Positions 1-64,000 of a stretch of DNA of 64,000 bases are shown here, one piece after another; within the stretch, counting starts at the first letter, position 1; each line of letters starts with the position of its first letter. The position numbers and the translations under genes were made by a program. The notes beneath the pieces were generated by a model. It made no database searches. It saw only the letters and a program-made list of their open reading frames with translations, and was not told the DNA's origin. Source of the stretch: a virus; IMG/VR virus record IMGVR_UViG_3300032285_004073, positions 32,001-96,000 of that record. One strand, 5' to 3'.

Positions 1-160
1 CAAATAAAGTAAACAGTATATATTGCAATCCTGTAGACAAAATAAAAGAAGCCCAAAAACTTCCATTAAATAATTTAACTGATAAACCAATCAATGTTGA
101 TATAACTAAAACAACAGATGTTGATTTGATAAATGTAACTAAATTTTTATTAATCTTCAT
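1..160 (-). CDS. Hypothetical membrane protein, truncated by the window edge
   Basis: Manual translation from ATG at 160: MKINKNLVTFIKSTSVVLVISTLIGLSVKLFNGSFWASFILSTGLQYILFTLF; two hydrophobic stretches, open to base 1; not in the ORF track. Confidence 0.6.
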   Translation of the reverse strand, partial: MKINKNLVTFIKSTSVVLVISTLIGLSVKLFNGSFWASFILSTGLQYILFTLF

Positions 161-202
161 TAGGATATATTCCTACATAGTGTAAGGAATATCAAGGAGA
201 TT

Positions 203-658
203 TTAACTAATACCAGGACTCTGTGGTGGTAAAGGACCGGCTAATTGAGCTATTACTAATAATTCTGAACCTATAGTTTTAATATTAATTAAGGTTTTAG
301 AAGAAAGTTCTTTTAATTCTTCCAATTGTCTTCTTTGGTTATTAGATAATGCTGCATTTTGATCTAAGCAGGTTTCTATTTTATTATAAGCCGCAGTTAA
401 ATATACAAAACTATCGGTTAAATCTTCATTTATTGTTTGGAGAGGCCAAGGAAGACTTTGAGTTTGTTCTGGTTGTGTATCTGTGGGAGGAAATACTGGA
501 GGAGCATTGTGTTGATATGGAAAATTATATCCATCTTTTGTACTAAAACCAACAAAGTCTTTACGAGGAGCTTCACTAGCTGCACCCATATGGGCATTAT
601 TCCATAAGGTGCTAATATCCTCATTTATAACTTCATTCAATGCTCTGTTTAAATCCAT
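203..658 (-). CDS. Hypothetical protein
   Basis: 151 aa ORF co-oriented with neighbours; Pro/Gln-rich middle, helical C-terminal half; no recognisable family. Confidence 0.6.
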   Translation of the reverse strand: MDLNRALNEVINEDISTLWNNAHMGAASEAPRKDFVGFSTKDGYNFPYQHNAPPVFPPTDTQPEQTQSLPWPLQTINEDLTDSFVYLTAAYNKIETCLDQNAALSNNQRRQLEELKELSSKTLINIKTIGSELLVIAQLAGPLPPQSPGIS

Positions 659-659
659 T

Positions 660-842
660 TTAAGCAGCTCTGCCTTGTCTGACTAAATTGCCACATCTTC
701 CACACTGCCAACGAATATTCTTTTCTGGCTGTTTGGTTTTTTGATTGACACTTTCTACAATTCTACCCTGGACATGAGCACCACAGAAAGTACATGCTAT
801 GGGCTGATTGGTAAGAATTTGATAATCTGGTTTGTTATTCAT
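660..842 (-). CDS. Small zinc-ribbon protein
   Basis: 60 aa with CTFC...CGRC; GTAAATA motif 6 nt upstream of the ATG. Confidence 0.6.
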   Translation of the reverse strand: MNNKPDYQILTNQPIACTFCGAHVQGRIVESVNQKTKQPEKNIRWQCGRCGNLVRQGRAA

Positions 843-848
843 ATTCTA

Positions 849-855
849 TATTTAC
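849..855 (-). promoter_or_regulatory. Late-promoter-like motif GTAAATA
   Basis: 6 nt before ATG 842; overlaps the phoH stop codon. Confidence 0.4.
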
Positions 856-1736
856 TCGTGGTCACCAGGTTTCCAATCTTTTTTATGATTGTTTTCCTTG
901 TGATGTTGTTGTTTATTAGCTTCTTCTTGTTGTTTAAGAAGCTGTAATTCTTTGAATTTATGAGTAATAAATCTGCAAAGCTCGGAACGAACTATGTCTT
1001 CTTCTGTTAATTCCATACAAAAAATGCCTTGAGACTTAGCTTCATCATTATTGAATAAATCAAAGACTTTATTGAAGCCAGATTTACCAACAGGTAAATC
1101 ACTTTGTTCTGGGTCACCACAAAGAAATACTTTAGAAAATTCTCCAATACGGCTCATTAAAGTATGTATTTCTCTGGTAGAAAAATTTTGTACTTCGTCT
1201 GCGCATATAAACTTTGCCGAGAAATGTAATCCTCTAGCAAAATTAATAGGACAAATGGTTAATCTATTATCTTTTTGAAGTCTATCTAATTGAGCTTTAC
1301 AAAGAAGTTCTTCAAATTTATCATGAAATGGTGTAAGATAAACTGCTATCTTTTCGTCTAAAGTTCCTGGTAAGAAACCTAATTTAGAATCAGAAGATTC
1401 TACAGCAGATCGAACTAATACCATGTCAGAAATTCTCTTCATATTAAGAAGAGTAAGACCACAATACATAGCAAGAGTTGTCTTGGATGTGCCTGCCGGG
1501 CCTTTGAGTAAAAGGACCTTAGTACCTTTATCTAGAAATCTACCAATAATTTCTTTTTGTTTTTCCGTCCAAGGCAAATTCTTAATTGTTAAATCAAATG
1601 AGATCTTATCTCTTTGAAAAACATAAGGGGAATTGTCTGCAGTTTTTCCAGCTTCAATGGCTGTTGACGTTTCGTGATGAACTCTACCTGATTGCTTGCG
1701 GTTGAATTCCTTCTTAGCGCGGGGTTTTTTGCCCAT
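852..1736 (-). CDS. phoH: PhoH-family ATPase
   Basis: GPAGTSKT P-loop, LVRSAVE, LGFLPGTLDEK, FARGLHF, DEVQN, SRIG, GDPEQSD: the PhoH motif series. Confidence 0.95.
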   Translation of the reverse strand: MGKKPRAKKEFNRKQSGRVHHETSTAIEAGKTADNSPYVFQRDKISFDLTIKNLPWTEKQKEIIGRFLDKGTKVLLLKGPAGTSKTTLAMYCGLTLLNMKRISDMVLVRSAVESSDSKLGFLPGTLDEKIAVYLTPFHDKFEELLCKAQLDRLQKDNRLTICPINFARGLHFSAKFICADEVQNFSTREIHTLMSRIGEFSKVFLCGDPEQSDLPVGKSGFNKVFDLFNNDEAKSQGIFCMELTEEDIVRSELCRFITHKFKELQLLKQQEEANKQQHHKENNHKKDWKPGDHE

Positions 1737-1748
1737 ATTTGTTATTAC

Positions 1749-2177
1749 TTAGACAACTGCTCCCTGAACTTTTGTATTGATTGGAGGGTTAACACTTCTT
1801 ACGTTGTTATCTGTTTGTGTATTATTATTTTTCTCCGATGAGGAAGCTGTAGGAGTTACAGGTTTGGTTGAAGATACTGTACCTGTATCAATTGGTTTGG
1901 CATCGAGACCTGCCTTTTTAAAGAGCTCTAAAGTTTTAGCTTGAATTGATGGGTCTAGACTTGAAAATTTAGTTGGAGTTTCATCGTTAAGCATATCAGC
2001 TATTGTAGTTAATAATTCATGATTGGAGCCGCCTTGAGTCCCTAATTTATCAAGAGTAGCATTTAAAGTATCTTTGTCTTTAGAAGGCAAATGTTGTATA
2101 GCATCATTAGCTCTGTCTAAAGTTGTGGGATTTATATTGGCTTCTGCCTCGTTTATTATTTGATCAAACTTCATCAT
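1749..2177 (-). CDS. Hypothetical protein (probably late-expressed)
   Basis: 142 aa; MKFDQIINEA-type start; GTAAATA 5 nt upstream; Thr/Ser/Asn-rich tail. Confidence 0.6.
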   Translation of the reverse strand: MMKFDQIINEAEANINPTTLDRANDAIQHLPSKDKDTLNATLDKLGTQGGSNHELLTTIADMLNDETPTKFSSLDPSIQAKTLELFKKAGLDAKPIDTGTVSSTKPVTPTASSSEKNNNTQTDNNVRSVNPPINTKVQGAVV

Positions 2178-2182
2178 AATAA

Positions 2183-2189
2183 TATTTAC
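2183..2189 (-). promoter_or_regulatory. Late-promoter-like motif GTAAATA
   Basis: 5 nt before ATG 2177, in the divergent intergenic region. Confidence 0.55.
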
Positions 2190-2248
2190 AACTCAAACAT
2201 ATAAAGTCATCGTTTCTAAAAAAAATGCTAAAACGTGCCAAATGAAGG

Positions 2249-2255
2249 ATAAATA
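2249..2255 (+). promoter_or_regulatory. Late-promoter-like motif (G)ATAAATA for sheath
   Basis: 15 nt before ATG 2271; resembles the T4 late consensus TATAAATA. Confidence 0.6.
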
Positions 2256-2270
2256 GTCTCATAATTTTAT

Positions 2271-4496
2271 ATGTCTACTTTAACCTTAGCATCACCAGGT
2301 GTACAAATTAACGAAGTTGATCTTAGCGTCTTAACATCAACAAGCGGTCAAACCAATGTCTTCGTCACAGGATTTACCTCAAAAGGGCCTACAGATGAAA
2401 TTGTAAATGTTACTAGTATTTCAGATTTCGAAAATACATTCGGAACTCCTAGTAATGCTGCAGAGCGTTATCTTTATCAATCTGCAAGACAGATTTTAAA
2501 TAACTCACCGGCCAATCTTTTAGTTTCTAGAATGCCATACGGCTCTGGCACCGGTGCAGGATTTTCTAATTCTTATAGTGCTTTGGTTTATCCTATCTCC
2601 GCAGTAGATGCAAATGGTAATGATGCACCTTATCAGAGTGCTACACAATATGTAGTATTGCCTCCAGTTTCAATATTGCTTACCCAACAGCAGTATACAA
2701 ACTACATCGAAGATAATAATATTTCTTGGAATGAAAATTATAACAGTTCAGATATAACCGATGCCTCAAATTTAGGTCGTGCAGGTATTATCGTAGTCAA
2801 TCCTACTAAATTAGGTGTTGACAGTCTCTATCAAGGATATTATGTAGGATTGGCTGATAATTCTAATAATAACCCAGCTACAGATTTTATTGCTATTACA
2901 GGTGTTAATACAGTTTATCAAGTTAATAATGGTAATAGTCAAACATTCCAGTCAGTTCCACAATCACGCCTAGCGTTTACTTTAACTCAACCTTTCTCCT
3001 CTCCAGGAAGTAGTATTTCTTATGTTATAGAGAGCTTCCCTACAACATATAGTTTTGGTGCAAGTGCGTATAATGATTGTTTATCTTTATTAGTATTTAA
3101 ATTAAGAGCTTCAACATATAATGCGGATGTCACCACATTATCTTATAATGTAACAGAAGGATATACAGGTTCACTTTATTCTAATAGAACCGCACAAAAT
3201 CCAAACGGAGGAAGTCCAGTTACCTTTAATTTAGCTCAATTAGCCAATCAGAAATCCCGTGATATTCATGTTCTTGTAAATCCAAATATATCTAATGGGT
3301 CTAACTGGGTTAATAGTAATGGGTTTACTAAAAAGGTAAGAGTCTCAGATGCAGCTAAAAATCTTTATTCAACTGGTGTATATCAAGCTGATACTGATTT
3401 GACAGCTAATGACGTGGGAAATGTACCACAAAAATTAGATCGTGTATTAAGCCTTATTGATACGCTTGATCAGCCTTTAGATGTAACCATCGAAGCTGGT
3501 TTGGGAACTATTTGGGCGAGTGCTTACAAGCGTTGGACGGATTCCGCTTTCGGAAAATCATCAATTGGACAACCAACGGTATTTGACGAAAATTATAATT
3601 TAAGTATTACAGGACTTATAAACCAACAAAATGGTTATTCCGATTCTGTGGCTTTAAAATACAATGAAATAGCCAGTCGTTTTGTATCATTTGCTGAAAA
3701 AACACGTCAAGATCATATATTCATAGCCGATCCTTTAAGAAACTTGTTTGTTACTGGTGGCAATTATAAGACTAGTAAAGATCCTTCATTTAATTTCTCA
3801 ACAAACATTTACTGGGGATTAAAAAATCTTTATAGCAGTAGCACTTCAAGTTATGCTGCAACATACGGTAACTGGTTGCTTGTAAATGATGCGGCTTCTA
3901 ATTCACAGGTATGGGTTCCTTCCTCTGGATGGGTTGCAACTATCTTGGCTCAAACATCACAGAAGAATTTCCCGTGGTCAGCTCCTGCTGGTTTAAATCG
4001 CGGAACATTAACAAATGTTCTTGATTTAGCTATTAACCCAACACAAAAGCAAAGAGACCTTCTTTATAGAATCAATATTAATCCTATAGCCTACTTCCCT
4101 GGAGACGGATTTGCGATATATGGTCAAAAAACTCTTTTCACTAAGCCTTCTGCTTTTGATAGAATTAATGTTCGTAGACTTTTCTTAACATTAGAAAAAG
4201 CTACACAACGACTCTTGAAGTATTATGTATTTGAACCTAATACCTTTACCACAAGAGCCAGATTGGTTAACTCCCTTAAACCGATATTTGATCAAGCACA
4301 AAACAATAATGGTTTATATGCTTATCAAATTGTTTGTGACGAACGCAATAACACACCAGATGTAATTGATGCTAATACATTAGCAATATCAATTTATATT
4401 CAGCCCGTAAGAACTTCTGAATTTATCTTGTGTGACTTTATTGCCACACAAACCGGTGTTAATTTCAATGAATTAATTGGAACCAATCAATTCTAA
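2271..4496 (+). CDS. gp18: Contractile tail sheath protein (T4 gp18-like)
   Basis: N-terminal SPGVQINEVDLS; C-terminal PWSAPAGLNRG, INPIAYFPG, YGQKTL, SAFDRINVRRLFL, FEPNTFTTR, CDERNNTPDVID. Confidence 0.96.
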   Translation: MSTLTLASPGVQINEVDLSVLTSTSGQTNVFVTGFTSKGPTDEIVNVTSISDFENTFGTPSNAAERYLYQSARQILNNSPANLLVSRMPYGSGTGAGFSNSYSALVYPISAVDANGNDAPYQSATQYVVLPPVSILLTQQQYTNYIEDNNISWNENYNSSDITDASNLGRAGIIVVNPTKLGVDSLYQGYYVGLADNSNNNPATDFIAITGVNTVYQVNNGNSQTFQSVPQSRLAFTLTQPFSSPGSSISYVIESFPTTYSFGASAYNDCLSLLVFKLRASTYNADVTTLSYNVTEGYTGSLYSNRTAQNPNGGSPVTFNLAQLANQKSRDIHVLVNPNISNGSNWVNSNGFTKKVRVSDAAKNLYSTGVYQADTDLTANDVGNVPQKLDRVLSLIDTLDQPLDVTIEAGLGTIWASAYKRWTDSAFGKSSIGQPTVFDENYNLSITGLINQQNGYSDSVALKYNEIASRFVSFAEKTRQDHIFIADPLRNLFVTGGNYKTSKDPSFNFSTNIYWGLKNLYSSSTSSYAATYGNWLLVNDAASNSQVWVPSSGWVATILAQTSQKNFPWSAPAGLNRGTLTNVLDLAINPTQKQRDLLYRININPIAYFPGDGFAIYGQKTLFTKPSAFDRINVRRLFLTLEKATQRLLKYYVFEPNTFTTRARLVNSLKPIFDQAQNNNGLYAYQIVCDERNNTPDVIDANTLAISIYIQPVRTSEFILCDFIATQTGVNFNELIGTNQF

Positions 4497-4505
4497 TCTT
4501 AAAGG

Positions 4506-4512
4506 ATAAATA
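4506..4512 (+). promoter_or_regulatory. Late-promoter-like motif ATAAATA for tube
   Basis: 5 nt before ATG 4518; same GGATAAATA context as the sheath site. Confidence 0.65.
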
Positions 4513-4517
4513 TTAAT

Positions 4518-5066
4518 ATGCCTAACTTATTCGAAAATCAAGATATCAATTCATTCTATCAGAATGCAATCAATAGAGACTTTGCACGTACTAATCTATT
4601 TAGATTACTGAATATTAATTCAGGAAGTACTAATGTCTCTTTTGACACTTCTGATTTAGTATATGTCACATCCACTACATTACCACAGCGTTCTATTAAT
4701 AACGTTCAGGTTCCTTTTATGGGATTAAGTTTCAATGTACCAGGAACTGCTCAGTACCCAAATAGTAATGGTTGGTCTGTAACATTTAGAATGCCGCAGG
4801 ATCTTGGAATAAGACAAAAATTAGAGCAATGGTCAAGAGGTGTATTTGATGATGCAACTAGTACAGGTGCTTATGAAGTAAAAAATTTAGGTGATATTAC
4901 ATTAGCCCTTATGGGTAAGAATGGAAATCCGTTAGCTGTTTACAATTTAATAGGAGCATATCTAGTTAATATTGGTGATTATACATTGGATGTAACAACA
5001 GCCGGTGAAATAGTTACACAACCAGCAACTATTGCTTATCAATATTGGACTAGCACATTAGCTTAA
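4518..5066 (+). CDS. gp19: Tail tube protein (T4 gp19-like)
   Basis: 182 aa directly after sheath; DFARTNLF, TLPQRSI..VQVPFMG, PGT..Y, WSVTF, IAYQYW. Confidence 0.88.
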   Translation: MPNLFENQDINSFYQNAINRDFARTNLFRLLNINSGSTNVSFDTSDLVYVTSTTLPQRSINNVQVPFMGLSFNVPGTAQYPNSNGWSVTFRMPQDLGIRQKLEQWSRGVFDDATSTGAYEVKNLGDITLALMGKNGNPLAVYNLIGAYLVNIGDYTLDVTTAGEIVTQPATIAYQYWTSTLA

Positions 5067-5082
5067 TATTTTATCTGTCTAG

Positions 5083-5089
5083 ATAAATA
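5083..5089 (+). promoter_or_regulatory. Late-promoter-like motif ATAAATA
   Basis: 6 nt before ATG 5096. Confidence 0.6.
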
Positions 5090-5095
5090 TATTAA

Positions 5096-5794
5096 ATGTC
5101 TAATAGTCCCTACGTCTTTTATCTTGATGTCTTAAGTGATTGGGCTTCTACCATTGCCCTTGAGAGTCAATGGTTCTTGTATTTTGATTTAGCATCTGTA
5201 AATGCATTAAAAGGTGATTTAGGAGCTACTGTTAGAAATTATGATTCTGGTAGCCCAGCAAGTTGGGGTATAAGCTCTGCAACAACATCTGGTTTACTTA
5301 AAGATAAATATCAATTATCTACAGAAAGTTTGGTTGGGTGTGTTTTTGCTAGACAAGTTACTTTACCAGCTGAAAAAATTAATGCTTCTAATGAAGGTGT
5401 TGAATATGCGAGTTATTTAGGACCGGCAACGTCTTCTAATAGAGACCCATATAATAAATTAAGTATAGTTTTTACAGAAAGCAATGCTTCTTTTATAGAT
5501 TTAATTTTAAGACCTTGGTCTATTTTAGTAGGTTATAATGGTTTAGTGGCCAGGGCTCCAGGATCTCCTAAAAATGTAAAATGTGATTTTGCTGATGTAG
5601 TATTTTTGGCAAAAAATGGTTCTGGTAACGCTATGTCAAAACGCAAAATTTTTAGATTTTATAATATAGCCCCTGTATCTGTTACTGGTTTATCACAAAC
5701 ATATGCAGCCGAAGGTATGATTTACGGTAATGTTGATTTTGTTTACGATTATTATAGTGTGTTTGATGCTGATACTTCAAACCATTTTATTTGA
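5096..5794 (+). CDS. Tail-tube-fold protein (gp54/gp19 paralog-like)
   Basis: ARQVTLPAE, YNKLSIVFTE, FRFYNIAPVSV, VDFVYDYY: tube-family pattern; follows the tube gene. Confidence 0.6.
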   Translation: MSNSPYVFYLDVLSDWASTIALESQWFLYFDLASVNALKGDLGATVRNYDSGSPASWGISSATTSGLLKDKYQLSTESLVGCVFARQVTLPAEKINASNEGVEYASYLGPATSSNRDPYNKLSIVFTESNASFIDLILRPWSILVGYNGLVARAPGSPKNVKCDFADVVFLAKNGSGNAMSKRKIFRFYNIAPVSVTGLSQTYAAEGMIYGNVDFVYDYYSVFDADTSNHFI

Positions 5795-5825
5795 TAATAA
5801 ATAGAGTCTTTGTTATAATATATTG

Positions 5826-6791
5826 ATGCTGGAATATATTCACAATATAGAAATGCCTTTTTGTGGCAAAAATATTAATTTTAGAGAATTAACAAATTTA
5901 GAACAAATATATATTTCCAAGGCAAATATAGTAATGCCGCCAGAAAATAAAGAACCTGAATTATACAGTTCTTATTTTAAGAATATTGTTTTTAATTGTG
6001 TACAAAACAAAGAGGTTTTAAAAGAATTAAATTTAATAGAATATATTCTATTTATTACAAAATTAAGAATGACTTGTTTTGGTTCGGATATAGAACTTTC
6101 TTATAATCAAGAAAACGAAAATGATGAATACAAAAATGTCAAAATAAATATAGAGTTGCAATCATTTATGCAAAATCTTTATAATGGTTCTTCTTGTCTT
6201 GAAAGAAATCCAATTACCATTAATAATATTGAAATTGTTTTAAATTGGCCATTACAAACATCAGAAAATTATTTTCTCAAGCTTGATTCGGATGTAAATT
6301 CTGTTATTTCATCCTTGCCAGAATTTGTATCGGAAATACGAATCAAAGACAAAATAATAAAAATGTTAGATTATTCTATTGAACAAAAACAAGATATATT
6401 TAATAATCTTCCCGTTGCTGTAAGAACTAGAATTCAAAATGAAATTTTGAAATCATTACAAACATTATCAACTCAAGATTTATTTGGTATTAAACATTTG
6501 TCTAATTATAAATTCAGCTTTTTTAATAAATTATATCAAGACATAATAAGATTATTTTTTTCTTTTGATTTAAGAGGATTGTATAGAGAGTATTATATTC
6601 TAGCTTCTAAAAGAATACCACCTTTTTATTTGGATAATAAAACATCAACAGATAAAAAAATTTATTTGTCTATTCTAGAAGAAGAAATGGCTAGTAGAGA
6701 ATCTTCAGATATCAATTCAGGAGGAACTCCATTAGGTGGTACTCCTCTCGAAAATTTAGCTCGTGAATTTGGAGATGAATTACCTAATTAA
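5826..6791 (+). CDS. Baseplate hub assembly protein (gp26/gp51-like)
   Basis: N-terminal EMPFCGKNINFRELT...EYILFITKLRMTCFG resembles gp26-type proteins; ATG at 5826 preferred to TTG at 5823; baseplate context. Confidence 0.5.
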   Translation: MLEYIHNIEMPFCGKNINFRELTNLEQIYISKANIVMPPENKEPELYSSYFKNIVFNCVQNKEVLKELNLIEYILFITKLRMTCFGSDIELSYNQENENDEYKNVKINIELQSFMQNLYNGSSCLERNPITINNIEIVLNWPLQTSENYFLKLDSDVNSVISSLPEFVSEIRIKDKIIKMLDYSIEQKQDIFNNLPVAVRTRIQNEILKSLQTLSTQDLFGIKHLSNYKFSFFNKLYQDIIRLFFSFDLRGLYREYYILASKRIPPFYLDNKTSTDKKIYLSILEEEMASRESSDINSGGTPLGGTPLENLAREFGDELPN

Positions 6792-6796
6792 AATAT

Positions 6797-7618
6797 ATGC
6801 CAGAGAATTCTGTAGAAATTGAAACCTTGTCATTTAAAGATGCTCTTAATGCTTTAGATGCAATTACTAAAGACACATTTGTTAGTGATGTTTGGATACC
6901 ATCTCTTAACAGAACAATTTCTATTAAAGAAATTAATGCCAAACAACAAAAAAATTTATTAGAAGCAGCAATAGATTCCTCCGTTTATAAATCTTCTTTT
7001 GCTAAAGCTTTTTATGAAATTATAACAACTAATATATCAGAATCTAAAGAAGTTATTGATAACTTGACATTAGCAGATAAAATTTCTATTTCCGTTTGTT
7101 TAAGAAATCAGATAGCACCTACTATAAAAGTAGAATTTACAGAAGGTGCAGAATCTGAAGATTATCCTTTGAATACTATTATTGAGAGGGTTAAAGCTTA
7201 TACACCACCTAACTCAGAGACTTTTGAAATTACGAAAAACGGAGTTTCTGTATCGGTAACAACGGCTCTTCCCACTATACTTTCAGATGTTCAATTTGAT
7301 ACTTTTTTATTAAAAAATAAAAAGAAAACAGAAGATTCTGAAGAAGTAAAAACAATTATTACAGATGCTTTCTTAGGAGAGACTTCCAAATATATAAAAA
7401 GTCTTTCTATTGACGGGGTAGATTTAAATTATTCTTCCTTTTCAATATATCAAAAGATTCAATTTGTAGAAAAATTACCGGGAGCTATAATACAACAAAT
7501 TTTAAATATAGTTACAAAATGGAAAAAAGAATTGGAAGATTTAATCACCGTAAAATCTTTAGACGGTGAAAAATCTAAAGTATTAGAGTTAGATAGTTTG
7601 TTATTTTTGAACAATTGA
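6797..7618 (+). CDS. Baseplate hub protein (gp26-like)
   Basis: VWIPSLNRTISIKEINAKQQKNLL...LTLADKISISVCLR..IAP; typical gp26-family pattern; precedes tape measure. Confidence 0.55.
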   Translation: MPENSVEIETLSFKDALNALDAITKDTFVSDVWIPSLNRTISIKEINAKQQKNLLEAAIDSSVYKSSFAKAFYEIITTNISESKEVIDNLTLADKISISVCLRNQIAPTIKVEFTEGAESEDYPLNTIIERVKAYTPPNSETFEITKNGVSVSVTTALPTILSDVQFDTFLLKNKKKTEDSEEVKTIITDAFLGETSKYIKSLSIDGVDLNYSSFSIYQKIQFVEKLPGAIIQQILNIVTKWKKELEDLITVKSLDGEKSKVLELDSLLFLNN

Positions 7619-7642
7619 TTCTTCTAGAGTTAGGCATAGGAT

Positions 7643-7649
7643 CTAAGTA
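7643..7649 (+). promoter_or_regulatory. Late-promoter-like motif CTAAGTA
   Basis: 6 nt before ATG 7656 (tape measure). Confidence 0.5.
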
Positions 7650-7655
7650 TTCTAT

Positions 7656-9842
7656 ATGCCCCCAGAAGTACAAGCCTTAATAATTTCTAAATTAGAAAAA
7701 ATGGATCCTTTGGATTCAGGAGCTTTTTTTAGAATTGTACTAGAAGATAAATCAATTCAAAAAATTGTTTTAGATAAATTAACTAAAATAGTAGGTTCTA
7801 CTAATTTAGAAAAAGTATTCAATACTGCTGCTGCGCAAATACAACAAAGCGTAAACAAAATTAGGAGTGCAGCAGATGCTGCATCTACTATTGTTGATGA
7901 CCTCTCAACTAAATCTAAGAAATCCGGTTCCTCATCTTCTAAGGATAAAGATAAAGCAATGTTGGAATTTTTGAAAGTTTTAGGACTTTCTTTAACTACT
8001 GGTAAAAGGGGTTCGTCAATAGAACCTATATTGTATAAAACCAAAAAAGATGAATTAGAATTATCTGAAAGTTCTATTAAAAAATTTGCTAAGGTGGCTG
8101 GTCTTTCTAGTAAAGAAACTGACCTTTTACTTAAAAAATTAAAAACTACTGTAGATCATATAGATGATAATTTAGGTCTTTTGGACAGCTTTTTAAAGCG
8201 CAAATCTGGCGGTTTTCTTGACCTTCTTATTAGTTTTGGTAAATTATTGTTATCTGGTGGACTTGCTATTTTACTCTCATCATCTTTTGGCCCAGCAATT
8301 ACTGGAGTCGTAGATCGTATTTTTGGAACTAATTTAACTGGATTATTTGCTCCTTATAGACAAGCCCTAGCTAAATGGCAGGGTTACATAGATATGTTTG
8401 GGAAATATTCTGTTGAAATTGGTTTATTACTACTAAACGGAGCTAGTGGATTTAAAAAATTATTAACCATGGGTGTTTTTGGTGGTAGATTATCTAAAGG
8501 CATAACAGAAGCTTCAAAAATAGTAAAGCCGGGTATAATAGAAAGATTAAAACTAGCTGCTGGAATCATTAAAGTAGATCCTTTAAAGAATTTACCAGCC
8601 ATGGAAAGAGATGCTAAGGGTGTAATAAGAATAGCTAAAGGTGTAAAAGATGCTTCTGGAGTTGGAATTGGTGGGCGTATGGTGTCAAAAGAGGCAGCTG
8701 CAGCGTTTGAGGCAGCTGAAAAAGCGGCTGCAGCTGCAGCTGCAAAGGCTGCTTCAATGGGTTTTATAGGCAAGTCTTTAGGAAACATAACAAGTTTTAT
8801 AGGAAAAGCTACAAGTGTGGTAGGGAATGCTCTTAAATTTAGTGGTTTTGAAAAAATAGGTGGCAGTCTACTAGGTAAAATAGGAGGTAAGCTTTTTAGA
8901 AGAATTCCTTTTGTAGGTGCTTTGATTAGTTTTGGTTTAGGTATAAAAAAGATTTTTGATGGTGATGTAATAGGTGGTATGTTTGATATAACTTCTGCAC
9001 TTGTTGGTTTTATTCCTTTTGTGGGTATTCCTTTATCATTTGCTATAGATCTTTTAGGCAGTGCTGTAACTAATGCAGCGGGAGGAGATAAAAATAAAAA
9101 AGGAGATGTTATATCGACTTTTTTCAAAAATTTAATGAAAAATTTTCTTAGAACTTTTGTTAATTTTATGCCAGAAAGTTTCGGCATAAGAGCTGCTGTT
9201 GCAAAATTTTTAGGAGTCGATATAGGTGCTGCTGGTAATGAAAATATAACACCACCAGTTAATCCTCAAATGCCTACCAAACCATCTACCCCTGGTGATC
9301 ATGCTTTAAAAATGGGTGAAACATTTAGTAAAGATCAAGTAACTCCAGAATTTTTAGCAAAACATCCCGGATTAAAATGGTTCCAGCAAGGAAAGGATAA
9401 AAGTAGAGGATTTTATAAAAATACTATTGAAGAAAATCAAGAACAACAATCTTCTTCTCCACCAGCGACTCCTGCCCCAGTTCCAGCTCCAGCTCCGGCT
9501 CCTGCGCCGGCTCCTACACCGAAGTGGCATGTTGGGTCGACACCACCTAAATTTTGGGTTTCAAAGGAAATGGAGGAAGCTGCACAAAGCAATTCTTGGT
9601 CAAAACGATTTGCTACAAATGAATTGCATCCGGAATTAAAACAACATTTGTCATCTTTGAGTCGTATAATGTCCGATATGTCTTTAAGCTTTAAAGATTA
9701 TCAAAATGCTATGTCCCAAGCTAATAATTCTATTGTAAGTATTAATAATACTTCCGTATCAGATGGTGGTTCTGAAGGATTCTTTATGGGTTCTAGAGAT
9801 CCATTATTTGAAACACGATTTGCTTATAAAAATCTCAAATAA
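7656..9842 (+). CDS. Tape-measure / gp29-like protein
   Basis: 728 aa, Gly/Ala/Lys-rich amphipathic repeats; RIPFVGALISFGLG and FIPFVGIPLSFAIDL motifs typical of tape measures; between hub and gp48-like genes. Confidence 0.7.
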   Translation: MPPEVQALIISKLEKMDPLDSGAFFRIVLEDKSIQKIVLDKLTKIVGSTNLEKVFNTAAAQIQQSVNKIRSAADAASTIVDDLSTKSKKSGSSSSKDKDKAMLEFLKVLGLSLTTGKRGSSIEPILYKTKKDELELSESSIKKFAKVAGLSSKETDLLLKKLKTTVDHIDDNLGLLDSFLKRKSGGFLDLLISFGKLLLSGGLAILLSSSFGPAITGVVDRIFGTNLTGLFAPYRQALAKWQGYIDMFGKYSVEIGLLLLNGASGFKKLLTMGVFGGRLSKGITEASKIVKPGIIERLKLAAGIIKVDPLKNLPAMERDAKGVIRIAKGVKDASGVGIGGRMVSKEAAAAFEAAEKAAAAAAAKAASMGFIGKSLGNITSFIGKATSVVGNALKFSGFEKIGGSLLGKIGGKLFRRIPFVGALISFGLGIKKIFDGDVIGGMFDITSALVGFIPFVGIPLSFAIDLLGSAVTNAAGGDKNKKGDVISTFFKNLMKNFLRTFVNFMPESFGIRAAVAKFLGVDIGAAGNENITPPVNPQMPTKPSTPGDHALKMGETFSKDQVTPEFLAKHPGLKWFQQGKDKSRGFYKNTIEENQEQQSSSPPATPAPVPAPAPAPAPAPTPKWHVGSTPPKFWVSKEMEEAAQSNSWSKRFATNELHPELKQHLSSLSRIMSDMSLSFKDYQNAMSQANNSIVSINNTSVSDGGSEGFFMGSRDPLFETRFAYKNLK
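9466..9519 (+). repeat. Low-complexity Pro-Ala repeat (ATPAPVPAPAPAPAPAPTP), flexible linker
   Basis: Degenerate 6-nt cc(a/g/t)gct units inside the tape-measure ORF. Confidence 0.8.
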
Positions 9843-9845
9843 TAT

Positions 9846-10865
9846 ATGGCTTTTAATTTTTTCTATATTAATACAGTTACTACTACTACCAAAGGAGTAA
9901 CGGTTTCATATCCAAAAGCAGAACCTAATTCTCTTGGTACTGTATTAGACGTTTTAAATAAATTTCGTTGGAAAAATTCTGGAAGTGTTGCAGAAGTGCC
10001 AAGTTTATTTTTAACAGAATATTCTTTAGATTACGGATCATATTCTGCAAATATAGCTCGTTTATTAGAAGGCGTTTCTCAAGCTGCTGCTGGTTCATTA
10101 GATCCTTATCAAGTTTTATATCAAGCTGATTTAACCGGGTTTCATTATAATTTACCTTATCTAGTTAAACCAGGAACAACATTAAGAGGTTCTATTTCCA
10201 ACAGTTGGAAAGATTCAACTCAAGATATAGGTAACATGGCACAAGATGCTTTCAAAGCAGTTGGAGGGGGAGAAGCATATAAATTGTTAGCAGGTGCAGC
10301 GGAAACGGTTGCTGGTTTTATTGCACCTGGTTATGGAGCAGAACCTGTGCAAGCTTTTAATAATACTAACCCTAACGAGATTACAATTTCATTTCCGCTT
10401 TATAATACGACTAGTATATCAGAAATGATGGATAACTATAGCTTTGTTAGTTTATTGCAGTTTCAAAATTTAAAAACCAGAACAAGTTTCTTATCTTATA
10501 TACCACCAAAAATTTACACAGTCGACGGATTAGCTGATGGTGGTGTTTATATGCCAGCTGCTTATATTAGTAATTTATCTATAGATTCTATAGGGACAAC
10601 CAGATCTTTAAAAGAATTAGGTGGAGTGAGTAGTAATGCTGGAGCTACTTTAATACCAGAAGCTTATAGAGTAACAATCACTCTCAAAGAATTAATACCT
10701 CAAAGCTCTAATATTATGTATGGAGTAATGGGCGGGAAAAAAGTAGAAGTCATATCCGTACCACCTACAGGAGGAGTTTTAGATGTTTTAACACAAAGTC
10801 CACTTAGAGGAGCATTTGTTAATCCTGCAATTATACCTACCGAGACAATAGGACCTGTAAAATAA
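9846..10865 (+). CDS. Baseplate tail-tube cap (gp48-like)
   Basis: LPY..SISNSWKD, ITISFPLYNT, PPKIYTV, YMPAAYISNLSI, IPEAYRVTITLKEL; position after tape measure. Confidence 0.6.
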   Translation: MAFNFFYINTVTTTTKGVTVSYPKAEPNSLGTVLDVLNKFRWKNSGSVAEVPSLFLTEYSLDYGSYSANIARLLEGVSQAAAGSLDPYQVLYQADLTGFHYNLPYLVKPGTTLRGSISNSWKDSTQDIGNMAQDAFKAVGGGEAYKLLAGAAETVAGFIAPGYGAEPVQAFNNTNPNEITISFPLYNTTSISEMMDNYSFVSLLQFQNLKTRTSFLSYIPPKIYTVDGLADGGVYMPAAYISNLSIDSIGTTRSLKELGGVSSNAGATLIPEAYRVTITLKELIPQSSNIMYGVMGGKKVEVISVPPTGGVLDVLTQSPLRGAFVNPAIIPTETIGPVK

Positions 10866-10866
10866 T

Positions 10867-11226
10867 ATGAATAGAAATTCTTTTTCCAATTTACCAAAAA
10901 TTTCTTTATATAGTTATGAAAATTTTTTCAATATCTATACAGATATTTCTACTAATAAAAATTTTTATAATTTGTTGGCTTCTATCAACATATCTCCTTC
11001 TAATAACGAAAAAATACAGACTTCTTATGTTGTTACAGAACCAGACACATGGATTTCTATATCCTATAAATTTTATAATACTATAGATTTGTGGTGGTTA
11101 GTTTGTGCTTATAATCAAATACAAAATCCAACAAAAATGCCAGAACCTGGCACTAAATTAAATTTATTAAAAACTGAATATGTAAGCACTGTATTATCAG
11201 TATTAAATAAACAACTCATTCAATAA
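10867..11226 (+). CDS. Baseplate wedge protein (gp53-like, LysM-like fold)
   Basis: YVVTEPDTWISISYKFYNTIDLWWLVCAYNQIQNP, EPGTKLNLLK. Confidence 0.75.
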   Translation: MNRNSFSNLPKISLYSYENFFNIYTDISTNKNFYNLLASINISPSNNEKIQTSYVVTEPDTWISISYKFYNTIDLWWLVCAYNQIQNPTKMPEPGTKLNLLKTEYVSTVLSVLNKQLIQ

Positions 11227-11626
11227 ATTTTTTTATATCAAAAAAGAATCTTACAGTACTATAATTTCCACTCATTTCTAATATAGAATAACAATAAATT
11301 TGATTTTTTATTTTGAAATAATAAGGATCTGGAAACAAATCATCAAATAATTCTAACTCAAAATATACATCTAAATTTTCGTCTAAGAATTTTATAACTT
11401 CTTCTTCTTTTATATCCTCTAGAACAGATTGATCTAATTCTGCTAATTTATCTTGAAATTTATTCCAAGTACCTTCTTTATTGCTGTGGTTTAAAAGAAA
11501 AATGGGATATTTGTTTTTAAGATTAAATACTTTACTATCAACGGATAAAAAAGAATATTCTTCCGGTGTTTGTTCTAAAACCTTGAGGTATTTGGCGGAG
11601 TTATATCCTTTCTTTTTAGGTTTCAC
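11216..11626 (-). CDS. Hypothetical protein, antisense to the structural cluster
   Basis: The ORF-track start (11743) overlaps the terminase and translates as poly-Ser shadow; GTG at 11626 lies 7 nt after a perfect TATAAATA; 136 aa, acidic/aromatic. Confidence 0.55.
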   Translation of the reverse strand: MKPKKKGYNSAKYLKVLEQTPEEYSFLSVDSKVFNLKNKYPIFLLNHSNKEGTWNKFQDKLAELDQSVLEDIKEEEVIKFLDENLDVYFELELFDDLFPDPYYFKIKNQIYCYSILEMSGNYSTVRFFFDIKKFIE

Positions 11627-11633
11627 CTCTAAA

Positions 11634-11641
11634 TATTTATA
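11634..11641 (-). promoter_or_regulatory. T4 consensus late promoter TATAAATA
   Basis: Exact consensus, 7 nt before GTG 11626. Confidence 0.6.
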
Positions 11642-11645
11642 ATAA

Positions 11646-13532
11646 ATGGCTAGAAGATCAAAAGACGAAGAAGATGATGATGACAATTTAGAAAATCTTT
11701 CTTTAGATGAAATAGAAAATGATGATATATTAGTAGACGGCAAATATTTTCAGGGTAATGAAAATATTCTTCGTCAAAATGCTACGTTTAAATGGACAGA
11801 AGAAATGATAGCAGAGTTAAAACTCTGTACAAAAAGTATTTTACATTTTGCCGAAGCTCACTTTTTTATTACAACGGAAGAAGGCAAACGCCGTATAGAA
11901 TTGTATAAATATCAAAAAAAATTATTAAAAGCCTTTAAAGCAAATAGATTTAATGTAGTATTATCTAGTCGTCAAAGCGGTAAAACAACCACTATTACCA
12001 TATATGCTTTATGGTTAGTATGCTTTCAAAAAGATAAAAGAGTTACAATTGTAGCTAACAAAGAATCTACAGCTAAAGAAATTTTCGCTAGAATTAAAAT
12101 GGCTTATGAACAATTACCAATTTATCTTAAACCAAACGTTAAGTCTTGGAGAAAAGATGGATTTGTTCTTGGTAATGATTCTGCTATAACCGTTAGTACA
12201 ACATCATCTTCCGGTCCTCGTGGTACTACTAGTAATCTTTTGATTATAGATGAAATGGCTCACTGCCCATCAGAATTGATGAAAGAACTTTGGAGATCCG
12301 CTATTCCTATTATTTCTTCCATGAAGAAATCTCAAATTGTGGTTATTAGTACACCTAATGGAACTGATAATAAATTTTATGAGCTTGTAACTGATGCAGA
12401 AAAGAAGGATAGTGAATGGCATTTAGAAAGAGTAGAGTGGACAGATGTTCCTGGAAGAGACGAGGAATGGAAACGCAGAGAAATAGCCATGATGGGATCC
12501 GAGGAAGATTTCTTGCAAGAATATTGCAATATGTTTATTTTGCCTGGTAAGAGTGTAGTAGATACTTCTTATTTAGACGAATTAAAAGCTCAGGCTAAAG
12601 AACCTGTTTTAGTCAATGATGAAGGTGCATATAAAATATATGATTTGCCTAAACCAGGCAATCTTTATATTATAGGTGTAGACGTAGGAGAAGGTATAGG
12701 AAGATCTAATACTGTTGCACAAATTTTAGATGTAACAGATTTACAAAATATAAACCAGGTAGCGGTTTATGCAACTAGTACTATGTCTCCTTTTCTTTTT
12801 GGAACTAAATTAATGAGTATTCTCAATGATTGGGGACGTCCGCCTATTCTTATAGAGAACAACAATAATGGTCAGCAAGTATTAGATGTTCTTTGTCAAA
12901 CTCATCAATACGAAAACGTAGTATCCTACCAATTTGAAGGTAATAGTAAACATTATGATACTTCTAAAAGATTGGGTATACATAATCATACCAATACAAG
13001 ATATAAAGGTATAACAAATTTTAGATATTGGGTAGATAGTTTAAAAGTTGTTAAATTGAATGATTTAGATACTATTTTAGAACTTTATAATTTTATTAGA
13101 TTACCTAATTTCACCTATAGTAAAAGAAGTGATAAAGATTTGGATGACAGAATATTTGGTTTAATTTGGGCCCTTTTTATATTAGACCCTTCTTTAGTAT
13201 CTAGATATTTTGTATTATCAGAATTAGATGATCAAGGAAGGCCACAAAAAATACAAGCCCTGGTAGACAATAGTGATTATATTAAAAAAAGTCCTCTTTT
13301 AATAGGTGGATCTTATACTTTAGAAAAGAATAAGTATTCAACAAATCTACCTACCTTTATGACTTTTAAACAACAAAATAATCCAGCACTGGAAGACGAA
13401 GCAAGAAATTTGTGGGTGTGGTTACATACTCAAGCCGGAACAGAAAAAGACTTACTTAAAAATTCTTTAACAATAGATAATACTAAAGATAAGTCTTCTA
13501 TAGAGGAATATAGACCTATTATATTATTTTAA
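11646..13532 (+). CDS. gp17: Terminase large subunit (T4 gp17-like)
   Basis: Walker A SSRQSGKTT, VANKESTAKEIF, Walker B LIIDEMAH, ISTPNG, QEY, nuclease IIGVDVGEG...IENNN...DDRIFGL. Confidence 0.95.
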   Translation: MARRSKDEEDDDDNLENLSLDEIENDDILVDGKYFQGNENILRQNATFKWTEEMIAELKLCTKSILHFAEAHFFITTEEGKRRIELYKYQKKLLKAFKANRFNVVLSSRQSGKTTTITIYALWLVCFQKDKRVTIVANKESTAKEIFARIKMAYEQLPIYLKPNVKSWRKDGFVLGNDSAITVSTTSSSGPRGTTSNLLIIDEMAHCPSELMKELWRSAIPIISSMKKSQIVVISTPNGTDNKFYELVTDAEKKDSEWHLERVEWTDVPGRDEEWKRREIAMMGSEEDFLQEYCNMFILPGKSVVDTSYLDELKAQAKEPVLVNDEGAYKIYDLPKPGNLYIIGVDVGEGIGRSNTVAQILDVTDLQNINQVAVYATSTMSPFLFGTKLMSILNDWGRPPILIENNNNGQQVLDVLCQTHQYENVVSYQFEGNSKHYDTSKRLGIHNHTNTRYKGITNFRYWVDSLKVVKLNDLDTILELYNFIRLPNFTYSKRSDKDLDDRIFGLIWALFILDPSLVSRYFVLSELDDQGRPQKIQALVDNSDYIKKSPLLIGGSYTLEKNKYSTNLPTFMTFKQQNNPALEDEARNLWVWLHTQAGTEKDLLKNSLTIDNTKDKSSIEEYRPIILF

Positions 13533-13535
13533 TTT

Positions 13536-14135
13536 ATGTTACAGCCCATTTTAAATAGATCTCGTTCTGATAAATTTTTACTAATTTTGGATTTACCACC
13601 AGCATTAAAAGGTAAACAAGACAGTACATTACAGAGCGGTTATAATCCAGATCAAATTCAATTTACAGTTTATGGATCTCCTGTACCTAAAATTACTATA
13701 CCAGAAATAGAAATACCTTTTGGTGGACAATTTATAAAAGTATCTAGTGGATCTAGACCCTCATTCCCATCTTTGGATATCAAATTTTTGATTGACAATG
13801 GATATCAAAATTATTGGACTCTTTGGAATTGGTTAAATCTTTTTAATGATTCTAGAGAAGGCACATCCGATTTAAATGCAAATTTAAATCATCGCGATAA
13901 AAATATTTTTTTAACAAATCCTTTAAGCAAATATACTTCCAATTTTAGCCTTTATGCTTTGGATGAATTTGATAAAAAGATTATTTCTTTTGATTATACT
14001 AATGCCTTTATTACGGGATTGAGCGAAATAAATTATTCCTATCAAGAGCCTTCAGAAATTACCTGTAATGCTACTTTTGTATATAATCAATTACAAGTTA
14101 ATCTCTTGAAAGATGTTAATGTGTCTTCTTGTTAA
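13536..14135 (+). CDS. Tail completion / terminator protein (gp3-like, tube fold)
   Basis: DKFLLIL, VPKITIP, LDIKFLIDNGYQNYWTLWNWL, AFITGLSEINY, CNATFVYNQL. Confidence 0.65.
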   Translation: MLQPILNRSRSDKFLLILDLPPALKGKQDSTLQSGYNPDQIQFTVYGSPVPKITIPEIEIPFGGQFIKVSSGSRPSFPSLDIKFLIDNGYQNYWTLWNWLNLFNDSREGTSDLNANLNHRDKNIFLTNPLSKYTSNFSLYALDEFDKKIISFDYTNAFITGLSEINYSYQEPSEITCNATFVYNQLQVNLLKDVNVSSC

Positions 14136-14137
14136 TT

Positions 14138-15802
14138 ATGGCTGTAGAAAATCCAGATTTTGTTCATCAAATAAATGGTCAATTTTATCATGTACAAATT
14201 TGGCTTCATAATGATTTGGAAGAATACAAACCTTTTTTAATTCATTTTAGTTATATACAAGAATTAATCATAGAAGAATCTTTAGTAGATTGGCCTAGTA
14301 GAGGTTCTATTACTTTAATAAATGACTTTGAGGTGTTTGAGAGAGGTGCTTTGTCTACGAATTCAAAAAATAAAACAAATAATGGAGGTACAGTAAAAGC
14401 TCCGTATGTTTTTAGGACTGATGGACGCAATAAATTAGGTATTAAAATATACCCTATAAAAGGAGATCCTTTTAACACAGGTGTACCAGATATAGGAGAT
14501 GATTTAACACCTGCCTTATGGGAAATAAGTTTAGATGGTGCTATATATGATATTGAAGATTTGCCTACAAAGAATAATCATCAAAAAAAATTACGCAAAT
14601 TATATTTTCACGATGAACGAAATCAAATTTTAAATGAAAGAAATTTAGAATGGTCTACTTCAAAATACGGACCAAACCAAGGTCAGATAGGGACTACAGA
14701 TATTCAAAGAACAATGCCAGCTAATATGGCTATTCAATCTATATTACATGCGGCTGGCTCTAATAGTTCTAATCCCTTGATACCAGATTTGATGGTGGGA
14801 TATGATTATGATGGTTCTATAGATAAACCTAATGTAAAATTTGCAAATATAGATAATAATAATTGGGATACAGGACCCTCTTCTCCTCAAATTGATGATG
14901 GAGGTTGTAATGTTTTTTATACTTCACCTGCTCATCATTGTGCTAATGATGATATAGCATATATGATGAATAACGCTGTAGGACAAGATGGTAGTCCTGT
15001 GTTTTTAAGCTTTGGTAGATGGTCTGGTGATAAAACTTGGAAATTAATTTCTTTAGGCAAATATTTTCAAAAAGCTAGTGAAAATCAAATTGAAAAATTA
15101 ATATTGGAAGACGGTATGGACGGCTCTACAACGCCTCCATATATTGCTAGGGCACCTAATGATGTAGGAACTGATATTAAAAATTTTCAATCTGGTATTG
15201 CTTCTCGTATCAGAAAATATTTCTTTGCACAAATGTCCCCAGAAGATGATGCTAGAATTAAGAATACACCTATATACAATTATAATTTTGCCAATTCTGA
15301 ATTTAACATTATATTTTCCGGAAAAAGTGATAGTATGAATTTGCCTAATAATAACGGAAATACGGCAGAAGGAGTATTTCAGAATTTAAATAATTTAGCT
15401 AAATCTGGATTATATGGATATCAACAGCCAGGTAGTGGGCAAATTCTTTTAAATTTAAATCAAACCAAACAAAAAGGTTTGATGACAACACCGTATTTTG
15501 AACCACAGACATTTTTTCCAAAAATGAAAACTGGTTTACAAATGACTAGTGATAGTATTTTCTTAAATCAGGCTCTACATTTTAGAGCTCCTGGATTAAC
15601 TTTTAGATCGCCTGGAAAATTTGTCTTCGTTGATAGAACTACCTCTAGTGATAATAATCCCTTCGATGATAGATTTTGTGGACAATGGCTTATTCATAAA
15701 GTAACTCATAGATTTACCCAAGTCTCTTATCATACGGATGTAGTTTGTAATAAAATAGATGCCTTTTCTCAAATTTTTAATTCTTTTGGTTTAAAATTTT
15801 AG
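14138..15802 (+). CDS. Baseplate hub protein (gp27/late-control-D-like)
   Basis: C-terminal APGLTFRSPGKFVFV...GQWLIHKVTHRFT is typical of hub proteins; N-terminal IQELIIEESLVDWPSRGSITL; ATG 14138 preferred to TTG 14129. Confidence 0.55.
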   Translation: MAVENPDFVHQINGQFYHVQIWLHNDLEEYKPFLIHFSYIQELIIEESLVDWPSRGSITLINDFEVFERGALSTNSKNKTNNGGTVKAPYVFRTDGRNKLGIKIYPIKGDPFNTGVPDIGDDLTPALWEISLDGAIYDIEDLPTKNNHQKKLRKLYFHDERNQILNERNLEWSTSKYGPNQGQIGTTDIQRTMPANMAIQSILHAAGSNSSNPLIPDLMVGYDYDGSIDKPNVKFANIDNNNWDTGPSSPQIDDGGCNVFYTSPAHHCANDDIAYMMNNAVGQDGSPVFLSFGRWSGDKTWKLISLGKYFQKASENQIEKLILEDGMDGSTTPPYIARAPNDVGTDIKNFQSGIASRIRKYFFAQMSPEDDARIKNTPIYNYNFANSEFNIIFSGKSDSMNLPNNNGNTAEGVFQNLNNLAKSGLYGYQQPGSGQILLNLNQTKQKGLMTTPYFEPQTFFPKMKTGLQMTSDSIFLNQALHFRAPGLTFRSPGKFVFVDRTTSSDNNPFDDRFCGQWLIHKVTHRFTQVSYHTDVVCNKIDAFSQIFNSFGLKF

Positions 15803-15803
15803 T

Positions 15804-16097
15804 ATGCTCAACAAAAATCATCTCCAGGAACATTTAAATAATTTCGCCAGAACTTCTACTTTTCCTAGTAAAGTACAAATGGCTAAAAATTTAGGTCAGA
15901 GTATTGTAAGAAACGTTCAAAGCGTCGCAGCTGGTAATCCATTAAATGTACCAGATTCATTAGCTCAAAATAGATTATCAATCTGTAATGGTTGTGAATT
16001 TTTTGATAAAATATCTCAACGATGTTCTAAATGTGGATGTAAAATGGCTGTCAAGACTTATTTAAAAGCTGAAAAGTGTCCTATAGGTAAGTGGTAA
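15804..16097 (+). CDS. Small Cys-rich protein (DUF6171-like)
   Basis: RLSICNGCEFF..RCSKCGCKMAVKTYLKAEKCPIGKW. Confidence 0.6.
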   Translation: MLNKNHLQEHLNNFARTSTFPSKVQMAKNLGQSIVRNVQSVAAGNPLNVPDSLAQNRLSICNGCEFFDKISQRCSKCGCKMAVKTYLKAEKCPIGKW

Positions 16098-16680
16098 CAT
16101 AAAAATCTGATATTTCATAAGCAATTTTTTGAATTTCTTTTTTATAATCTTTTAAATTTTCATAGTCTGATGTATGAATTATTTTATCTGCCAATCCTTT
16201 AATAATTTTATTATTATTTAATTCAAAATCATTAGCTGGTTTTAATCCTTCTCTTTCAATATAAAATAAAGTTCCCTTTACTTCATCTTTAAGCCACCAA
16301 ACTTCATCTTTAGGATATTCAATATATCTTATATCTGTAATAATAGATATATTATTCTTCATAAATCCTTTATTAGCGTTTAATTTTTCTATAAAATAGC
16401 GTCCTTTTGTAGTGTTTCTCATCAGTCTTCCATATTCTACAAACAAAGGTCTAAGCATTTTTTTCTCTTTGTCGTTGTGTGTATGAACACATAAACCAGT
16501 TTTAGAAAGAATTAAAGGCTGTAGATCTTTTCGTATACAATCACCTGCAATAGAAAATCTTTTTGCTTCTATATTATGTTTTTGTTTAAAAGCCTTTATA
16601 AGAGCTTCACATAAAGAATCTTTACCTGCTCTTGCATGACCAGACAAACCAATGGGAGGGTAAAATACGCTGTTTGCCAT
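16081..16680 (-). CDS. Deoxynucleoside monophosphate kinase (T4 gp1-like)
   Basis: IGLSGHARAGKDS P-loop, RPLFVEYGRLMR, IITDIRY, FYIER. Confidence 0.8.
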   Translation of the reverse strand: MANSVFYPPIGLSGHARAGKDSLCEALIKAFKQKHNIEAKRFSIAGDCIRKDLQPLILSKTGLCVHTHNDKEKKMLRPLFVEYGRLMRNTTKGRYFIEKLNANKGFMKNNISIITDIRYIEYPKDEVWWLKDEVKGTLFYIEREGLKPANDFELNNNKIIKGLADKIIHTSDYENLKDYKKEIQKIAYEISDFYVTTYL

Positions 16681-16704
16681 AAGTTTTTATATAATATTAT
16701 ATTT

Positions 16705-18219
16705 ATGGCGGCTAATCAAGTCACAACTTTTACGTCTAAAACTCCTTTAAGTCAAGTTATTCAATCTACTGGGCAAAGGGGTAATATAACATTTACTTCT
16801 AATATAGATGCAACTAAGGGAATATTGCATAATTTAGAAATTGCTTCAGGTCTATTAATAGACCCCTCAAAGATAACTGCTTTTAGAAAGATTACTATAG
16901 ATGCTTTTAAAATACATGGAGACAGTAATCAATATGCTGCAGAGTTGGATATTTTAGTAAATGGGCAAAAAGCTTTGGGTCATATTTGGGCAATCGATGC
17001 TACAGATCCTTATATAATAGATAATACTCGATACAAGTCTTTTGTAAAGAGGATGTTTGAAAATCATTTTTTAGAAGAATTACAAAAAGTTACTCCAGCT
17101 GGTCAACGAGGAGAATTGGTTACTGGTGGTTTATTGGGTATACATGCTTTATCAATGAACGGTATGGCATCTAATCCTATTACAGGTCCTAATTTACAAA
17201 ATGATAGTTTATTAGGACAACTTTTAAATGATATACACCCTGGCATGGTAGATGGTATAGAAAATTTCTGTAATATTATTCGTACTAGATCCTATCTTAC
17301 TATGCCTCCTTCTTCCTTTGGAAGTTTACAGACATTTCTTCACAAAGTACAAGGCGCTATTAGTAGTTTTATACAATCTCTTTATGATATATATCATGGA
17401 GTTTTATTATATTTGCAAAGAATTGCTATAGTGATTAATGGTCTTTTGACTGCATTAAATCAATGGGTTTATGAATGGATTAATAAAAATATTCCTTTAG
17501 ATTTAATTTGTGCCATTTTAGGTGCTACACAGGCTATATTAGATGACGTTGCTTTCTTTGCACAATTGTTTGCTGGTGGTGATGGTTTGTTTAATGCTAT
17601 AAATTCTGTACAAACTGTAATCAATTATGCTGCTAAAGGTTTAAGTTTCGCATATAATCCTATTTCTATTTTAAATTTAATTCCAGGAGTTAGTGATGTA
17701 TTTGCGGCTTTAAATCAATTAGAATCAGATCCTCAAGCTTTCATGGGGTCTTTAATTTCTCACTTTGGGTTTTCTAAAGGTTTACAAGGAAGAGCTTTTC
17801 AAATAGCCAATGCCATCCTTTTACATTATGGTTTAGAGAGTCAATTAGGCCCGTTAGGTTCTGTGTTATTAAGTGCAGGAGTAGCTGGAAATAGTAGTCA
17901 ATGGTATAGAACAGGTAATACTGGTATTGGTAATTTTGGTAATATGGCTTATGGCAATGTTACGCCTAATCCAACTTATCTTGATCCGGATAACCCATTA
18001 GGTATTTTAGATATAAACAATAATCAATACTTTAATGCAGTGGGTACAGATCTGAGTAAATTTACAAACAATTTAAATGATATACCCGGAGCAGCAGGTG
18101 CAGCTGCCAATGAATTGAAAACTAATGTTGTAAATCTTTTTAATCCCAACGCTCCACAAACAGTTGCACCAGTGACTCCTACTCCAGTTACCGGTAATAC
18201 AGCTGCTACAGCACAATAA
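16705..18219 (+). CDS. Hypothetical virion-associated protein with long amphipathic helices
   Basis: ATG 16705 avoids overlap with the kinase; Gly/Asn-rich; hydrophobic helical core; upstream of the gp5-like genes. Confidence 0.55.
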   Translation: MAANQVTTFTSKTPLSQVIQSTGQRGNITFTSNIDATKGILHNLEIASGLLIDPSKITAFRKITIDAFKIHGDSNQYAAELDILVNGQKALGHIWAIDATDPYIIDNTRYKSFVKRMFENHFLEELQKVTPAGQRGELVTGGLLGIHALSMNGMASNPITGPNLQNDSLLGQLLNDIHPGMVDGIENFCNIIRTRSYLTMPPSSFGSLQTFLHKVQGAISSFIQSLYDIYHGVLLYLQRIAIVINGLLTALNQWVYEWINKNIPLDLICAILGATQAILDDVAFFAQLFAGGDGLFNAINSVQTVINYAAKGLSFAYNPISILNLIPGVSDVFAALNQLESDPQAFMGSLISHFGFSKGLQGRAFQIANAILLHYGLESQLGPLGSVLLSAGVAGNSSQWYRTGNTGIGNFGNMAYGNVTPNPTYLDPDNPLGILDINNNQYFNAVGTDLSKFTNNLNDIPGAAGAAANELKTNVVNLFNPNAPQTVAPVTPTPVTGNTAATAQ

Positions 18220-18225
18220 TCTATC

Positions 18226-19323
18226 ATGGAAAAAGTATACGGAATACATTTAGGACTTGTTATAAGTGATACTCAAGATCCTAATGGTAAAAATGGGTGT
18301 CAAATATTTTTCCCTCATTTATCCAATGCTATGTTATCTCTTTTAAATGAAAAATCAACAGATTTAAAATTTAAAGATCCTAAAGATTTATACAGCAAAG
18401 ATCCTACTTTTATAGACCATTTAAAAACTGTTCTACCTTGGGCTGAATGTGCCGCACCTATATTTGGAGGTTCTAGTGGTCTTTGGAATTCATCTACTTC
18501 CCAAACAGCTATTAATAGTGGATCTACTGTGTCTCCGTATAATAATGCTGATGTCACAAAACAATATCCCAATAGCAGTAATAATATGAATTTGGACGGA
18601 ACCAAACCAGCAACTGCTTCACCAGTTTCTGGCTCATCCAGAACATTAACCGCTACAAAATATAGCTTTGGTCCATCTGTAGGTGGTCCTGATACATCTG
18701 GAAGTGATGATACAAATACAAATAAAGGTATAGGCGCTATAGGAGAACAAAAAATAATTTTAGGTCCGGGAGCTGCCGCGTCTAATGAATATCCTTTGGG
18801 TACGGTTTTATTAAATGCTAGCACTGGTGAAAAAATGGTAGTTGTTGACAGACCACGAAGTGATATAAAAGGTACTGTAGATGTTTGGCAAGATCCTTCA
18901 CTTTACAACAATGCTCCAACAGGACCATCAGATTTCCAAGTAGTGGGAAATGTTGACACCGCAAAATTATCTGATAATGCTAGTTTACAAGCTGCTATAG
19001 CTGATTTGCCTGGTAAAATAGTCGCTGGCGAGAGTGCCTCTTATTGGTTGAATCAAGGTACTGCTGCTATAGCAAGTGCTTCTGGAAGTGGATTTGCCCC
19101 TTCAACGGAATCAAAAAATGCAAAAATGGTTATGATTCCTGATAGATCAAGAGCATTAGCCAAAGCATCTAATATAGGATTGCCAGGATCCCCTGTAGGA
19201 ACCTTTTCCACACCTAATGCTGGTTCTAAAGTTTGGGCGTTCTTTTTAGGAGGAGATGTTCAAAGACCAGTTTATTTCGCTCAAGCAGTCAATAGTAGTG
19301 ATATCGCTGCGTTAAATACTTAA
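18226..19323 (+). CDS. gp5-like spike N-terminal OB-fold protein with inserted 3D/RlpA-like (DPBB) domain
   Basis: OB halves YGIHLGLVISDTQDP..GCQIFFP..PWAECAAP and GTFSTPNAGSKVWAFFLGGDVQRPVYF flank TLTATKY...AAASNEYPLGTVLLNASTGEKMVVVDR...TVDVW. Confidence 0.72.
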   Translation: MEKVYGIHLGLVISDTQDPNGKNGCQIFFPHLSNAMLSLLNEKSTDLKFKDPKDLYSKDPTFIDHLKTVLPWAECAAPIFGGSSGLWNSSTSQTAINSGSTVSPYNNADVTKQYPNSSNNMNLDGTKPATASPVSGSSRTLTATKYSFGPSVGGPDTSGSDDTNTNKGIGAIGEQKIILGPGAAASNEYPLGTVLLNASTGEKMVVVDRPRSDIKGTVDVWQDPSLYNNAPTGPSDFQVVGNVDTAKLSDNASLQAAIADLPGKIVAGESASYWLNQGTAAIASASGSGFAPSTESKNAKMVMIPDRSRALAKASNIGLPGSPVGTFSTPNAGSKVWAFFLGGDVQRPVYFAQAVNSSDIAALNT

Positions 19324-19327
19324 TAAT

Positions 19328-21367
19328 ATGCCCAAATCCATAGAAACAACAGAAAATCAAGAAACCATTACGCATAGCATTAATGCTCGTTATAGTGGTA
19401 TACAATTTGTGGATAGTAAACAAAAAGATCCAAACGGATCTCAAACACCAAAAGATAAATCATTTACTATTTGGCAAAATTCTTGGGGTTCTTTTATAAG
19501 ACAGCAAGCTGGTAATATTATAGGTAGAGCTTTGGGTAATGTTAGTTTAGATGCTGGAGATGAAATACATATATCCGGTCATAAAAAACAAGAAGTAATA
19601 ACTGATGGTGCTGCTATTTTTATTAAAGGCACCTCTGTCAACAATCACGGTGATAACACAGACGAGCAAAAAGCTCTAATGCAACAATATAAAGATCATA
19701 TGGACGCCGTGTCTGAAGCTTCTAAAAAAGCTATTAAATCCACTCCAGCTGAGAAAACACAATGTCCTAATTGTGCTCAGCAACATTTAGTGGATGATAA
19801 AAGTGATCCTTGGACTGTTATTTTAAGAAGAGTAAAAGATTTAATCGGTAATATTCCTTTTTATGCTTTGCCGTTTAAAACCATACAATGGTTAATACAA
19901 AATGTATATTGTGCATTATTGGGTGTTAAAAGTAATAACTCTTTAGCAAAAAATAATTCTTGCGGACCTGGATGTGTTAACGGACAAAAAGACGGTATGT
20001 CTGCTAAATTACAAGCTGGTGCATCTGCTGCTAGTACAGAATTAGCACAAAGAAGTGATGATTTAAAACGTATAGAACAATTATTAGGAGATACTTCTGT
20101 CAAGGTAGAACCTCATGTTCATGGGTATATGGGTGTTTATGGTAATCCTACAGTTCCAAAACATAGTCCATATATAACCATGGATAGCCATCATTCTATA
20201 CCTACTAATTTAAGAGTATCAGATGTCTTAAGAAATAAACTATATGTGACTACAGAAGGCAATCCTAAGCAAGTAGTTTATCAACCACCTCCACATCTCC
20301 CTTTTGGTAATTTAACTTTTAACGTAGAAAATAAATTTTCTCTCACTGCTGGAAACGCTGGAGCGGATATTCTTTCTACCGGAGAAGTAACCATAAGAGC
20401 TGGTTCAGTCCATATTAATGGTTCTCAAGGAGAAGTATCTCTTACTAGTGGCAATCTTACTACTATTGGAGGAAAAATGGTTTATATATCAGCGGATGAT
20501 GGTTCTGGAGATTCTGGTGTTTGTATTGATTCAAAATATACCTATGCTCGAGGAGCCTTTAATGTTAATGGTGATGCTAGTTTCAATGGTCATGTGACTA
20601 TTGACGGAGGTTTGACCTGTACACATTTTACATATCCTACCATGGCTGTGCCTACAGATTTAGCATCAACATCTAAATGGGCATCCGAAGGTGCAAATTG
20701 GCAATTTTTTGGAGCAGCTTTGAATATGTCAAATTTTGCTAAAGATCTTGTATTAAAGTATGGTGTAGGTTTGTTATTGGAAACTGAAGCAGGGTTGCTT
20801 AGTTTGGCTATGGAAATGTTTAATATAATAATGATGGACACGGTGGTAGAAATATTACCTACTGGTTTTGCTATAGGAATTTGTCCAGTTGGTCCAGTTT
20901 TTTGTGTACCTCCTGTGGGCGGTGTTTGGAATTGGAGACATAATCACACTCTTGCAGGTCATGATCATGATCATGAATATGATGCACCGGCTGGAATTAT
21001 GCACACTGAACATTTAGGTGTTGGTAATCATAGAGTAGCTGGTAACCCTGCACCTACTCCTGCACCTACTGCTACACAATATCCTAGACCCGGACCCAAG
21101 GCTTGGTCTGGTGGTTGTGGTGGAGGTGGACTCTTTGCTAAGATTCGTAATCAAAGATATGGAATCAATTCTGAGGATGCCTATAACGGAACTAATACAG
21201 TACAAACAACAACCAAGAGAAATTCAGATGGTTCTATTTATCCATTCCCAATTTCAACGTGGACCCTCAATAATTTACCATCAGGTGGCAGTATTGATCC
21301 AAACACTGGTTACTTTACACCGGCTCAAACATTATCTGGTGTAGATTGTACTCCGATTGAAAGTTAA
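19328..21367 (+). CDS. gp5 C-terminal-like beta-helical spike protein
   Basis: WQNSWGSFI and repeated short beta-strands (FNVENKFSLTAG, VTIRAGSVHING..VSLTSG), His cluster HNHTLAGHDHDH; directly follows the OB-fold gene. Confidence 0.55.
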   Translation: MPKSIETTENQETITHSINARYSGIQFVDSKQKDPNGSQTPKDKSFTIWQNSWGSFIRQQAGNIIGRALGNVSLDAGDEIHISGHKKQEVITDGAAIFIKGTSVNNHGDNTDEQKALMQQYKDHMDAVSEASKKAIKSTPAEKTQCPNCAQQHLVDDKSDPWTVILRRVKDLIGNIPFYALPFKTIQWLIQNVYCALLGVKSNNSLAKNNSCGPGCVNGQKDGMSAKLQAGASAASTELAQRSDDLKRIEQLLGDTSVKVEPHVHGYMGVYGNPTVPKHSPYITMDSHHSIPTNLRVSDVLRNKLYVTTEGNPKQVVYQPPPHLPFGNLTFNVENKFSLTAGNAGADILSTGEVTIRAGSVHINGSQGEVSLTSGNLTTIGGKMVYISADDGSGDSGVCIDSKYTYARGAFNVNGDASFNGHVTIDGGLTCTHFTYPTMAVPTDLASTSKWASEGANWQFFGAALNMSNFAKDLVLKYGVGLLLETEAGLLSLAMEMFNIIMMDTVVEILPTGFAIGICPVGPVFCVPPVGGVWNWRHNHTLAGHDHDHEYDAPAGIMHTEHLGVGNHRVAGNPAPTPAPTATQYPRPGPKAWSGGCGGGGLFAKIRNQRYGINSEDAYNGTNTVQTTTKRNSDGSIYPFPISTWTLNNLPSGGSIDPNTGYFTPAQTLSGVDCTPIES

Positions 21368-22272
21368 AGTACTTTTGTGCTAGGTAAAATAACATTAGTT
21401 GTTTCACTAGTATTATTTTCAACTGGCAAATATTTAGACAAAAAGGAATAATTTGATAAAGGCTCTATTAAAGACGATGACAAATAATCTATTGATTTAG
21501 GATCCAAAGTTACTGAAGTAGGGGGAGAAACTAATTCACCCGGATTGGCATAATTTAAAATTGGCGATGTCATTGCTGTTATCATATTCATTGAAATTGA
21601 AGTCAATGAAACACCGGCTGTAGTATCTCCGGGCATGGTAAAAGGTGTTAATGATACGCCTAGTTGTGATGAAATATAATCTGCTTGATCATAATAATAT
21701 TTTATACTGACATCATTTTCATTTGTCTTTGTTAAATTAACAATAAACATATAACTCTGCGGCAGCACTAATAACTGAACAGTCCATCCAGAATATTTTA
21801 TTTTTAAAAAATTTAAAAAATCATTTGCATGTGTCTGTAAAGAAGATTGATATAGTTTATATATTCTATCAACAACCTCGCCTGATTCTATCCTTGCTGT
21901 ATTTGTAACATTAGCACAATTTGTTGTAGCCTTTATAATAGGCACACCCTCAGCATCACAAATATAATCATTTATTATTTGACAACCCCCTGCATCTGCA
22001 ATTTCTCTTCTTGCTTGTAATCTAGGAATAAATTCTGTATAAATAGCCGATAAAACAGAACCTAAAGAAAATCTACCATCTGTAATATTATTAAATACTG
22101 CTGGATCAAATTTTAATTGATCTAAAGATTTTTGTGAAAGTGATCCATCTCCTTTAATCTTTCCTTCAAATGTCGGATCTAAAGAAGCTGCAGCTAAATC
22201 CGCAATAAATTGCTTACCATCATAATAAAGTTTATCAGCTGTTAAAGAAGGCCAGGACGTATAAATTGACAT
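21364..22272 (-). CDS. Hypothetical protein (possibly structural)
   Basis: 302 aa; Ser/Thr-rich, virion-like composition; converges on the spike gene. Confidence 0.55.
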   Translation of the reverse strand: MSIYTSWPSLTADKLYYDGKQFIADLAAASLDPTFEGKIKGDGSLSQKSLDQLKFDPAVFNNITDGRFSLGSVLSAIYTEFIPRLQARREIADAGGCQIINDYICDAEGVPIIKATTNCANVTNTARIESGEVVDRIYKLYQSSLQTHANDFLNFLKIKYSGWTVQLLVLPQSYMFIVNLTKTNENDVSIKYYYDQADYISSQLGVSLTPFTMPGDTTAGVSLTSISMNMITAMTSPILNYANPGELVSPPTSVTLDPKSIDYLSSSLIEPLSNYSFLSKYLPVENNTSETTNVILPSTKVL

Positions 22273-22280
22273 ATATTTAA

Positions 22281-22682
22281 TTAGTCTAAAAGGTTATTTT
22301 GCTGTTGCTGAATAAAGATAGTTTTAAGAAATTCCATAATGGCATCCCTATCTCTAGGGGATTTATAATACTGAATTACAATTCTTTCACCTTCTGTATT
22401 ATATCCAAATATCATAAAGGTATCCAAATATTCTGTTGCAGTATTTTTTAAAATAGATAAATCCCTAACAGCTATTTTATCATCAAAATCTTTTTGTTTA
22501 GACCATTTATCCAAACCCTTTTCTAATTCTGCATTATTAATAGAATTGAATAAATTAATTTTTATGTCTTCTAAAGACATAGGTTCTTTTGTCTGAACCT
22601 TAACTGAAGAAAGAGAAGGAACTGCCTCTAAAGACAGTTCCTTCTTTTTATTTTTCTTGCCCTTTTTATTAGGCTCCTGCAT
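22281..22682 (-). CDS. Hypothetical protein
   Basis: Internal ATG (MQEPNKKG) reduces the overlap; EYLDTFMIFGYNTEGERIV..DRDAIMEFLK. Confidence 0.6.
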   Translation of the reverse strand: MQEPNKKGKKNKKKELSLEAVPSLSSVKVQTKEPMSLEDIKINLFNSINNAELEKGLDKWSKQKDFDDKIAVRDLSILKNTATEYLDTFMIFGYNTEGERIVIQYYKSPRDRDAIMEFLKTIFIQQQQNNLLD

Positions 22683-22992
22683 AAGTCGAGGACTTATTAG
22701 TAATACCAAACTTGTTCAAGTACTCTACAATAACCTCAATGGAACTGGTCTTAATCTTGAAATTTTCTGGAATATATTGTCCTCCATCATGCATTTCAAA
22801 ATACTCTTCGCCAATATCATTATGATTGTTATAACACGTAATGAATATAGATGCTACCTGGGGATCTACAATAACAGTCCAAGAGCGAGGGTCCTGATAA
22901 CCAAAATCGCTAAAAAGCTTATCGGCTACATATCCACTGTCTCTCAGTCTCTTAATGAAGTAACTGCATGTTGTTATTTTATTCTTTGCCAT
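22669..22992 (-). CDS. Hypothetical protein
   Basis: 107 aa, YFIKRLRDSGY..DPRSWTVIVDP..YFEMHDGGQ; TTAAATA 6 nt upstream. Confidence 0.65.
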   Translation of the reverse strand: MAKNKITTCSYFIKRLRDSGYVADKLFSDFGYQDPRSWTVIVDPQVASIFITCYNNHNDIGEEYFEMHDGGQYIPENFKIKTSSIEVIVEYLNKFGITNKSSTYAGA

Positions 22993-22998
22993 ATATTT

Positions 22999-23005
22999 TA
23001 TTTAA
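22999..23005 (-). promoter_or_regulatory. Late-promoter-like motif TTAAATA
   Basis: 6 nt before ATG 22992. Confidence 0.45.
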
Positions 23006-23019
23006 TTAATGTGTTTGGT

Positions 23020-23775
23020 TTATTTTACTAGAGCTGAAACGATATATTTCAATTCTACATCATCATCTTCCTTATTTTGAAAGATGAAAACTTTATACTG
23101 ATTATTAATTTTTACTTTAATATCAGTTTTGCAAGAAGCAAGATTTTTAAAAACTTCTGTATTAACAGGAAGAGCATCCACAATTGCCGATCCTTCTACA
23201 TTGTCAGCCACAATTAAAGTCATGTTGTCAACATTTTGTAATGTACGGTCATTAATTTCAGCGTAAACCTTGTTTTCTTTAGAATAAAAATATATCTTAG
23301 TAAGATCTGAAGCAAAAGCATATCCTGCCATTATTTGACGAATTTTACTAGTAGTAAGAATAAATTCTGTATCAAATTTTAATTGAGACATTTTTTCTAA
23401 ATTAACGGCTGTTTCTCTAATAACACTATCGTCTACTAAATGATATTTAAAAAATGTTTTTTCTCCATCTGATGTCTTAACTTCACATTTAATATTATTA
23501 ATATTATATTCAATGGAAAATTCCCCGTCATCTCCGAGACACTCTAAACCTGATATTAACTTTTTAATACTGATTAAATTTAATCTTATCGAGTCATTTA
23601 ATACAAAAGGTAATTTAGCTTTTGCGTAAAGAATAACCGTCTTATCCGAAGAAGAACATATAGAATATAAACTATCCTTATCAGCTTTAAGGACACAGCT
23701 TTCTGTGAGTCTATTGACTGGTTTAAGAATCTTCTCTAAGAAGCTCTTAGGAAGTGGAATGTGTATTTCTGACAC
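23020..23775 (-). CDS. gp45: DNA polymerase sliding clamp (gp45/PCNA-like)
   Basis: 251 aa, GTG start; two-domain beta pattern (KPVNRLTESCVL, FKYHLVD, FDTEFILT, LKYIVSALVK). Confidence 0.7.
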   Translation of the reverse strand: MSEIHIPLPKSFLEKILKPVNRLTESCVLKADKDSLYSICSSSDKTVILYAKAKLPFVLNDSIRLNLISIKKLISGLECLGDDGEFSIEYNINNIKCEVKTSDGEKTFFKYHLVDDSVIRETAVNLEKMSQLKFDTEFILTTSKIRQIMAGYAFASDLTKIYFYSKENKVYAEINDRTLQNVDNMTLIVADNVEGSAIVDALPVNTEVFKNLASCKTDIKVKINNQYKVFIFQNKEDDDVELKYIVSALVK

Positions 23776-23779
23776 TTAA

Positions 23780-24268
23780 TTAGTCTAGTTGATTGTTTTT
23801 ATTCTTTTCTGTAAAGGAAGCAAATACTTTACCAAGCATACCCGACATCTTAGTCAAAGTAGCATTAGTTCTTTCTAATTGGGATCTAATGGCTTGAATA
23901 TCTTCTTTTGAAACAGAGACATTATTATTTTCTACTTGTGAACTTCCTGGAATTTGTACAATTGATTGCGGAATAATAGGATTATTAAAAATTGGAGAGC
24001 TTACAGGAGAGCCAGCAGAGGTATCTGGCACCTGTTGAAGTGCCAGAAGCTCTGCGTCTCTAACTGCTTTTTCCATTCTTAAATCCACAGGAACAGGTGA
24101 ATTTTGGGTCACCTGTCCACCCATTAAAGGTGCAACAAACCTTTGCATATCAATTTTATTAGCCTGATTATTACTTCTCTCAACAGTCATATTATCCACA
24201 CCATTAAGATGTGTACCAACCATTCTTGCTAACATTGCCGCTTCAAAGACTTGTTGCTGTGGATTCAT
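23780..24268 (-). CDS. Hypothetical protein
   Basis: 162 aa, Gln/Pro-rich, C-terminal coiled coil. Confidence 0.6.
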   Translation of the reverse strand: MNPQQQVFEAAMLARMVGTHLNGVDNMTVERSNNQANKIDMQRFVAPLMGGQVTQNSPVPVDLRMEKAVRDAELLALQQVPDTSAGSPVSSPIFNNPIIPQSIVQIPGSSQVENNNVSVSKEDIQAIRSQLERTNATLTKMSGMLGKVFASFTEKNKNNQLD

Positions 24269-24269
24269 A

Positions 24270-25115
24270 TTACTTTAAGTCTCTACCGGCATGTGTAACC
24301 GAAACTGCAATCGAAGAGTGAATGGACTCGTAGTGATTGACAATTACAAGATAATCCTTAATGCGACCATCAAGATCCTTGTCTAACTCAACTGCAACCT
24401 TACGCACCATATCTTCAACAAAGACTGGATTCTCATACATAAGTTCCGTCTGATATGCTTCGTCAACCCTCTTAAGAGCATTGACAATGGGTGCAGAGCT
24501 GCTTCTCTCAACTGCACCAACAAGCTCTTCGAACCAATAAACATCCTTGCCTTCTGTGCCTGGATGATTGATCTCAACGGTAACATCCGCATAAGACTGC
24601 TGATTATGGGCTCCATAATCACTGATCTCTTTAGAGCAAGGGCAGAGGGAAGCATAAAGAACATTGGCGTGAAGATAAAACTTCTTCTCACCGTTAATAA
24701 GACGTCCTTCAAAGGATCCCTGATAATCCATGTGAGACTTAACTTTAGAAACCGGAGCTTCCTTAATCATGAAATAATCAAACTTGATCTTGATGTAAGC
24801 ATTCTGAGACTTCAGACGATTCTTACATTCATCAAGGAGAAGATCCATAACCTGATCAATGCGATGGGTCTTATTAGCAAGAACCTCTTCAACCAGGATA
24901 CGATAGCGACTCATGTTTGTACCTTTGACCTCAGGTGTAAGGTCAGTGTACATACTGATGATTGCCTTGGTGGGGTTAATGGTTCCATCTTGTCTAATAA
25001 TCTCCATAGGAACTACAATATTCCTAGAACCAACTTTAGGAATATACTTCTTAGGGAAACCATCCAGCGTATTTTGAATATCTGGAATGTCGTCGTTTGT
25101 CTTTATTCTTGGCAT
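24270..25115 (-). CDS. folE2: GTP cyclohydrolase I type B (FolE2/MptA family)
   Basis: KGTNMSRY, SLCPCSKEISDYGAHNQQS, VKRVDE-like LKRVDE, YENPVFVEDMVR, NHYESIH; ATG 25115 (MPRIK) avoids the gp32 overlap. Confidence 0.93.
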   Translation of the reverse strand: MPRIKTNDDIPDIQNTLDGFPKKYIPKVGSRNIVVPMEIIRQDGTINPTKAIISMYTDLTPEVKGTNMSRYRILVEEVLANKTHRIDQVMDLLLDECKNRLKSQNAYIKIKFDYFMIKEAPVSKVKSHMDYQGSFEGRLINGEKKFYLHANVLYASLCPCSKEISDYGAHNQQSYADVTVEINHPGTEGKDVYWFEELVGAVERSSSAPIVNALKRVDEAYQTELMYENPVFVEDMVRKVAVELDKDLDGRIKDYLVIVNHYESIHSSIAVSVTHAGRDLK

Positions 25116-25143
25116 ATATTTGTTTGTTTGTTGTTTAATTGAA

Positions 25144-26010
25144 TTACAGATCTTTGAGAATATCTTGGATACGATCATTTTGATCTGATAGGACTTCGTT
25201 ATTATCCTCTACAACTGTAGAAGAAGCAACGGTGTTTGTTGATACTGGAGCTATATAGGTTTCCTCTTCCTCTTCCTGAATATCTACCTTAGGAGCAGAG
25301 ACTTCTTCATTTCCGTGAAAATGGACATTAAGAAGCTTAGTAATATCTTCTGGTGTCTTATGCTCAAAGATATTGTCAAGAGGCTTAAAGGCCTTATAAA
25401 TCTCTTCAATATCCTGCGCTCCCTCAAGAGGAGAAGGAGCAACAAATTTGGAACTAACATAGGTAGGATAACCACCCTCATTTTCTTCCACCTTGATGCG
25501 AAGATTGCATCCTTTTTCGGATAGATCGAAAATCTTTGCCCCGAGGTCATCCGAATCATCACCGCTGATGGCATCAGTAATAATCTTAGCAAGCTGCTTA
25601 CCGTAACGGAGAATCTTAACCTGACCCTGATTCTCTGGATTGGTTGGATCCTTAATTACATAGACATTGGCGAGCCAATTCTCATTGCGCTTAATAGGAG
25701 AAATACGCTTGATCTCTGCCTCGTTATTGGTGCGATAAACCTTAGAACGATATTCATCAATAGGACAACGCTCTCCATAGGTTGTAGGACAAGTACAAGA
25801 GACAAGCTGATTAGTTACTACACTCTTCCAAAGATGATGATAGTAATGATAAAGGGTGCGCTCTGGAGCTTCAATATTAGGAATAAGGCGTACCAAATAG
25901 GTATTACCAATCTCCAGCTTCATAAAGTCTCTGAATCCGCTTTCGGTATTGGATGACTTCTTGTTGAGAGCCTCTTTAATAGACTCGAATAGGTTAGTGT
26001 TGTATTTCAT
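25144..26010 (-). CDS. gp32: Single-stranded DNA-binding protein (T4 gp32-like)
   Basis: YLVRLIP, YYHH, CTCPTTYGERCPI, WLANVYVIKDPTNPENQGQVKILRYGK, acidic tail ending IQDILKDL. Confidence 0.93.
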   Translation of the reverse strand: MKYNTNLFESIKEALNKKSSNTESGFRDFMKLEIGNTYLVRLIPNIEAPERTLYHYYHHLWKSVVTNQLVSCTCPTTYGERCPIDEYRSKVYRTNNEAEIKRISPIKRNENWLANVYVIKDPTNPENQGQVKILRYGKQLAKIITDAISGDDSDDLGAKIFDLSEKGCNLRIKVEENEGGYPTYVSSKFVAPSPLEGAQDIEEIYKAFKPLDNIFEHKTPEDITKLLNVHFHGNEEVSAPKVDIQEEEEETYIAPVSTNTVASSTVVEDNNEVLSDQNDRIQDILKDL

Positions 26011-26710
26011 ATGTTTGTTTGGTTTGGTTTTCGGTTGTTTGTTTAATATTATATGGAGTCTTAATATTTTTCAACTCTTCTATAATAAAAATTTTAATTT
26101 TTTTTGTAGCTTCTCTTATTAAAGATTTTGCTTTAGGTGAATTGTGATATCTAGTACGAATAGCATTTATAGTATTAGATAAATTGGGTGCCCAAATAGC
26201 TTGTTCATCTTCTGACATATTTAAAATATTAGTTGAACCATTTAATTCCATTATACTATATGGATTAATTAAATGCTCTCTATAATGTTGTGTCCATATA
26301 GGCATTCTTCCTATTTTAAAACTTAAATATTGATCAAGATGTATCCTGTTCTTAATACAGAACATAGCAATAAATCTAAGACTTTCTTTAATTTTATCAA
26401 ATTGTTTTTCTGGTGATTGATCTTCCAGCTGTTGTTGATAAAGACTGTAAGCTCTAATAGCCGCTCTAGTAGTAAAGAATTTAAGTGGCGGACATTTTTC
26501 ATCCGGGTGAAGACCGCGAGGTGCACCAAAAAAATCATCCCATTTGATGTGAGAAAATTTTCTAAAAAAATTATACATCCTCTTTATAAGAACTACGTTC
26601 TCTGAGGATATATCTGAAAAATCTTTTCTTGGTTGGTAAGGTAAACCATTACGAGAATGTTTTAAATAACAATTGTAAATGGCTTGCTCTGTTTTATTCA
26701 GTTGATTCAA
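25994..26710 (-). CDS. Hypothetical protein, candidate gp59-like helicase loader
   Basis: 238 aa, basic and helical, TTG start; immediately upstream of gp32 as gene 59 is in T4; assignment mostly by synteny. Confidence 0.35.
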   Translation of the reverse strand: MNQLNKTEQAIYNCYLKHSRNGLPYQPRKDFSDISSENVVLIKRMYNFFRKFSHIKWDDFFGAPRGLHPDEKCPPLKFFTTRAAIRAYSLYQQQLEDQSPEKQFDKIKESLRFIAMFCIKNRIHLDQYLSFKIGRMPIWTQHYREHLINPYSIMELNGSTNILNMSEDEQAIWAPNLSNTINAIRTRYHNSPKAKSLIREATKKIKIFIIEELKNIKTPYNIKQTTENQTKQTYEIQH

Positions 26711-27011
26711 TGGGTTTCTTTTTTTTGTTGTGTTTGGATCGGAAAATCTTTTTATATATATTAGGAGTACTTCCTAAATAGGCACGCATAATATTTTGTA
26801 AACTATAGTCTCCTAATATTTCAAAATATAACTTTTGTGTTCTTTTATCTTCTATTAAAAATTTAAGGAAATTCAAATAATTAAATTTTTTGCCTTTAGC
26901 TATACAGACAAAAGAAGCAAATTTCATAGTAATATCTTCAAATTCTGAAAGATCAAATACGTCTGAAGGGTTTGAACTTTCTTCTATCTGTTGCGAAGAA
27001 GTAATAATCAT
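26694..27011 (-). CDS. Hypothetical protein, candidate gp33-like late co-activator
   Basis: 105 aa; KFA...NYLNFLKFLIED loosely recalls gp33; occupies the T4 gene-33 slot; weak. Confidence 0.25.
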   Translation of the reverse strand: MIITSSQQIEESSNPSDVFDLSEFEDITMKFASFVCIAKGKKFNYLNFLKFLIEDKRTQKLYFEILGDYSLQNIMRAYLGSTPNIYKKIFRSKHNKKKKPIESTE

Positions 27012-27904
27012 AAAGGTTTTAAATTTTTTGTAATTTCCATAAAGAGAGGAGTTATTTTACCACCAGCTGCGAATTCATGACCACCTCCTTCACAAATTTT
27101 TTCTGCAAAAGCCCCTACATCTACAGGATCTTCTTTAGTACATTGTCTTATAGAAACTTTTTCTGTTTTTGTATTAATAAAGAAAAATATATCTGGTTTA
27201 TGTTTTTGAATAAGAATATCCATTACTTGAGGTACTATTCTATCCACCAACCCTGCGCATATTTTTTTCTTTTTATTTACAATATTTAATTCACCGGAAA
27301 AAATAGGCACTTTATTGGCTTCATCAATCGCTTCCTTTTTAATAAAATTAATAGCTCTTTTTTGTTCTGGGGTAAATGGTTTGTAACCATTCATGTAGTC
27401 TTTAATAAATTCTGAAAATTTATTTCTATATTGAGACCAAAAAAGAATATTTAAATCGTAAGAAGATGGGAATTTAAGATTATAAGAATCAAAATCATCA
27501 GCTAATAATATTAGCATTTTTTGCATATCATTCAATTCTGGTGAAGATTGTGCAAACAATTTTCTAGTTAAAAGAGCATTAGAAGAATATTCTTTATATA
27601 AAACTTTGGCTTTTTTAAATTTATTAGCAAACCTTTCTGAAGATTTATGATGATCTATAAAGGTTACATTTTCTTTATCTAAAAGAGGTATAAATTCATC
27701 TCTTAAAGCTAAATCTAAAACAAAAGTGGTAGGATTATTATGAGTATTAGAATAATGTTCCTTGATTTTATCTATTATCTCTAAATTATTTAAAGGAAAA
27801 TAATGAAACGTAGCATCTGGTCTTGACCACATTAATGCTAAAAGGCTTACTGCTCCATCTAAATCATTGTGCGTAAAAACATGATAGCATTTTGACATAT
27901 TCAT
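27008..27904 (-). CDS. DHH/DHHA1 family phosphoesterase
   Basis: THNDLDG, VLDL, FIDHH, ADDFD, GGGHEFAAG. Confidence 0.88.
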   Translation of the reverse strand: MNMSKCYHVFTHNDLDGAVSLLALMWSRPDATFHYFPLNNLEIIDKIKEHYSNTHNNPTTFVLDLALRDEFIPLLDKENVTFIDHHKSSERFANKFKKAKVLYKEYSSNALLTRKLFAQSSPELNDMQKMLILLADDFDSYNLKFPSSYDLNILFWSQYRNKFSEFIKDYMNGYKPFTPEQKRAINFIKKEAIDEANKVPIFSGELNIVNKKKKICAGLVDRIVPQVMDILIQKHKPDIFFFINTKTEKVSIRQCTKEDPVDVGAFAEKICEGGGHEFAAGGKITPLFMEITKNLKPL

Positions 27905-27928
27905 TATTTAATAGTATGTCACAAACTT

Positions 27929-29317
27929 TCACCCCTCATCATCTAAATTCTCTATAAGATTAAGTGTGTCTGCTATACTTTGAATACCACCACTAATAGA
28001 TCCTGGTATATTTCTCCTTTGAGAATTAAATGATTGTGCTACGCTGTCTGGGTCTCTAAGAGTAAGTGTAGGATAGTCAATTTCTAAAACCGTATGACAT
28101 TCTCTAGGCCCGAAGCGGTTTTTTGTAATACCCAAATGAATAATACCTAATTCAAAATCTTCTTCTTCCGTCCAAATAGAGAATTGAGCATCTGCAGTAT
28201 GAGCAAGACCCATAGATTCAGATACTGTTTCCAATCCTGGATTATTTTGATCATATGCCGACCTATTAGCCTGTGTTGCAGAAATAACCGGACAGGAAAA
28301 ATAATAAGACAATGCTCTAATCTGTTCTGTAATATGTTTGATTGCCTCGTAAGAATTAGTTCCTCTTTCTGGTGGCGCCACTAGATTTAAATAATCTAAT
28401 ACGATAGCATCTGGTTTAATACCTTTCTTAACCAATCTCTCTAAGAATGCTTTGATTTGAATAGGAGTAATGGCTTTGGGAGGAAATTCTTTAATAATAA
28501 GCTTAGCATCTTGATGTCTTAATTTATAAGCATTAAGTGAGTCTTTAAGAGGATCAATTTGCATAGGCAAATCATTCATAGCAATGCGAGACAATGAGGA
28601 ACTAATGCGTTTAGCATAAACCTGCTCTGCCATTTCCAAAGTAATAAGGACAACGGTTTTATTTTGACTAAGAATGTTTGTAGCAATATTACCTAAGAAA
28701 ATAGATTTACCGACATTGGTGACTCCATAAAATACATAAAGTGCTCTACCTTCTGCCATAAAACCACCACCAATTTTATCATCTAACCATTTCCAACCAG
28801 AAGGAATAGTTTTAAATACCTTCTGGAGATCTTCGCAATGCTTATCAATTTGCTCTAGATAATCTAATCCAAAGCTTTCTACCAATGAAATACTACATGC
28901 CTTTTCAAAATCTTCTAAAATTTGAGAAGAATTAATAGTGCCAGATTGTACATCTACGGATGTTTTAAGAACTGTATTATATACAGCCTTTTCTTTAAGA
29001 AATTTTTCTGTGTTAACTAATAATACTTCTTTATCGTAATTTTTATCAATATCTGTAAAGCTTAAAGCTACACTTTTTAATGCGTCTCTTTTTTCTGGCT
29101 CTATTAAATGAACTTTAAGTTCTGTAATATTTGGTATTTTATTATAAGTTGAATAAAAATTAGCTAAAGATTCAAATACAGTTCTTATATTCTTATTCTC
29201 AAAATAAGACGGTTTGGCATGTTCAATAATACTTTCCAAGTATATTGGATCAACCAAAGAATTGTATATCATGATCTTCTCAAAAAGATCATAATCTATA
29301 GGTAATGATTTAATCAC
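27929..29317 (-). CDS. gp41: Replicative DnaB-like helicase (T4 gp41-like)
   Basis: IPSGWKWLD, GVTNVGKS, ITLEMAE, IKEFP, VLDYLNL, SATQANR, SESMGLAHTAD, KNRFG. Confidence 0.95.
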   Translation of the reverse strand: MIKSLPIDYDLFEKIMIYNSLVDPIYLESIIEHAKPSYFENKNIRTVFESLANFYSTYNKIPNITELKVHLIEPEKRDALKSVALSFTDIDKNYDKEVLLVNTEKFLKEKAVYNTVLKTSVDVQSGTINSSQILEDFEKACSISLVESFGLDYLEQIDKHCEDLQKVFKTIPSGWKWLDDKIGGGFMAEGRALYVFYGVTNVGKSIFLGNIATNILSQNKTVVLITLEMAEQVYAKRISSSLSRIAMNDLPMQIDPLKDSLNAYKLRHQDAKLIIKEFPPKAITPIQIKAFLERLVKKGIKPDAIVLDYLNLVAPPERGTNSYEAIKHITEQIRALSYYFSCPVISATQANRSAYDQNNPGLETVSESMGLAHTADAQFSIWTEEEDFELGIIHLGITKNRFGPRECHTVLEIDYPTLTLRDPDSVAQSFNSQRRNIPGSISGGIQSIADTLNLIENLDDEG

Positions 29318-29328
29318 TCAAATAGAAA

Positions 29329-29511
29329 TTAACGACCCCAACTAGTGCCACCAAAAAGATTTGAAAATCCATTTGTAGTATTATTCCCCACAGATGCTGC
29401 TTTCGGCGCTGGTTTATGGATAATATTATTCAAATGCTGAATATTAATATCTTCTTCCAATTGATCTGGGTTCATTTTATTTAATTCGTCTCTTAATTGT
29501 TTGTATGTCAT
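29329..29511 (-). CDS. Hypothetical protein
   Basis: 60 aa ORF filling the gap between helicase and queD. Confidence 0.5.
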   Translation of the reverse strand: MTYKQLRDELNKMNPDQLEEDINIQHLNNIIHKPAPKAASVGNNTTNGFSNLFGGTSWGR

Positions 29512-29515
29512 AATT

Positions 29516-30037
29516 TTATACTCCTGGTCTATTACTAATTATAGGTGAAGATGTTTGGGAGGTCACGGATGGATGTATTTTTAAAGAAATATCTTCTTTA
29601 GAATAAATTGCTGAATTATTTTCGTGTTCAAATACCTCAACCTTGTCTACCCAACATCTGTCACCGTATTGCTCTTTAATAAAATCCGATGCTGTTTTAA
29701 AACACCATTCTGCTGCTCTTTCTATACCAACACCTTCTGGCATGATTCTTAAAACTGCAGCTCCCCTTTCTTCAAGTTGCTTCCAAAGATCAAGACAAGG
29801 ATCATCTGCTGCAACACAAAGCGTATGATCAAATTGATTTTGTAATATATCTTTAAGAGGTTTAAGACCCCCGAAATCTACCGCCCAATTACGAAAATCT
29901 AATTCTTTGCAACCAAACCAAAATTTGGCTTTGAGTTGATATCCATGTACATATTGACAATGACTATGTTGTGCTCCGTATTGTCTAAAAGCACATGATC
30001 CTAATTCTATTACTTTTGTTGATGTATAATTACTCAT
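29516..30037 (-). CDS. queD: 6-carboxy-5,6,7,8-tetrahydropterin synthase (QueD)
   Basis: CAFRQ..HSHCQYVHGY, VDFGGLK, FDHTL, VEVFEHENNSA; ATG 30037 (MSNYTSTK). Confidence 0.92.
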   Translation of the reverse strand: MSNYTSTKVIELGSCAFRQYGAQHSHCQYVHGYQLKAKFWFGCKELDFRNWAVDFGGLKPLKDILQNQFDHTLCVAADDPCLDLWKQLEERGAAVLRIMPEGVGIERAAEWCFKTASDFIKEQYGDRCWVDKVEVFEHENNSAIYSKEDISLKIHPSVTSQTSSPIISNRPGV

Positions 30038-31196
30038 TTTCTTCGTTATTATTTTCCTCTGATAAAAAATCGTCTTCAATATCTACTTCTTCTGTTATAG
30101 AAGCATTATTAAAACAAAGTTGGGTCTTAAGTTTTTCTTCTAAAGATGGAAGAATTTTATTCCAAACTTCTTCATCATCCTTCCAATCTTTGAAGAAGCC
30201 TAATATTTCTCCATTAAAAGAATGTCGGTGACCCACTTTCTCCAAGACACCGTATCCTTCACACATTTCAAGTAGACCGGAATATTTGTTAAGACCCGTT
30301 CTAAAATTCAAATACATTTCTGTTTCTAAATAAGGAGGAACAAATCGATTTTTAGTAGTAAGAGCTCTAAGAGTCAATCCATTAATATCTTTGGATAAAG
30401 GAGTAACGTCTGTATTAGCATCTTTATTTTTACTATCGCTTGACCTTTCTGCCTTCTTAGCCATTTGAACAATAACTGATGCCATATATAGAGGTCCAGA
30501 TCCTCCTGCTTGTTTTTTGATAGCTGAAGGATGAAGCTGGGAAGGATCCTCATAGATATGATTAGTAAAAACTACTGGACAATTAGCCTTAGCAGCTGAA
30601 TGTGTAATAGCCCTCATCATACTCTTTAAAGCCTTGGCTCTGTTTCCCATGTCTGGAGTGTCAGAACCTTCATCAATCTTTTTCTTTTCTTGGGTTGTAA
30701 TAAGATTACCTAAAGAATCAATAACAATAAGTACCTTACCTTGTAAACCTTTTTGTATAACATTGTCTAAAAATTTAACAATTTGATTGCGACAATTTTC
30801 TGTTATCTCGCTTGGAACGTGTTTGATTTTAGAAGAATCACATCCTAAACGTGAAGCTGTTGCTTCATCCAATGCACCTTCTGTATCAAAATATGCAACA
30901 TGCATACCTTTCATAAATTGTGCATTAGCCATTACTTTATTACACATAAGAGTCTTACCACAAGATTCTGGCCCAATAAATCCAGTCAATCTTCCCATAG
31001 GAATTCCACCATAAAGTGAACCTGAAATAATTGCATTTAAAGCATAACTTCCAGTGTCAATCCAATCTTTTACAGTTGAAAGACTATTTTTATCAAGATA
31101 TGCTGCTTCAGGATTTAAATCCTCTAAAACCTTAAAGGCATCTTCAATAGTGCCACCGGTTACTTCTTCTGTATCTGTTTTCTTTTTGTATGCCAT
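30030..31196 (-). CDS. uvsX: RecA-like recombinase (UvsX)
   Basis: DTGSYALNAIISG..GGIP, GPESCGKT, YFDTEGA, IDSLGNL, DMGNRAK, FTNHIY, GGSGPLY, KNRFVPP; ATG 31196. Confidence 0.95.
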   Translation of the reverse strand: MAYKKKTDTEEVTGGTIEDAFKVLEDLNPEAAYLDKNSLSTVKDWIDTGSYALNAIISGSLYGGIPMGRLTGFIGPESCGKTLMCNKVMANAQFMKGMHVAYFDTEGALDEATASRLGCDSSKIKHVPSEITENCRNQIVKFLDNVIQKGLQGKVLIVIDSLGNLITTQEKKKIDEGSDTPDMGNRAKALKSMMRAITHSAAKANCPVVFTNHIYEDPSQLHPSAIKKQAGGSGPLYMASVIVQMAKKAERSSDSKNKDANTDVTPLSKDINGLTLRALTTKNRFVPPYLETEMYLNFRTGLNKYSGLLEMCEGYGVLEKVGHRHSFNGEILGFFKDWKDDEEVWNKILPSLEEKLKTQLCFNNASITEEVDIEDDFLSEENNNEENE

Positions 31197-31203
31197 ATAA
31201 TAT

Positions 31204-31231
31204 ATAATAACAAAAAAGCTCAACTTGTCAA
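31204..31231 (-). promoter_or_regulatory. Sigma70-like promoter for uvsX (TTGACA-16-TATTAT)
   Basis: Minus strand TTGACA at 31231-31226, TATTAT at 31209-31204, ATG 7 nt later. Confidence 0.6.
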
Positions 31232-31247
31232 TGACAAATTGAGCTTT
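31212..31247 (-). terminator. Intrinsic terminator-like hairpin after the 129 aa gene
   Basis: Minus strand AAAGCTCAAT-TTGTCA-T-TGACAA-G-TTGAGCTTT followed by further T residues. Confidence 0.65.
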
Positions 31248-31269
31248 AAAGTGTTAAACTAGATCTTTT

Positions 31270-31659
31270 TTACTCATCAAAAAGATTAATCACTCCGCCC
31301 TTACCACCAGGGGAAGCTGGTTCAGAAGGTGGAACAAAGATGTTACTCTTATTAAACATCTGGCTGTATTGTGCCTGAAGTCGGAAATCAATAGCTTCAA
31401 TACTGGTCTCTGTAATGTTAGCCTTCTTGTAGAAGAAGGTGACATCATCCGTCTTATCAGGAAGGAACTCCCTGAAAAAGATTGGAAGCAACTGAACAGA
31501 CATTCTACCGGATTGATCCTGTGGTACTACATTAAGTACAACTGGATTCTTCAAGGCAAGAACACTGTCAGTGGTCTGATCAGCAACGACTTCACCCAAA
31601 AGGGTGCGGCCAACTGTGTCTAGGATGGTTGTTAGGTTTGTTGTTGTTGTTTCGCTCAT
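31270..31659 (-). CDS. Hypothetical protein (beta-rich, Sm/SH3-like pattern)
   Basis: 129 aa; GRTLLGEVV..VLALKNPVVL..MSVQLLPIFF; GTAAATA 7 nt upstream; GC-shifted codons. Confidence 0.65.
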   Translation of the reverse strand: MSETTTTNLTTILDTVGRTLLGEVVADQTTDSVLALKNPVVLNVVPQDQSGRMSVQLLPIFFREFLPDKTDDVTFFYKKANITETSIEAIDFRLQAQYSQMFNKSNIFVPPSEPASPGGKGGVINLFDE

Positions 31660-31669
31660 AAAATATTAT

Positions 31670-32335
31670 TTACTTGGTTTCTTTTATAGGCAACGGATTC
31701 CATTGCAAAGCTTCTGAAGTATTTGGAAAGATTTCTGCAAAAATATTTCTAATAGCTAATGCTATTTCTCTATGTTCTTTTTGCGTATCTTCTTTAGTTC
31801 TTAAATCTAAATAATGTATCCAAGATCTTAAAGTACCACTCATATATAAAGTAGTTTGTGTACAAAGAGGTAAAATCATTCTAGCGGTTTCTCTCGCAGC
31901 TCCTCTTTCTAAGAGATTATCATATAATTTAGCAGATTCTATTAAATGATTTTGTATTAATTTTAAATCTTCTTCGCCCAGTGGAAGAGTATCTGTGCTG
32001 GATTGTCTATTTTTTTCAGATTGTATTCTCAATTCAAAAGGTTCAAAATCTGTAACAGGACTATATCTTTGACTAAATTCTTGAAAAGAAAAACTTCTGT
32101 GACGAAGAATTTGAGCTGCTATAGCTCTGGATGTTTTAATTTCAACTGTAACACTAACCATTTCATATGGAGACCAGTGTTTATGTTCAATTAAATATTT
32201 TAATAATTTAGGTGCTGTCTGTGTATTTAATTGATTAGAAGGGTTGGATACCCTTGCACAATAAACCACAAAATCTTCTGGTGATAAAACACCTTCTATT
32301 ATAGGTTCTGTAATACCAACTATTCTTACTTGCAT
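31670..32335 (-). CDS. thyX: FAD-dependent thymidylate synthase
   Basis: YCARVS, HWSPYEM, QILRHRSFSFQEFSQRY, ARETARMILP, LRSWIHY, TQKEHRE. Confidence 0.97.
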   Translation of the reverse strand: MQVRIVGITEPIIEGVLSPEDFVVYCARVSNPSNQLNTQTAPKLLKYLIEHKHWSPYEMVSVTVEIKTSRAIAAQILRHRSFSFQEFSQRYSPVTDFEPFELRIQSEKNRQSSTDTLPLGEEDLKLIQNHLIESAKLYDNLLERGAARETARMILPLCTQTTLYMSGTLRSWIHYLDLRTKEDTQKEHREIALAIRNIFAEIFPNTSEALQWNPLPIKETK

Positions 32336-33204
32336 AAAAGGATCTCTTTAAAAAGATTAATATTCTCTTCTACATATTCTAATTGAGAATCTGATATTTC
32401 ATTTTCAAAAATATCTACCATCTTCTCTGTAATTTTATGTTCTAAATTAACATTATTTTCATAACTCTTAAGATTATATCCCATTAATACTGGATGTGAG
32501 GTATCAATTGTTTCTATAAAAGAATAAAGTTCTCCTTTATAATTTATAAATTCAGTCGGCAAACCACATCCAAGTAAATGATGTGGTTTGGTATAATCTA
32601 TAATACCATCTTCAATAAATTGTTGTAAAAGAATAGGTCTAAAAACTGAATAAGCAGTTGGTTTCCACACTTCTTTTATTCTTTTTTCATTATTAAGAGG
32701 ACTAGAAGTAATAGCTGTGAAAACATCTCTGTCCATTTTTTCTAAAGCTTGCTGCCAAAAATAATCATAACCAAAGCTAATAGCTATTTTATCTGCATGT
32801 TCTCTCATGAATAAATAGGAATCCTTTAATTCCTGGTAATTTTTTCCTTGGATAACTCCTATAGCCTTTCCGCGGAAAGTTCCTCTATCAAATTTTACTA
32901 GGAACTCTTCAAAACTCTTAATATTTGCTTCATAATTCTGAAAAACATCTGGTATTATATACTCATCCGGCTCTAATTCATAGAGCCAATTAATAAATTT
33001 ATCATGGTTATAAGCTTCACCAAGTTCATAAAGACTATTATCTAAAATAATTTTGCGTCCTAACTTTTTTGATTTAAAGAAAAAATCTCTATATTCTTTA
33101 TTTTCTTCCAATAAATGAACTAATGCATAGTCATAATCGGTTAATCCTCTGACTCTTTCCATTATTTTTAATGGTGCTTCGTGTGCTACTAACATATATT
33201 TCAA
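32326..33204 (-). CDS. TGT/DpdA-like TIM-barrel protein (candidate 7-deazaguanine insertase)
   Basis: IILDNSLYE (cf. TGT/DpdA DSG motif), IIPDV, IGVIQG, HHLLG, ETIDTSHP; que genes nearby; start TTG 33204 or ATG 33195. Confidence 0.68.
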   Translation of the reverse strand: MKYMLVAHEAPLKIMERVRGLTDYDYALVHLLEENKEYRDFFFKSKKLGRKIILDNSLYELGEAYNHDKFINWLYELEPDEYIIPDVFQNYEANIKSFEEFLVKFDRGTFRGKAIGVIQGKNYQELKDSYLFMREHADKIAISFGYDYFWQQALEKMDRDVFTAITSSPLNNEKRIKEVWKPTAYSVFRPILLQQFIEDGIIDYTKPHHLLGCGLPTEFINYKGELYSFIETIDTSHPVLMGYNLKSYENNVNLEHKITEKMVDIFENEISDSQLEYVEENINLFKEILLCK

Positions 33205-33217
33205 TTATTATACTCTA

Positions 33218-35791
33218 TTAAGAAAATAAATCAAACAAATCTGTTTGAACTTCTGTGCCTAAAGCTGGTATATCCCATCCGATACACTCATAAACTCTTT
33301 GAATAGGAGGTGCAACCATCTTATCGAACATCATTTGGTGATTAATTTTGATGTGCTCGTTGAGTTCATCTGGGTATAAATCTATAAATGCCATTACTTT
33401 ATAATTAAATGGATTTTTAGATGCATAAAAATATTTCATTTTCATACCGCTTGTAATAGATTCATGCAAATGGTCAATCTTATAATGCTTTAATAAGTGA
33501 TTATAATGAATAGCTGCCTTGGCATGAATAGGAGTTCCTTTACCAATCTTGCCAAAATCATCCATTTTAGCTTCTTGTTTTTCTAAATCTGAAATTTTAC
33601 TTCTAATAGAAAGCTCTTCAGCTTTCATTTCTTTAAATTTGTTATAAGATTCTCTAAAAATTTCATTAGACTTCTTTTTATCCTCTGAAAGCATTGCTAA
33701 TTCAATAACATTTTTAATTAATTTTTTAACAGTATCTGATATAGATGAACGAGCTACTTCAACACCTACATATTTAAAAGGGTCTTTCGGTATATAACCT
33801 TCTTTATCTAAAATATGGAGTATATACCTTTTCTTTTCCATGAAGAGACCCACGTCACAAATGGTTTCTTGTTTAAATACAAATCTAGGATCTGAAGATT
33901 TTAATTGTTCTCTAGCCCAAACTAGAATTTCTGTATTGAGATAGGTATCAATTTCTTTTGTTATTTCCCTTGCTTCATCTGTCAATTTACCATCTTCAAC
34001 AAGTTTTATATTTAAATGTGTAAGAATAGGTTGTATGGAGAAATATGCTGAATCAGTGTCACCATAAAGATATATTTTTTCTTTATCAACTTTGCAACCT
34101 TTCTTTAAGGCATATTCATAAACGATCTCAGCTGCTTGTTTAACTACAGACTGACCCGTTAACGTAATACTAGCTGAATGATCTATATCAAATAATGGTG
34201 AATATTTTTGAGCAAATACTCCATAGATGGAATTCAATACAAGTTTATAAACATTTTGTTGTGTATCTAAATTAAGAATTTCTTGTTCTATTTTATTTTT
34301 TTCATCTTTATCTTTAATAGAACGTATCAATTTCTCTCTTTTAATCATTTCATTCTTAGCCTCGACACGCTCTTTATATAAGCGATCAATCAGATTAGGA
34401 ATGACTCCTTTAAACTTTTGTGTATATAATACGTTATATTTTGATATAGAAAGATTTTCTTTTTGTACAAGTCTATTAAATTTCTCTTCTGAAAGAGTTA
34501 CGGTTTTTTCATTGGCTAATTTAATAGTATATTGTTTATCTTCTATAGTGGTTATTTTGCCTATTTTTGTCTCTGGAGATATATTAAGAGTAATGATAGT
34601 GTTGGGATATAGACTATTTGCATCATAACTTACAACAGATTTACTCAAACCGCGTTCCGGTTCATGCACATATCCTCCAACATATTCATCTCGTTCTCCT
34701 TCATTTTTAAAAGTTGGTATTTTATATCCCTGTATAAAGGCTTGATGTGCTACAGCTCCGGTAATCATGGATACTTTGCCCATGGCCTGTTCAAAAGGAA
34801 TAAAACCTTTATAAGAAAGAGTACGAATCAATTTAATAAATTTTAATTTTTCATCAAGCTTAACTAAAATTCTTACGTCCTGAATATTATAATCAACAAA
34901 CAACTCCCAATTATCAATTGATAATTGGGCAAGATTGGATCCACCTGTATCAATCTTTCCTTCTTTTAATTCATATTCACCTACATAATTAAGAGAATAA
35001 GATTCTCTATCACCTCTTGAAAAGGTTTTATAAACTTCCATGTAATCAATGTTACTCACACCTCGGATGTACCAACGATTGATCATTTTACCAAATTTAT
35101 TCATGGCCACATTCTCTCTATAATAGAGAGAATTTACCGGTGAAAGTCTAGCTGCATCTTCTTCTCCAAATAGATTATGTAATCTATTCATGATATAAGG
35201 AATATCAAATCCTTCTCCATTCCAAGTACAAAGCATATCTGGAGGATCTTTCTCCCAAAATTCTAAAAATGCTTGAAGCATTTCTGTTTCTCTTGAATGG
35301 CAAAAATAGGTTATATTTTTTTCTTTAGGTTTATAAGGTTTCTGCCCCCAAGAATAATAATGATTGTTTATAGAATCATAAAGAGTAATAAGATTAATAG
35401 GATCCTTAGCTAATTCTGGAACCGGAAATTCATTAGGAGAATAGGTTTCTATATCCAAAAAGTAAACCTTTAACGGATGCTGACCAAAGTCTAATTTGTG
35501 AATTTCATCTTTATAAGTTGAAAGAAGAAAATCCTGTTCGCAACTAAGATTATTAAATAATCTTTTAATAGGTGTCTCATTGACAAATTTACTCCTATCA
35601 AACTGATTTTTAAATGTAACTTTCTTTAACGGTGTGTTAAAGATCGAAGTAGCATCATGAGCTGATGAAGACTCAATATAAAGATGAGGTTCGTAATCAG
35701 CCACAAGCTTAATGCGATTACCTTTTTCATCCCAAGTCCAAAGATGAATAACTCCTTGTCTTCCATCATAAAAAATATTTCTCCATGCCAT
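33218..35791 (-). CDS. gp43: Family B DNA polymerase (T4 gp43-like)
   Basis: Exo DIETY, WNGEGFDIPY, YNIQDV; Pol YDANSLYP, KLVLNSIYG, YGDTDS, KKRY; C-terminal QTDLFDLFS clamp-binding-like motif. Confidence 0.97.
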   Translation of the reverse strand: MAWRNIFYDGRQGVIHLWTWDEKGNRIKLVADYEPHLYIESSSAHDATSIFNTPLKKVTFKNQFDRSKFVNETPIKRLFNNLSCEQDFLLSTYKDEIHKLDFGQHPLKVYFLDIETYSPNEFPVPELAKDPINLITLYDSINNHYYSWGQKPYKPKEKNITYFCHSRETEMLQAFLEFWEKDPPDMLCTWNGEGFDIPYIMNRLHNLFGEEDAARLSPVNSLYYRENVAMNKFGKMINRWYIRGVSNIDYMEVYKTFSRGDRESYSLNYVGEYELKEGKIDTGGSNLAQLSIDNWELFVDYNIQDVRILVKLDEKLKFIKLIRTLSYKGFIPFEQAMGKVSMITGAVAHQAFIQGYKIPTFKNEGERDEYVGGYVHEPERGLSKSVVSYDANSLYPNTIITLNISPETKIGKITTIEDKQYTIKLANEKTVTLSEEKFNRLVQKENLSISKYNVLYTQKFKGVIPNLIDRLYKERVEAKNEMIKREKLIRSIKDKDEKNKIEQEILNLDTQQNVYKLVLNSIYGVFAQKYSPLFDIDHSASITLTGQSVVKQAAEIVYEYALKKGCKVDKEKIYLYGDTDSAYFSIQPILTHLNIKLVEDGKLTDEAREITKEIDTYLNTEILVWAREQLKSSDPRFVFKQETICDVGLFMEKKRYILHILDKEGYIPKDPFKYVGVEVARSSISDTVKKLIKNVIELAMLSEDKKKSNEIFRESYNKFKEMKAEELSIRSKISDLEKQEAKMDDFGKIGKGTPIHAKAAIHYNHLLKHYKIDHLHESITSGMKMKYFYASKNPFNYKVMAFIDLYPDELNEHIKINHQMMFDKMVAPPIQRVYECIGWDIPALGTEVQTDLFDLFS

Positions 35792-35800
35792 ATTAAGATA

Positions 35801-36337
35801 TTATACTACCTTAATACCATTTTCAATGAATTCTTTTACTTCATCATCAATAATAGGATTACCTTCGTGGAGGATATCTGAAACCTTTTTATACAAATCA
35901 AAGGCTTTACGCTCGAAGAAATTTGTAGCTTTCACAAAACCTAAGGTATCAATCCAACAATTCATCTGTGGATATTGTGGTGCTGCATGAAAAATACAAC
36001 CATTGTGAAAATTACCAATCCAACAAAGAAGAAAAATAGCACCTTTAAGCTCTTTGTCTTTAACCATATATTCAAAAAATACAGCTCTTTCTTCTGGAGC
36101 TTTGCCTACATATCTATTTAATTTGGTAATATATTCTCCGTCTAGAAAGATAATAGAACGTCCTTTAGTAGTCACATGCTCTTTAAGAACTTTGACATTA
36201 TTATCATTCATATAAACCTTTCTCAAAGTAGGCCATTTTACATTTACACCTCTTGTAGAGAAAAAGGGAGACTCCTGCAAAGGCTGTCTATTCATGGACA
36301 CTTTTTTATTTTGACGAAGGTCTAATGTATTACTCAT
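35801..36337 (-). CDS. Hypothetical protein
   Basis: 178 aa; TACTAT -10-like box 6 nt upstream. Confidence 0.55.
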   Translation of the reverse strand: MSNTLDLRQNKKVSMNRQPLQESPFFSTRGVNVKWPTLRKVYMNDNNVKVLKEHVTTKGRSIIFLDGEYITKLNRYVGKAPEERAVFFEYMVKDKELKGAIFLLCWIGNFHNGCIFHAAPQYPQMNCWIDTLGFVKATNFFERKAFDLYKKVSDILHEGNPIIDDEVKEFIENGIKVV

Positions 36338-36381
36338 ACATTAATAGTATGATAAAACATTAGGAAAACCAACAAAATAAT

Positions 36382-37701
36382 TTACACCTTTTGATCCAAG
36401 TTATTTGCTATAAGAGTTGGGCTCTTTTCATTTCTTTCTTTAGATCCAAAATCTGTAAAATACAAAGCCTCATATTCATCTAAATGATCTTCTAACCAAA
36501 GACCTTCTGTAAATTTACGAGACTTATCTGAGAATTTCATATATCGATCAAAATCTGATGTGAGATATTCTAATTGCTGAATAAGATCTGATCCGTTTTT
36601 GAATGAAAAATCTGCACCCTCATATGTGCAAATATCTTGATAAGCGCCTGGCATACCAAAAGCTCCGGCTTCAATCATTTTAATATTGCTCTTAGATTTA
36701 TTAAAAACATTATCTTGGAGAGGTGCAAATGAAACATTACAGTCTGTGTCATACAATGCTTGAGGTAAATCCGGAAGAGGAGACCATTCTAGGTATTCCA
36801 TTTCACCATTATCAATATAAGGTTTAACAGCAAGAGGGAAACATCCCTTCCAAACAAATTTAAATTTCTTGCGAGCTTTAATAATATCTTGTACTACATG
36901 CTCAAAATCATCCTTCATTCCAGTTTTATTGACTACATCTATATGTGTGCCAGAACCTGCATAAAGAACGCGAGGACGCTTTTTATTTTTTTCAAAAAGC
37001 TCTATAATTCGATTTCTATTGTAGTAGCGATCAAGCCAAGATTTAGGCGCATAATTTGGAATAACTGTGATATTTTTATTGCCTGTCTTATCTATATAAT
37101 AATCTTTCATATATTGACAAGTGACGGATATTTCATCCATCATACTCATAATATCTAGAATACTAGAGATAATATCTTGACTTACAAAAGCTTCTTTACA
37201 ACGATTATAATCTGGAATATCATCTTTAAAAACTATATCGTCTACTTCATAAATCATGCGAAAACCCATATCCTTTTTAACTCTCGTAAGTTCTCTAATA
37301 AACTCTCTCTGAACTGGAGTTGCTTGTCTTTGCATTCTAATAGCCTTAATGCCTTGATAAAATCTAAGATCCAATACCATGCATGTAAGACCTGAAATAC
37401 AGGCTTTCTGATATTGATTTAAATTAAGCTCCGGCCAAATCATTCTCCAAAACCCGCATCCACCATAATCAGCATAATAATTTAGGGCTCTAGGTAAATT
37501 ACTTTCTGGCATCTCAACTGGTGGCGGAGATGGCATACTAATGGGATTGGCTGCTACATAAGAAAAATTGGGTGTTCCGTGAGGTAATGCAGGAGCATTG
37601 GGTATACCTGCACTAAATGCTTTGTATTCATAAACTATACGATTACTAGTATCAATACTATTTGAAGCAGGAGAAGCATTATTCTTAATTTTTAAAGCCA
37701 T
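36382..37701 (-). CDS. GT-B (GT4-like) glycosyltransferase
   Basis: GCGFWRMIWP, IYEVDD, VIPNY, VLYAGSGTH, APLQDNVFNKSKSNIKMIEAGAFGMP. Confidence 0.85.
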   Translation of the reverse strand: MALKIKNNASPASNSIDTSNRIVYEYKAFSAGIPNAPALPHGTPNFSYVAANPISMPSPPPVEMPESNLPRALNYYADYGGCGFWRMIWPELNLNQYQKACISGLTCMVLDLRFYQGIKAIRMQRQATPVQREFIRELTRVKKDMGFRMIYEVDDIVFKDDIPDYNRCKEAFVSQDIISSILDIMSMMDEISVTCQYMKDYYIDKTGNKNITVIPNYAPKSWLDRYYNRNRIIELFEKNKKRPRVLYAGSGTHIDVVNKTGMKDDFEHVVQDIIKARKKFKFVWKGCFPLAVKPYIDNGEMEYLEWSPLPDLPQALYDTDCNVSFAPLQDNVFNKSKSNIKMIEAGAFGMPGAYQDICTYEGADFSFKNGSDLIQQLEYLTSDFDRYMKFSDKSRKFTEGLWLEDHLDEYEALYFTDFGSKERNEKSPTLIANNLDQKV

Positions 37702-37736
37702 ATAGTTAAATTTATCTATCTACTATCTAAAATCAA

Positions 37737-38495
37737 CTAGACTTTAAGGGCTTTATCCCAAACAAGAAGGTGTAATCTAGGACTAAAATTTACATGCATT
37801 GCTTTAGCATACTCTGCAACAACTGGAGCCTTTTCTATATGCTCTTCTCTAGAACCACAGCAAGGCATAAACCAAATACGGTCTCTAATTGCATTAATAT
37901 GATGCTTATCGTCAACATACTTTTCCCAAATTTCATTAATATCTTCTGATTTGTTAATAACAAATTTAAACCCTGATCCATTTCTTGCATGCCATTTAAG
38001 AACCTCTGGCTTGTAGGTTTTATCTTCTGGATCCCCGTTTGATCGGAGTTTAGGTGACGTTGTAAAAGTGGCATTAAAAGCATCTTTCCAAACTGGATCT
38101 GGCATTAAAGTAGCATTGGTTTCAAAATCAATACGCGGAACAATTTTATATTTCTCTATAAATGCTTGAATGAATTTAATTAATTGCTTCTGTTGAATAA
38201 GCGGTTCACCGCCTGTAAGCTTAAGAATAGCATTATGTGCTAAATGATTGATATAACCATTATCTTCCATAAGTTGAAAGATTTCAGCAAATGTCATTTT
38301 ATTCTTAACTGTCCAAGAAATAAATGAATCACATCCATTAGGAGAATCTTCTGAAGCAAATCCAATACACGTCAAATTACACATTGACATGCGCATAAAC
38401 ACTGAAGGTTGTCCTACAAATTCACCTTCACCTTCAATAGTATAAAAAACTTTATCATCCGACAAAAATAATGTCTCTGTATTAATATCAATCAT
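37737..38495 (-). CDS. queE: 7-carboxy-7-deazaguanine synthase (QueE, radical SAM)
   Basis: FYTIEGEG..GQPSVFMRMSMCNLTC..CDS, LTGGEPLIQ, FETNAT, SPK, FKFVI, FSPRLHLLVW. Confidence 0.95.
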   Translation of the reverse strand: MIDINTETLFLSDDKVFYTIEGEGEFVGQPSVFMRMSMCNLTCIGFASEDSPNGCDSFISWTVKNKMTFAEIFQLMEDNGYINHLAHNAILKLTGGEPLIQQKQLIKFIQAFIEKYKIVPRIDFETNATLMPDPVWKDAFNATFTTSPKLRSNGDPEDKTYKPEVLKWHARNGSGFKFVINKSEDINEIWEKYVDDKHHINAIRDRIWFMPCCGSREEHIEKAPVVAEYAKAMHVNFSPRLHLLVWDKALKV

Positions 38496-38525
38496 ATGAT
38501 CATATTATATTAAAAAGAATTTTAA

Positions 38526-40352
38526 TCAACTCTCCTTTATTTGAGTTTTACCGTTATGCTTCTCTAGGGTAATAATATTGCTTACACCGGCTCCAGATAT
38601 GTGGGTCTTATTATGTGAGATAATATAGACCGATTCGTTATAATCTGCAACCCTTGTGTTTAAAATCTCCATTATCTTATTGGCCCCTCTTTCATCAATA
38701 GCTGAATCAAATAATTCATCGTACATACTAAGAGAAAAAGAAGAACCTGTTTGAGTTCTTAATAAATCTTGAAACATAAACAGCACAGCTAAATCTATTC
38801 TCTTTCTTTCTCCTCCACTAAAGTTAAAATATGAACATTCTTTACCTTGATCATTATGAATAATTTCTTCAAACATTTCATTGAATTCACATTTACAGGG
38901 CGCTTCCAAGGCATTCAAATAGTAATTAAGTCTAGCATTTAAGACGCCTAACATTTTTTTGATAATATAAGTCTTAACACCTTCTTCGGAAACAATATAT
39001 TTTGCATTTTCAAGAATGTTTAATTTCTTTTGCAATTCTTGAATTGTCTTTTCTGTCTCAATAATTTCTATTTCAATATTATCTATAAGCTCTAATACCC
39101 CATCTTTTTCATTTCTTAATTCATTAATTTCTTCTTCGATTTCTCTATTTCGTTCTTGTAATTGATTCAATTCTTGAGAAGCCAATTCTAAGGATGATTT
39201 TTCTGTATTAAGATTTTTAATAGACAGTCTGGTGGAAGTAATAGCATTGTTTATTAACTTTTCTTTAGAAATTAATTTTTGTAAATTGGATTTTACAGGT
39301 TGTTTACTATCTTCAAGAGGAGATATTTGATCATCTATTTCTTTAATACATTTATCTAAATCCAGGCTTTCATCATATTTCCTTTTGCATGTAGGGCATG
39401 CTGCACCTTTTTTTAAATCTCCTTTTTGTTTTTCTAATTGCTTGATTTCATAATCAATTTGTAATAAAACCCCATTTTCACCGGAAATTTTATCTTTAAT
39501 TTTAGTATGCCCCTCTTCTAAATCATTTAAATCTTTTTCTTTAGACTCAATGCTTAGTTTTAAGCTGTCTATTTTAGACGTTACAGAGCTATTATTAGAT
39601 ACTCTATCAATTTTTTCTTGATTGTTCTTAATTTTATCTTTTAAATTAAGAATTTTATTGTTGCGATTTTCTGTATTTTTATTAACTTGGTTTTTATACA
39701 ATGTTAAATTTTTTTGTTGATCAATAAATTTACTAGCTACAATATCATTTTCTTTTTTAGTATCGTTATAATCAGCTCTAACTTTAAGTAATATTTCACC
39801 AAAAATGCCTAAATTTAAAATACCTTCTACAAATTTTCTTTTATCTATTTTTTTCTGACCCATAAAGGGTGTGGTGTTATTAGCTGTCATGATAACAGCG
39901 TTTTGAAAAACTTCTTCGTTGGCACCTATTAATTCTTTAATATAATCATCTGTCTTAGGCATAGAAGACAAAGAAATATCTTCTACTCGATCTTCTACTC
40001 GATCTTCTAAATGAACTTCTAATTTAACAGAAGAAGGTTCTAGTGTTCTGGTAATAGTATATTGTGTATTTTGTATTCCATCATTAATATCAAAATTTAA
40101 TATTACTTCACATCCTTTTTTAACTTGATTGTGAATAATCCTATCTTTTTTAATATCCCTCATGGTGCTACCAAATAAACACCAGAATAAAGATTCTACT
40201 AACGTACTCTTTCCTACACCATTGCGTCCACCCTTATCCCTGTTTTCTCCTGTGATAAGATTAATACCAGATTTAAAATTTAAAGAAACTTTATTTTCTC
40301 CAATAGAAAGAAAATTTTTAATTTGTATTTTCTTAAAAATAATTCTTTTCAT
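38526..40352 (-). CDS. gp46: Recombination endonuclease ATPase subunit (gp46/SbcC/Rad50)
   Basis: KNFLSIG, GRNGVGKST, coiled coil with CPTC hook, FSGGERKRIDLA, YDELFDS, IISH. Confidence 0.95.
   Translation of the reverse strand: MKRIIFKKIQIKNFLSIGENKVSLNFKSGINLITGENRDKGGRNGVGKSTLVESLFWCLFGSTMRDIKKDRIIHNQVKKGCEVILNFDINDGIQNTQYTITRTLEPSSVKLEVHLEDRVEDRVEDISLSSMPKTDDYIKELIGANEEVFQNAVIMTANNTTPFMGQKKIDKRKFVEGILNLGIFGEILLKVRADYNDTKKENDIVASKFIDQQKNLTLYKNQVNKNTENRNNKILNLKDKIKNNQEKIDRVSNNSSVTSKIDSLKLSIESKEKDLNDLEEGHTKIKDKISGENGVLLQIDYEIKQLEKQKGDLKKGAACPTCKRKYDESLDLDKCIKEIDDQISPLEDSKQPVKSNLQKLISKEKLINNAITSTRLSIKNLNTEKSSLELASQELNQLQERNREIEEEINELRNEKDGVLELIDNIEIEIIETEKTIQELQKKLNILENAKYIVSEEGVKTYIIKKMLGVLNARLNYYLNALEAPCKCEFNEMFEEIIHNDQGKECSYFNFSGGERKRIDLAVLFMFQDLLRTQTGSSFSLSMYDELFDSAIDERGANKIMEILNTRVADYNESVYIISHNKTHISGAGVSNIITLEKHNGKTQIKES
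39978..40009. repeat. Perfect 12-bp tandem repeat (about 2.7 copies) in gp46
   Basis: a-tcttctactcga-tcttctactcga-tcttcta, giving in-frame EDRVEDRVED. Confidence 0.9.
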
Positions 40353-40398
40353 TGTTTATAGATTATAAAGTATTTTTATAATTTATCAACTATGGAAA

Positions 40399-40926
40399 TT
40401 AATTATTAATGATTAAAAAACTTGTGCAAATATCTTCTGTTGTAGTATTTAAAGTTAAATTATTGTTTGATACAAATTCATCTACTGCTCTCATAACAGC
40501 AGTAAACATATTACAATAATCATGACCTGCTATTATACCGTTTTTTTTAACCTTTGTTTTTGCTAAATTTAAATCTATTTTACAGCCTTCGTAAGAATGA
40601 TCACCGTCTATATAAATAAAATCTAGATAATTATCTGGTAAAGAATTTAAAAAAATTTCGCTTTTTCCTTTAAAAAAAGATATTCGGTTTTCTTCTTTGT
40701 ATTTTTCTGTTAAAATTTTATAAGCATCTTCAAGAATGATATGCTTCATATTGCCCCCGTTTTTGTCTCCCGAACACATTGGACCTTCAAATAAATCAAC
40801 AAGATATAATTTTTTTGGATCTGTTGTGGAATATATAATTTCACTAAATGCTCCTTCAAATACTCCTATTTCTGCTCCAATGCCATTTTTTGGTATTAAT
40901 GTTAATAATTCTTCTCTAGTTTTCAT
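40399..40926 (-). CDS. Class I SAM-dependent methyltransferase (Methyltransf_24-like)
   Basis: GAEIGVFEG, YLVDLF, FIYIDGDHSYE, GIIAGHDY. Confidence 0.88.
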   Translation of the reverse strand: MKTREELLTLIPKNGIGAEIGVFEGAFSEIIYSTTDPKKLYLVDLFEGPMCSGDKNGGNMKHIILEDAYKILTEKYKEENRISFFKGKSEIFLNSLPDNYLDFIYIDGDHSYEGCKIDLNLAKTKVKKNGIIAGHDYCNMFTAVMRAVDEFVSNNNLTLNTTTEDICTSFLIINN

Positions 40927-41642
40927 AATTCAGATATAATGCTATTTATATAATTTAAATCTTTTCCAGTATAACAAGCACCTAAAAAATGTATTATACT
41001 AGAATCTTTAATTGAAATTTTATTTATACTATCCCACGCACCTCCTATATTTTTTAAATAAACAAAATCTGAAAGTGTTGGTTGTATTAAATTTAAAGAC
41101 GAGAAAAATTCATTAAAAATTGGTTGATCACATACAGCTTTATTTTTTACTGAATTTATGTATTCTAATAAAATATTAAAACTATTTAAATTAATTTTAT
41201 TAAATCCAAAAGTACCTGCATTAAAACCTTTAATAGAAAGATCGTAATTTGTATCACTAAATTTAAAATAGCCAATATTAGTATTAAGGCAGTCTACTTC
41301 TTTAACTCCGTGTATAATATTTTTTTGATTTTCTATACACTCAAAAACAGATTCGAGGGATTTAACTGGTATAGCATCTACATCTAAATAAAGAAAATTT
41401 TCATAATTAGATGCTAAATTTAATTTATTTATAATAAATTTAGCTGTATATTTAAAATCAAAATTATCAACTTCTATAATATGTGTTGGTTTTAAATCAT
41501 TTTCTAAAAACTGAAACCCTTTAGGTACAATACAACATGTATCAATATCTTTGTTATTATTTTTATTAAAACATTTTAAATTTATTTGAAGAATATCTTT
41601 ATATGCATTATCACATATATAGTAAATTAAATTTTTTTTCAT
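40923..41642 (-). CDS. GT-A glycosyltransferase (GT8-like)
   Basis: FLYLDVDAI, FNAG, CDQPIFNEFF, IIHF. Confidence 0.75.
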   Translation of the reverse strand: MKKNLIYYICDNAYKDILQINLKCFNKNNNKDIDTCCIVPKGFQFLENDLKPTHIIEVDNFDFKYTAKFIINKLNLASNYENFLYLDVDAIPVKSLESVFECIENQKNIIHGVKEVDCLNTNIGYFKFSDTNYDLSIKGFNAGTFGFNKINLNSFNILLEYINSVKNKAVCDQPIFNEFFSSLNLIQPTLSDFVYLKNIGGAWDSINKISIKDSSIIHFLGACYTGKDLNYINSIISEL

Positions 41643-42505
41643 AAAGCATTAAATCTAGCATTAATTTTTTTTTCTAAAACATAAAATTTAGACCCTTCTT
41701 CTATTTCATCATCCCATCGATTGTGCCAATGCCATGCGAATGCACCATCAAATAATTCTACAGATTCTTGTTTTTTAAATGGATTTAAATTTGTTCTTTC
41801 AAATCCCCATTCAGAATCAAACCAAATTCCGGGCAATACAGTTAAGTCGTTTTCAGAAACTTTACTATATAGATGATTTCCCCATATGTTTGTATTTTTA
41901 TTTTTAGGAGAAGTAAGAAGGTTTTGTAATAATTCAATAGATAATGAAGATTCTTTATCTAATTTCATTATAGCACCATTCATTGTTATTGAAGGCTCGT
42001 CTGAATTGAATCCAGAAGTACCCCATTGATATAAAAATTCTAAATCAGATAAAGGAGATAGATTTCTCAAAACTAATACATCCATATCTATATAAAATCC
42101 ACCATATTTATATAATACTAAAAGTCTGAACAAATCTCCTTCAAGATAACAAAGATCATCTTGTATTTCTTGAATGTTTATTTTACCTTCTAGTAAAGTA
42201 TTTTTGGTTTCTTCTAACAAATCCCATATTTTAAAATTTACATATGAAGAAACTTCTTTAAAATATTCGTTTTCTCTTAAATCTACATTAGACCAAAGAT
42301 TTATTTCTACATCTCTATGATTTACTATTATAGATTTTAAAACAGCAAGCTGTTTTCTTCCAAAATCTTTTGGTACTCTCCAAAAACAGTGAAAAACCAT
42401 CGGAATTTCTTTTTCCTTTAAAGTTTTAGCATGTGCTAAAGATTTTAAATAGGAATTTCTGTCTGGTCTATAAAGATCTAAATTATTATTTAATATTTTA
42501 ATCAT
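41639..42505 (-). CDS. GT32-like (DXD sugar-binding / Gb3 synthase-type) glycosyltransferase
   Basis: FHCFW, GDLFRLLVLYKYGGFYIDMDV, AWHWHN. Confidence 0.85.
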   Translation of the reverse strand: MIKILNNNLDLYRPDRNSYLKSLAHAKTLKEKEIPMVFHCFWRVPKDFGRKQLAVLKSIIVNHRDVEINLWSNVDLRENEYFKEVSSYVNFKIWDLLEETKNTLLEGKINIQEIQDDLCYLEGDLFRLLVLYKYGGFYIDMDVLVLRNLSPLSDLEFLYQWGTSGFNSDEPSITMNGAIMKLDKESSLSIELLQNLLTSPKNKNTNIWGNHLYSKVSENDLTVLPGIWFDSEWGFERTNLNPFKKQESVELFDGAFAWHWHNRWDDEIEEGSKFYVLEKKINARFNAL

Positions 42506-43151
42506 TTAATGCTTCGTTTTTAAAAACCATTAAAGTGTTTTTAACATGCGAACCGTTTGGTAAAAACGGATCTAAAACATTTTCAAACTTACCAACCTCT
42601 CCATGTTCATTCTCAAATCTATTATTTCTATAAGCAAAAATAGGTAATAAACTTCTTAAATTTAAAGATAAACTCTCTTCATAGGAAAAATTACTTTTCT
42701 TAAACTTATCGATCCAAAAATCAGCTACTTGGCAATTTACATGATGAAATCCGGGTTGCCCGGGTAATGCATGTGTCATTGCTACTAATTTACAACCTTC
42801 AAAGGTTTTCATAAAATTAGCACTATATTGTTCTTCTACATGTTCAACAAATTCACAACACCAAGCTAGATCATATGTTTTTTCTAAAATATAAGGAGCT
42901 TCCGTATAATCATGAATTTTAATGTGAGATTTTACAGGAGAACTTTCTATAGCATCAATAAAACCTTCTATACCTATACCTTCAATATTTTTATCTATAA
43001 AATATTTTAAAGAATGTCCCGCACCACAACCAACATCTACCATGCTTTTGATTTTAAACTTTTCTATTAAAGCATCCCAAACTTGTGGAGCCCATGTTCC
43101 GATATCATTTGATATTATACATCCTCCTAAATGTGATTTTTCTGTACTCAT
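42498..43151 (-). CDS. Class I SAM-dependent methyltransferase
   Basis: MVDVGCGAG, GIGIEG, YDLAWCCEFVEHV, GFHHVNCQ. Confidence 0.85.
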   Translation of the reverse strand: MSTEKSHLGGCIISNDIGTWAPQVWDALIEKFKIKSMVDVGCGAGHSLKYFIDKNIEGIGIEGFIDAIESSPVKSHIKIHDYTEAPYILEKTYDLAWCCEFVEHVEEQYSANFMKTFEGCKLVAMTHALPGQPGFHHVNCQVADFWIDKFKKSNFSYEESLSLNLRSLLPIFAYRNNRFENEHGEVGKFENVLDPFLPNGSHVKNTLMVFKNEALND

Positions 43152-43927
43152 TGGTTATTTGTTTTTTCTAATATAAAATTTCTATATGTTATTGGCTTTC
43201 CGTCGAGTTGATGTCCACTATTACCTTGCCTTTCATTAACAAATGGTTTAAATTTATTATTAATAAATTCTATTTGTTTATCTGTATCTAAAGAATAGAT
43301 AGGCTCAAAATCTGCATTATAAAAGAATATACTAGGTCTTTCGGGTCTATTAAGATAACCATCATTATAAACATCAATTAGATTTTCCGTTTGCTGCCCC
43401 GGAATTAAAATAACATTATTAAAATCTAATACTTTTATTTTATAATTATATTTTTTAAGTATATCTTCTAGCATTCCTAGTGAATATCCGAAATAATGAC
43501 TACCATCCCAGAAATAATCTTCATCATATTTTACTGAAAATTTAATATTGGCTGGAATCTTTTCGTTTATTTCACTTACTATTACTGAAGGTTTATATTC
43601 ACTTAATATTTTATCTAAAACAAAAAAATCATATCCATCTATATCTAAAGTTAGATAAAACCCGTCTGGAACATTATTTTCTCTTAAAATTTTTAAAATA
43701 TTTTCGGGATTTACTTTTGTATTTAAAACTTTAACTTTAGTATTTTTTAACTTTTCTTCTTGTATAGGAAATTTTGCAGGGTCGCATTCAAACATTAAAC
43801 CTTCCCACCCATTACGAAATAGTAATTCAGATTCTGAAGCTTCTGTATAACATGAAGCGCCTATATCAACAAAGTACTTTACAGGAAGAGTTAAAACACT
43901 ATCTTTAATTTTATCAATGGTTGTCAT
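43148..43927 (-). CDS. FkbM-like methyltransferase
   Basis: FVDIGA, GWEGLMFE, KVNPENI, LTLDIDGYDFFV, KPSVIVSEIN. Confidence 0.75.
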   Translation of the reverse strand: MTTIDKIKDSVLTLPVKYFVDIGASCYTEASESELLFRNGWEGLMFECDPAKFPIQEEKLKNTKVKVLNTKVNPENILKILRENNVPDGFYLTLDIDGYDFFVLDKILSEYKPSVIVSEINEKIPANIKFSVKYDEDYFWDGSHYFGYSLGMLEDILKKYNYKIKVLDFNNVILIPGQQTENLIDVYNDGYLNRPERPSIFFYNADFEPIYSLDTDKQIEFINNKFKPFVNERQGNSGHQLDGKPITYRNFILEKTNNQ

Positions 43928-44729
43928 AATTTTTATTTTTAATAAAGTCCGTCCAATAACTTATTTTAAGTTTTTCAAAATTCCACTCTTTTTGAATAAT
44001 TTCTGTATATTTTTCTTCCAAAAAATTTTTTTCTATTTGATTCCAATTTGTTATGAATAAAATTGGTAAATCGGTAAAAAGATGATGAGCATTTTCATAC
44101 CTTACGATAGGAATACTACCCATATAAAGTGTTTCCCATAGTCGGTGTGTATCAATACCATTTCCCTTTGGACAAAACACAAATTTTGATTTTTTTATAT
44201 CCTTTAAATATTTTTTTCTACCTTCTAAAGAACAGTCCACCGTTCCTTTATTTACCCACGATTCGTTTGAGAATTTTTCAAAAATTAAATTTCTTTCGGA
44301 ATGATTTGTTGATGTATTAATGTTTAAATAAGATAACTCAATTTTCTGTAAACTACTATCATTAAAAACATCAAACATAATATTTGTATTTCCATAAATC
44401 GGATGAAGATTGGATTCGTTAGAATTATTGGTTATACCAAGTGGTATTCCAAAACAATTATCTTCTTTATTATCTTTATTTATACAAAAAATTTTTTTAA
44501 ATTTTTTTGCTATATTAGTAGTTATGGGATAATCTGAATGCCCAACTACACAAATATTATCTACTCTAGTAGGATGAATACTACCTCTCCAATCAAAAAC
44601 TCCAGTATAAAAATAATCAGTTTTTATATAACATATATTATTTTCTAAACAAAATTTTAAATATTTATCTGTTGTAATAATATCAGATTCATCATATGTA
44701 AAATTTTCTATTTTCATACTAATATCCAA
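43914..44729 (-). CDS. Exostosin-like (GT47-type) glycosyltransferase
   Basis: SKFVFCPKGNGIDTHRLWETLYMGSIPIV. Confidence 0.8.
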   Translation of the reverse strand: MDISMKIENFTYDESDIITTDKYLKFCLENNICYIKTDYFYTGVFDWRGSIHPTRVDNICVVGHSDYPITTNIAKKFKKIFCINKDNKEDNCFGIPLGITNNSNESNLHPIYGNTNIMFDVFNDSSLQKIELSYLNINTSTNHSERNLIFEKFSNESWVNKGTVDCSLEGRKKYLKDIKKSKFVFCPKGNGIDTHRLWETLYMGSIPIVRYENAHHLFTDLPILFITNWNQIEKNFLEEKYTEIIQKEWNFEKLKISYWTDFIKNKNYDNH

Positions 44730-45388
44730 TTTAATTTAATTTTATGATTAGAATCAGGTCTTGCGGGTATATTATGATAATATACTTTTATATCTATATC
44801 TAGGCTATCTACAAAATCTTTGAAAGAAGAAGAAATACAATGAATTTCTTTTGCATTTTCTATTAATTTTCTATAATCAAACATTATATTTGTATGTTTT
44901 TCTACAAAAATTTTTTTTATTTTATCATCTATTAATTTGTATTTGATTCTATCGATACCGTCACTCCCTTTATTATGTATTAATACATAATCTTCTTTAT
45001 TAGGATTTAATTTATTAAAAAGATCTTCTTCAGATTCTTTGTTTCTTTTTATATAGAAAGATTCCCATCTTTTATTAAAATCTATACCAGCTTCTATATA
45101 AAAAAGTTGATCCCATGTTATATTTTCTGGAGGAGACTTAAATCCAACTTTAATACATGGGATATTATTGTTTATAATAATTTGATCAGCTTGCGAATCA
45201 TCATTAACAATAAAAAAAGATAAATTTTTAACATCTTCATACATAAACTTTACTGATGGTAAATTATGTTTTTTAACAATTAATTTGTAGAATTCAAATT
45301 GATTTTTTTTTATAATTTCACGAACTAGTCCATTACATATTATATGATCTCCTAATCCCAAATGGTGATATATAATAAGTTCTTTCAT
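44714..45388 (-). CDS. Putative GT-B glycosyltransferase-like protein
   Basis: HHLGLGDHIICNGLVR, AKEIHCISSSF; GT9-like N-terminal GLGD; island context. Confidence 0.5.
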   Translation of the reverse strand: MKELIIYHHLGLGDHIICNGLVREIIKKNQFEFYKLIVKKHNLPSVKFMYEDVKNLSFFIVNDDSQADQIIINNNIPCIKVGFKSPPENITWDQLFYIEAGIDFNKRWESFYIKRNKESEEDLFNKLNPNKEDYVLIHNKGSDGIDRIKYKLIDDKIKKIFVEKHTNIMFDYRKLIENAKEIHCISSSFKDFVDSLDIDIKVYYHNIPARPDSNHKIKLNWILV

Positions 45389-46269
45389 TTTATTAAAAAA
45401 TTTTTTAATGTTCTAGTTGCTTTCCATCCAAATATACAACACGTTTTTGATATATCTGCACAACTATGCTTTAGCTCTCCGATTTTTCCTTCTGTATATT
45501 CAATTTTATCAGAAATCCAAGAAGCTAATTGATTGATTGATATATCATTACCAGTGCCTACATTATAACAATCTCCATAAGAACTTAATTCTGTAGAAGA
45601 TGCTTTTATATTGATGTCCACGACATCATTTACATCAACAAAATCTCGTGTTTGAGTACCATCTCCATAAATCAATAAAGGTTTATCTTGGTTTTTATTA
45701 TTTAAAAAATTAACAAGCACTGAAGAGTATGGACTAATAGAATTATTTTTTCCATATACATTAAAATATCTCAGTGAGATTGTTTCTATCCCGTAAAGAT
45801 TATAATAAATCTTGCAAAGATTTTCTCCATATAATTTAGACACAGAATATAAATTTAAAGGATCAACTTCATCAAATTCTCTGTATACATATTTGTTATT
45901 TGATTGTTTATATACTGCTGAAGTAGAAGAAAATATAAATTTTTTTACATCCATTCTTCTACAAGCTTCCAAAACATTTAATGTAATATTTGTATTATTT
46001 AAACCACTTTCTCTTGGAAATTTATTACAATAATCTATTGATATGTCAGCTGCTAGATGGAAACACCTATCTACTGCATAAAAGCAGCTGAGTATCTCAT
46101 CGAAATTATTTAAATCATAATTATAATATATAGCACCATCTACAATATGATTATTTTTATTATTAGAGCTGTTATTATCGATAACGATTACGGTATCTCC
46201 AAGATCAACTAATCTTTTTACCAAATTACTACCAATAAATCCTTTACCGCCAGTAACTATACTTTTCAT
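45385..46269 (-). CDS. NAD-dependent epimerase/dehydratase (extended SDR)
   Basis: VTGGKGFIGSNL, FHLAA, FSSTSAVY, YSVSK (YxxxK), LRYFNVYG, GDGTQTRDFVDV. Confidence 0.95.
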   Translation of the reverse strand: MKSIVTGGKGFIGSNLVKRLVDLGDTVIVIDNNSSNNKNNHIVDGAIYYNYDLNNFDEILSCFYAVDRCFHLAADISIDYCNKFPRESGLNNTNITLNVLEACRRMDVKKFIFSSTSAVYKQSNNKYVYREFDEVDPLNLYSVSKLYGENLCKIYYNLYGIETISLRYFNVYGKNNSISPYSSVLVNFLNNKNQDKPLLIYGDGTQTRDFVDVNDVVDINIKASSTELSSYGDCYNVGTGNDISINQLASWISDKIEYTEGKIGELKHSCADISKTCCIFGWKATRTLKNFLIK

Positions 46270-46926
46270 TTATTGTTTTAAAAAAACCATATCCCACTCT
46301 ATAGTTTTTATGGGTTTATATCCTTTATTACCTAGGAATTTTACTATTTCGTTTGAATTATAATTTTTTTCTATTAAAAAACAATATATATTTGTTTTTT
46401 CAAAATTTATAGAATTTAAAACTTGAAGTTCTGCACCTTCTACATCAATTGATACTAAATCAATATTTAATAAATTGTATTTTTCTAATAAAGTTTGTAA
46501 TTTAAATGTTTTTATTTTTATTTTTTTGTGTGTAGAATATAAATCGTGTCCTACTGGATAATCTTTATATTGATTTAATTCTCTATTAATTCTTTCTTTA
46601 TGTTCTTGTGGATAAAATTCAATTATTCCACTTAATACATTACAAGGACCTCCAATACTTAAAAATTCCACTTCTCTTTCTTCGTTAGAGATAGCACAAT
46701 TTTCTTTAAATGATAAAGGACGAGGATGTAGATCCATTTTATTAAATTCAATAGGATTTGGTTCTATTAATAAACCAGACCAATCCCTTTCTTTTTCAAA
46801 AAACCACGTATTAGATGCTCCAAATCCGTCCAATGCACCTACTTCTACAAAAGTTCCTTTTGTTTTTTTATTAAAAATTTGTTCATCTAAAATTATATCT
46901 TGATTTATTTGTGATTTACTATTCAT
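46270..46926 (-). CDS. FkbM family methyltransferase
   Basis: SQINQD, FVEVGALDG..SNTWFFE, GLLIEPNP, IDLVSIDVEGAE. Confidence 0.9.
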   Translation of the reverse strand: MNSKSQINQDIILDEQIFNKKTKGTFVEVGALDGFGASNTWFFEKERDWSGLLIEPNPIEFNKMDLHPRPLSFKENCAISNEEREVEFLSIGGPCNVLSGIIEFYPQEHKERINRELNQYKDYPVGHDLYSTHKKIKIKTFKLQTLLEKYNLLNIDLVSIDVEGAELQVLNSINFEKTNIYCFLIEKNYNSNEIVKFLGNKGYKPIKTIEWDMVFLKQ

Positions 46927-46938
46927 GTTTATTATTGT

Positions 46939-47619
46939 TTAATAAATGTTTAAAGATTGTATATATTCATCTGCTGGCCCAAAGAATTTATCATTTTCAT
47001 CTATAGGTTGACCAACAAACCAAATTTTATCTCTTTCTACATTTCTTGGAGTCGGAAAATCACAATCATGGGTAATATTATCATATTGTGCATATTTTTC
47101 GTATATATATTGCAAGAAATATTGATCCATACCATGCATATCACTGTTATGTTGGATATAATGTTTTATATGGTCTTCTATATCCGGAACTATACCACCT
47201 TTAGAACCAAACATACCACCTAAAATAGGATAATCTGGTGTTCTGTGATATTTTGGATGGTCTTTCATTATATGAAAAGACTTCCCAGATTCTAACCATT
47301 GATCCACTGCTTCTTTTTCTCTTATGCTTAATCTACAGTCTGTATCTCTAGACATAAAATAACTGATATCCTTTTCTCCAAATGGTAAAAACCTATACAT
47401 CATAGAGTAGTGACTACCTTTTCTTTTACATAAAATAACTTCTGTATTGGGAAATTTTTCTAATTCTGGAATTAAATCAAAACATTCTTTAAAAATATAA
47501 AATCTGCATGTCCAATCTGGAAATAATTTTAACGCTAATTCTGCATTTTTTAATGCTCCTATGCTATACATAGGATGTGTTCCATAAACACAAAAGGTTA
47601 TTATTTTTTTAGTTTCCAT
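46939..47619 (-). CDS. Putative GT-A-like glycan-modifying protein
   Basis: ITFCVYG, MYRFLP, MSRDTDCRLS.RE..AV..W, FHIMKDHP.H, ILGGMFG; island context. Confidence 0.55.
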   Translation of the reverse strand: METKKIITFCVYGTHPMYSIGALKNAELALKLFPDWTCRFYIFKECFDLIPELEKFPNTEVILCKRKGSHYSMMYRFLPFGEKDISYFMSRDTDCRLSIREKEAVDQWLESGKSFHIMKDHPKYHRTPDYPILGGMFGSKGGIVPDIEDHIKHYIQHNSDMHGMDQYFLQYIYEKYAQYDNITHDCDFPTPRNVERDKIWFVGQPIDENDKFFGPADEYIQSLNIY

Positions 47620-48923
47620 TTTGCATCAAATTCTGCCCATTCTTCTGGGACACTTTCAAATTTATTATCTTCTAAATTTCCCCATCCAGTTGCTACTTTA
47701 ACATAATTTTCTTTTAAAAATTCATCAAAGTTTTTTTCTTTATTTTGGGTTTCTGTGTTTTCATTTACATAAATGCTAGGTTTTTCATTTTTTTCTACCT
47801 CGCATTGAATTTCTTCTATCATTTTATTATCAATTAAAGGTTTTAATGTTTTGAGAATAGCAAGGTCGTAGCCTTGTGTATCGCTTATATATGTTTTGAT
47901 ATAATTAATTTTATTTTCTTCTAAGAAATTTTTTAAATTTACTGTCGGAACTTTTATGGTTTGATTACTTTCAATTAAATCATATAAAATAGATTCTTTA
48001 TTAGCCTTTAATATAGAACTAGAATCTCCATTATTTTTAGAAATATTAAAATCAATAAAATCATTATGTTTTTCACATATTGCTGCGTTTATTATTGTTA
48101 CATTTTTATTATCTTTAAAGCGATTTTTTAAATGTTCACAAAAATTTGGATTCGCCTCAAATGCATATATTTCATCATATGAATTTACATAATTCTGTAA
48201 ACTATTTCCAACATGAGCTCCTACATAAATTAAAACGTTTTTTCTAGAAATAATTTCAGGAAATTCTAATTCTTTTCTTTTTGTATAAGTCTGTTGATCT
48301 ATCCCAAAATAAGATTCATTGCGAATATATAACTCATCAAAATTTGCTTTTTGCCAAGCTGGATGTTGGTGTTCAATTATTATTTTATTTGATCTATATA
48401 CTTTATTGAGTTTTAATGAAACATCTGTAAATTCATTATCACACCAAAGACTAATATAATCTGGGTGATATATATAATTAAATCTATCATAATATTTTTT
48501 CCCTAAAATAGAAAGAGTGTTAATGTTGTTTTGCCCTCCATCATTATACCAAAGAACACCATCACTATCTTTAAAATGATCATTCATATCCTTTCTGATG
48601 ATTTCATCATATCCCTGTTCGATAGGAATCATATCATCTGATGCTAACATAATAATATCCCAACCACTAATCTTATCTATGTCAGCATTACAAGCTTGAA
48701 TCTTTGTTTTGCTGTTTCCATAAAAATAGGCAATTTTTATATATTTTTTATAATCTTCAAATTTTTGCCTTACTATATTATTATTCATTTCAATATCATC
48801 AAGATCCATTGAAATTAAAAATGCTAGTCGAGATAAATCTGATGCTTTGGAAATATATTGATCTAAAACATTAAAAAATTTAATTGATCTTCCTCTGGTG
48901 GGAAATTTTATTAGTATTTTCAT
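47601..48923 (-). CDS. Fusion: GT2-like glycosyltransferase + FkbM-like methyltransferase
   Basis: N-terminal KFPTRGR..LASDDMIP..WCDNE; C-terminal IYVGAHVG..FEANP..ISDTQGYD. Confidence 0.8.
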   Translation of the reverse strand: MKILIKFPTRGRSIKFFNVLDQYISKASDLSRLAFLISMDLDDIEMNNNIVRQKFEDYKKYIKIAYFYGNSKTKIQACNADIDKISGWDIIMLASDDMIPIEQGYDEIIRKDMNDHFKDSDGVLWYNDGGQNNINTLSILGKKYYDRFNYIYHPDYISLWCDNEFTDVSLKLNKVYRSNKIIIEHQHPAWQKANFDELYIRNESYFGIDQQTYTKRKELEFPEIISRKNVLIYVGAHVGNSLQNYVNSYDEIYAFEANPNFCEHLKNRFKDNKNVTIINAAICEKHNDFIDFNISKNNGDSSSILKANKESILYDLIESNQTIKVPTVNLKNFLEENKINYIKTYISDTQGYDLAILKTLKPLIDNKMIEEIQCEVEKNEKPSIYVNENTETQNKEKNFDEFLKENYVKVATGWGNLEDNKFESVPEEWAEFDAKWKLKK

Positions 48924-48941
48924 ATTATAAAAATAATTTTA

Positions 48942-49484
48942 TTAATTTGTTGACGGATAATAATAATATATCGGACCTTTTATAAAAACTTCTGTTTTAA
49001 GTTTGCCTTTTAATCTTTGAGAAAAATCTTTATCTTCTTGCCAATATTTGTCTGGAAACTTTGCATCTAAAGCTATCTCTCTTTTAATAGGATTTAAATG
49101 ATTAGGACATCTATAATAAATTTCATTTTCTTCATACCAATCTGTATACTGCAAAGAGTGAATAAATTTCTTTGGTCCTATATCTTTTAAAGTTATTATG
49201 CCTTCTATTCCTACACAATCCGGACTTTGTTGAATAGCATTCAGTATCCCAAAAACATAAAAAGGGGAAATCATATCATCATCATCAATAAAGACTACAT
49301 AATCACCCTTTGCTGCTTCTAAAAGTTCATTTCTTTTAGCTCCTACACTCTTTTCACCGTTATCACAATTAGCTAACATTTCTATGTGTGAATTGGATTG
49401 AGCTTTTAAGACTCTTGCTAGATTCTCAAATACAGGTTTTCTTGATTCTAATGTTGCAGTTAATATAGAAAGTTTTTTACTCAT
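48942..49484 (-). CDS. GT2 family glycosyltransferase
   Basis: LSILTAT, VGAKRNELLEAAKGDYVVFIDDDD, EDKDFS. Confidence 0.88.
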   Translation of the reverse strand: MSKKLSILTATLESRKPVFENLARVLKAQSNSHIEMLANCDNGEKSVGAKRNELLEAAKGDYVVFIDDDDMISPFYVFGILNAIQQSPDCVGIEGIITLKDIGPKKFIHSLQYTDWYEENEIYYRCPNHLNPIKREIALDAKFPDKYWQEDKDFSQRLKGKLKTEVFIKGPIYYYYPSTN

Positions 49485-49485
49485 T

Positions 49486-50961
49486 TTAATTTACAATGTA
49501 ATGACTTATATTATTATTACTATTTTTCAATGTTATATTGTTTATTTTTTCAAGACAATTAGAAACACCATCTTTTTTATGGTAATTTTCTCCTAATTTA
49601 CCTGATTCATAATTTCTAAATCTTTCACCGTTTTTTAAATGAAGTTCATTTTCTATAGGATTATTTAAACGGTGCTCGTGTGGAATACTATAATATTTTC
49701 CATAAGGATGTTTGTAAGGTGTTAATTTTTCTTTGATACATCTTTCATAAAGATCATCATCTTCTTTACCCCATCCCACAAATTCATTACTATAACCATT
49801 TACTTGTCCATAATGTTCTTTAGAGAAAGTTATAACTCCACCCATGATTTTATCTGGAATATTAATATAATTGAATTGACTACAATGACTGCTAAGATGA
49901 GCCGGCTTTTCTGGATAACTATAATCTGAAATTTCCGGTATTAAATCTACATCATGAAAACAAATATAATCACCAGTAGCTTTAGTAAAACCTATATTAT
50001 TTAATAATCCTTTATTAAAGGCTTTTTTATCACCTTGTTCCACTATTATTATTTCAAAGTCTTCTACTTGTTTAGAAAGATACTTTTGCAATAAAGGAAC
50101 CATGTTTTCAAGTGCTAATTCTCTATCTCTATAAGGAATTATAACTGATAATTTTTTGCCTTTATTAACTATTTTTTTTCTACTATAGTGAGTTTGTAAT
50201 TCTATTAAACTTACTAAGACTTCTTTAAGGCTTGGTTCTTGTATACTGCTCGTAAAATGTCCCCATTTTTTAACAAAGTAAATGGCTGATTTTTCTAAAT
50301 TTTCATTATATCCAGGTTTATTAGTAATAGAAGAATTTTCATTACTACCTTCTATATCCGTAAGATATTCTTCACTATTTAATAAATCCGGAAAATACCA
50401 AAAAGGCGGAGCTACATTTTTCTTTATTAAGTTATAAGCAAAGTCTATATGCTCGAAAGCATTAGTATATCCTTCATCAAAATAACCTAATTTAGTTATA
50501 AGATTAGCATGAACATACATAAATGCACCTTGAGGATTTTTATAAAATCCGATTTTTACACCATCTGGTTGCTCTAGAGTATATTTTAAAGTATCACCAT
50601 TATTGTTTATTTTTTCAAAACATAGATGATGTATGCCAGTAGAATTTGCAGCTTTAATATAATGCTGAAATACTTTAGGATCTTTAATTAAGATATCATC
50701 TTCTATAAGAAAAAGATGCTTATATCCCTTTTCTATTAAAATTTTAAGAGCTTTGTTTTTAGTTTTGGCAATACCAAGTTGCTCATTATTTAATATAACC
50801 TCATCTGCATCTCCTTTTTGAACATAAGGATTAGTTCCATCATTTACTACAACTAAACAGCCAATTTCATTCCTAGGAATGGTTTTTAATACCTGGGAAT
50901 AGTAGTCTGGTCTGTTATAGGTGAGTATTGCTACTCCTATTTCTGATGGTATTGTTTCCAT
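49486..50961 (-). CDS. Fusion: GT2-like domain + GT7 (beta-1,4-galactosyltransferase-like) domain
   Basis: N-terminal ILTYNRP..LFLIEDD..GYFDE; C-terminal IIPYRDR, VEQG..FNKGLL.NIGF, FHDVDLIP, MGGV, VNGYSNEFVGWGKEDDD. Confidence 0.88.
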   Translation of the reverse strand: METIPSEIGVAILTYNRPDYYSQVLKTIPRNEIGCLVVVNDGTNPYVQKGDADEVILNNEQLGIAKTKNKALKILIEKGYKHLFLIEDDILIKDPKVFQHYIKAANSTGIHHLCFEKINNNGDTLKYTLEQPDGVKIGFYKNPQGAFMYVHANLITKLGYFDEGYTNAFEHIDFAYNLIKKNVAPPFWYFPDLLNSEEYLTDIEGSNENSSITNKPGYNENLEKSAIYFVKKWGHFTSSIQEPSLKEVLVSLIELQTHYSRKKIVNKGKKLSVIIPYRDRELALENMVPLLQKYLSKQVEDFEIIIVEQGDKKAFNKGLLNNIGFTKATGDYICFHDVDLIPEISDYSYPEKPAHLSSHCSQFNYINIPDKIMGGVITFSKEHYGQVNGYSNEFVGWGKEDDDLYERCIKEKLTPYKHPYGKYYSIPHEHRLNNPIENELHLKNGERFRNYESGKLGENYHKKDGVSNCLEKINNITLKNSNNNISHYIVN

Positions 50962-51767
50962 ATTTCTTTTAAATTATCCAATACTTCTGATTCTGTAGCT
51001 ATTTTTTCAGCTGGTCCATAGCCTTGTGATACTGAAAAATTATTTTTTTCTATAAAATAATCAAGAGCTATCTTAAAAGTCTTCATAAAATCCTCTTGTG
51101 ACCTTATTTTGCTATCTTGGTGATTAGCTTTAATATCTGAAATACAATCTGAGGAACCATTTATATCCGCAAACCATCTAAAAGGAGGGTGATAACCTGC
51201 TTTGATAATTTGATAAGTATGATCAACATGCTCTAAAGCATTGTAATACTTTTCATCCATATAACCACAATCGGTAATTGTGTCTTTGTGGTAGTAACTA
51301 AGGGCTCCTAATACATTTTCATAGAGGTCAATTTTTAAATCTGATGGGTAATTTATAGTCTTTTTAATATTAGGAAGTCCGTATCCGTTTAGATTATGGT
51401 GTCCGTGTAATGCAAAATTAAAATGTTTAATACCAGTAGCTTCAGATGCTTCTATGTATTTCTGAAATATTTTACCATTGGTTATGGTAATATCGTCTTC
51501 CATTAAAAAGATATGCTTACAATTATTTTCTAATAGGTATTTTAAAGCTGCATTTTTGGCTTTACCAACACCTTGATAACCTATTGTGTCTATAATCTTT
51601 AATGAATCATCTTTTATTTTTATAGATCCGTCATTAATAATGATTATTTCATAGTCAGGATAATCCTTTAAAGCTTTAACCAAACTATCTTTGGCTTGAT
51701 TAAAGAACTCTATTCTATCACAGGTTATAAGACCTACACCAATTTTAGACGATGTTTTTTTTGGCAT
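50937..51767 (-). CDS. GT2-like glycosyltransferase
   Basis: IGVGLITCDR, IINDG, GVGKAKNAALKYL, IFLMEDD, GYMDEKY..EHVD. Confidence 0.85.
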   Translation of the reverse strand: MPKKTSSKIGVGLITCDRIEFFNQAKDSLVKALKDYPDYEIIIINDGSIKIKDDSLKIIDTIGYQGVGKAKNAALKYLLENNCKHIFLMEDDITITNGKIFQKYIEASEATGIKHFNFALHGHHNLNGYGLPNIKKTINYPSDLKIDLYENVLGALSYYHKDTITDCGYMDEKYYNALEHVDHTYQIIKAGYHPPFRWFADINGSSDCISDIKANHQDSKIRSQEDFMKTFKIALDYFIEKNNFSVSQGYGPAEKIATESEVLDNLKEIWKQYHQK

Positions 51768-52512
51768 AATTCTTTTGAATGTCTTCCATATGTTTTAACA
51801 ATTCTTCTTGTGTAACACCTGCTGGGTCATTCTGACCTGGAATATATTGATGGTTATGCATAAAAAATGCATAAGAAATTTGTACACTTTTATCTAAATC
51901 GGGGATATCTTTAAACCCTATTTTTTGAATAGGAGTATTTGATTTTTGTAAACCCTTTTCTATAGATGGGTGATAATGATTAGGAGGATATATACCCTTC
52001 TTTCTCATTTTTAATATATAATCTAAAGTATCTAAATTTTTTGAATTACAATATCTTTCATCAAAATAACCATTATTTTTGATAACTCCGGTATATAAGA
52101 ATATAAATTCATCATTTAATTCCGGAGTAAGATATAAAGTAACACCAGCTTCGTCGTCTTCTACTGGCAAAGATTTAGTTCCTGGTCCCAACATAAACCA
52201 AGTGCCAAAGGTTTCTGCTGTTTTAATAGTATTAGTAAATAGTTCAGGATCTGTTACTACTTGATTAGAATGAATAAGAAACAAAAATTTATAATCTTTG
52301 ATTCTTAATTGAGATATTAACCAATTTTTAAGTGTAGCAAAAGAAACATCCTTATCATAATTTCTACTGTTTTCATTTTTCAAAAATTTATTTTTAGTAT
52401 TTGATACTACAAAAACATTATTTTGCAAATCTTTGGGTATAGAAGAGTAGCAATTTTGCAGATCTTCCGGTGAATATATATCTAGAATACCTATGCCTAT
52501 TTTATCATTCAT
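51745..52512 (-). CDS. Degenerate GT2-like paralog lacking the DxD/EDD motif
   Basis: Collinear with the two downstream paralogs (IGIGIL, FLFLIHSN in place of FLIEDD, GYFDERY, KKGIYPP). Confidence 0.6.
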   Translation of the reverse strand: MNDKIGIGILDIYSPEDLQNCYSSIPKDLQNNVFVVSNTKNKFLKNENSRNYDKDVSFATLKNWLISQLRIKDYKFLFLIHSNQVVTDPELFTNTIKTAETFGTWFMLGPGTKSLPVEDDEAGVTLYLTPELNDEFIFLYTGVIKNNGYFDERYCNSKNLDTLDYILKMRKKGIYPPNHYHPSIEKGLQKSNTPIQKIGFKDIPDLDKSVQISYAFFMHNHQYIPGQNDPAGVTQEELLKHMEDIQKNYAKKNIV

Positions 52513-53561
52513 GTTAATTTATTATAAATTTCGTTAAGATAATTTATTATCTCTGGTTTATGTTGCACTTCAAGAGAAGATACAAAATCTTCTATACTTT
52601 GCAAAATATCTATAGCAGTATATTCTTTAGAGGATTGTGATAAATTATCTAAATCATCTTTAATTTTGTAATCTATACGAAAAAATTTAGGATTTAAATT
52701 TTGTATTTTGCTGGATAATAAAGGCACTTTATCTGAAGATATATTTTCATCTATAATAAAGCTTACCATATTATTAGGAACATTATTTTTTAAATAATAA
52801 GCATCTTGAGTACCATTCTGTAATTGACTTAAATTAATTTTAATATGTTTGGGTGATATATTATTTTCAAAAAAATTGATTTCTTCGGTTTCTAAATTAA
52901 GAATATACACACCTCTCTCATCACCTACATCACCAAAATTTTGCTGATAGGGGCTACCTACGTAATAAATTTTACCTTTATCATATTTTCTTAATTCTCT
53001 TTTATGAAAATGACCTGATAAAACAAATGGTGCTTTGTCTAATAAAGAACATGATTCAACGCCATGATCACAAACCTTAAAAGAATTCATATAAAATGAA
53101 TTAATTTCAAAATGACCAAAACAGATATCACTAACAGGAATATCTGTTATATCTGTTCCCCATGGAATTAAAGAAATAGTCTTGTTACAGCCTTTAATTA
53201 ATAAAGGTTCTTTGTCAACAATGATTATGTTATTCCAACCACTAAGCATGTTAATAGAATTAACATCTGAGCGATCTTTATAATAACAATCATGGTTACC
53301 TGTAGAAATAAAAATACGAAAATCTTTTAAAATAGTAAAGAATTCTTTAGCAATGGTTAAGGTATTGACTGATATTTCATTGCGATTATGAAATATATCA
53401 CCAGGTATGATAATATCATTAATGCCTTTAGAAATATAAAGGTCTCTTACCCAGGTAGCAAATTCCAAAACACACTTATGCCAAATAGAACTATCTTGAC
53501 CTAAGCCAATATGAACATCAGAAAATATTCCTATTTCCTTACTCTTTATATTATACTTCAT
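52509..53561 (-). CDS. gp47: Recombination endonuclease nuclease subunit (gp47/SbcD/Mre11)
   Basis: SDVHIG, PGDIFHNR, TGNHDCYY, GHFE, SGHFH, YVGSPYQQNFGD. Confidence 0.95.
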   Translation of the reverse strand: MKYNIKSKEIGIFSDVHIGLGQDSSIWHKCVLEFATWVRDLYISKGINDIIIPGDIFHNRNEISVNTLTIAKEFFTILKDFRIFISTGNHDCYYKDRSDVNSINMLSGWNNIIIVDKEPLLIKGCNKTISLIPWGTDITDIPVSDICFGHFEINSFYMNSFKVCDHGVESCSLLDKAPFVLSGHFHKRELRKYDKGKIYYVGSPYQQNFGDVGDERGVYILNLETEEINFFENNISPKHIKINLSQLQNGTQDAYYLKNNVPNNMVSFIIDENISSDKVPLLSSKIQNLNPKFFRIDYKIKDDLDNLSQSSKEYTAIDILQSIEDFVSSLEVQHKPEIINYLNEIYNKLT

Positions 53562-54257
53562 TTACTCCCTATTTTTTTCTTTCATTATTTTGATCTGATT
53601 GTTTTTCATTAAATTGTTATAATTTTCAGACATCATCATAACTTCTGCTTGATACTTTTCATGAGTATCTCTCATATGTTTTTCTTTTTTAATACGGTTT
53701 CTAAAAGCATTAAAAGCTATACGAGTAAAATAAGAAAATGGATTTGTTCCCTTGTCTCTATCATATTTTTTTGACATTAAAGCTTTAAACATTCTTATAA
53801 TACCATCTCCCACCATCTCTTCTCTGTAGGTGTAATTAATAAAATTAGGTGCATAACTAAGTTTATGAGAAATTTTACTGACCATTTCCGCTAAATCATT
53901 AGACATAATTCCGGAGTCATAATATCTAACAATTTCATCATCAAAATGCTTAGGATCTACATAGAATTTTTCTTTGTCTGCAGGTTTCTTCCCTCTTTTC
54001 TTTTTAACAGGTTCTTCTGGAACCACAATAGCTTTGATAATTTCTTCTGCTGGAATTTCATCTATGTTTTCCAGCTCTTCAATTTCCTCTTCGTCTATAT
54101 CCGTGTCATCTTCTAAATATCCTATATTTTCACCATCTTCATCGATAATATCATCTTCCATAGATAAACCGAGATGCTCGGCTTCTTCTTCTGAATAATT
54201 GATATTGTCATCATTGTCTAATAATTTTTTACGATAATTCTTTTTCCGTGTATTCAT
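53562..54257 (-). CDS. gp55: Late-transcription sigma factor (T4 gp55-like) with acidic N-terminal extension
   Basis: FYVD, LSYAPNFINYTYREEMVGDG, NPFSYFTRIAFNAFRNRIKKEK. Confidence 0.92.
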   Translation of the reverse strand: MNTRKKNYRKKLLDNDDNINYSEEEAEHLGLSMEDDIIDEDGENIGYLEDDTDIDEEEIEELENIDEIPAEEIIKAIVVPEEPVKKKRGKKPADKEKFYVDPKHFDDEIVRYYDSGIMSNDLAEMVSKISHKLSYAPNFINYTYREEMVGDGIIRMFKALMSKKYDRDKGTNPFSYFTRIAFNAFRNRIKKEKHMRDTHEKYQAEVMMMSENYNNLMKNNQIKIMKEKNRE

Positions 54258-55653
54258 ATTTTTCTAAAGTATAAAGTTTTTTTCTTTCCGATAAGTGTAT
54301 TTTACCATATTTTGTATTATCTGCAATATCAAATATAGTGGCTATTTTTTTTGTAGGGTGTAAACGTAAAGCTCTGCCTATAGATTGCATAATTTTAATT
54401 TTAGCCTTTCCTGCTGATGCAAAAATAATATTATGAAGGTTAGGAATATTGATTCCTGTACTAAATATCTTTGAGACGGCAATGACAATAACGTCGTTTC
54501 TATTATCCATCAATGATCTTATTCTTTCCCTTTCCTGTATATCCGTTAACCCTTGTATAAAATAGATAGGTCTAGAAGTATCACAAACTCTTCTAAGTTC
54601 TCTTTCTATGGATTCTCCGTGAAGAATTCTATCAACCATAATAAGGGTGTTTTGATTTAACTTGTTAGCCAGGTTGGATATAATATTATTGCGCCTTGCA
54701 TGCCCCATTAAGAATTCCAATTCTTGTTGATAAGCTAGAGCTGGAGTTTCACTAGAAACTCTTAAAGAAGGTAAGGACTCATGTTTAATATTGAGTATTA
54801 TTATTTTAAAATTAGAGACATAAGTTTGTTTCTTTAAATCATCCGTCTTCTGTTCATAGGTAATGGGTCCTAATTTGCCGACAATGTTCCATTGATCTAT
54901 CTCAGATGATGGCATAGTTCCTGTAAAACCAAATTTATAAGGTGTATCTATAAAGTTTAAAATTTTATTAAGTTTATTACCCCTCTTTAAAGAATGAGCT
55001 TCATCCATTAACAAAATTTTAACATCAGCTAATTTAGATAAATCTGAACTTTCACTTAATAAAATCTGTGTACCTGCTACTATTACGGTAGCTGTTGGAT
55101 CTGGTTTATTATTTCCAGACCATTTAGTAACATTTTTTAATCCATAAGAAGTAAAATCATTTGCCGTCTGTTCTACCAATTGAAGTGAAGGTACGGTAAC
55201 TAACACTAAAGCATTAGGATCATTTAAATTTTCTCTCAGACTTTCAATAAGAGTCGCACAAATTAATGTTTTACCACCAGCAGTAGGAATTAAGGTCACA
55301 CCTCTTCCTTGTTTTATTGCTGATATAACAGATTTTTCCTGATAATCTCTTAATTGTAAATTTAAAGATTTTATTTTTGGGTTACCAAAACCAGGATTAA
55401 ATTCTTTTTTAATATTATTATCTAATTCATATTCATAATGATTTAATTCTACAAATTCTAAAACATCTCTAAAAAGTCCTATATCAAATTTTCCAGATGG
55501 GGTTATGCAATAAAGTCTTGGTTGCATAAAGGGCACGTTTTTTCTATACGCTGGATTGGCTATAGAAAACTTCTCCCTTATCAAAGAGATACTTTTTAGA
55601 TCTCCTTGAATCTGAACTTGTTTATTTTTACTTGTTAAACTAAAAGATAACAA
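54229..55653 (-). CDS. uvsW: SF2 DNA helicase (UvsW-like)
   Basis: LRDYQ, PTAGGKT, VPSLQLVEQ, DEAH, GFTGT, FSTGINIPNLHNIIFAS, QSIGRALR. Confidence 0.93.
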   Translation of the reverse strand: MLSFSLTSKNKQVQIQGDLKSISLIREKFSIANPAYRKNVPFMQPRLYCITPSGKFDIGLFRDVLEFVELNHYEYELDNNIKKEFNPGFGNPKIKSLNLQLRDYQEKSVISAIKQGRGVTLIPTAGGKTLICATLIESLRENLNDPNALVLVTVPSLQLVEQTANDFTSYGLKNVTKWSGNNKPDPTATVIVAGTQILLSESSDLSKLADVKILLMDEAHSLKRGNKLNKILNFIDTPYKFGFTGTMPSSEIDQWNIVGKLGPITYEQKTDDLKKQTYVSNFKIIILNIKHESLPSLRVSSETPALAYQQELEFLMGHARRNNIISNLANKLNQNTLIMVDRILHGESIERELRRVCDTSRPIYFIQGLTDIQERERIRSLMDNRNDVIVIAVSKIFSTGINIPNLHNIIFASAGKAKIKIMQSIGRALRLHPTKKIATIFDIADNTKYGKIHLSERKKLYTLEKYEYTEKELS

Positions 55654-56052
55654 TTAGGTAGTCTCCAATTTATTAATTTCTATGATATTTTTTAAATCAT
55701 AAGTCATACTTCTAAAGATAGACTCCACTTTTTCCAAGTAGACTATAGCAATTTCTGTATCTTGTATTTCTTCTTCTATGTCTAAAAGAGATTTAGTATT
55801 TTCAATTTTTTTATCTAAAGAAGATTTAGGTATTCCGGGAGGTATACCGTCTTTTTCTAAAGTAGCTATTACTGCTGCTCTAATAGTTTTCTTTTTTCTA
55901 TTAAGGTTATTAAGATGTCTCTTAGAATCTATAAGACGAGCCACCCATTTATGTTTAATAGCTGGTAATTGTAATTGTTTTTGTAATAGATTTAATTCAT
56001 CTACTTGAGTATCTATTTCTAATTCTTCTTTGAATTTATCAATTATAACCAT
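55654..56052 (-). CDS. uvsY: Recombination mediator (UvsY-like)
   Basis: Coiled-coil protein next to uvsW; LPAIKHKW, YLEKVESIF.SMTYDLKNII; ATG 56052. Confidence 0.75.
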   Translation of the reverse strand: MVIIDKFKEELEIDTQVDELNLLQKQLQLPAIKHKWVARLIDSKRHLNNLNRKKKTIRAAVIATLEKDGIPPGIPKSSLDKKIENTKSLLDIEEEIQDTEIAIVYLEKVESIFRSMTYDLKNIIEINKLETT

Positions 56053-56074
56053 AAATATAAGCAAATTATAATAT

Positions 56075-56320
56075 ATGTCAAGTAAATTTCAACAAATAGT
56101 AGAAAAAATATTAGAAAATATGAACAGTGCTGCACCTGGTGGGTCTTTAGGCACTCCACAACAAGCTATATATAATCCTCCTTCTAATATAGATTCAGGT
56201 GATACTTATGCACCTAACAATGCTATAAATGTTTTTGGATATTCCGGTGTAACTAAAAGGAAAAAACCAGAATTATTAGCTTTAGGGAAGTCTAAAAAGA
56301 GACCTAAAAAGAAAAAATAA
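56075..56320 (+). CDS. Hypothetical protein
   Basis: 81 aa; KFQQIVEKILE start, basic tail; ATAAATA upstream. Confidence 0.55.
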   Translation: MSSKFQQIVEKILENMNSAAPGGSLGTPQQAIYNPPSNIDSGDTYAPNNAINVFGYSGVTKRKKPELLALGKSKKRPKKKK

Positions 56321-56754
56321 TGGATACTGGACATTGGATTTTAGAAGAAGGTATACAAATAAAAGAAGATACCTTCGGATTTATATATGAGATAACTAAT
56401 ACAGTTACTAATAAAAAATATATAGGTAAAAAACAATGCATTTCTCGCTTTAAACGCAAACCCTTAAAGGGTAAAAAGAATAAACGTATAGATTACAAAG
56501 AATCTGATTGGAGAAAATATACAAGTTCTTCTAATGAGTTAAATGCTGATATAGAAAAATATGGCAAAGATAAATTTATTTTTAAAATATTGAGAGCTTG
56601 TGGTTCTAAATGGGAAAATGCTTATTTTGAAATAAGGGAACAATTAGAACGTAATGTATTATTAAGAGATGATTATTATAATGGAATTATCAATGTAAGA
56701 ATAGGCACTCCTCCAAAAGAAATTAAGACAAAGTTCTTATCTGAGGTTAAGTAG
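56320..56754 (+). CDS. GIY-YIG family nuclease
   Basis: FGFIYEITN..KKYIGKK, YTSSS, FIFKIL; single domain, 144 aa. Confidence 0.82.
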   Translation: MDTGHWILEEGIQIKEDTFGFIYEITNTVTNKKYIGKKQCISRFKRKPLKGKKNKRIDYKESDWRKYTSSSNELNADIEKYGKDKFIFKILRACGSKWENAYFEIREQLERNVLLRDDYYNGIINVRIGTPPKEIKTKFLSEVK

Positions 56755-56758
56755 TAAA

Positions 56759-57316
56759 ATGGCTAGAACTGAATGTATATATTGTGGATCTTCAACCTAC
56801 GGAAGACCTTGTATTTTTTCCCCTACTAATACTCATGTTCATATGGATGAACCTGGTAAATGTATTTATTGTGGATCTCAATATCAAGGTGGCGGATGTA
56901 TATGGAACCCTTACGGCAAAAATCATGTAAAGGGGCCAGAATATCTTAATAGAGCTGTGGTAAAAACCGAAAAAGCTATTGTTTTAAATTATGTTTTAAA
57001 TAAAATAAAAACACCTTTAGTTGAAGAATCTTATATATCCCCTTTAGATAGATTTTATAAAAGAATAATAGGCATAATGGCTAATGTAGCTGAACCTTTA
57101 TTAGAAGCTCTTTCTTTAAATAATACATCTGCTTATTCAAAGATATCTAAGACAGAGATGATTAAAGCTGTAGAATTTAAACAAAAATTGAAAACCCAGC
57201 TTTTAGAGATGACCAAGACCTTACACGAAGCAGAATTGCAATTACCACCAGAAATAGTAGAAGAATATCTAATTGAGGCTATAATAGATAGCCAAGATGA
57301 CAAATATAAGGATTAA
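56759..57316 (+). CDS. Hypothetical protein with two Cys/His repeats
   Basis: CIYCGS.TYGRPC..SP..THVH and CIYCGS.YQGGGC.WNP..KNHV. Confidence 0.65.
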   Translation: MARTECIYCGSSTYGRPCIFSPTNTHVHMDEPGKCIYCGSQYQGGGCIWNPYGKNHVKGPEYLNRAVVKTEKAIVLNYVLNKIKTPLVEESYISPLDRFYKRIIGIMANVAEPLLEALSLNNTSAYSKISKTEMIKAVEFKQKLKTQLLEMTKTLHEAELQLPPEIVEEYLIEAIIDSQDDKYKD

Positions 57317-57773
57317 AGATTATTTGGTGTATTATATGCATCAAAGGGTTATTATTTTCCCTATTCAAGAATACCAAGATATTTTAATTAGTAAAATTAT
57401 AAAAAATTTTATTGAGTGGGGTTTATTAGAAAATAAACAAATTACCTGTAAAGAAAAATATTTTAAATATTTTTTAGAAAAAGAATTAGATTCTATTTTA
57501 GATACTTTTAGAATGATGTTTTCTGATTTAAATATTAAAATATTAACAATTTATAAAGACAAAGAAATGTCTTTAGACTATCAATCTTTTTTTGTAACAC
57601 CAACAGATTTTAATAAAGCCTTGACAAAATCTTTGAAGAAAAAGACAAAATATTTTAAGCATGTAAAAAAAGATAACTTGTTGTTTATCAACACTCAAGG
57701 TGCATTTAAAGGGATAAAAATAGGCAATCCGAACGGAGAAGAAATAGAATTTTTACAAAAAGCCCTTGCATAA
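57297..57773 (+). CDS. Hypothetical protein
   Basis: 158 aa Lys-rich ORF overlapping the upstream gene by 20 nt. Confidence 0.5.
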   Translation: MTNIRIKDYLVYYMHQRVIIFPIQEYQDILISKIIKNFIEWGLLENKQITCKEKYFKYFLEKELDSILDTFRMMFSDLNIKILTIYKDKEMSLDYQSFFVTPTDFNKALTKSLKKKTKYFKHVKKDNLLFINTQGAFKGIKIGNPNGEEIEFLQKALA

Positions 57774-57848
57774 TTGAATTCAAGAAGTAATTAGAGAGAA
57801 GACTCGGTACCTCTTCTATAAAAAAACTTACTCTTTATACCCAGAATC

Positions 57849-57855
57849 ATAAGTA
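57849..57855 (+). promoter_or_regulatory. Late-promoter-like motif ATAAGTA heading the second glycan island
   Basis: 6 nt before ATG 57862. Confidence 0.55.
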
Positions 57856-57861
57856 TAAAAA

Positions 57862-58341
57862 ATGTATTATCCTAATAACTCGCTTAGTGATGAATTAACA
57901 AATAATAAAGATTCTTTTACTATAAAAGCTAAGCCTTTTTTAAAAAATGCTACACCATTAACGATTAATTCTTCGTATAATAATGTATCATCTTGCAATT
58001 TGACGGTGTATGGGAAAAATTTCTTTTCATTAAATAATGTATATATTAGTGCATCTAATAGTAATATGTTAGATAATGTTACATTATTTAACCCTTTTTC
58101 ATCTTTTAATAATTTATACCCAAATAATCCCCCTTTTCATGCTCAGGTAATTCCATCTTTTACACAGATAGATAATATAATACAATTTTATCTACCTAAT
58201 ATACATCATACTGGCTTTTTAGATATCATTATACAAAATGACGCTGGATATGCATTGTTAACAAGAGATTGTAAAAATTTAAGCTTAAGTTCTAATAACC
58301 CCTTTTTATTACTTTGTTTATCTGGTATACGAATCATTTAA
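57862..58341 (+). CDS. Hypothetical beta-rich (Ig/IPT-like) virion protein
   Basis: LTVYGKNF..VYIS..IQFYLP..GFLDIIIQNDAGY; ATAAGTA 6 nt upstream. Confidence 0.45.
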   Translation: MYYPNNSLSDELTNNKDSFTIKAKPFLKNATPLTINSSYNNVSSCNLTVYGKNFFSLNNVYISASNSNMLDNVTLFNPFSSFNNLYPNNPPFHAQVIPSFTQIDNIIQFYLPNIHHTGFLDIIIQNDAGYALLTRDCKNLSLSSNNPFLLLCLSGIRII

Positions 58342-58377
58342 AGGTGATTTATTTTTAAATTGTATTAAGTTAGATTA

Positions 58378-59331
58378 ATGTCTGACAAATACGTAATTTT
58401 TCATATTGATGGTGGTTGTGGTAAAAATATTGTTGCTACATCTATAATAAAATCGATTAAACAAGCTTATCCGGACCATAAACTTATAGTAGTTACTGCT
58501 TGGCCTGAAGTTTTTGTTCATAATCCTAATATTTTTAGGGTTTATAAATTTGGAATGATTCCTTATTTTTATGATGATTATATAAAAGATAAAGAATCAG
58601 TTATACTGAGAACCGAACCATATCATACAGGTGCTGTATTATATGGAACTAAATCCTTGGCAGAAGCTTGGTGTGATGTTTTTAGTATAGATGGTGTAAA
58701 AATTCCTTTTATAAATAACAAACCAGAAATTTATCTTTCAGAAAGAGAATTATTATTTGCTCAAAACAATTTACAAAAGGACGGACCTGTTTTATTGGTG
58801 CAATCAAGTGGTGGAGCTGAACAGCAAAGCCATCCTTATTCCTGGTCAAGGGATTTGCCGCCTCAATTTGCAGCTGAAATAGTAAATGATATTAAAGATA
58901 ATTTTTCTAAAATACTTCATATCAGAAGAGATAATCAACCCGAGATACCAGGTACTATTAAAATAACGGATAATTTTAGAAATCTTTTTTGTTATATAGC
59001 TTTATCTGATAAATTTCTCTGCATAGATTCTTTTACTCAACATGCAGCAGCAGCTTTTAATAAAAAAGCCACAGTAGGATGGATATCTAATTCACCCACG
59101 GTATTTGGATATGATATTCATGATAATATTTTAGCTACAGGAACAGAATCTTTCCGCCACCGTATTGATTCGTATTTAGAACAAGATGATTGGACCGGAG
59201 GAAGATTTCATGAATGTCCTTATGATAATATTAATAATCTCTTTGATAAAGAAAAGTTTATTGAATCTATCTTAGGATCTAAGAATGAATTATTGTTTGA
59301 TGCAAATCCAAATTCAACATTTAATTTTTAA
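58378..59331 (+). CDS. GT9-like (GT-B) glycosyltransferase
   Basis: IFHIDGGCGKNIVATSIIKSIK.AYP..LIVVT..PEVF.HNP, FLCIDSFTQHAAAAFNK. Confidence 0.72.
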   Translation: MSDKYVIFHIDGGCGKNIVATSIIKSIKQAYPDHKLIVVTAWPEVFVHNPNIFRVYKFGMIPYFYDDYIKDKESVILRTEPYHTGAVLYGTKSLAEAWCDVFSIDGVKIPFINNKPEIYLSERELLFAQNNLQKDGPVLLVQSSGGAEQQSHPYSWSRDLPPQFAAEIVNDIKDNFSKILHIRRDNQPEIPGTIKITDNFRNLFCYIALSDKFLCIDSFTQHAAAAFNKKATVGWISNSPTVFGYDIHDNILATGTESFRHRIDSYLEQDDWTGGRFHECPYDNINNLFDKEKFIESILGSKNELLFDANPNSTFNF

Positions 59332-59337
59332 TCTTAT

Positions 59338-60015
59338 ATGATATCATATTTAGGAAATGATAAAGATCCTAATCATCTTTATCAGGAAGATTTGGGTAAA
59401 CAATTATATAATGAAATAATAACTTTAGATTCATATTATTTAAGAGAATTTTTTAAAAATGATAATAGAGAAATTAATACTATTATAGATATAGGAGCAA
59501 ATATAGGTTACTATACATTATTAGCATCTATTTTATATCCCTATGCTAATAAAATCTTACTAGAACCGAATCCGGAAAATGTAAAAGTATTAAATGCTAA
59601 TTTCAAAGATTTCCAAAATATAAACATTATACCGAAAGCTTTAGGTGACAAGTCCAAGGTCAGTATGAAATTTGATCAAAGATGGAGTGGTTCTGATAGC
59701 GTTGTCAACGACATAAACGGTAATATAGATACTATAGAATTTAAAGATATTATACCACGTAATATTGGAAATTTTATATTAAAAGTAGATTGTGAAGGTG
59801 GTGAAAAATTTTTATTAAAGTCGGATCCTAGTTTTTTTAAAAACTGCGTTTATTTTACTTGTGAATTTCATGAAAATGAATATAATAATATTACAGAATG
59901 GGAGCACTGGTTAAAAAATACCTTTGCGTTCAATTACAATGTAATCAAAAAACCGCTTGGTAGGGATATGAATAATAATTTATATCTTTATTACGCTTAC
60001 AAAAAAACAAAATGA
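59338..60015 (+). CDS. FkbM family methyltransferase
   Basis: IIDIGANIGYY, LEPNPEN, ILKVDCEGGE, CEFH. Confidence 0.9.
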   Translation: MISYLGNDKDPNHLYQEDLGKQLYNEIITLDSYYLREFFKNDNREINTIIDIGANIGYYTLLASILYPYANKILLEPNPENVKVLNANFKDFQNINIIPKALGDKSKVSMKFDQRWSGSDSVVNDINGNIDTIEFKDIIPRNIGNFILKVDCEGGEKFLLKSDPSFFKNCVYFTCEFHENEYNNITEWEHWLKNTFAFNYNVIKKPLGRDMNNNLYLYYAYKKTK

Positions 60016-60836
60016 AAAACATATTTTTTAATTCCTCAATGCCTCGTAGTATGAGTACATTATTTCAATGTATTCTCAATCAACATCCAGAAATTCAAGC
60101 AACACAAACCGATCCAGTTTTAGAATATCTGTATGGGGCTAGAATAAATTATACAGATACCCCAGAAGCTAAGGCCATGGATAGAGACCTTGCTTTAAGG
60201 ACATGGAGAGGGTTTTGTCTCGGTGGACTAAATGGATATGCGGAAGCCTATACAGATAAGCCCAATCTTTGTATTAAAACTCGAGGAGGCACTATTCACT
60301 ATAAATGGTTTGAAGCCTTTTTGCCTTATAAACCAAAAATGATTTGTTTAGTAAGGAATTTAAAAAGTATTTTTGCATCTATGGAAAAGATCTATAGAAG
60401 AAATCAAGAATTCCATCAATCAATTCAAAATCATTCTGAAATGAGAGGTACCAACACAGCAAAAAGAATTGATACCTGGATTGCAGGACCACCTCTTGGA
60501 CTTGCCTTGGAAAGACTTCAACAGACCTTTTTAGAAGGTATTAATAAAGATGTTCATTATATAAGAGCTGAAGATTTAACAAGCTATCCACAAAAAGAAA
60601 TGGATAAGGTTTATCAATATTTGGGTATTGAGTCATTTAAACATGACTTTGATAATGTTGAGCAGACCGTTAAAGAGGATGATTCAGTTTATGGTTTAAC
60701 ACCAGATTTACATACTATTAGACAAAAGGTTCAACCTCTAACACCAGATTATAATACTATCTTAGGTAAGCAAGTATGTGATTGGATTGATAATAACTTT
60801 GCCTGGTATCAGCAAGGATTTGGCTATACAAAATAA
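60012..60836 (+). CDS. Sulfotransferase (P-loop, Sulfotransfer_3-like)
   Basis: SSMPRSMSTL..ILNQHP (5'-PSB-like), ICLVRNL..IFASM (3'-PB-like), IRAEDL..P..EMDKVY.YLG. Confidence 0.8.
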   Translation: MKNIFFNSSMPRSMSTLFQCILNQHPEIQATQTDPVLEYLYGARINYTDTPEAKAMDRDLALRTWRGFCLGGLNGYAEAYTDKPNLCIKTRGGTIHYKWFEAFLPYKPKMICLVRNLKSIFASMEKIYRRNQEFHQSIQNHSEMRGTNTAKRIDTWIAGPPLGLALERLQQTFLEGINKDVHYIRAEDLTSYPQKEMDKVYQYLGIESFKHDFDNVEQTVKEDDSVYGLTPDLHTIRQKVQPLTPDYNTILGKQVCDWIDNNFAWYQQGFGYTK

Positions 60837-60842
60837 TGAGAT

Positions 60843-61511
60843 ATGGTAAAGGTGTTTCATTTTGGTTCTTGTAGAACAGTTTTAGCACCTAAATTTAATA
60901 CTGATGAATATTATTTTGATAAGAATTACGACTTAACACACTCTACTAGAGAGATATTTACCTATTTGGATTTATATGATGGAATCCAAACAATGGATGA
61001 TATTCTCTTTCCGGAATGCTTAATGTATAATCCAGAAAAGTTTTCTATTCCTGGATATGCAAAAAGGTTAAAAGAGTCTGATGTTGTAATGATAGAAATC
61101 GCTACAGTTAAGCTTGTAGAGTATAAAGGTGTACACTATCAACAAAATAGAGTTAATCAGAATCCAAATGATTTTGTTAAGAACTATAGACAAACACGAG
61201 AAGAACTTATTGATGATTTAGAATTATTAAAATATAGAATTAGAAAACCTATTATATTCTTTGGTCATACAGATTTAAATTTTTATGATGTTCCTAACAT
61301 CTACGGTCATGTAGCCGAGAGACAAAGAATGGATGAAATTATAAGGAACAATACTGAACACCATATTATTATAGGGGACTTATTTGCAGGAAAGGACTAC
61401 AAAGAAGTCTGTGAAACTAATTTAGAAAAAACAGATACACATCATATAACAGATAAATCAAAAGAAGTTATATATAATGCTGTAGTTCAAAAAATTAAAA
61501 GTATATTATGA
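60843..61511 (+). CDS. Hypothetical protein (possible SGNH-like glycan modifier)
   Basis: FHFGSCR start, VMIEI, C-terminal DTHH; island context. Confidence 0.35.
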   Translation: MVKVFHFGSCRTVLAPKFNTDEYYFDKNYDLTHSTREIFTYLDLYDGIQTMDDILFPECLMYNPEKFSIPGYAKRLKESDVVMIEIATVKLVEYKGVHYQQNRVNQNPNDFVKNYRQTREELIDDLELLKYRIRKPIIFFGHTDLNFYDVPNIYGHVAERQRMDEIIRNNTEHHIIIGDLFAGKDYKEVCETNLEKTDTHHITDKSKEVIYNAVVQKIKSIL

Positions 61512-62275
61512 AAAATTTATCTATATGTACAGTTATAAAAAATGAAGCTCTTTATTTAGAGGAATGGATAGCTTATCATCGTCATATAGGGTTCGATCAT
61601 TTTTATATATACAATAATAATAGTAATGATAATCCATATCCTATATTTCAAAAATATAGAGACATTGTAACATTTAAAGAATGGGATTTAAATGATTGGC
61701 AACAAAAATTAGCTTATAAAGATTATTGTGAAAATTATAGCAACGATTCTAAATGGACTGCATTTATAGATGTAGATGAGTTTATTGTTTACAAAGGTAA
61801 TAAAGGATTACTTCAACATTTAATTGAGGAGGAAGTAGATGTAGCTTATGCTCACTGGAAAATATTTGGAACTAATGGCCATGTTAAAAGACCAAATGGT
61901 TTAGTTATTCAAAATTATACAGCTACTCACTCTGTGTGTCCCAACCCACTATGGAAAACGATATGTCGTTCTAGTCTTATAGATTCTGATCTTATAGATT
62001 CTCCGCACAGATTTAAATATAAAACTGATAAAATTAAATATCATTTCGATAAAGACATTTTAAATTTGTATCATTATATGCTAAAAAGTGAAGAAGATTT
62101 AAAATATAGATATACAAAGGGTGATGTATGGAACGCTAAAAATGCTAAAATAAGATCTTCGTATGTTGATCAAAATGTTAAATCATCTTTGAACAAATAT
62201 AACAATACAGATATAATAGATGATTATATGTTAAAGTATGTACCTTTGATAAAGAATAGAATAGCTGCTAAATAA
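61508..62275 (+). CDS. GT92/GT2-like glycosyltransferase
   Basis: LSICTVIKNEALYLEEWIAYH..GFDHFYIYNNNSND, WTAFIDVDEFI, LYHY. Confidence 0.85.
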   Translation: MKNLSICTVIKNEALYLEEWIAYHRHIGFDHFYIYNNNSNDNPYPIFQKYRDIVTFKEWDLNDWQQKLAYKDYCENYSNDSKWTAFIDVDEFIVYKGNKGLLQHLIEEEVDVAYAHWKIFGTNGHVKRPNGLVIQNYTATHSVCPNPLWKTICRSSLIDSDLIDSPHRFKYKTDKIKYHFDKDILNLYHYMLKSEEDLKYRYTKGDVWNAKNAKIRSSYVDQNVKSSLNKYNNTDIIDDYMLKYVPLIKNRIAAK

Positions 62276-62279
62276 TGTA

Positions 62280-63152
62280 TTGAAAACAAAACCTATATAT
62301 TTTTTAATAGACCCTAGATTTGGTTCTTCATACTTACGAGGGGAGCAAATATGTAATGCTTTAAAAGCTAAAGGTTATAATTGTAAATTAGCAACCAGAA
62401 TTGATCCCAATACTAAAAGATCTATTATATTCATTATTAAAAATATGATGGGTACAAGATCTTGGCTTACACCTAAATTCCATAAAAGCAATTTTGTTAT
62501 ATGGGATGTGGTTGATTATGTTTATGATGGAGACACACATGGTTTATTTTTAGAGAAGTACGATTATGCAGATTTGCTTATATTTCATAATAAAACATTT
62601 CCTTTATTTCTTGAAGAAGAATATAATGTTAAAAAAGATTATGCTGTAATACCTCACCATTGGGATAAAAGATTAAAGATATTTGATGTACCAAAAGATA
62701 AATTTAGATTTGGCTATATTGGAGATTTTAATTCGAGTATATTTTTAGAATTAGTAGACAGAAAGTACAACACAGGCTCACCAAATATCAATTGTAGGAC
62801 TAGTAATTTCTTAGCTCATTTTGAATTATATAATTGTCATTTTGATATAAAAGACCCAGACTGTTTAAAGTTTAAAAGTTGTTCTTCTATGAAGTTATCA
62901 ACAGCAGCAGCTTTAGATTGTGGAATTATATTGAATAAAACTTGGTCCAATATTGAATTATTACCAGAAGACTCTATTTTCTATTGTGATGAAATATCTG
63001 AGAAAGGTATTAAGAATAAAATAAAAGAGATAAAAAGTATATATGGTACAACAGAATGGGATCTAGCAATGAAACCTATTCAAAAAATTAAAAAGAGAAC
63101 TCATATAGACAATATTATAAAACTTTACGAAAATATAATCAATGAATATTAA
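62280..63152 (+). CDS. GT-B glycosyltransferase-like protein
   Basis: SSYLRGEQI, IWDVVD, VIPHH, FGYIG, KSCSSMKLSTAAAL. Confidence 0.6.
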   Translation: MKTKPIYFLIDPRFGSSYLRGEQICNALKAKGYNCKLATRIDPNTKRSIIFIIKNMMGTRSWLTPKFHKSNFVIWDVVDYVYDGDTHGLFLEKYDYADLLIFHNKTFPLFLEEEYNVKKDYAVIPHHWDKRLKIFDVPKDKFRFGYIGDFNSSIFLELVDRKYNTGSPNINCRTSNFLAHFELYNCHFDIKDPDCLKFKSCSSMKLSTAAALDCGIILNKTWSNIELLPEDSIFYCDEISEKGIKNKIKEIKSIYGTTEWDLAMKPIQKIKKRTHIDNIIKLYENIINEY

Positions 63153-63798
63153 AGTAGTTACATCCATTGTAGGTAATGGAAGGGATAGATTAACAGATAA
63201 AATTATTAAGGAAGATAATGTTGAATATGTTGCTTACACTGAACAACATTCAGATTTGTGGACAGTTAAACCTCCCTGTAACATCTTTAACGAAAATAAA
63301 AAGAATGCTAAGATACATAAGATATTAATTCATCAGTACGAACCTTGTGATGTATCTATTTGGATGGATGGAAATGTAGATATTTTAAAACCCCCTACTC
63401 AAGTAGTAAATGAATTACTAGGCGATGCGGATATAGCAATTTGTAGACACCCTAAACGAACTAATGAATTAGAAGAAGGCGCTCATATCATAAAAGAAAA
63501 AGTAGAACGAGAGGGTATAGTTTTAAAACAACTTAAGAAGTATAAAGAAGATAAACAATATATGCTTTATACTCCAGACTTACTTTGTTTTGCTACAGTT
63601 CTAATAAGAAGACATACCAAAGAAGTTGAAGCTTTTAACAATCATTGGTGGTCTGAAATAACAACAGGGTCATTCAGAGATCAAATATCACTTCCTTATG
63701 TTATTAGCAAACATAAGTTAAAGTATAATATTTTTAGCAATAATGAACTTAATGAAAACTTTTTAAGAGTTCATCACGAACCTATTAGATATTCTTAA
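63142..63798 (+). CDS. DUF616 / TOD1-MUCI70-like glycosyltransferase
   Basis: VTSIVG..D.L, KILIHQY, SIWMDGN, RHP.R, RDQISLPYV. Confidence 0.75.
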   Translation: MNIKVVTSIVGNGRDRLTDKIIKEDNVEYVAYTEQHSDLWTVKPPCNIFNENKKNAKIHKILIHQYEPCDVSIWMDGNVDILKPPTQVVNELLGDADIAICRHPKRTNELEEGAHIIKEKVEREGIVLKQLKKYKEDKQYMLYTPDLLCFATVLIRRHTKEVEAFNNHWWSEITTGSFRDQISLPYVISKHKLKYNIFSNNELNENFLRVHHEPIRYS

Positions 63799-64000
63799 CC
63801 CAAGGAATAGAAGAAAGAGAAAGAACTTCTACCAATTTAGCAGAAGCTGTTTCATTAGTCCAATTACCTGCTGAGGTATATTCATCATCACCTTTCCAGA
63901 GATAAACACTTAAAGGTAATTCAGGTATTTTAGCTATAATCTCTTTATCAGAAAAAGAATCTATAATTTTTACATCAGTAATTGAACTAATATCTAAATT
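63785..64000 (-). CDS. Hypothetical protein, 3' part only (start beyond window)
   Basis: Manual translation NLDISSITDVKIIDSFSDKEIIAKIPELPLSVYLWKGDDEYTSAGNWTNETASAKLVEVLSLSSIPWVKNI-stop. Confidence 0.6.
   Translation of the reverse strand, partial: NLDISSITDVKIIDSFSDKEIIAKIPELPLSVYLWKGDDEYTSAGNWTNETASAKLVEVLSLSSIPWVKNI

What the first reader, a model, noticed from the sequence alone, without database searches (positions are those of the whole stretch)
40399..52512. 12 kb glycan-synthesis island splitting the gp47-gp46 pair
Seen: 16 co-oriented, mostly abutting or overlapping genes between the two subunits of the Mre11/Rad50-like nuclease. They comprise GT2-like (several), GT7, GT8-like, GT32-like, GT47-like and GT9-like enzymes, an NDP-sugar epimerase and 5 methyltransferase domains. 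Established: T4 genes 47 and 46 are near-adjacent, and alpha-gt lies beside 47. Inference: the phage builds a complex O-methylated oligosaccharide on virion proteins, the host surface or DNA, a repertoire more like giant eukaryotic viruses than classical phages.
Basis: partly seen in the sequence, partly recalled or inferred. Interest (0 to 1): 0.8.

Follow-up and report, generated by a model that had tools for sequence, protein, structure and literature searches.

The report
Swappable glycan-gene island in T4-like phage
An uncultured large relative of phage T4 carries 15 back-to-back genes for soluble sugar-adding and sugar-methylating enzymes between two DNA-repair genes; its relatives keep the first few genes and swap the rest, and the molecule that receives the sugar chain (probably phage proteins, very probably not DNA) is still unknown.

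Summary
They lie on the minus strand at 40399-52512, tightly packed, between gp47/SbcD and gp46/SbcC. Every ORF is glycan-related. Ten proteins carry 11 glycosyltransferase domains (GT2-like x4, GT7, an N-terminal GT-A-like domain, a further GT-A, GT9-like, GT47-like, GT32-like, GT8). There are 5 methyltransferase domains and one NDP-sugar epimerase.

The island is not an assembly chimera. Twelve other IMG/VR loci with both flanks show the same gp47-island-gp46 layout. All keep a core (GT2c, GT2b, GT2+GT7) and have hypervariable cargo: 49 protein clusters, 35 of them singletons. Two strains with 96-99% identical flanks carry different cargo. More distant relatives have gp47 and gp46 adjacent.

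All island enzymes lack membrane segments. Neither this genome nor a 100%-complete clade member encodes a phosphoglycosyl transferase, flippase, polymerase/ligase, dCMP/dUMP hydroxymethylase or C5 DNA methylase. DNA glycosylation is therefore unlikely, and autonomous surface-polysaccharide synthesis is excluded.

My best reading (about 0.45) is cytoplasmic glycosylation of phage proteins. The main rival is remodelling of host envelope glycans.

Glycan gene clusters in aquatic T4-like phages are already known. The fixed slot and the core-plus-cargo design make this a new variant. This scan had already flagged the same island in at least six other genomes.

The parts
52509..53561 (-). gp47 / SbcD-Mre11-like nuclease subunit; upstream flank. 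Its stop overlaps the start of the first island gene.
   Evidence: phrog_100 E 1.8e-64; Metallophos. Homologues of 49-74% identity precede the island in all relatives.
51745..52512 (-). Core GT 'GT2c': GT-A (GT2-like) paralogue, first island gene, present in 13/13 loci.
   Evidence: phrog_2456 E 6e-6. BLASTP to the N-domain of the 491-aa protein, E 1e-16. Cluster c0 in all 13 loci.
50937..51767 (-). Core GT 'GT2b': GT2-like, present in 13/13 loci.
   Evidence: phrog_2456 E 1.4e-23; Glycos_transf_2 E 4e-4. 36% identity to the N-domain of the next gene.
49486..50961 (-). Core bifunctional GT: N-terminal GT2-like domain (about 1-265) fused to a C-terminal GT7 (beta-1,4-galactosyltransferase-like) domain (about 266-491). 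Present in 13/13 loci.
   Evidence: Glyco_transf_7N/7C E 1e-18 and 2e-19. PDB beta4GalT7/T1 E 1e-24. Motifs FNK315, DVD337-339, WGKEDDD397-403, H428 and EDD87-89 are invariant in 12 sequences. The fusion was seen only in viral contigs.
48942..49484 (-). Short GT2-like glycosyltransferase 'GT2s' (180 aa); semi-conserved.
   Evidence: phrog_14775 E 1.5e-30; Glycos_transf_2 29.7 bits. Present in most relatives.
47601..48923 (-). Two-domain enzyme: an N-terminal GT-A-like domain (1-221, present in 12/13 loci) fused here to an FkbM O-methyltransferase domain (about 230-380).
   Evidence: phrog_14945 'glycosyltransferase' E 1.7e-12; Methyltransf_21 E 1e-10; TIGR01444 60 bits. In relatives the same N-domain is fused to a GT2s-like domain or, in L019, to the 46939-type GT-A. 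SDD95-97 is invariant.
46939..47619 (-). GT-A fold glycosyltransferase with a DxD motif (D92-T-D94); no Pfam hit.
   Evidence: AF2 pLDDT 95.8. Foldseek top matches are AvpGT, PBCV-1 A064R-D1, glycogenin and GT6 enzymes, TM about 0.5-0.55. The only PDB profile hit is 2p6w at E 0.079. The family has 66 members.
46270..46926 (-). FkbM-family SAM methyltransferase (cargo).
   Evidence: Methyltransf_21 E 5.7e-17; TIGR01444 47 bits.
45385..46269 (-). NAD-dependent NDP-sugar epimerase/dehydratase (SDR); specificity unresolved. It is the only one in the genome.
   Evidence: Epimerase E 6e-52. Best NCBIfam matches are GalE (130 bits) and ADP-heptose 6-epimerase (121 bits), both far below their cut-offs. 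Single PF01370 hit in the genome. 79% identical to the L019 copy, above backbone identity.
44714..45388 (-). Compact GT9-like GT-B glycosyltransferase (224 aa), from a family of more than 1000 proteins with no Pfam hit.
   Evidence: AF2 pLDDT 95.6. Top PDB folds are GT9 3tov (TMq 0.62), WaaC, WaaF and TibC. 1065 homologues without a Pfam domain.
43914..44729 (-). GT47/exostosin-like (RXYLT1_C-like) glycosyltransferase; unique to this window among the 13 loci.
   Evidence: Exostosin_GT47 36.1 bits (cut-off 33.4); RXYLT1_C 35.9 bits. Singleton cluster c44.
43148..43927 (-). Divergent FkbM-like methyltransferase; unique to this window.
   Evidence: Methyltransf_21 E 0.0019, below the cut-off. Atlas: 22 of 30 nearest clusters carry FkbM, score 0.97; structure TM 0.81 to an FkbM cluster.
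42498..43151 (-). Class I SAM methyltransferase; unique to this window.
   Evidence: Methyltransf_23/11/12/25, E 2e-5 to 3e-3, all just below their cut-offs.
41639..42505 (-). GT32-type (Gly_transf_sug, DXD) glycosyltransferase; shared with L019 only (35%).
   Evidence: PF04488 E 3.2e-11, 44.2 bits.
40923..41642 (-). GT8 retaining glycosyltransferase; unique to this window.
   Evidence: Glyco_transf_8 E 2.3e-8, 34.4 bits (cut-off 24.3).
40399..40926 (-). Methyltransf_24 class I SAM methyltransferase; last island gene.
   Evidence: PF13578 E 2.9e-14; weak TylF (macrocin O-MT) match; phrog_2675, E 2e-18.
40362..40389 (-). Sigma-70-like promoter candidate (TTGATA-16-TATAAT) in the 46-nt gap before gp46.
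   Evidence: 11/12 consensus match. Promoter-like sites are not enriched over shuffles in this region, so this is only a candidate.
38526..40352 (-). gp46 / SbcC-Rad50-like subunit; downstream flank.
   Evidence: phrog_77 E 5.6e-100; SMC_N.
36382..37701 (-). Conserved GT-B ('group 1'-like) glycosyltransferase between gp46/QueE and gp43. Present wherever that part of a clade locus is covered, in the distant L009 and, as a domain, in L031. Probably part of the same pathway.
   Evidence: phrog_7162 E 4e-22. Atlas 0.99 to phage 'Glycosyl transferases group 1' clusters. 65-76% identity in relatives. L031 co-occurrence.
58378..63798 (+). Second, divergently oriented glycan cluster: 58378-59331 (weak GT9-like), FkbM MT 59338-60015, sulfotransferase 60012-60836, an unknown at 60843-61511, GT2/GT92 61508-62275, an unknown at 62280-63152, and a TOD1/MUCI70-like GT 63142-63798.
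   Evidence: Pfam hits; PHROG hits; TIGR02201 E 0.0057. Partly conserved in L015, L020 and L023.

Best explanation
The block is a dedicated glycan-synthesis locus, and it occupies a fixed slot in the replication/recombination operon of a deeply divergent, roughly 226-kb T4-like phage clade.

Shown:
- A conserved core lies directly downstream of gp47, its first gene overlapping gp47's stop. It comprises three paralogous GT-A enzymes, one of them fused to a GT7 domain, and usually a fourth GT-A-like enzyme.
- A strain-specific cargo follows, made of further glycosyltransferases, O-methyltransferases and sugar-nucleotide enzymes.
- The cargo is exchanged by recombination that uses the core and gp46 as arms.
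- All the enzymes are soluble.

Inferred:
- The enzymes act in the cytoplasm of the infected cell on host nucleotide sugars and SAM.
- The conserved enzymes, probably together with the conserved GT-B at 36382-37701, build an inner oligosaccharide on a conserved acceptor.
- The cargo enzymes extend and cap it with strain-specific sugars and O-methyl groups. The second cluster may add sulfate.
- The acceptor is most likely one or more phage proteins, probably exposed on the virion. That would give each strain its own 'glycotype', as in chlorovirus capsid glycans and in glycosylated mycobacteriophage capsids and tails.
For: Anatomy and families.

Clade-wide slot:
- 18 related loci share the order UvsW-gp55-gp47-core-cargo-gp46-(QueE)-GT-B-gp43.
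- In the 13 loci with both flanks, 126 island proteins fall into 49 clusters, 3 universal and 35 singletons.
- Cargo in relatives is likewise all glycan-related: FkbM, GT1, GT2, GT8, GT32, GT47, SDR, RmlD, FdtA, DegT, HtrL.

Recombination signature:
- L024 and L033 have gp47 99% and gp46 96.5% identical.
- Identity falls along the island, 97.7 to 94.4 to 90.1 to 70% and then to no homologue.
- This window's epimerase and 46939-type GT are 79-80% identical to the L019 copies, against 49-63% for the flanks.

Insertion in a subclade: relatives with 36% gp46 identity have gp47 and gp46 about 200 bp apart. A 93%-complete such genome lacks the core GT.

Soluble enzymes and no export parts:
- No hydrophobic 19-mer segments in any island protein, and only one ORF in the genome has 3 or more such segments.
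- No Bac_transf, Glycos_transf_4, Wzx or Wzy_C in this genome or in six related records, including a 100%-complete one. Positive controls rang.

Against DNA as the target.

Precedents:
- Chloroviruses have a conserved core glycan with virus-specific decoration, and a GT-GT-MT enzyme, A064R (PMC9614988).
- The Corndog O-MT + GT operon was proposed to modify the capsid (PMC4351075).
- Glycans are reported on mycobacteriophage capsid and tail-tube C-termini (as cited in PMC12619734).

Weak leads:
- The best cultured-phage hits of the core GT2 domain are mycobacteriophage GTs at 24% identity.
- The GT9 fold family includes the protein heptosyltransferase TibC.
Against: There is no direct evidence for any acceptor.

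GTs of O-antigen and LPS-core pathways are also soluble or peripheral, so the absence of membrane segments does not exclude action on host lipid-linked intermediates.

The island sits in a replication/recombination operon headed by a sigma-70-like (early-type) promoter candidate. It is not among the structural genes, as it is in mycobacteriophages.

I found no Ser/Thr-rich tail or other obvious acceptor motif in structural proteins.

The similarity to mycobacteriophage and chlorovirus enzymes is at fold or superfamily level only.

Several families found here or in relatives (GT8, GT9, HtrL, FdtA/DegT) are classic LPS/O-antigen families.

The host is unknown.
Confidence: 0.45

Rival explanations
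1. Host-envelope remodelling. The soluble phage GTs and MTs act at the inner face of the membrane on the host's own undecaprenyl-linked (or lipid A-core) intermediates. Host flippase, ligase and transporters then export the altered glycan. This changes the infected cell's surface, for example to block superinfection or to stop progeny adsorbing to doomed cells and debris.
For: This is the standard reading of 'LPS'/cell-wall gene sets in aquatic T4-like phages (PMC7029224, PMC12801897). The families GT8, GT9-like, GT2, HtrL_YibB, FdtA, DegT and RmlD are typical of LPS/O-antigen loci. The architecture of conserved flanks, hypervariable centre and somewhat lower GC (26.5% against 31.6%) resembles O-antigen loci. 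The probable early-type operon position fits host takeover.
Against: No phage-encoded priming transferase, flippase, polymerase/ligase or other polytopic membrane protein is found in this genome or in a complete clade genome. Everything would therefore depend on host parts. A core conserved across phages with only 45-66% gp46 identity implies a conserved acceptor, and that is easier to explain by a phage molecule than by variable host O-antigens. The enzymes are far from the curated bacterial families (NCBIfam shows no hits at or near the cut-offs).
Confidence: 0.3
2. DNA hypermodification. The enzymes build an oligosaccharide on a modified base of the phage genome to block restriction, as T4 a-gt/b-gt and the MT+TET+GT clusters do.
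For: T4 a-gt lies next to gene 47 and b-gt near 42/43. The island lies in the replication module. Phage DNA glycans of up to three sugars, made by LPS-like GTs, are known (bioRxiv 10.1101/2023.12.21.572611). The last island gene matches a PHROG labelled 'DNA methyltransferase'. The phage carries 7-deazaguanine genes, with QueE at 37737-38495.
Against: There is no homologue of T4 a-gt or b-gt. There is no ThyA-family dCMP/dUMP hydroxymethylase and no C5 DNA methylase in this record or in a 100%-complete clade genome, whereas the island-less out-group has both. There is no Tet_JBP hit, but that control was silent, so the result carries little weight. Eleven GT domains, five MT domains and a sulfotransferase far exceed any known DNA glycan. 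No sugar-bearing 7-deazaguanine is known to me (own knowledge).
Confidence: 0.05
3. A soluble cytoplasmic product. The pathway would make a free polymethylated oligo- or polysaccharide, or glycosylate a small molecule or lipid, and this would serve the infection metabolically or as an osmolyte or defence decoy. It would not be a coat on a macromolecule.
For: All the enzymes are soluble and rich in O-methyltransferases. Cytoplasmic polymethylated polysaccharides made by soluble GTs and MTs exist in mycobacteria (own knowledge).
Against: Strain-level hypervariability and cargo swapping point to a product exposed to diversifying selection, not a metabolic one. No precedent in phages is known to me.
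Confidence: 0.07
4. Assembly chimera: bacterial polysaccharide genes wrongly joined into a phage contig.
For: The island has slightly lower GC than the genome. The last five or six cargo genes have no counterpart in the 12 related islands.
Against: The same gp47-island-gp46 layout is found in 12 other loci with both flanks, from several samples. The overlapping gp47/first-GT junction is seen again in L015, and core genes are 44-80% identical. All genes are co-oriented and overlapping, within a 176.8-kb contig. Read coverage could not be checked.
Confidence: 0.01

Closest known systems
'LPS' / cell-wall-synthesis gene clusters of aquatic T4-like myophages (cyanophages P-SSM2, S-SCSM1, S-SCSM2R; pelagimyophages) - PMC12801897, PMC7029224
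   Same: T4-like backbone. Many clustered glycosyltransferases plus NDP-sugar epimerases. Strain-variable content. Function untested. This genome has at least 14 GT domains in the window alone, comparable to the 13 GTs called 'may be the highest number' in a marine phage.
   Different: Those clusters lie mainly in the hypervariable host-recognition region with the tail fibres, or are scattered. Here the locus has a fixed slot between gp47 and gp46 in the replication operon, with a conserved paralogous core and swappable cargo. The backbone is only 27-29% identical (gp46, gp43) to any cultured phage. No cyanophage appeared among the listed matches of the two conserved GTs tested, and the organism tallies named none.
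Chlorovirus (PBCV-1) capsid N-glycan machinery: A064R (GT-GT-MT), A061L, A111/114R - PMC9614988, PMC7826918
   Same: Virus-encoded soluble GTs and O-methyltransferases acting in the cytoplasm. Multidomain GT/MT fusion enzymes. A conserved core oligosaccharide with virus-specific outer decoration, which mirrors the conserved-core/variable-cargo gene layout here. One island GT-A resembles A064R-D1 in fold.
   Different: That is a eukaryotic giant virus and this is a tailed phage. Homology is at superfamily level only (TM about 0.5, profile E 0.079). No glycan has been observed here. The chlorovirus genes are scattered, not in one slot.
Actinobacteriophage virion glycosylation operons (Corndog gp35-38: O-methyltransferase + GTs; cluster F phages) - PMC4351075; Freeman et al. 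2023 as cited in PMC12619734 (the paper itself is not held)
   Same: Phage-encoded GT-A enzymes plus an O-methyltransferase in one operon. The best cultured-phage hits of the core GT2 domain are 322 Mycobacterium phage GTs.
   Different: Those operons have 3-4 genes and sit among or near the structural genes. Here there are 15 genes in the replication module. Identity is only about 24%. No Ser/Thr-rich C-terminal acceptor tail was found.
Bacterial O-antigen / capsule loci (Wzx/Wzy- or ABC-dependent)
   Same: Conserved flanks used as recombination arms, a hypervariable low-GC centre, and the same enzyme classes (GT2/8/9, FkbM and class I MTs, SDR, FdtA/DegT/RmlD in relatives).
   Different: No priming phosphoglycosyl transferase, flippase, polymerase, ligase or transporter. 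The locus is carried by a lytic-type phage.
T4 alpha-/beta-glucosyltransferases and phage MT+5mYOX+GT DNA-glycan clusters (bioRxiv 10.1101/2023.12.21.572611)
   Same: GT genes embedded among the replication genes, next to gene 47 in T4.
   Different: No homologues of a-gt or b-gt, and no enzyme that makes a glycosylatable base. The pathway is far more complex than any known DNA glycan.

Membership tests
CAZy GT7 (beta-1,4-galactosyltransferase family), for the C-domain of 49486-50961 | Significant sequence similarity to characterised beta4GalTs / Pfam Glyco_transf_7N + 7C | tested here: met
   PF13733 67.4 bits and PF02709 69.6 bits, both above their cut-offs. PDB beta4GalT7 at E 9.5e-25 and beta4GalT1 at E 7e-23.
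CAZy GT7 (beta-1,4-galactosyltransferase family), for the C-domain of 49486-50961 | Signature motifs: FNR/K, metal-binding DVD, and WGxEDDD with the catalytic acidic residues (motif identities from my own knowledge of beta4GalT1) | tested here: met
   FNK315, DVD337-339, WGKEDDD397-403 and H428 are present and invariant in 12 homologues.
CAZy GT7 (beta-1,4-galactosyltransferase family), for the C-domain of 49486-50961 | Inverting transfer of Gal/GalNAc from a UDP-sugar in beta-1,4 linkage | not testable with these tools
   Needs an enzyme assay.
CAZy GT9 (heptosyltransferases), for 44714-45388 | GT-B fold closest to GT9 structures | tested here: met
   Foldseek top hits are 3tov (TMq 0.62), WaaC, WaaF and TibC, on a model with pLDDT 95.6.
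CAZy GT9 (heptosyltransferases), for 44714-45388 | Sequence-level membership (Pfam Glyco_transf_9 / PDB sequence match) | tested here: not met
   No Pfam, NCBIfam or PDB sequence or profile hit. It is also about 100 residues shorter than GT9 enzymes. So it is 'GT9-like', not a filed member.
T4-type DNA glucosylation system | Homologue of a-gt (GT72) or b-gt (GT63) | tested here: not met
   BLASTP and phmmer of T4 a-gt and b-gt against all ORFs of 90 aa or more in the genome gave nothing below E 0.07.
T4-type DNA glucosylation system | Enzyme that makes a hydroxymethyl-pyrimidine (ThyA-family dCMP/dUMP hydroxymethylase, or C5-MT + TET/5mYOX) | tested here: not met
   PF00303 and PF00145 are absent from G000 and from the 100%-complete clade genome G005, and present in the out-group G003; controls rang. 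PF12851 is absent, but its control was silent.
Lipid-carrier-dependent surface polysaccharide locus (Wzx/Wzy type) | Priming phosphoglycosyl transferase (Bac_transf or WecA/MraY type) | tested here: not met
   PF02397 and PF00953 are absent from 7 records including G000 and G005. Controls rang in 10 and 12 of 14 genomes.
Lipid-carrier-dependent surface polysaccharide locus (Wzx/Wzy type) | Flippase and polymerase/ligase (polytopic membrane proteins) | tested here: not met
   PF01943 and PF04932 are absent. No island protein has a hydrophobic 19-mer, and one ORF in the whole record has 3 or more such segments. ABC-transporter families were not searched.
Lipid-carrier-dependent surface polysaccharide locus (Wzx/Wzy type) | Conserved flanks with a hypervariable GT/sugar-modification centre | tested here: met
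Glycan ('LPS'/CWSM) clusters of aquatic T4-like phages | T4-like core genome with clustered GTs and NDP-sugar enzymes | tested here: met
   gp43, gp46, gp47, gp55, UvsW, tail sheath and terminase; island content.
Glycan ('LPS'/CWSM) clusters of aquatic T4-like phages | Location in the hypervariable host-recognition / tail-fibre region (as described for PMPs and CMPs, PMC7029224) | tested here: not met
   Here the locus lies between gp47 and gp46 in the replication operon in all 13 loci.
Phage virion-glycosylation operons (mycobacteriophage type) | GT + O-MT genes adjacent to capsid/portal genes, with glycan on capsid/tail-tube C-termini | tested here: not met
   The position test failed: the island is about 19 kb from the nearest structural-type ORFs. 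The glycan itself cannot be tested here. No S/T-rich tails were found.
Chlorovirus-type autonomous capsid glycosylation | Soluble virus-encoded multidomain GT/MT enzymes, with conserved core plus variable decoration | tested here: inconclusive
   Met at the gene level. Homology is only at fold level. No glycan data.

The most novel reading that the evidence does not exclude
A whole lineage of roughly 226-kb T4-like phages coats its own virion proteins with a phage-made, O-methylated (perhaps sulfated) oligosaccharide. The inner part is conserved and the outer part is swapped between strains by cassette recombination in the gp47-gp46 slot. That would be phage 'glyco-serotypes', convergent with chlorovirus capsid glycans and bacterial O-antigens, and it would be the most complex autonomous protein-glycosylation system known in a tailed phage.
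Probability: 0.35. Interest if true: 0.8.

Novelty: new variant of a known kind. Interest (0 to 1): 0.55.

Why it matters
Glycosyltransferase-rich regions of aquatic T4-like phages have been noted since the first cyanophage genomes. None has an assigned product, and they are usually written off as 'LPS genes'.

This clade offers a tractable case. The slot is fixed. The minimal conserved core is small: four genes with six GT domains in the complete genome G005. Natural cargo-swap variants exist on nearly identical backbones. The negative evidence removes DNA and autonomous surface-polysaccharide synthesis from the options.

If the acceptor is a virion protein, phage particles in lakes and seas would carry strain-specific glycan coats. 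That would bear on adsorption, on grazing and aggregation, on recognition by host defences, and on how viral 'species' are delineated.

The locus is also a reservoir of uncharacterised enzymes. These include a virus-only GT2+GT7 fusion, a family of compact GT9-like enzymes with more than 1000 members and no Pfam hit, and divergent FkbM sugar methyltransferases.

Tried and rejected
1. Megablast of the region against 50,697 phage records found nothing. The nearest cultured phages are only 27-29% identical in gp46 and gp43, so no annotated close relative could be used.

2. T4 late-promoter motif TATAAATA: 10 sites against about 22 expected, so it is depleted and says nothing about expression timing. 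Sigma-70-like and terminator scans are at chance level overall. Timing stays inferred from operon position.

3. hhalign between shallow in-house alignments was too insensitive to link the unknown ORFs to known domains. It did not even pair the FkbM domains above 50% probability. An earlier run printed nothing because of a parsing error. I used structure prediction and the Atlas search instead.

4. Single-linkage clustering merged GT2s, the N-domain of the 440-aa protein and the 46939 protein into one cluster. This was traced to domain fusions in relatives, not to homology.

5. A scan for Ser/Thr-rich acceptor tails in all ORFs found only fibre-like low-complexity stretches and one small ORF of unknown role.

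6. PDB sequence or profile searches for the GT-B at 36382, the 440-aa protein and its N-domain alignment gave no useful hit.

7. NCBIfam gave no assignment at or near the cut-offs for any GT, and the epimerase specificity stays open.

8. The 'moraphage' jumbo lineage (PMC12619734) was considered as the clade's identity and rejected. It is described as a relative of huge sediment phages that lacks much of the machinery of other large phages, whereas this phage has a T4-like replisome.

10. Freeman et al. 2023 (PMC10527164) is not held, so I cite it only through papers that cite it.

Its GT assignment rests on phrog_14945 and an invariant SDD motif.

Full report
WHAT IS THERE.

The window is bases 32001-96000 of a 176,807-bp IMG/VR virus record that is estimated 82% complete. 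It is a T4-like phage. The window holds PhoH, a tail sheath, a baseplate-hub-like protein and the large terminase at 0.8-13.5 kb. A long minus-strand replication block follows, with gp43 DNA polymerase, gp46/SbcC, gp47/SbcD, the gp55 late sigma factor and a UvsW-like helicase.

The backbone is very far from anything cultured. gp46 is at most 27% and gp43 at most 29.5% identical to any of 50,697 phage records, and megablast finds nothing.

Between gp47 (52509-53561) and gp46 (38526-40352) lie 15 minus-strand ORFs covering 40399-52512. Ten of the 14 junctions overlap by 4-25 nt and the other four leave 0-18 nt. gp47's stop overlaps the first island start. The block is therefore one tight transcription and translation unit embedded in the gp55-gp47-...-gp46 operon.

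The only strong sigma-70-like matches on that strand lie in two places. One is at the head of the operon (56092-56054), in the divergent intergenic region. The other is in the 46-nt gap before gp46 (40389-40362). Such matches are not enriched over shuffles, so they are candidates only.

WHAT THE GENES ENCODE.

All 15 are glycan enzymes. In the direction of transcription they are:

1. 51745-52512, 'GT2c'.
2. 50937-51767, 'GT2b'.
3. 49486-50961. Its N-domain and genes 1 and 2 are three GT2-like GT-A paralogues (36% and 23% identity, E 3e-45 and 1e-16; PHROG 2456/1579). Its C-domain is a clear GT7 beta-1,4-galactosyltransferase-family domain. Pfam 7N and 7C hit at E 1e-18 and 2e-19 and PDB beta4GalT7/T1 at E 1e-24. 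The FNK, DVD and WGKEDDD motifs are invariant in 12 homologues.
4. 48942-49484, a short GT2-like enzyme.
5. 47601-48923, a GT-A-like N-domain (phrog_14945, E 1.7e-12) fused to an FkbM methyltransferase domain.
6. 46939-47619. It has no Pfam hit, but a high-confidence model (pLDDT 95.8) has a GT-A fold with a DxD motif. The fold resembles AvpGT, PBCV-1 A064R-D1, glycogenin and GT6 enzymes.
7. 46270-46926, FkbM methyltransferase.
8. 45385-46269, an SDR NDP-sugar epimerase/dehydratase of unresolved specificity and the only one in the genome.
9. 44714-45388. It has no Pfam hit. The model (pLDDT 95.6) is a compact GT-B whose best PDB matches are GT9 enzymes: 3tov, WaaC, WaaF and the protein heptosyltransferase TibC. 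Its family has more than 1000 members with no Pfam hit.
10. 43914-44729, GT47/RXYLT1-like.
11. 43148-43927, a divergent FkbM-like methyltransferase (Pfam below the cut-off; Atlas 0.97).
12. 42498-43151, class I methyltransferase.
13. 41639-42505, GT32-type.
14. 40923-41642, GT8.
15. 40399-40926, Methyltransf_24.

The total is 11 GT domains in 10 proteins, 5 MT domains and 1 epimerase.

Two further pieces lie outside the stated coordinates. A GT-B ('group 1'-like) glycosyltransferase at 36382-37701 lies just past gp46 and QueE. A second, divergently oriented glycan cluster at 58378-63798 holds an FkbM methyltransferase, a sulfotransferase, a GT2/GT92 enzyme, a TOD1/MUCI70-like GT and a weak GT9-like protein. 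The annotations given here are from my own calls.

IS IT REAL?

Yes. Searching IMG/VR with gp46 and with the GT2+GT7 protein brought in 18 related loci from many samples. They share the order UvsW - gp55 - gp47 - GT2c - GT2b - GT2+GT7 - (GT2s) - N440-type GT - cargo - gp46 - (QueE) - GT-B - gp43.

In the nearest relative, L015, gp47 and the first GT overlap just as they do here. Twelve of these loci contain both flanks. An assembly chimera is therefore excluded for the island as a whole. Only the very last junction (Methyltransf_24/gp46) is unique to this contig, and read coverage could not be checked.

HOW IT EVOLVES.

In the 13 loci with both flanks the island is 4.3-12.2 kb long, and this window has the longest. 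Its 126 proteins fall into 49 clusters. Three are universal or nearly so and 35 are singletons. Five of this window's last six genes have no counterpart in the other 12 islands.

The cargo of the relatives is again exclusively glycan-related: FkbM and class I MTs, GT1/2/8/32/47, SDR epimerases/dehydratases, RmlD, FdtA, DegT aminotransferase, HtrL and DUF6492.

Two strains, L024 and L033, are 99% (gp47) and 96.5% (gp46) identical in the flanks, yet their cargo differs. Identity decays along the island: 97.7% (GT2c), 94.4% (GT2b), 90.1% (GT2+GT7), 70%, then no homologue. That is the footprint of cassette replacement by homologous recombination, with the conserved core and gp46 as arms.

The converse also occurs. 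This window's epimerase and its 46939-type GT are 79-80% identical to the L019 copies, while the flanks are only 49-63% identical. That suggests lateral movement of cargo between backbones.

Domain shuffling is visible too. The N440-type GT is fused to FkbM here, to the 46939-type GT-A in L019, and to a GT2s-like domain in most relatives.

More distant relatives (gp46 36% identical) have gp47 and gp46 about 200 bp apart. A 93%-complete genome of that kind has no homologue of the core GT. The island is therefore an insertion that defines a subclade. A 100%-complete member of the subclade (G005, 225,756 bp) has the minimal island: four genes with six GT domains and no methyltransferase.

Island GC is 26.5% against 31.6% for the genome.

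The GT2+GT7 fusion was found only in viral contigs. Bacterial genomes (Steroidobacteraceae, Sulfurimonas, Chromatiales and others) have the GT7-like domain alone at 30-44% identity. GT7 is thus not a eukaryote or giant-virus hallmark.

WHAT IS THE ACCEPTOR?

This is not shown. The computations narrow it in three ways.

(a) Solubility and export. No island or second-cluster protein has a hydrophobic 19-residue segment, and only one ORF in the record has three or more. Pfam families for the priming phosphoglycosyl transferases, the Wzx flippase and the Wzy/ligase are absent from this record and from six related ones, including the complete G005. Positive controls rang in 10-13 of 14 reference genomes. 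The phage cannot prime, flip or polymerise a surface polysaccharide by itself.

(b) DNA. There is no homologue of T4 a-gt or b-gt. There is no ThyA-family hydroxymethylase and no C5 DNA methylase in this record or in complete G005, although the island-less out-group G003 has both. There was no Tet_JBP hit, but that control was silent. Known DNA glycans have at most three sugars (bioRxiv 10.1101/2023.12.21.572611). DNA is unlikely, at about 0.05.

(c) A conserved acceptor. The core is conserved across phages whose gp46 is only 45-66% identical to this one, and a conserved GT-B lies beside it. The same trio also travels together in an unrelated viral contig (L031). This implies a conserved acceptor, which is more easily a phage molecule than a variable host O-antigen.

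Weak leads point the same way. The best cultured-phage hits of the core GT2 domain are 322 mycobacteriophage GTs at about 24% identity. This is the kind of phage GT that PMC12619734 and PMC11256854 connect with capsid glycosylation. The 46939 GT-A's only PDB profile hit is the PBCV-1 capsid-glycan enzyme A064R-D1 (E 0.079). GT9 includes protein heptosyltransferases.

Against this reading, the island is in the replication operon rather than the structural one. LPS-pathway GTs are also soluble. No acceptor motif was found.

My estimates are: phage (virion) protein glycosylation 0.45; remodelling of host envelope glycans via host carriers and export 0.30; DNA 0.05; a free cytoplasmic product 0.07; the rest unknown.

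COMPARISON WITH WHAT IS KNOWN.

The general kind is known. P-SSM2, S-SCSM1 and S-SCSM2R carry large cell-wall/'LPS' gene sets, and S-SCSM2R's 13 GTs are called possibly the highest number in a marine phage (PMC12801897). Pelagimyophages carry many GTs in their hypervariable host-recognition region (PMC7029224).

Three things differ here. The slot inside the replication operon is fixed. The design is a conserved paralogous core followed by swappable cargo. The density is high: at least 14 GT domains, 6 MT domains and a sulfotransferase within 28 kb.

Functionally the closest analogues are the chlorovirus capsid-glycan system and the mycobacteriophage O-MT + GT operons. The chlorovirus system has a conserved core oligosaccharide, virus-specific decoration and GT-GT-MT enzymes (PMC9614988). 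The mycobacteriophage operons are described in PMC4351075. In population-genetic terms the closest analogue is a bacterial O-antigen locus.

I found no paper that describes this clade or this slot.

This scan has flagged the same gp47-gp46 island in at least six other genomes, and the follow-up reports there reached similar readings. My conclusions rest on the calls cited here, not on those notes.

VERDICT.

DNA is unlikely as the target, the virion-versus-host question is open, and the giant-virus comparison is overstated. It is a new variant of a known kind, with interest 0.55.

Noticed in passing
window 58378-63798 (+): A second glycan cluster, divergent from the replication operon: a weak GT9-like protein, an FkbM MT, a sulfotransferase (Sulfotransfer_3/1), GT2/GT92, a TOD1/MUCI70-like GT and two unknowns. 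The sulfotransferase and the 58378 protein recur in L015, L020 and L023. This suggests the glycan may also be sulfated.
   Followed up: partly
window 36382-37701 (-): A GT-B glycosyltransferase is conserved between gp46/QueE and gp43 in every clade locus that reaches that far. It is also in the distant L009 (29%) and occurs as a domain of a 785-aa protein in L031, near copies of the core GT pair. It is a candidate for the conserved first step of the pathway.
   Followed up: partly
L002:16491-17501; L016:4700-5988; L023:21085-21276: Essential replication genes of relatives are interrupted. gp43 has an insertion of about 1 kb in L002/L015 and a short gap in L023. UvsW is split by about 1.3 kb in L016. 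These look like inteins or introns with homing endonucleases.
   Followed up: no
window 56320-56754 (+): A 144-aa ORF at the divergent promoter region, conserved in all relatives. It matches phrog_447 (labelled NAD synthetase, E 4e-31) and several homing-endonuclease PHROGs. It is not glycan-related, so the second cluster proper starts at 58378.
   Followed up: no
window 44714-45388 (-) and proteins P0067-P0186: The compact (about 220 aa) GT9-like GT-B protein belongs to a family of more than 1000 metagenomic proteins with no Pfam hit and strongly conserved motifs (GLGDHI near the N-terminus, HCIDSSF near residue 183).
   Followed up: partly
L031 (IMGVR_UViG_3300000558_000068), 2402-21343: A different viral contig, without gp46/gp47 nearby, carries the same GT2b + GT2/GT7 pair (43-45% identity), a phrog_7162-type GT domain and an aminotransferase in another long co-oriented block. 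The core module is therefore mobile between virus backbones.
   Followed up: partly
L034-L060: About 27 other viral contigs carry a stand-alone GT7-like gene (31-36% identity). In many it lies about 9 kb downstream of a homologue of this genome's ORF at G000:120923-121864, and about 7 kb upstream of an epimerase. This is a second, unrelated phage group with a syntenic glycan region.
   Followed up: no
L064 (CAYGJD010000001.1, 192,950 bp, 'uncultured bacterium' MAG): One of only two 'bacterial' records with a homologue of the core GT2 N-domain is a 193-kb contig, about the size of a phage genome. It may be a mis-binned phage.
   Followed up: no
G003 versus G000/G005: The island-less out-group genome has a ThyA-family enzyme and a C5 DNA methylase. 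The island-bearing clade has neither and carries 7-deazaguanine genes instead (QueE at window 37737-38495). The two sister groups may therefore use different DNA chemistries.
   Followed up: partly
window 1749-2177 (-): A 142-aa ORF with no PHROG match, next to the tail sheath gene, has a Ser/Thr/Pro-rich stretch at residues 98-122 near its C-terminus. This was the only small-protein hit of the acceptor-motif scan, and its role is unknown.
   Followed up: no
whole window: The T4 late-promoter consensus TATAAATA is depleted (10 sites against about 22 expected from shuffles). Late promoters of this clade probably differ from those of T4.
   Followed up: no
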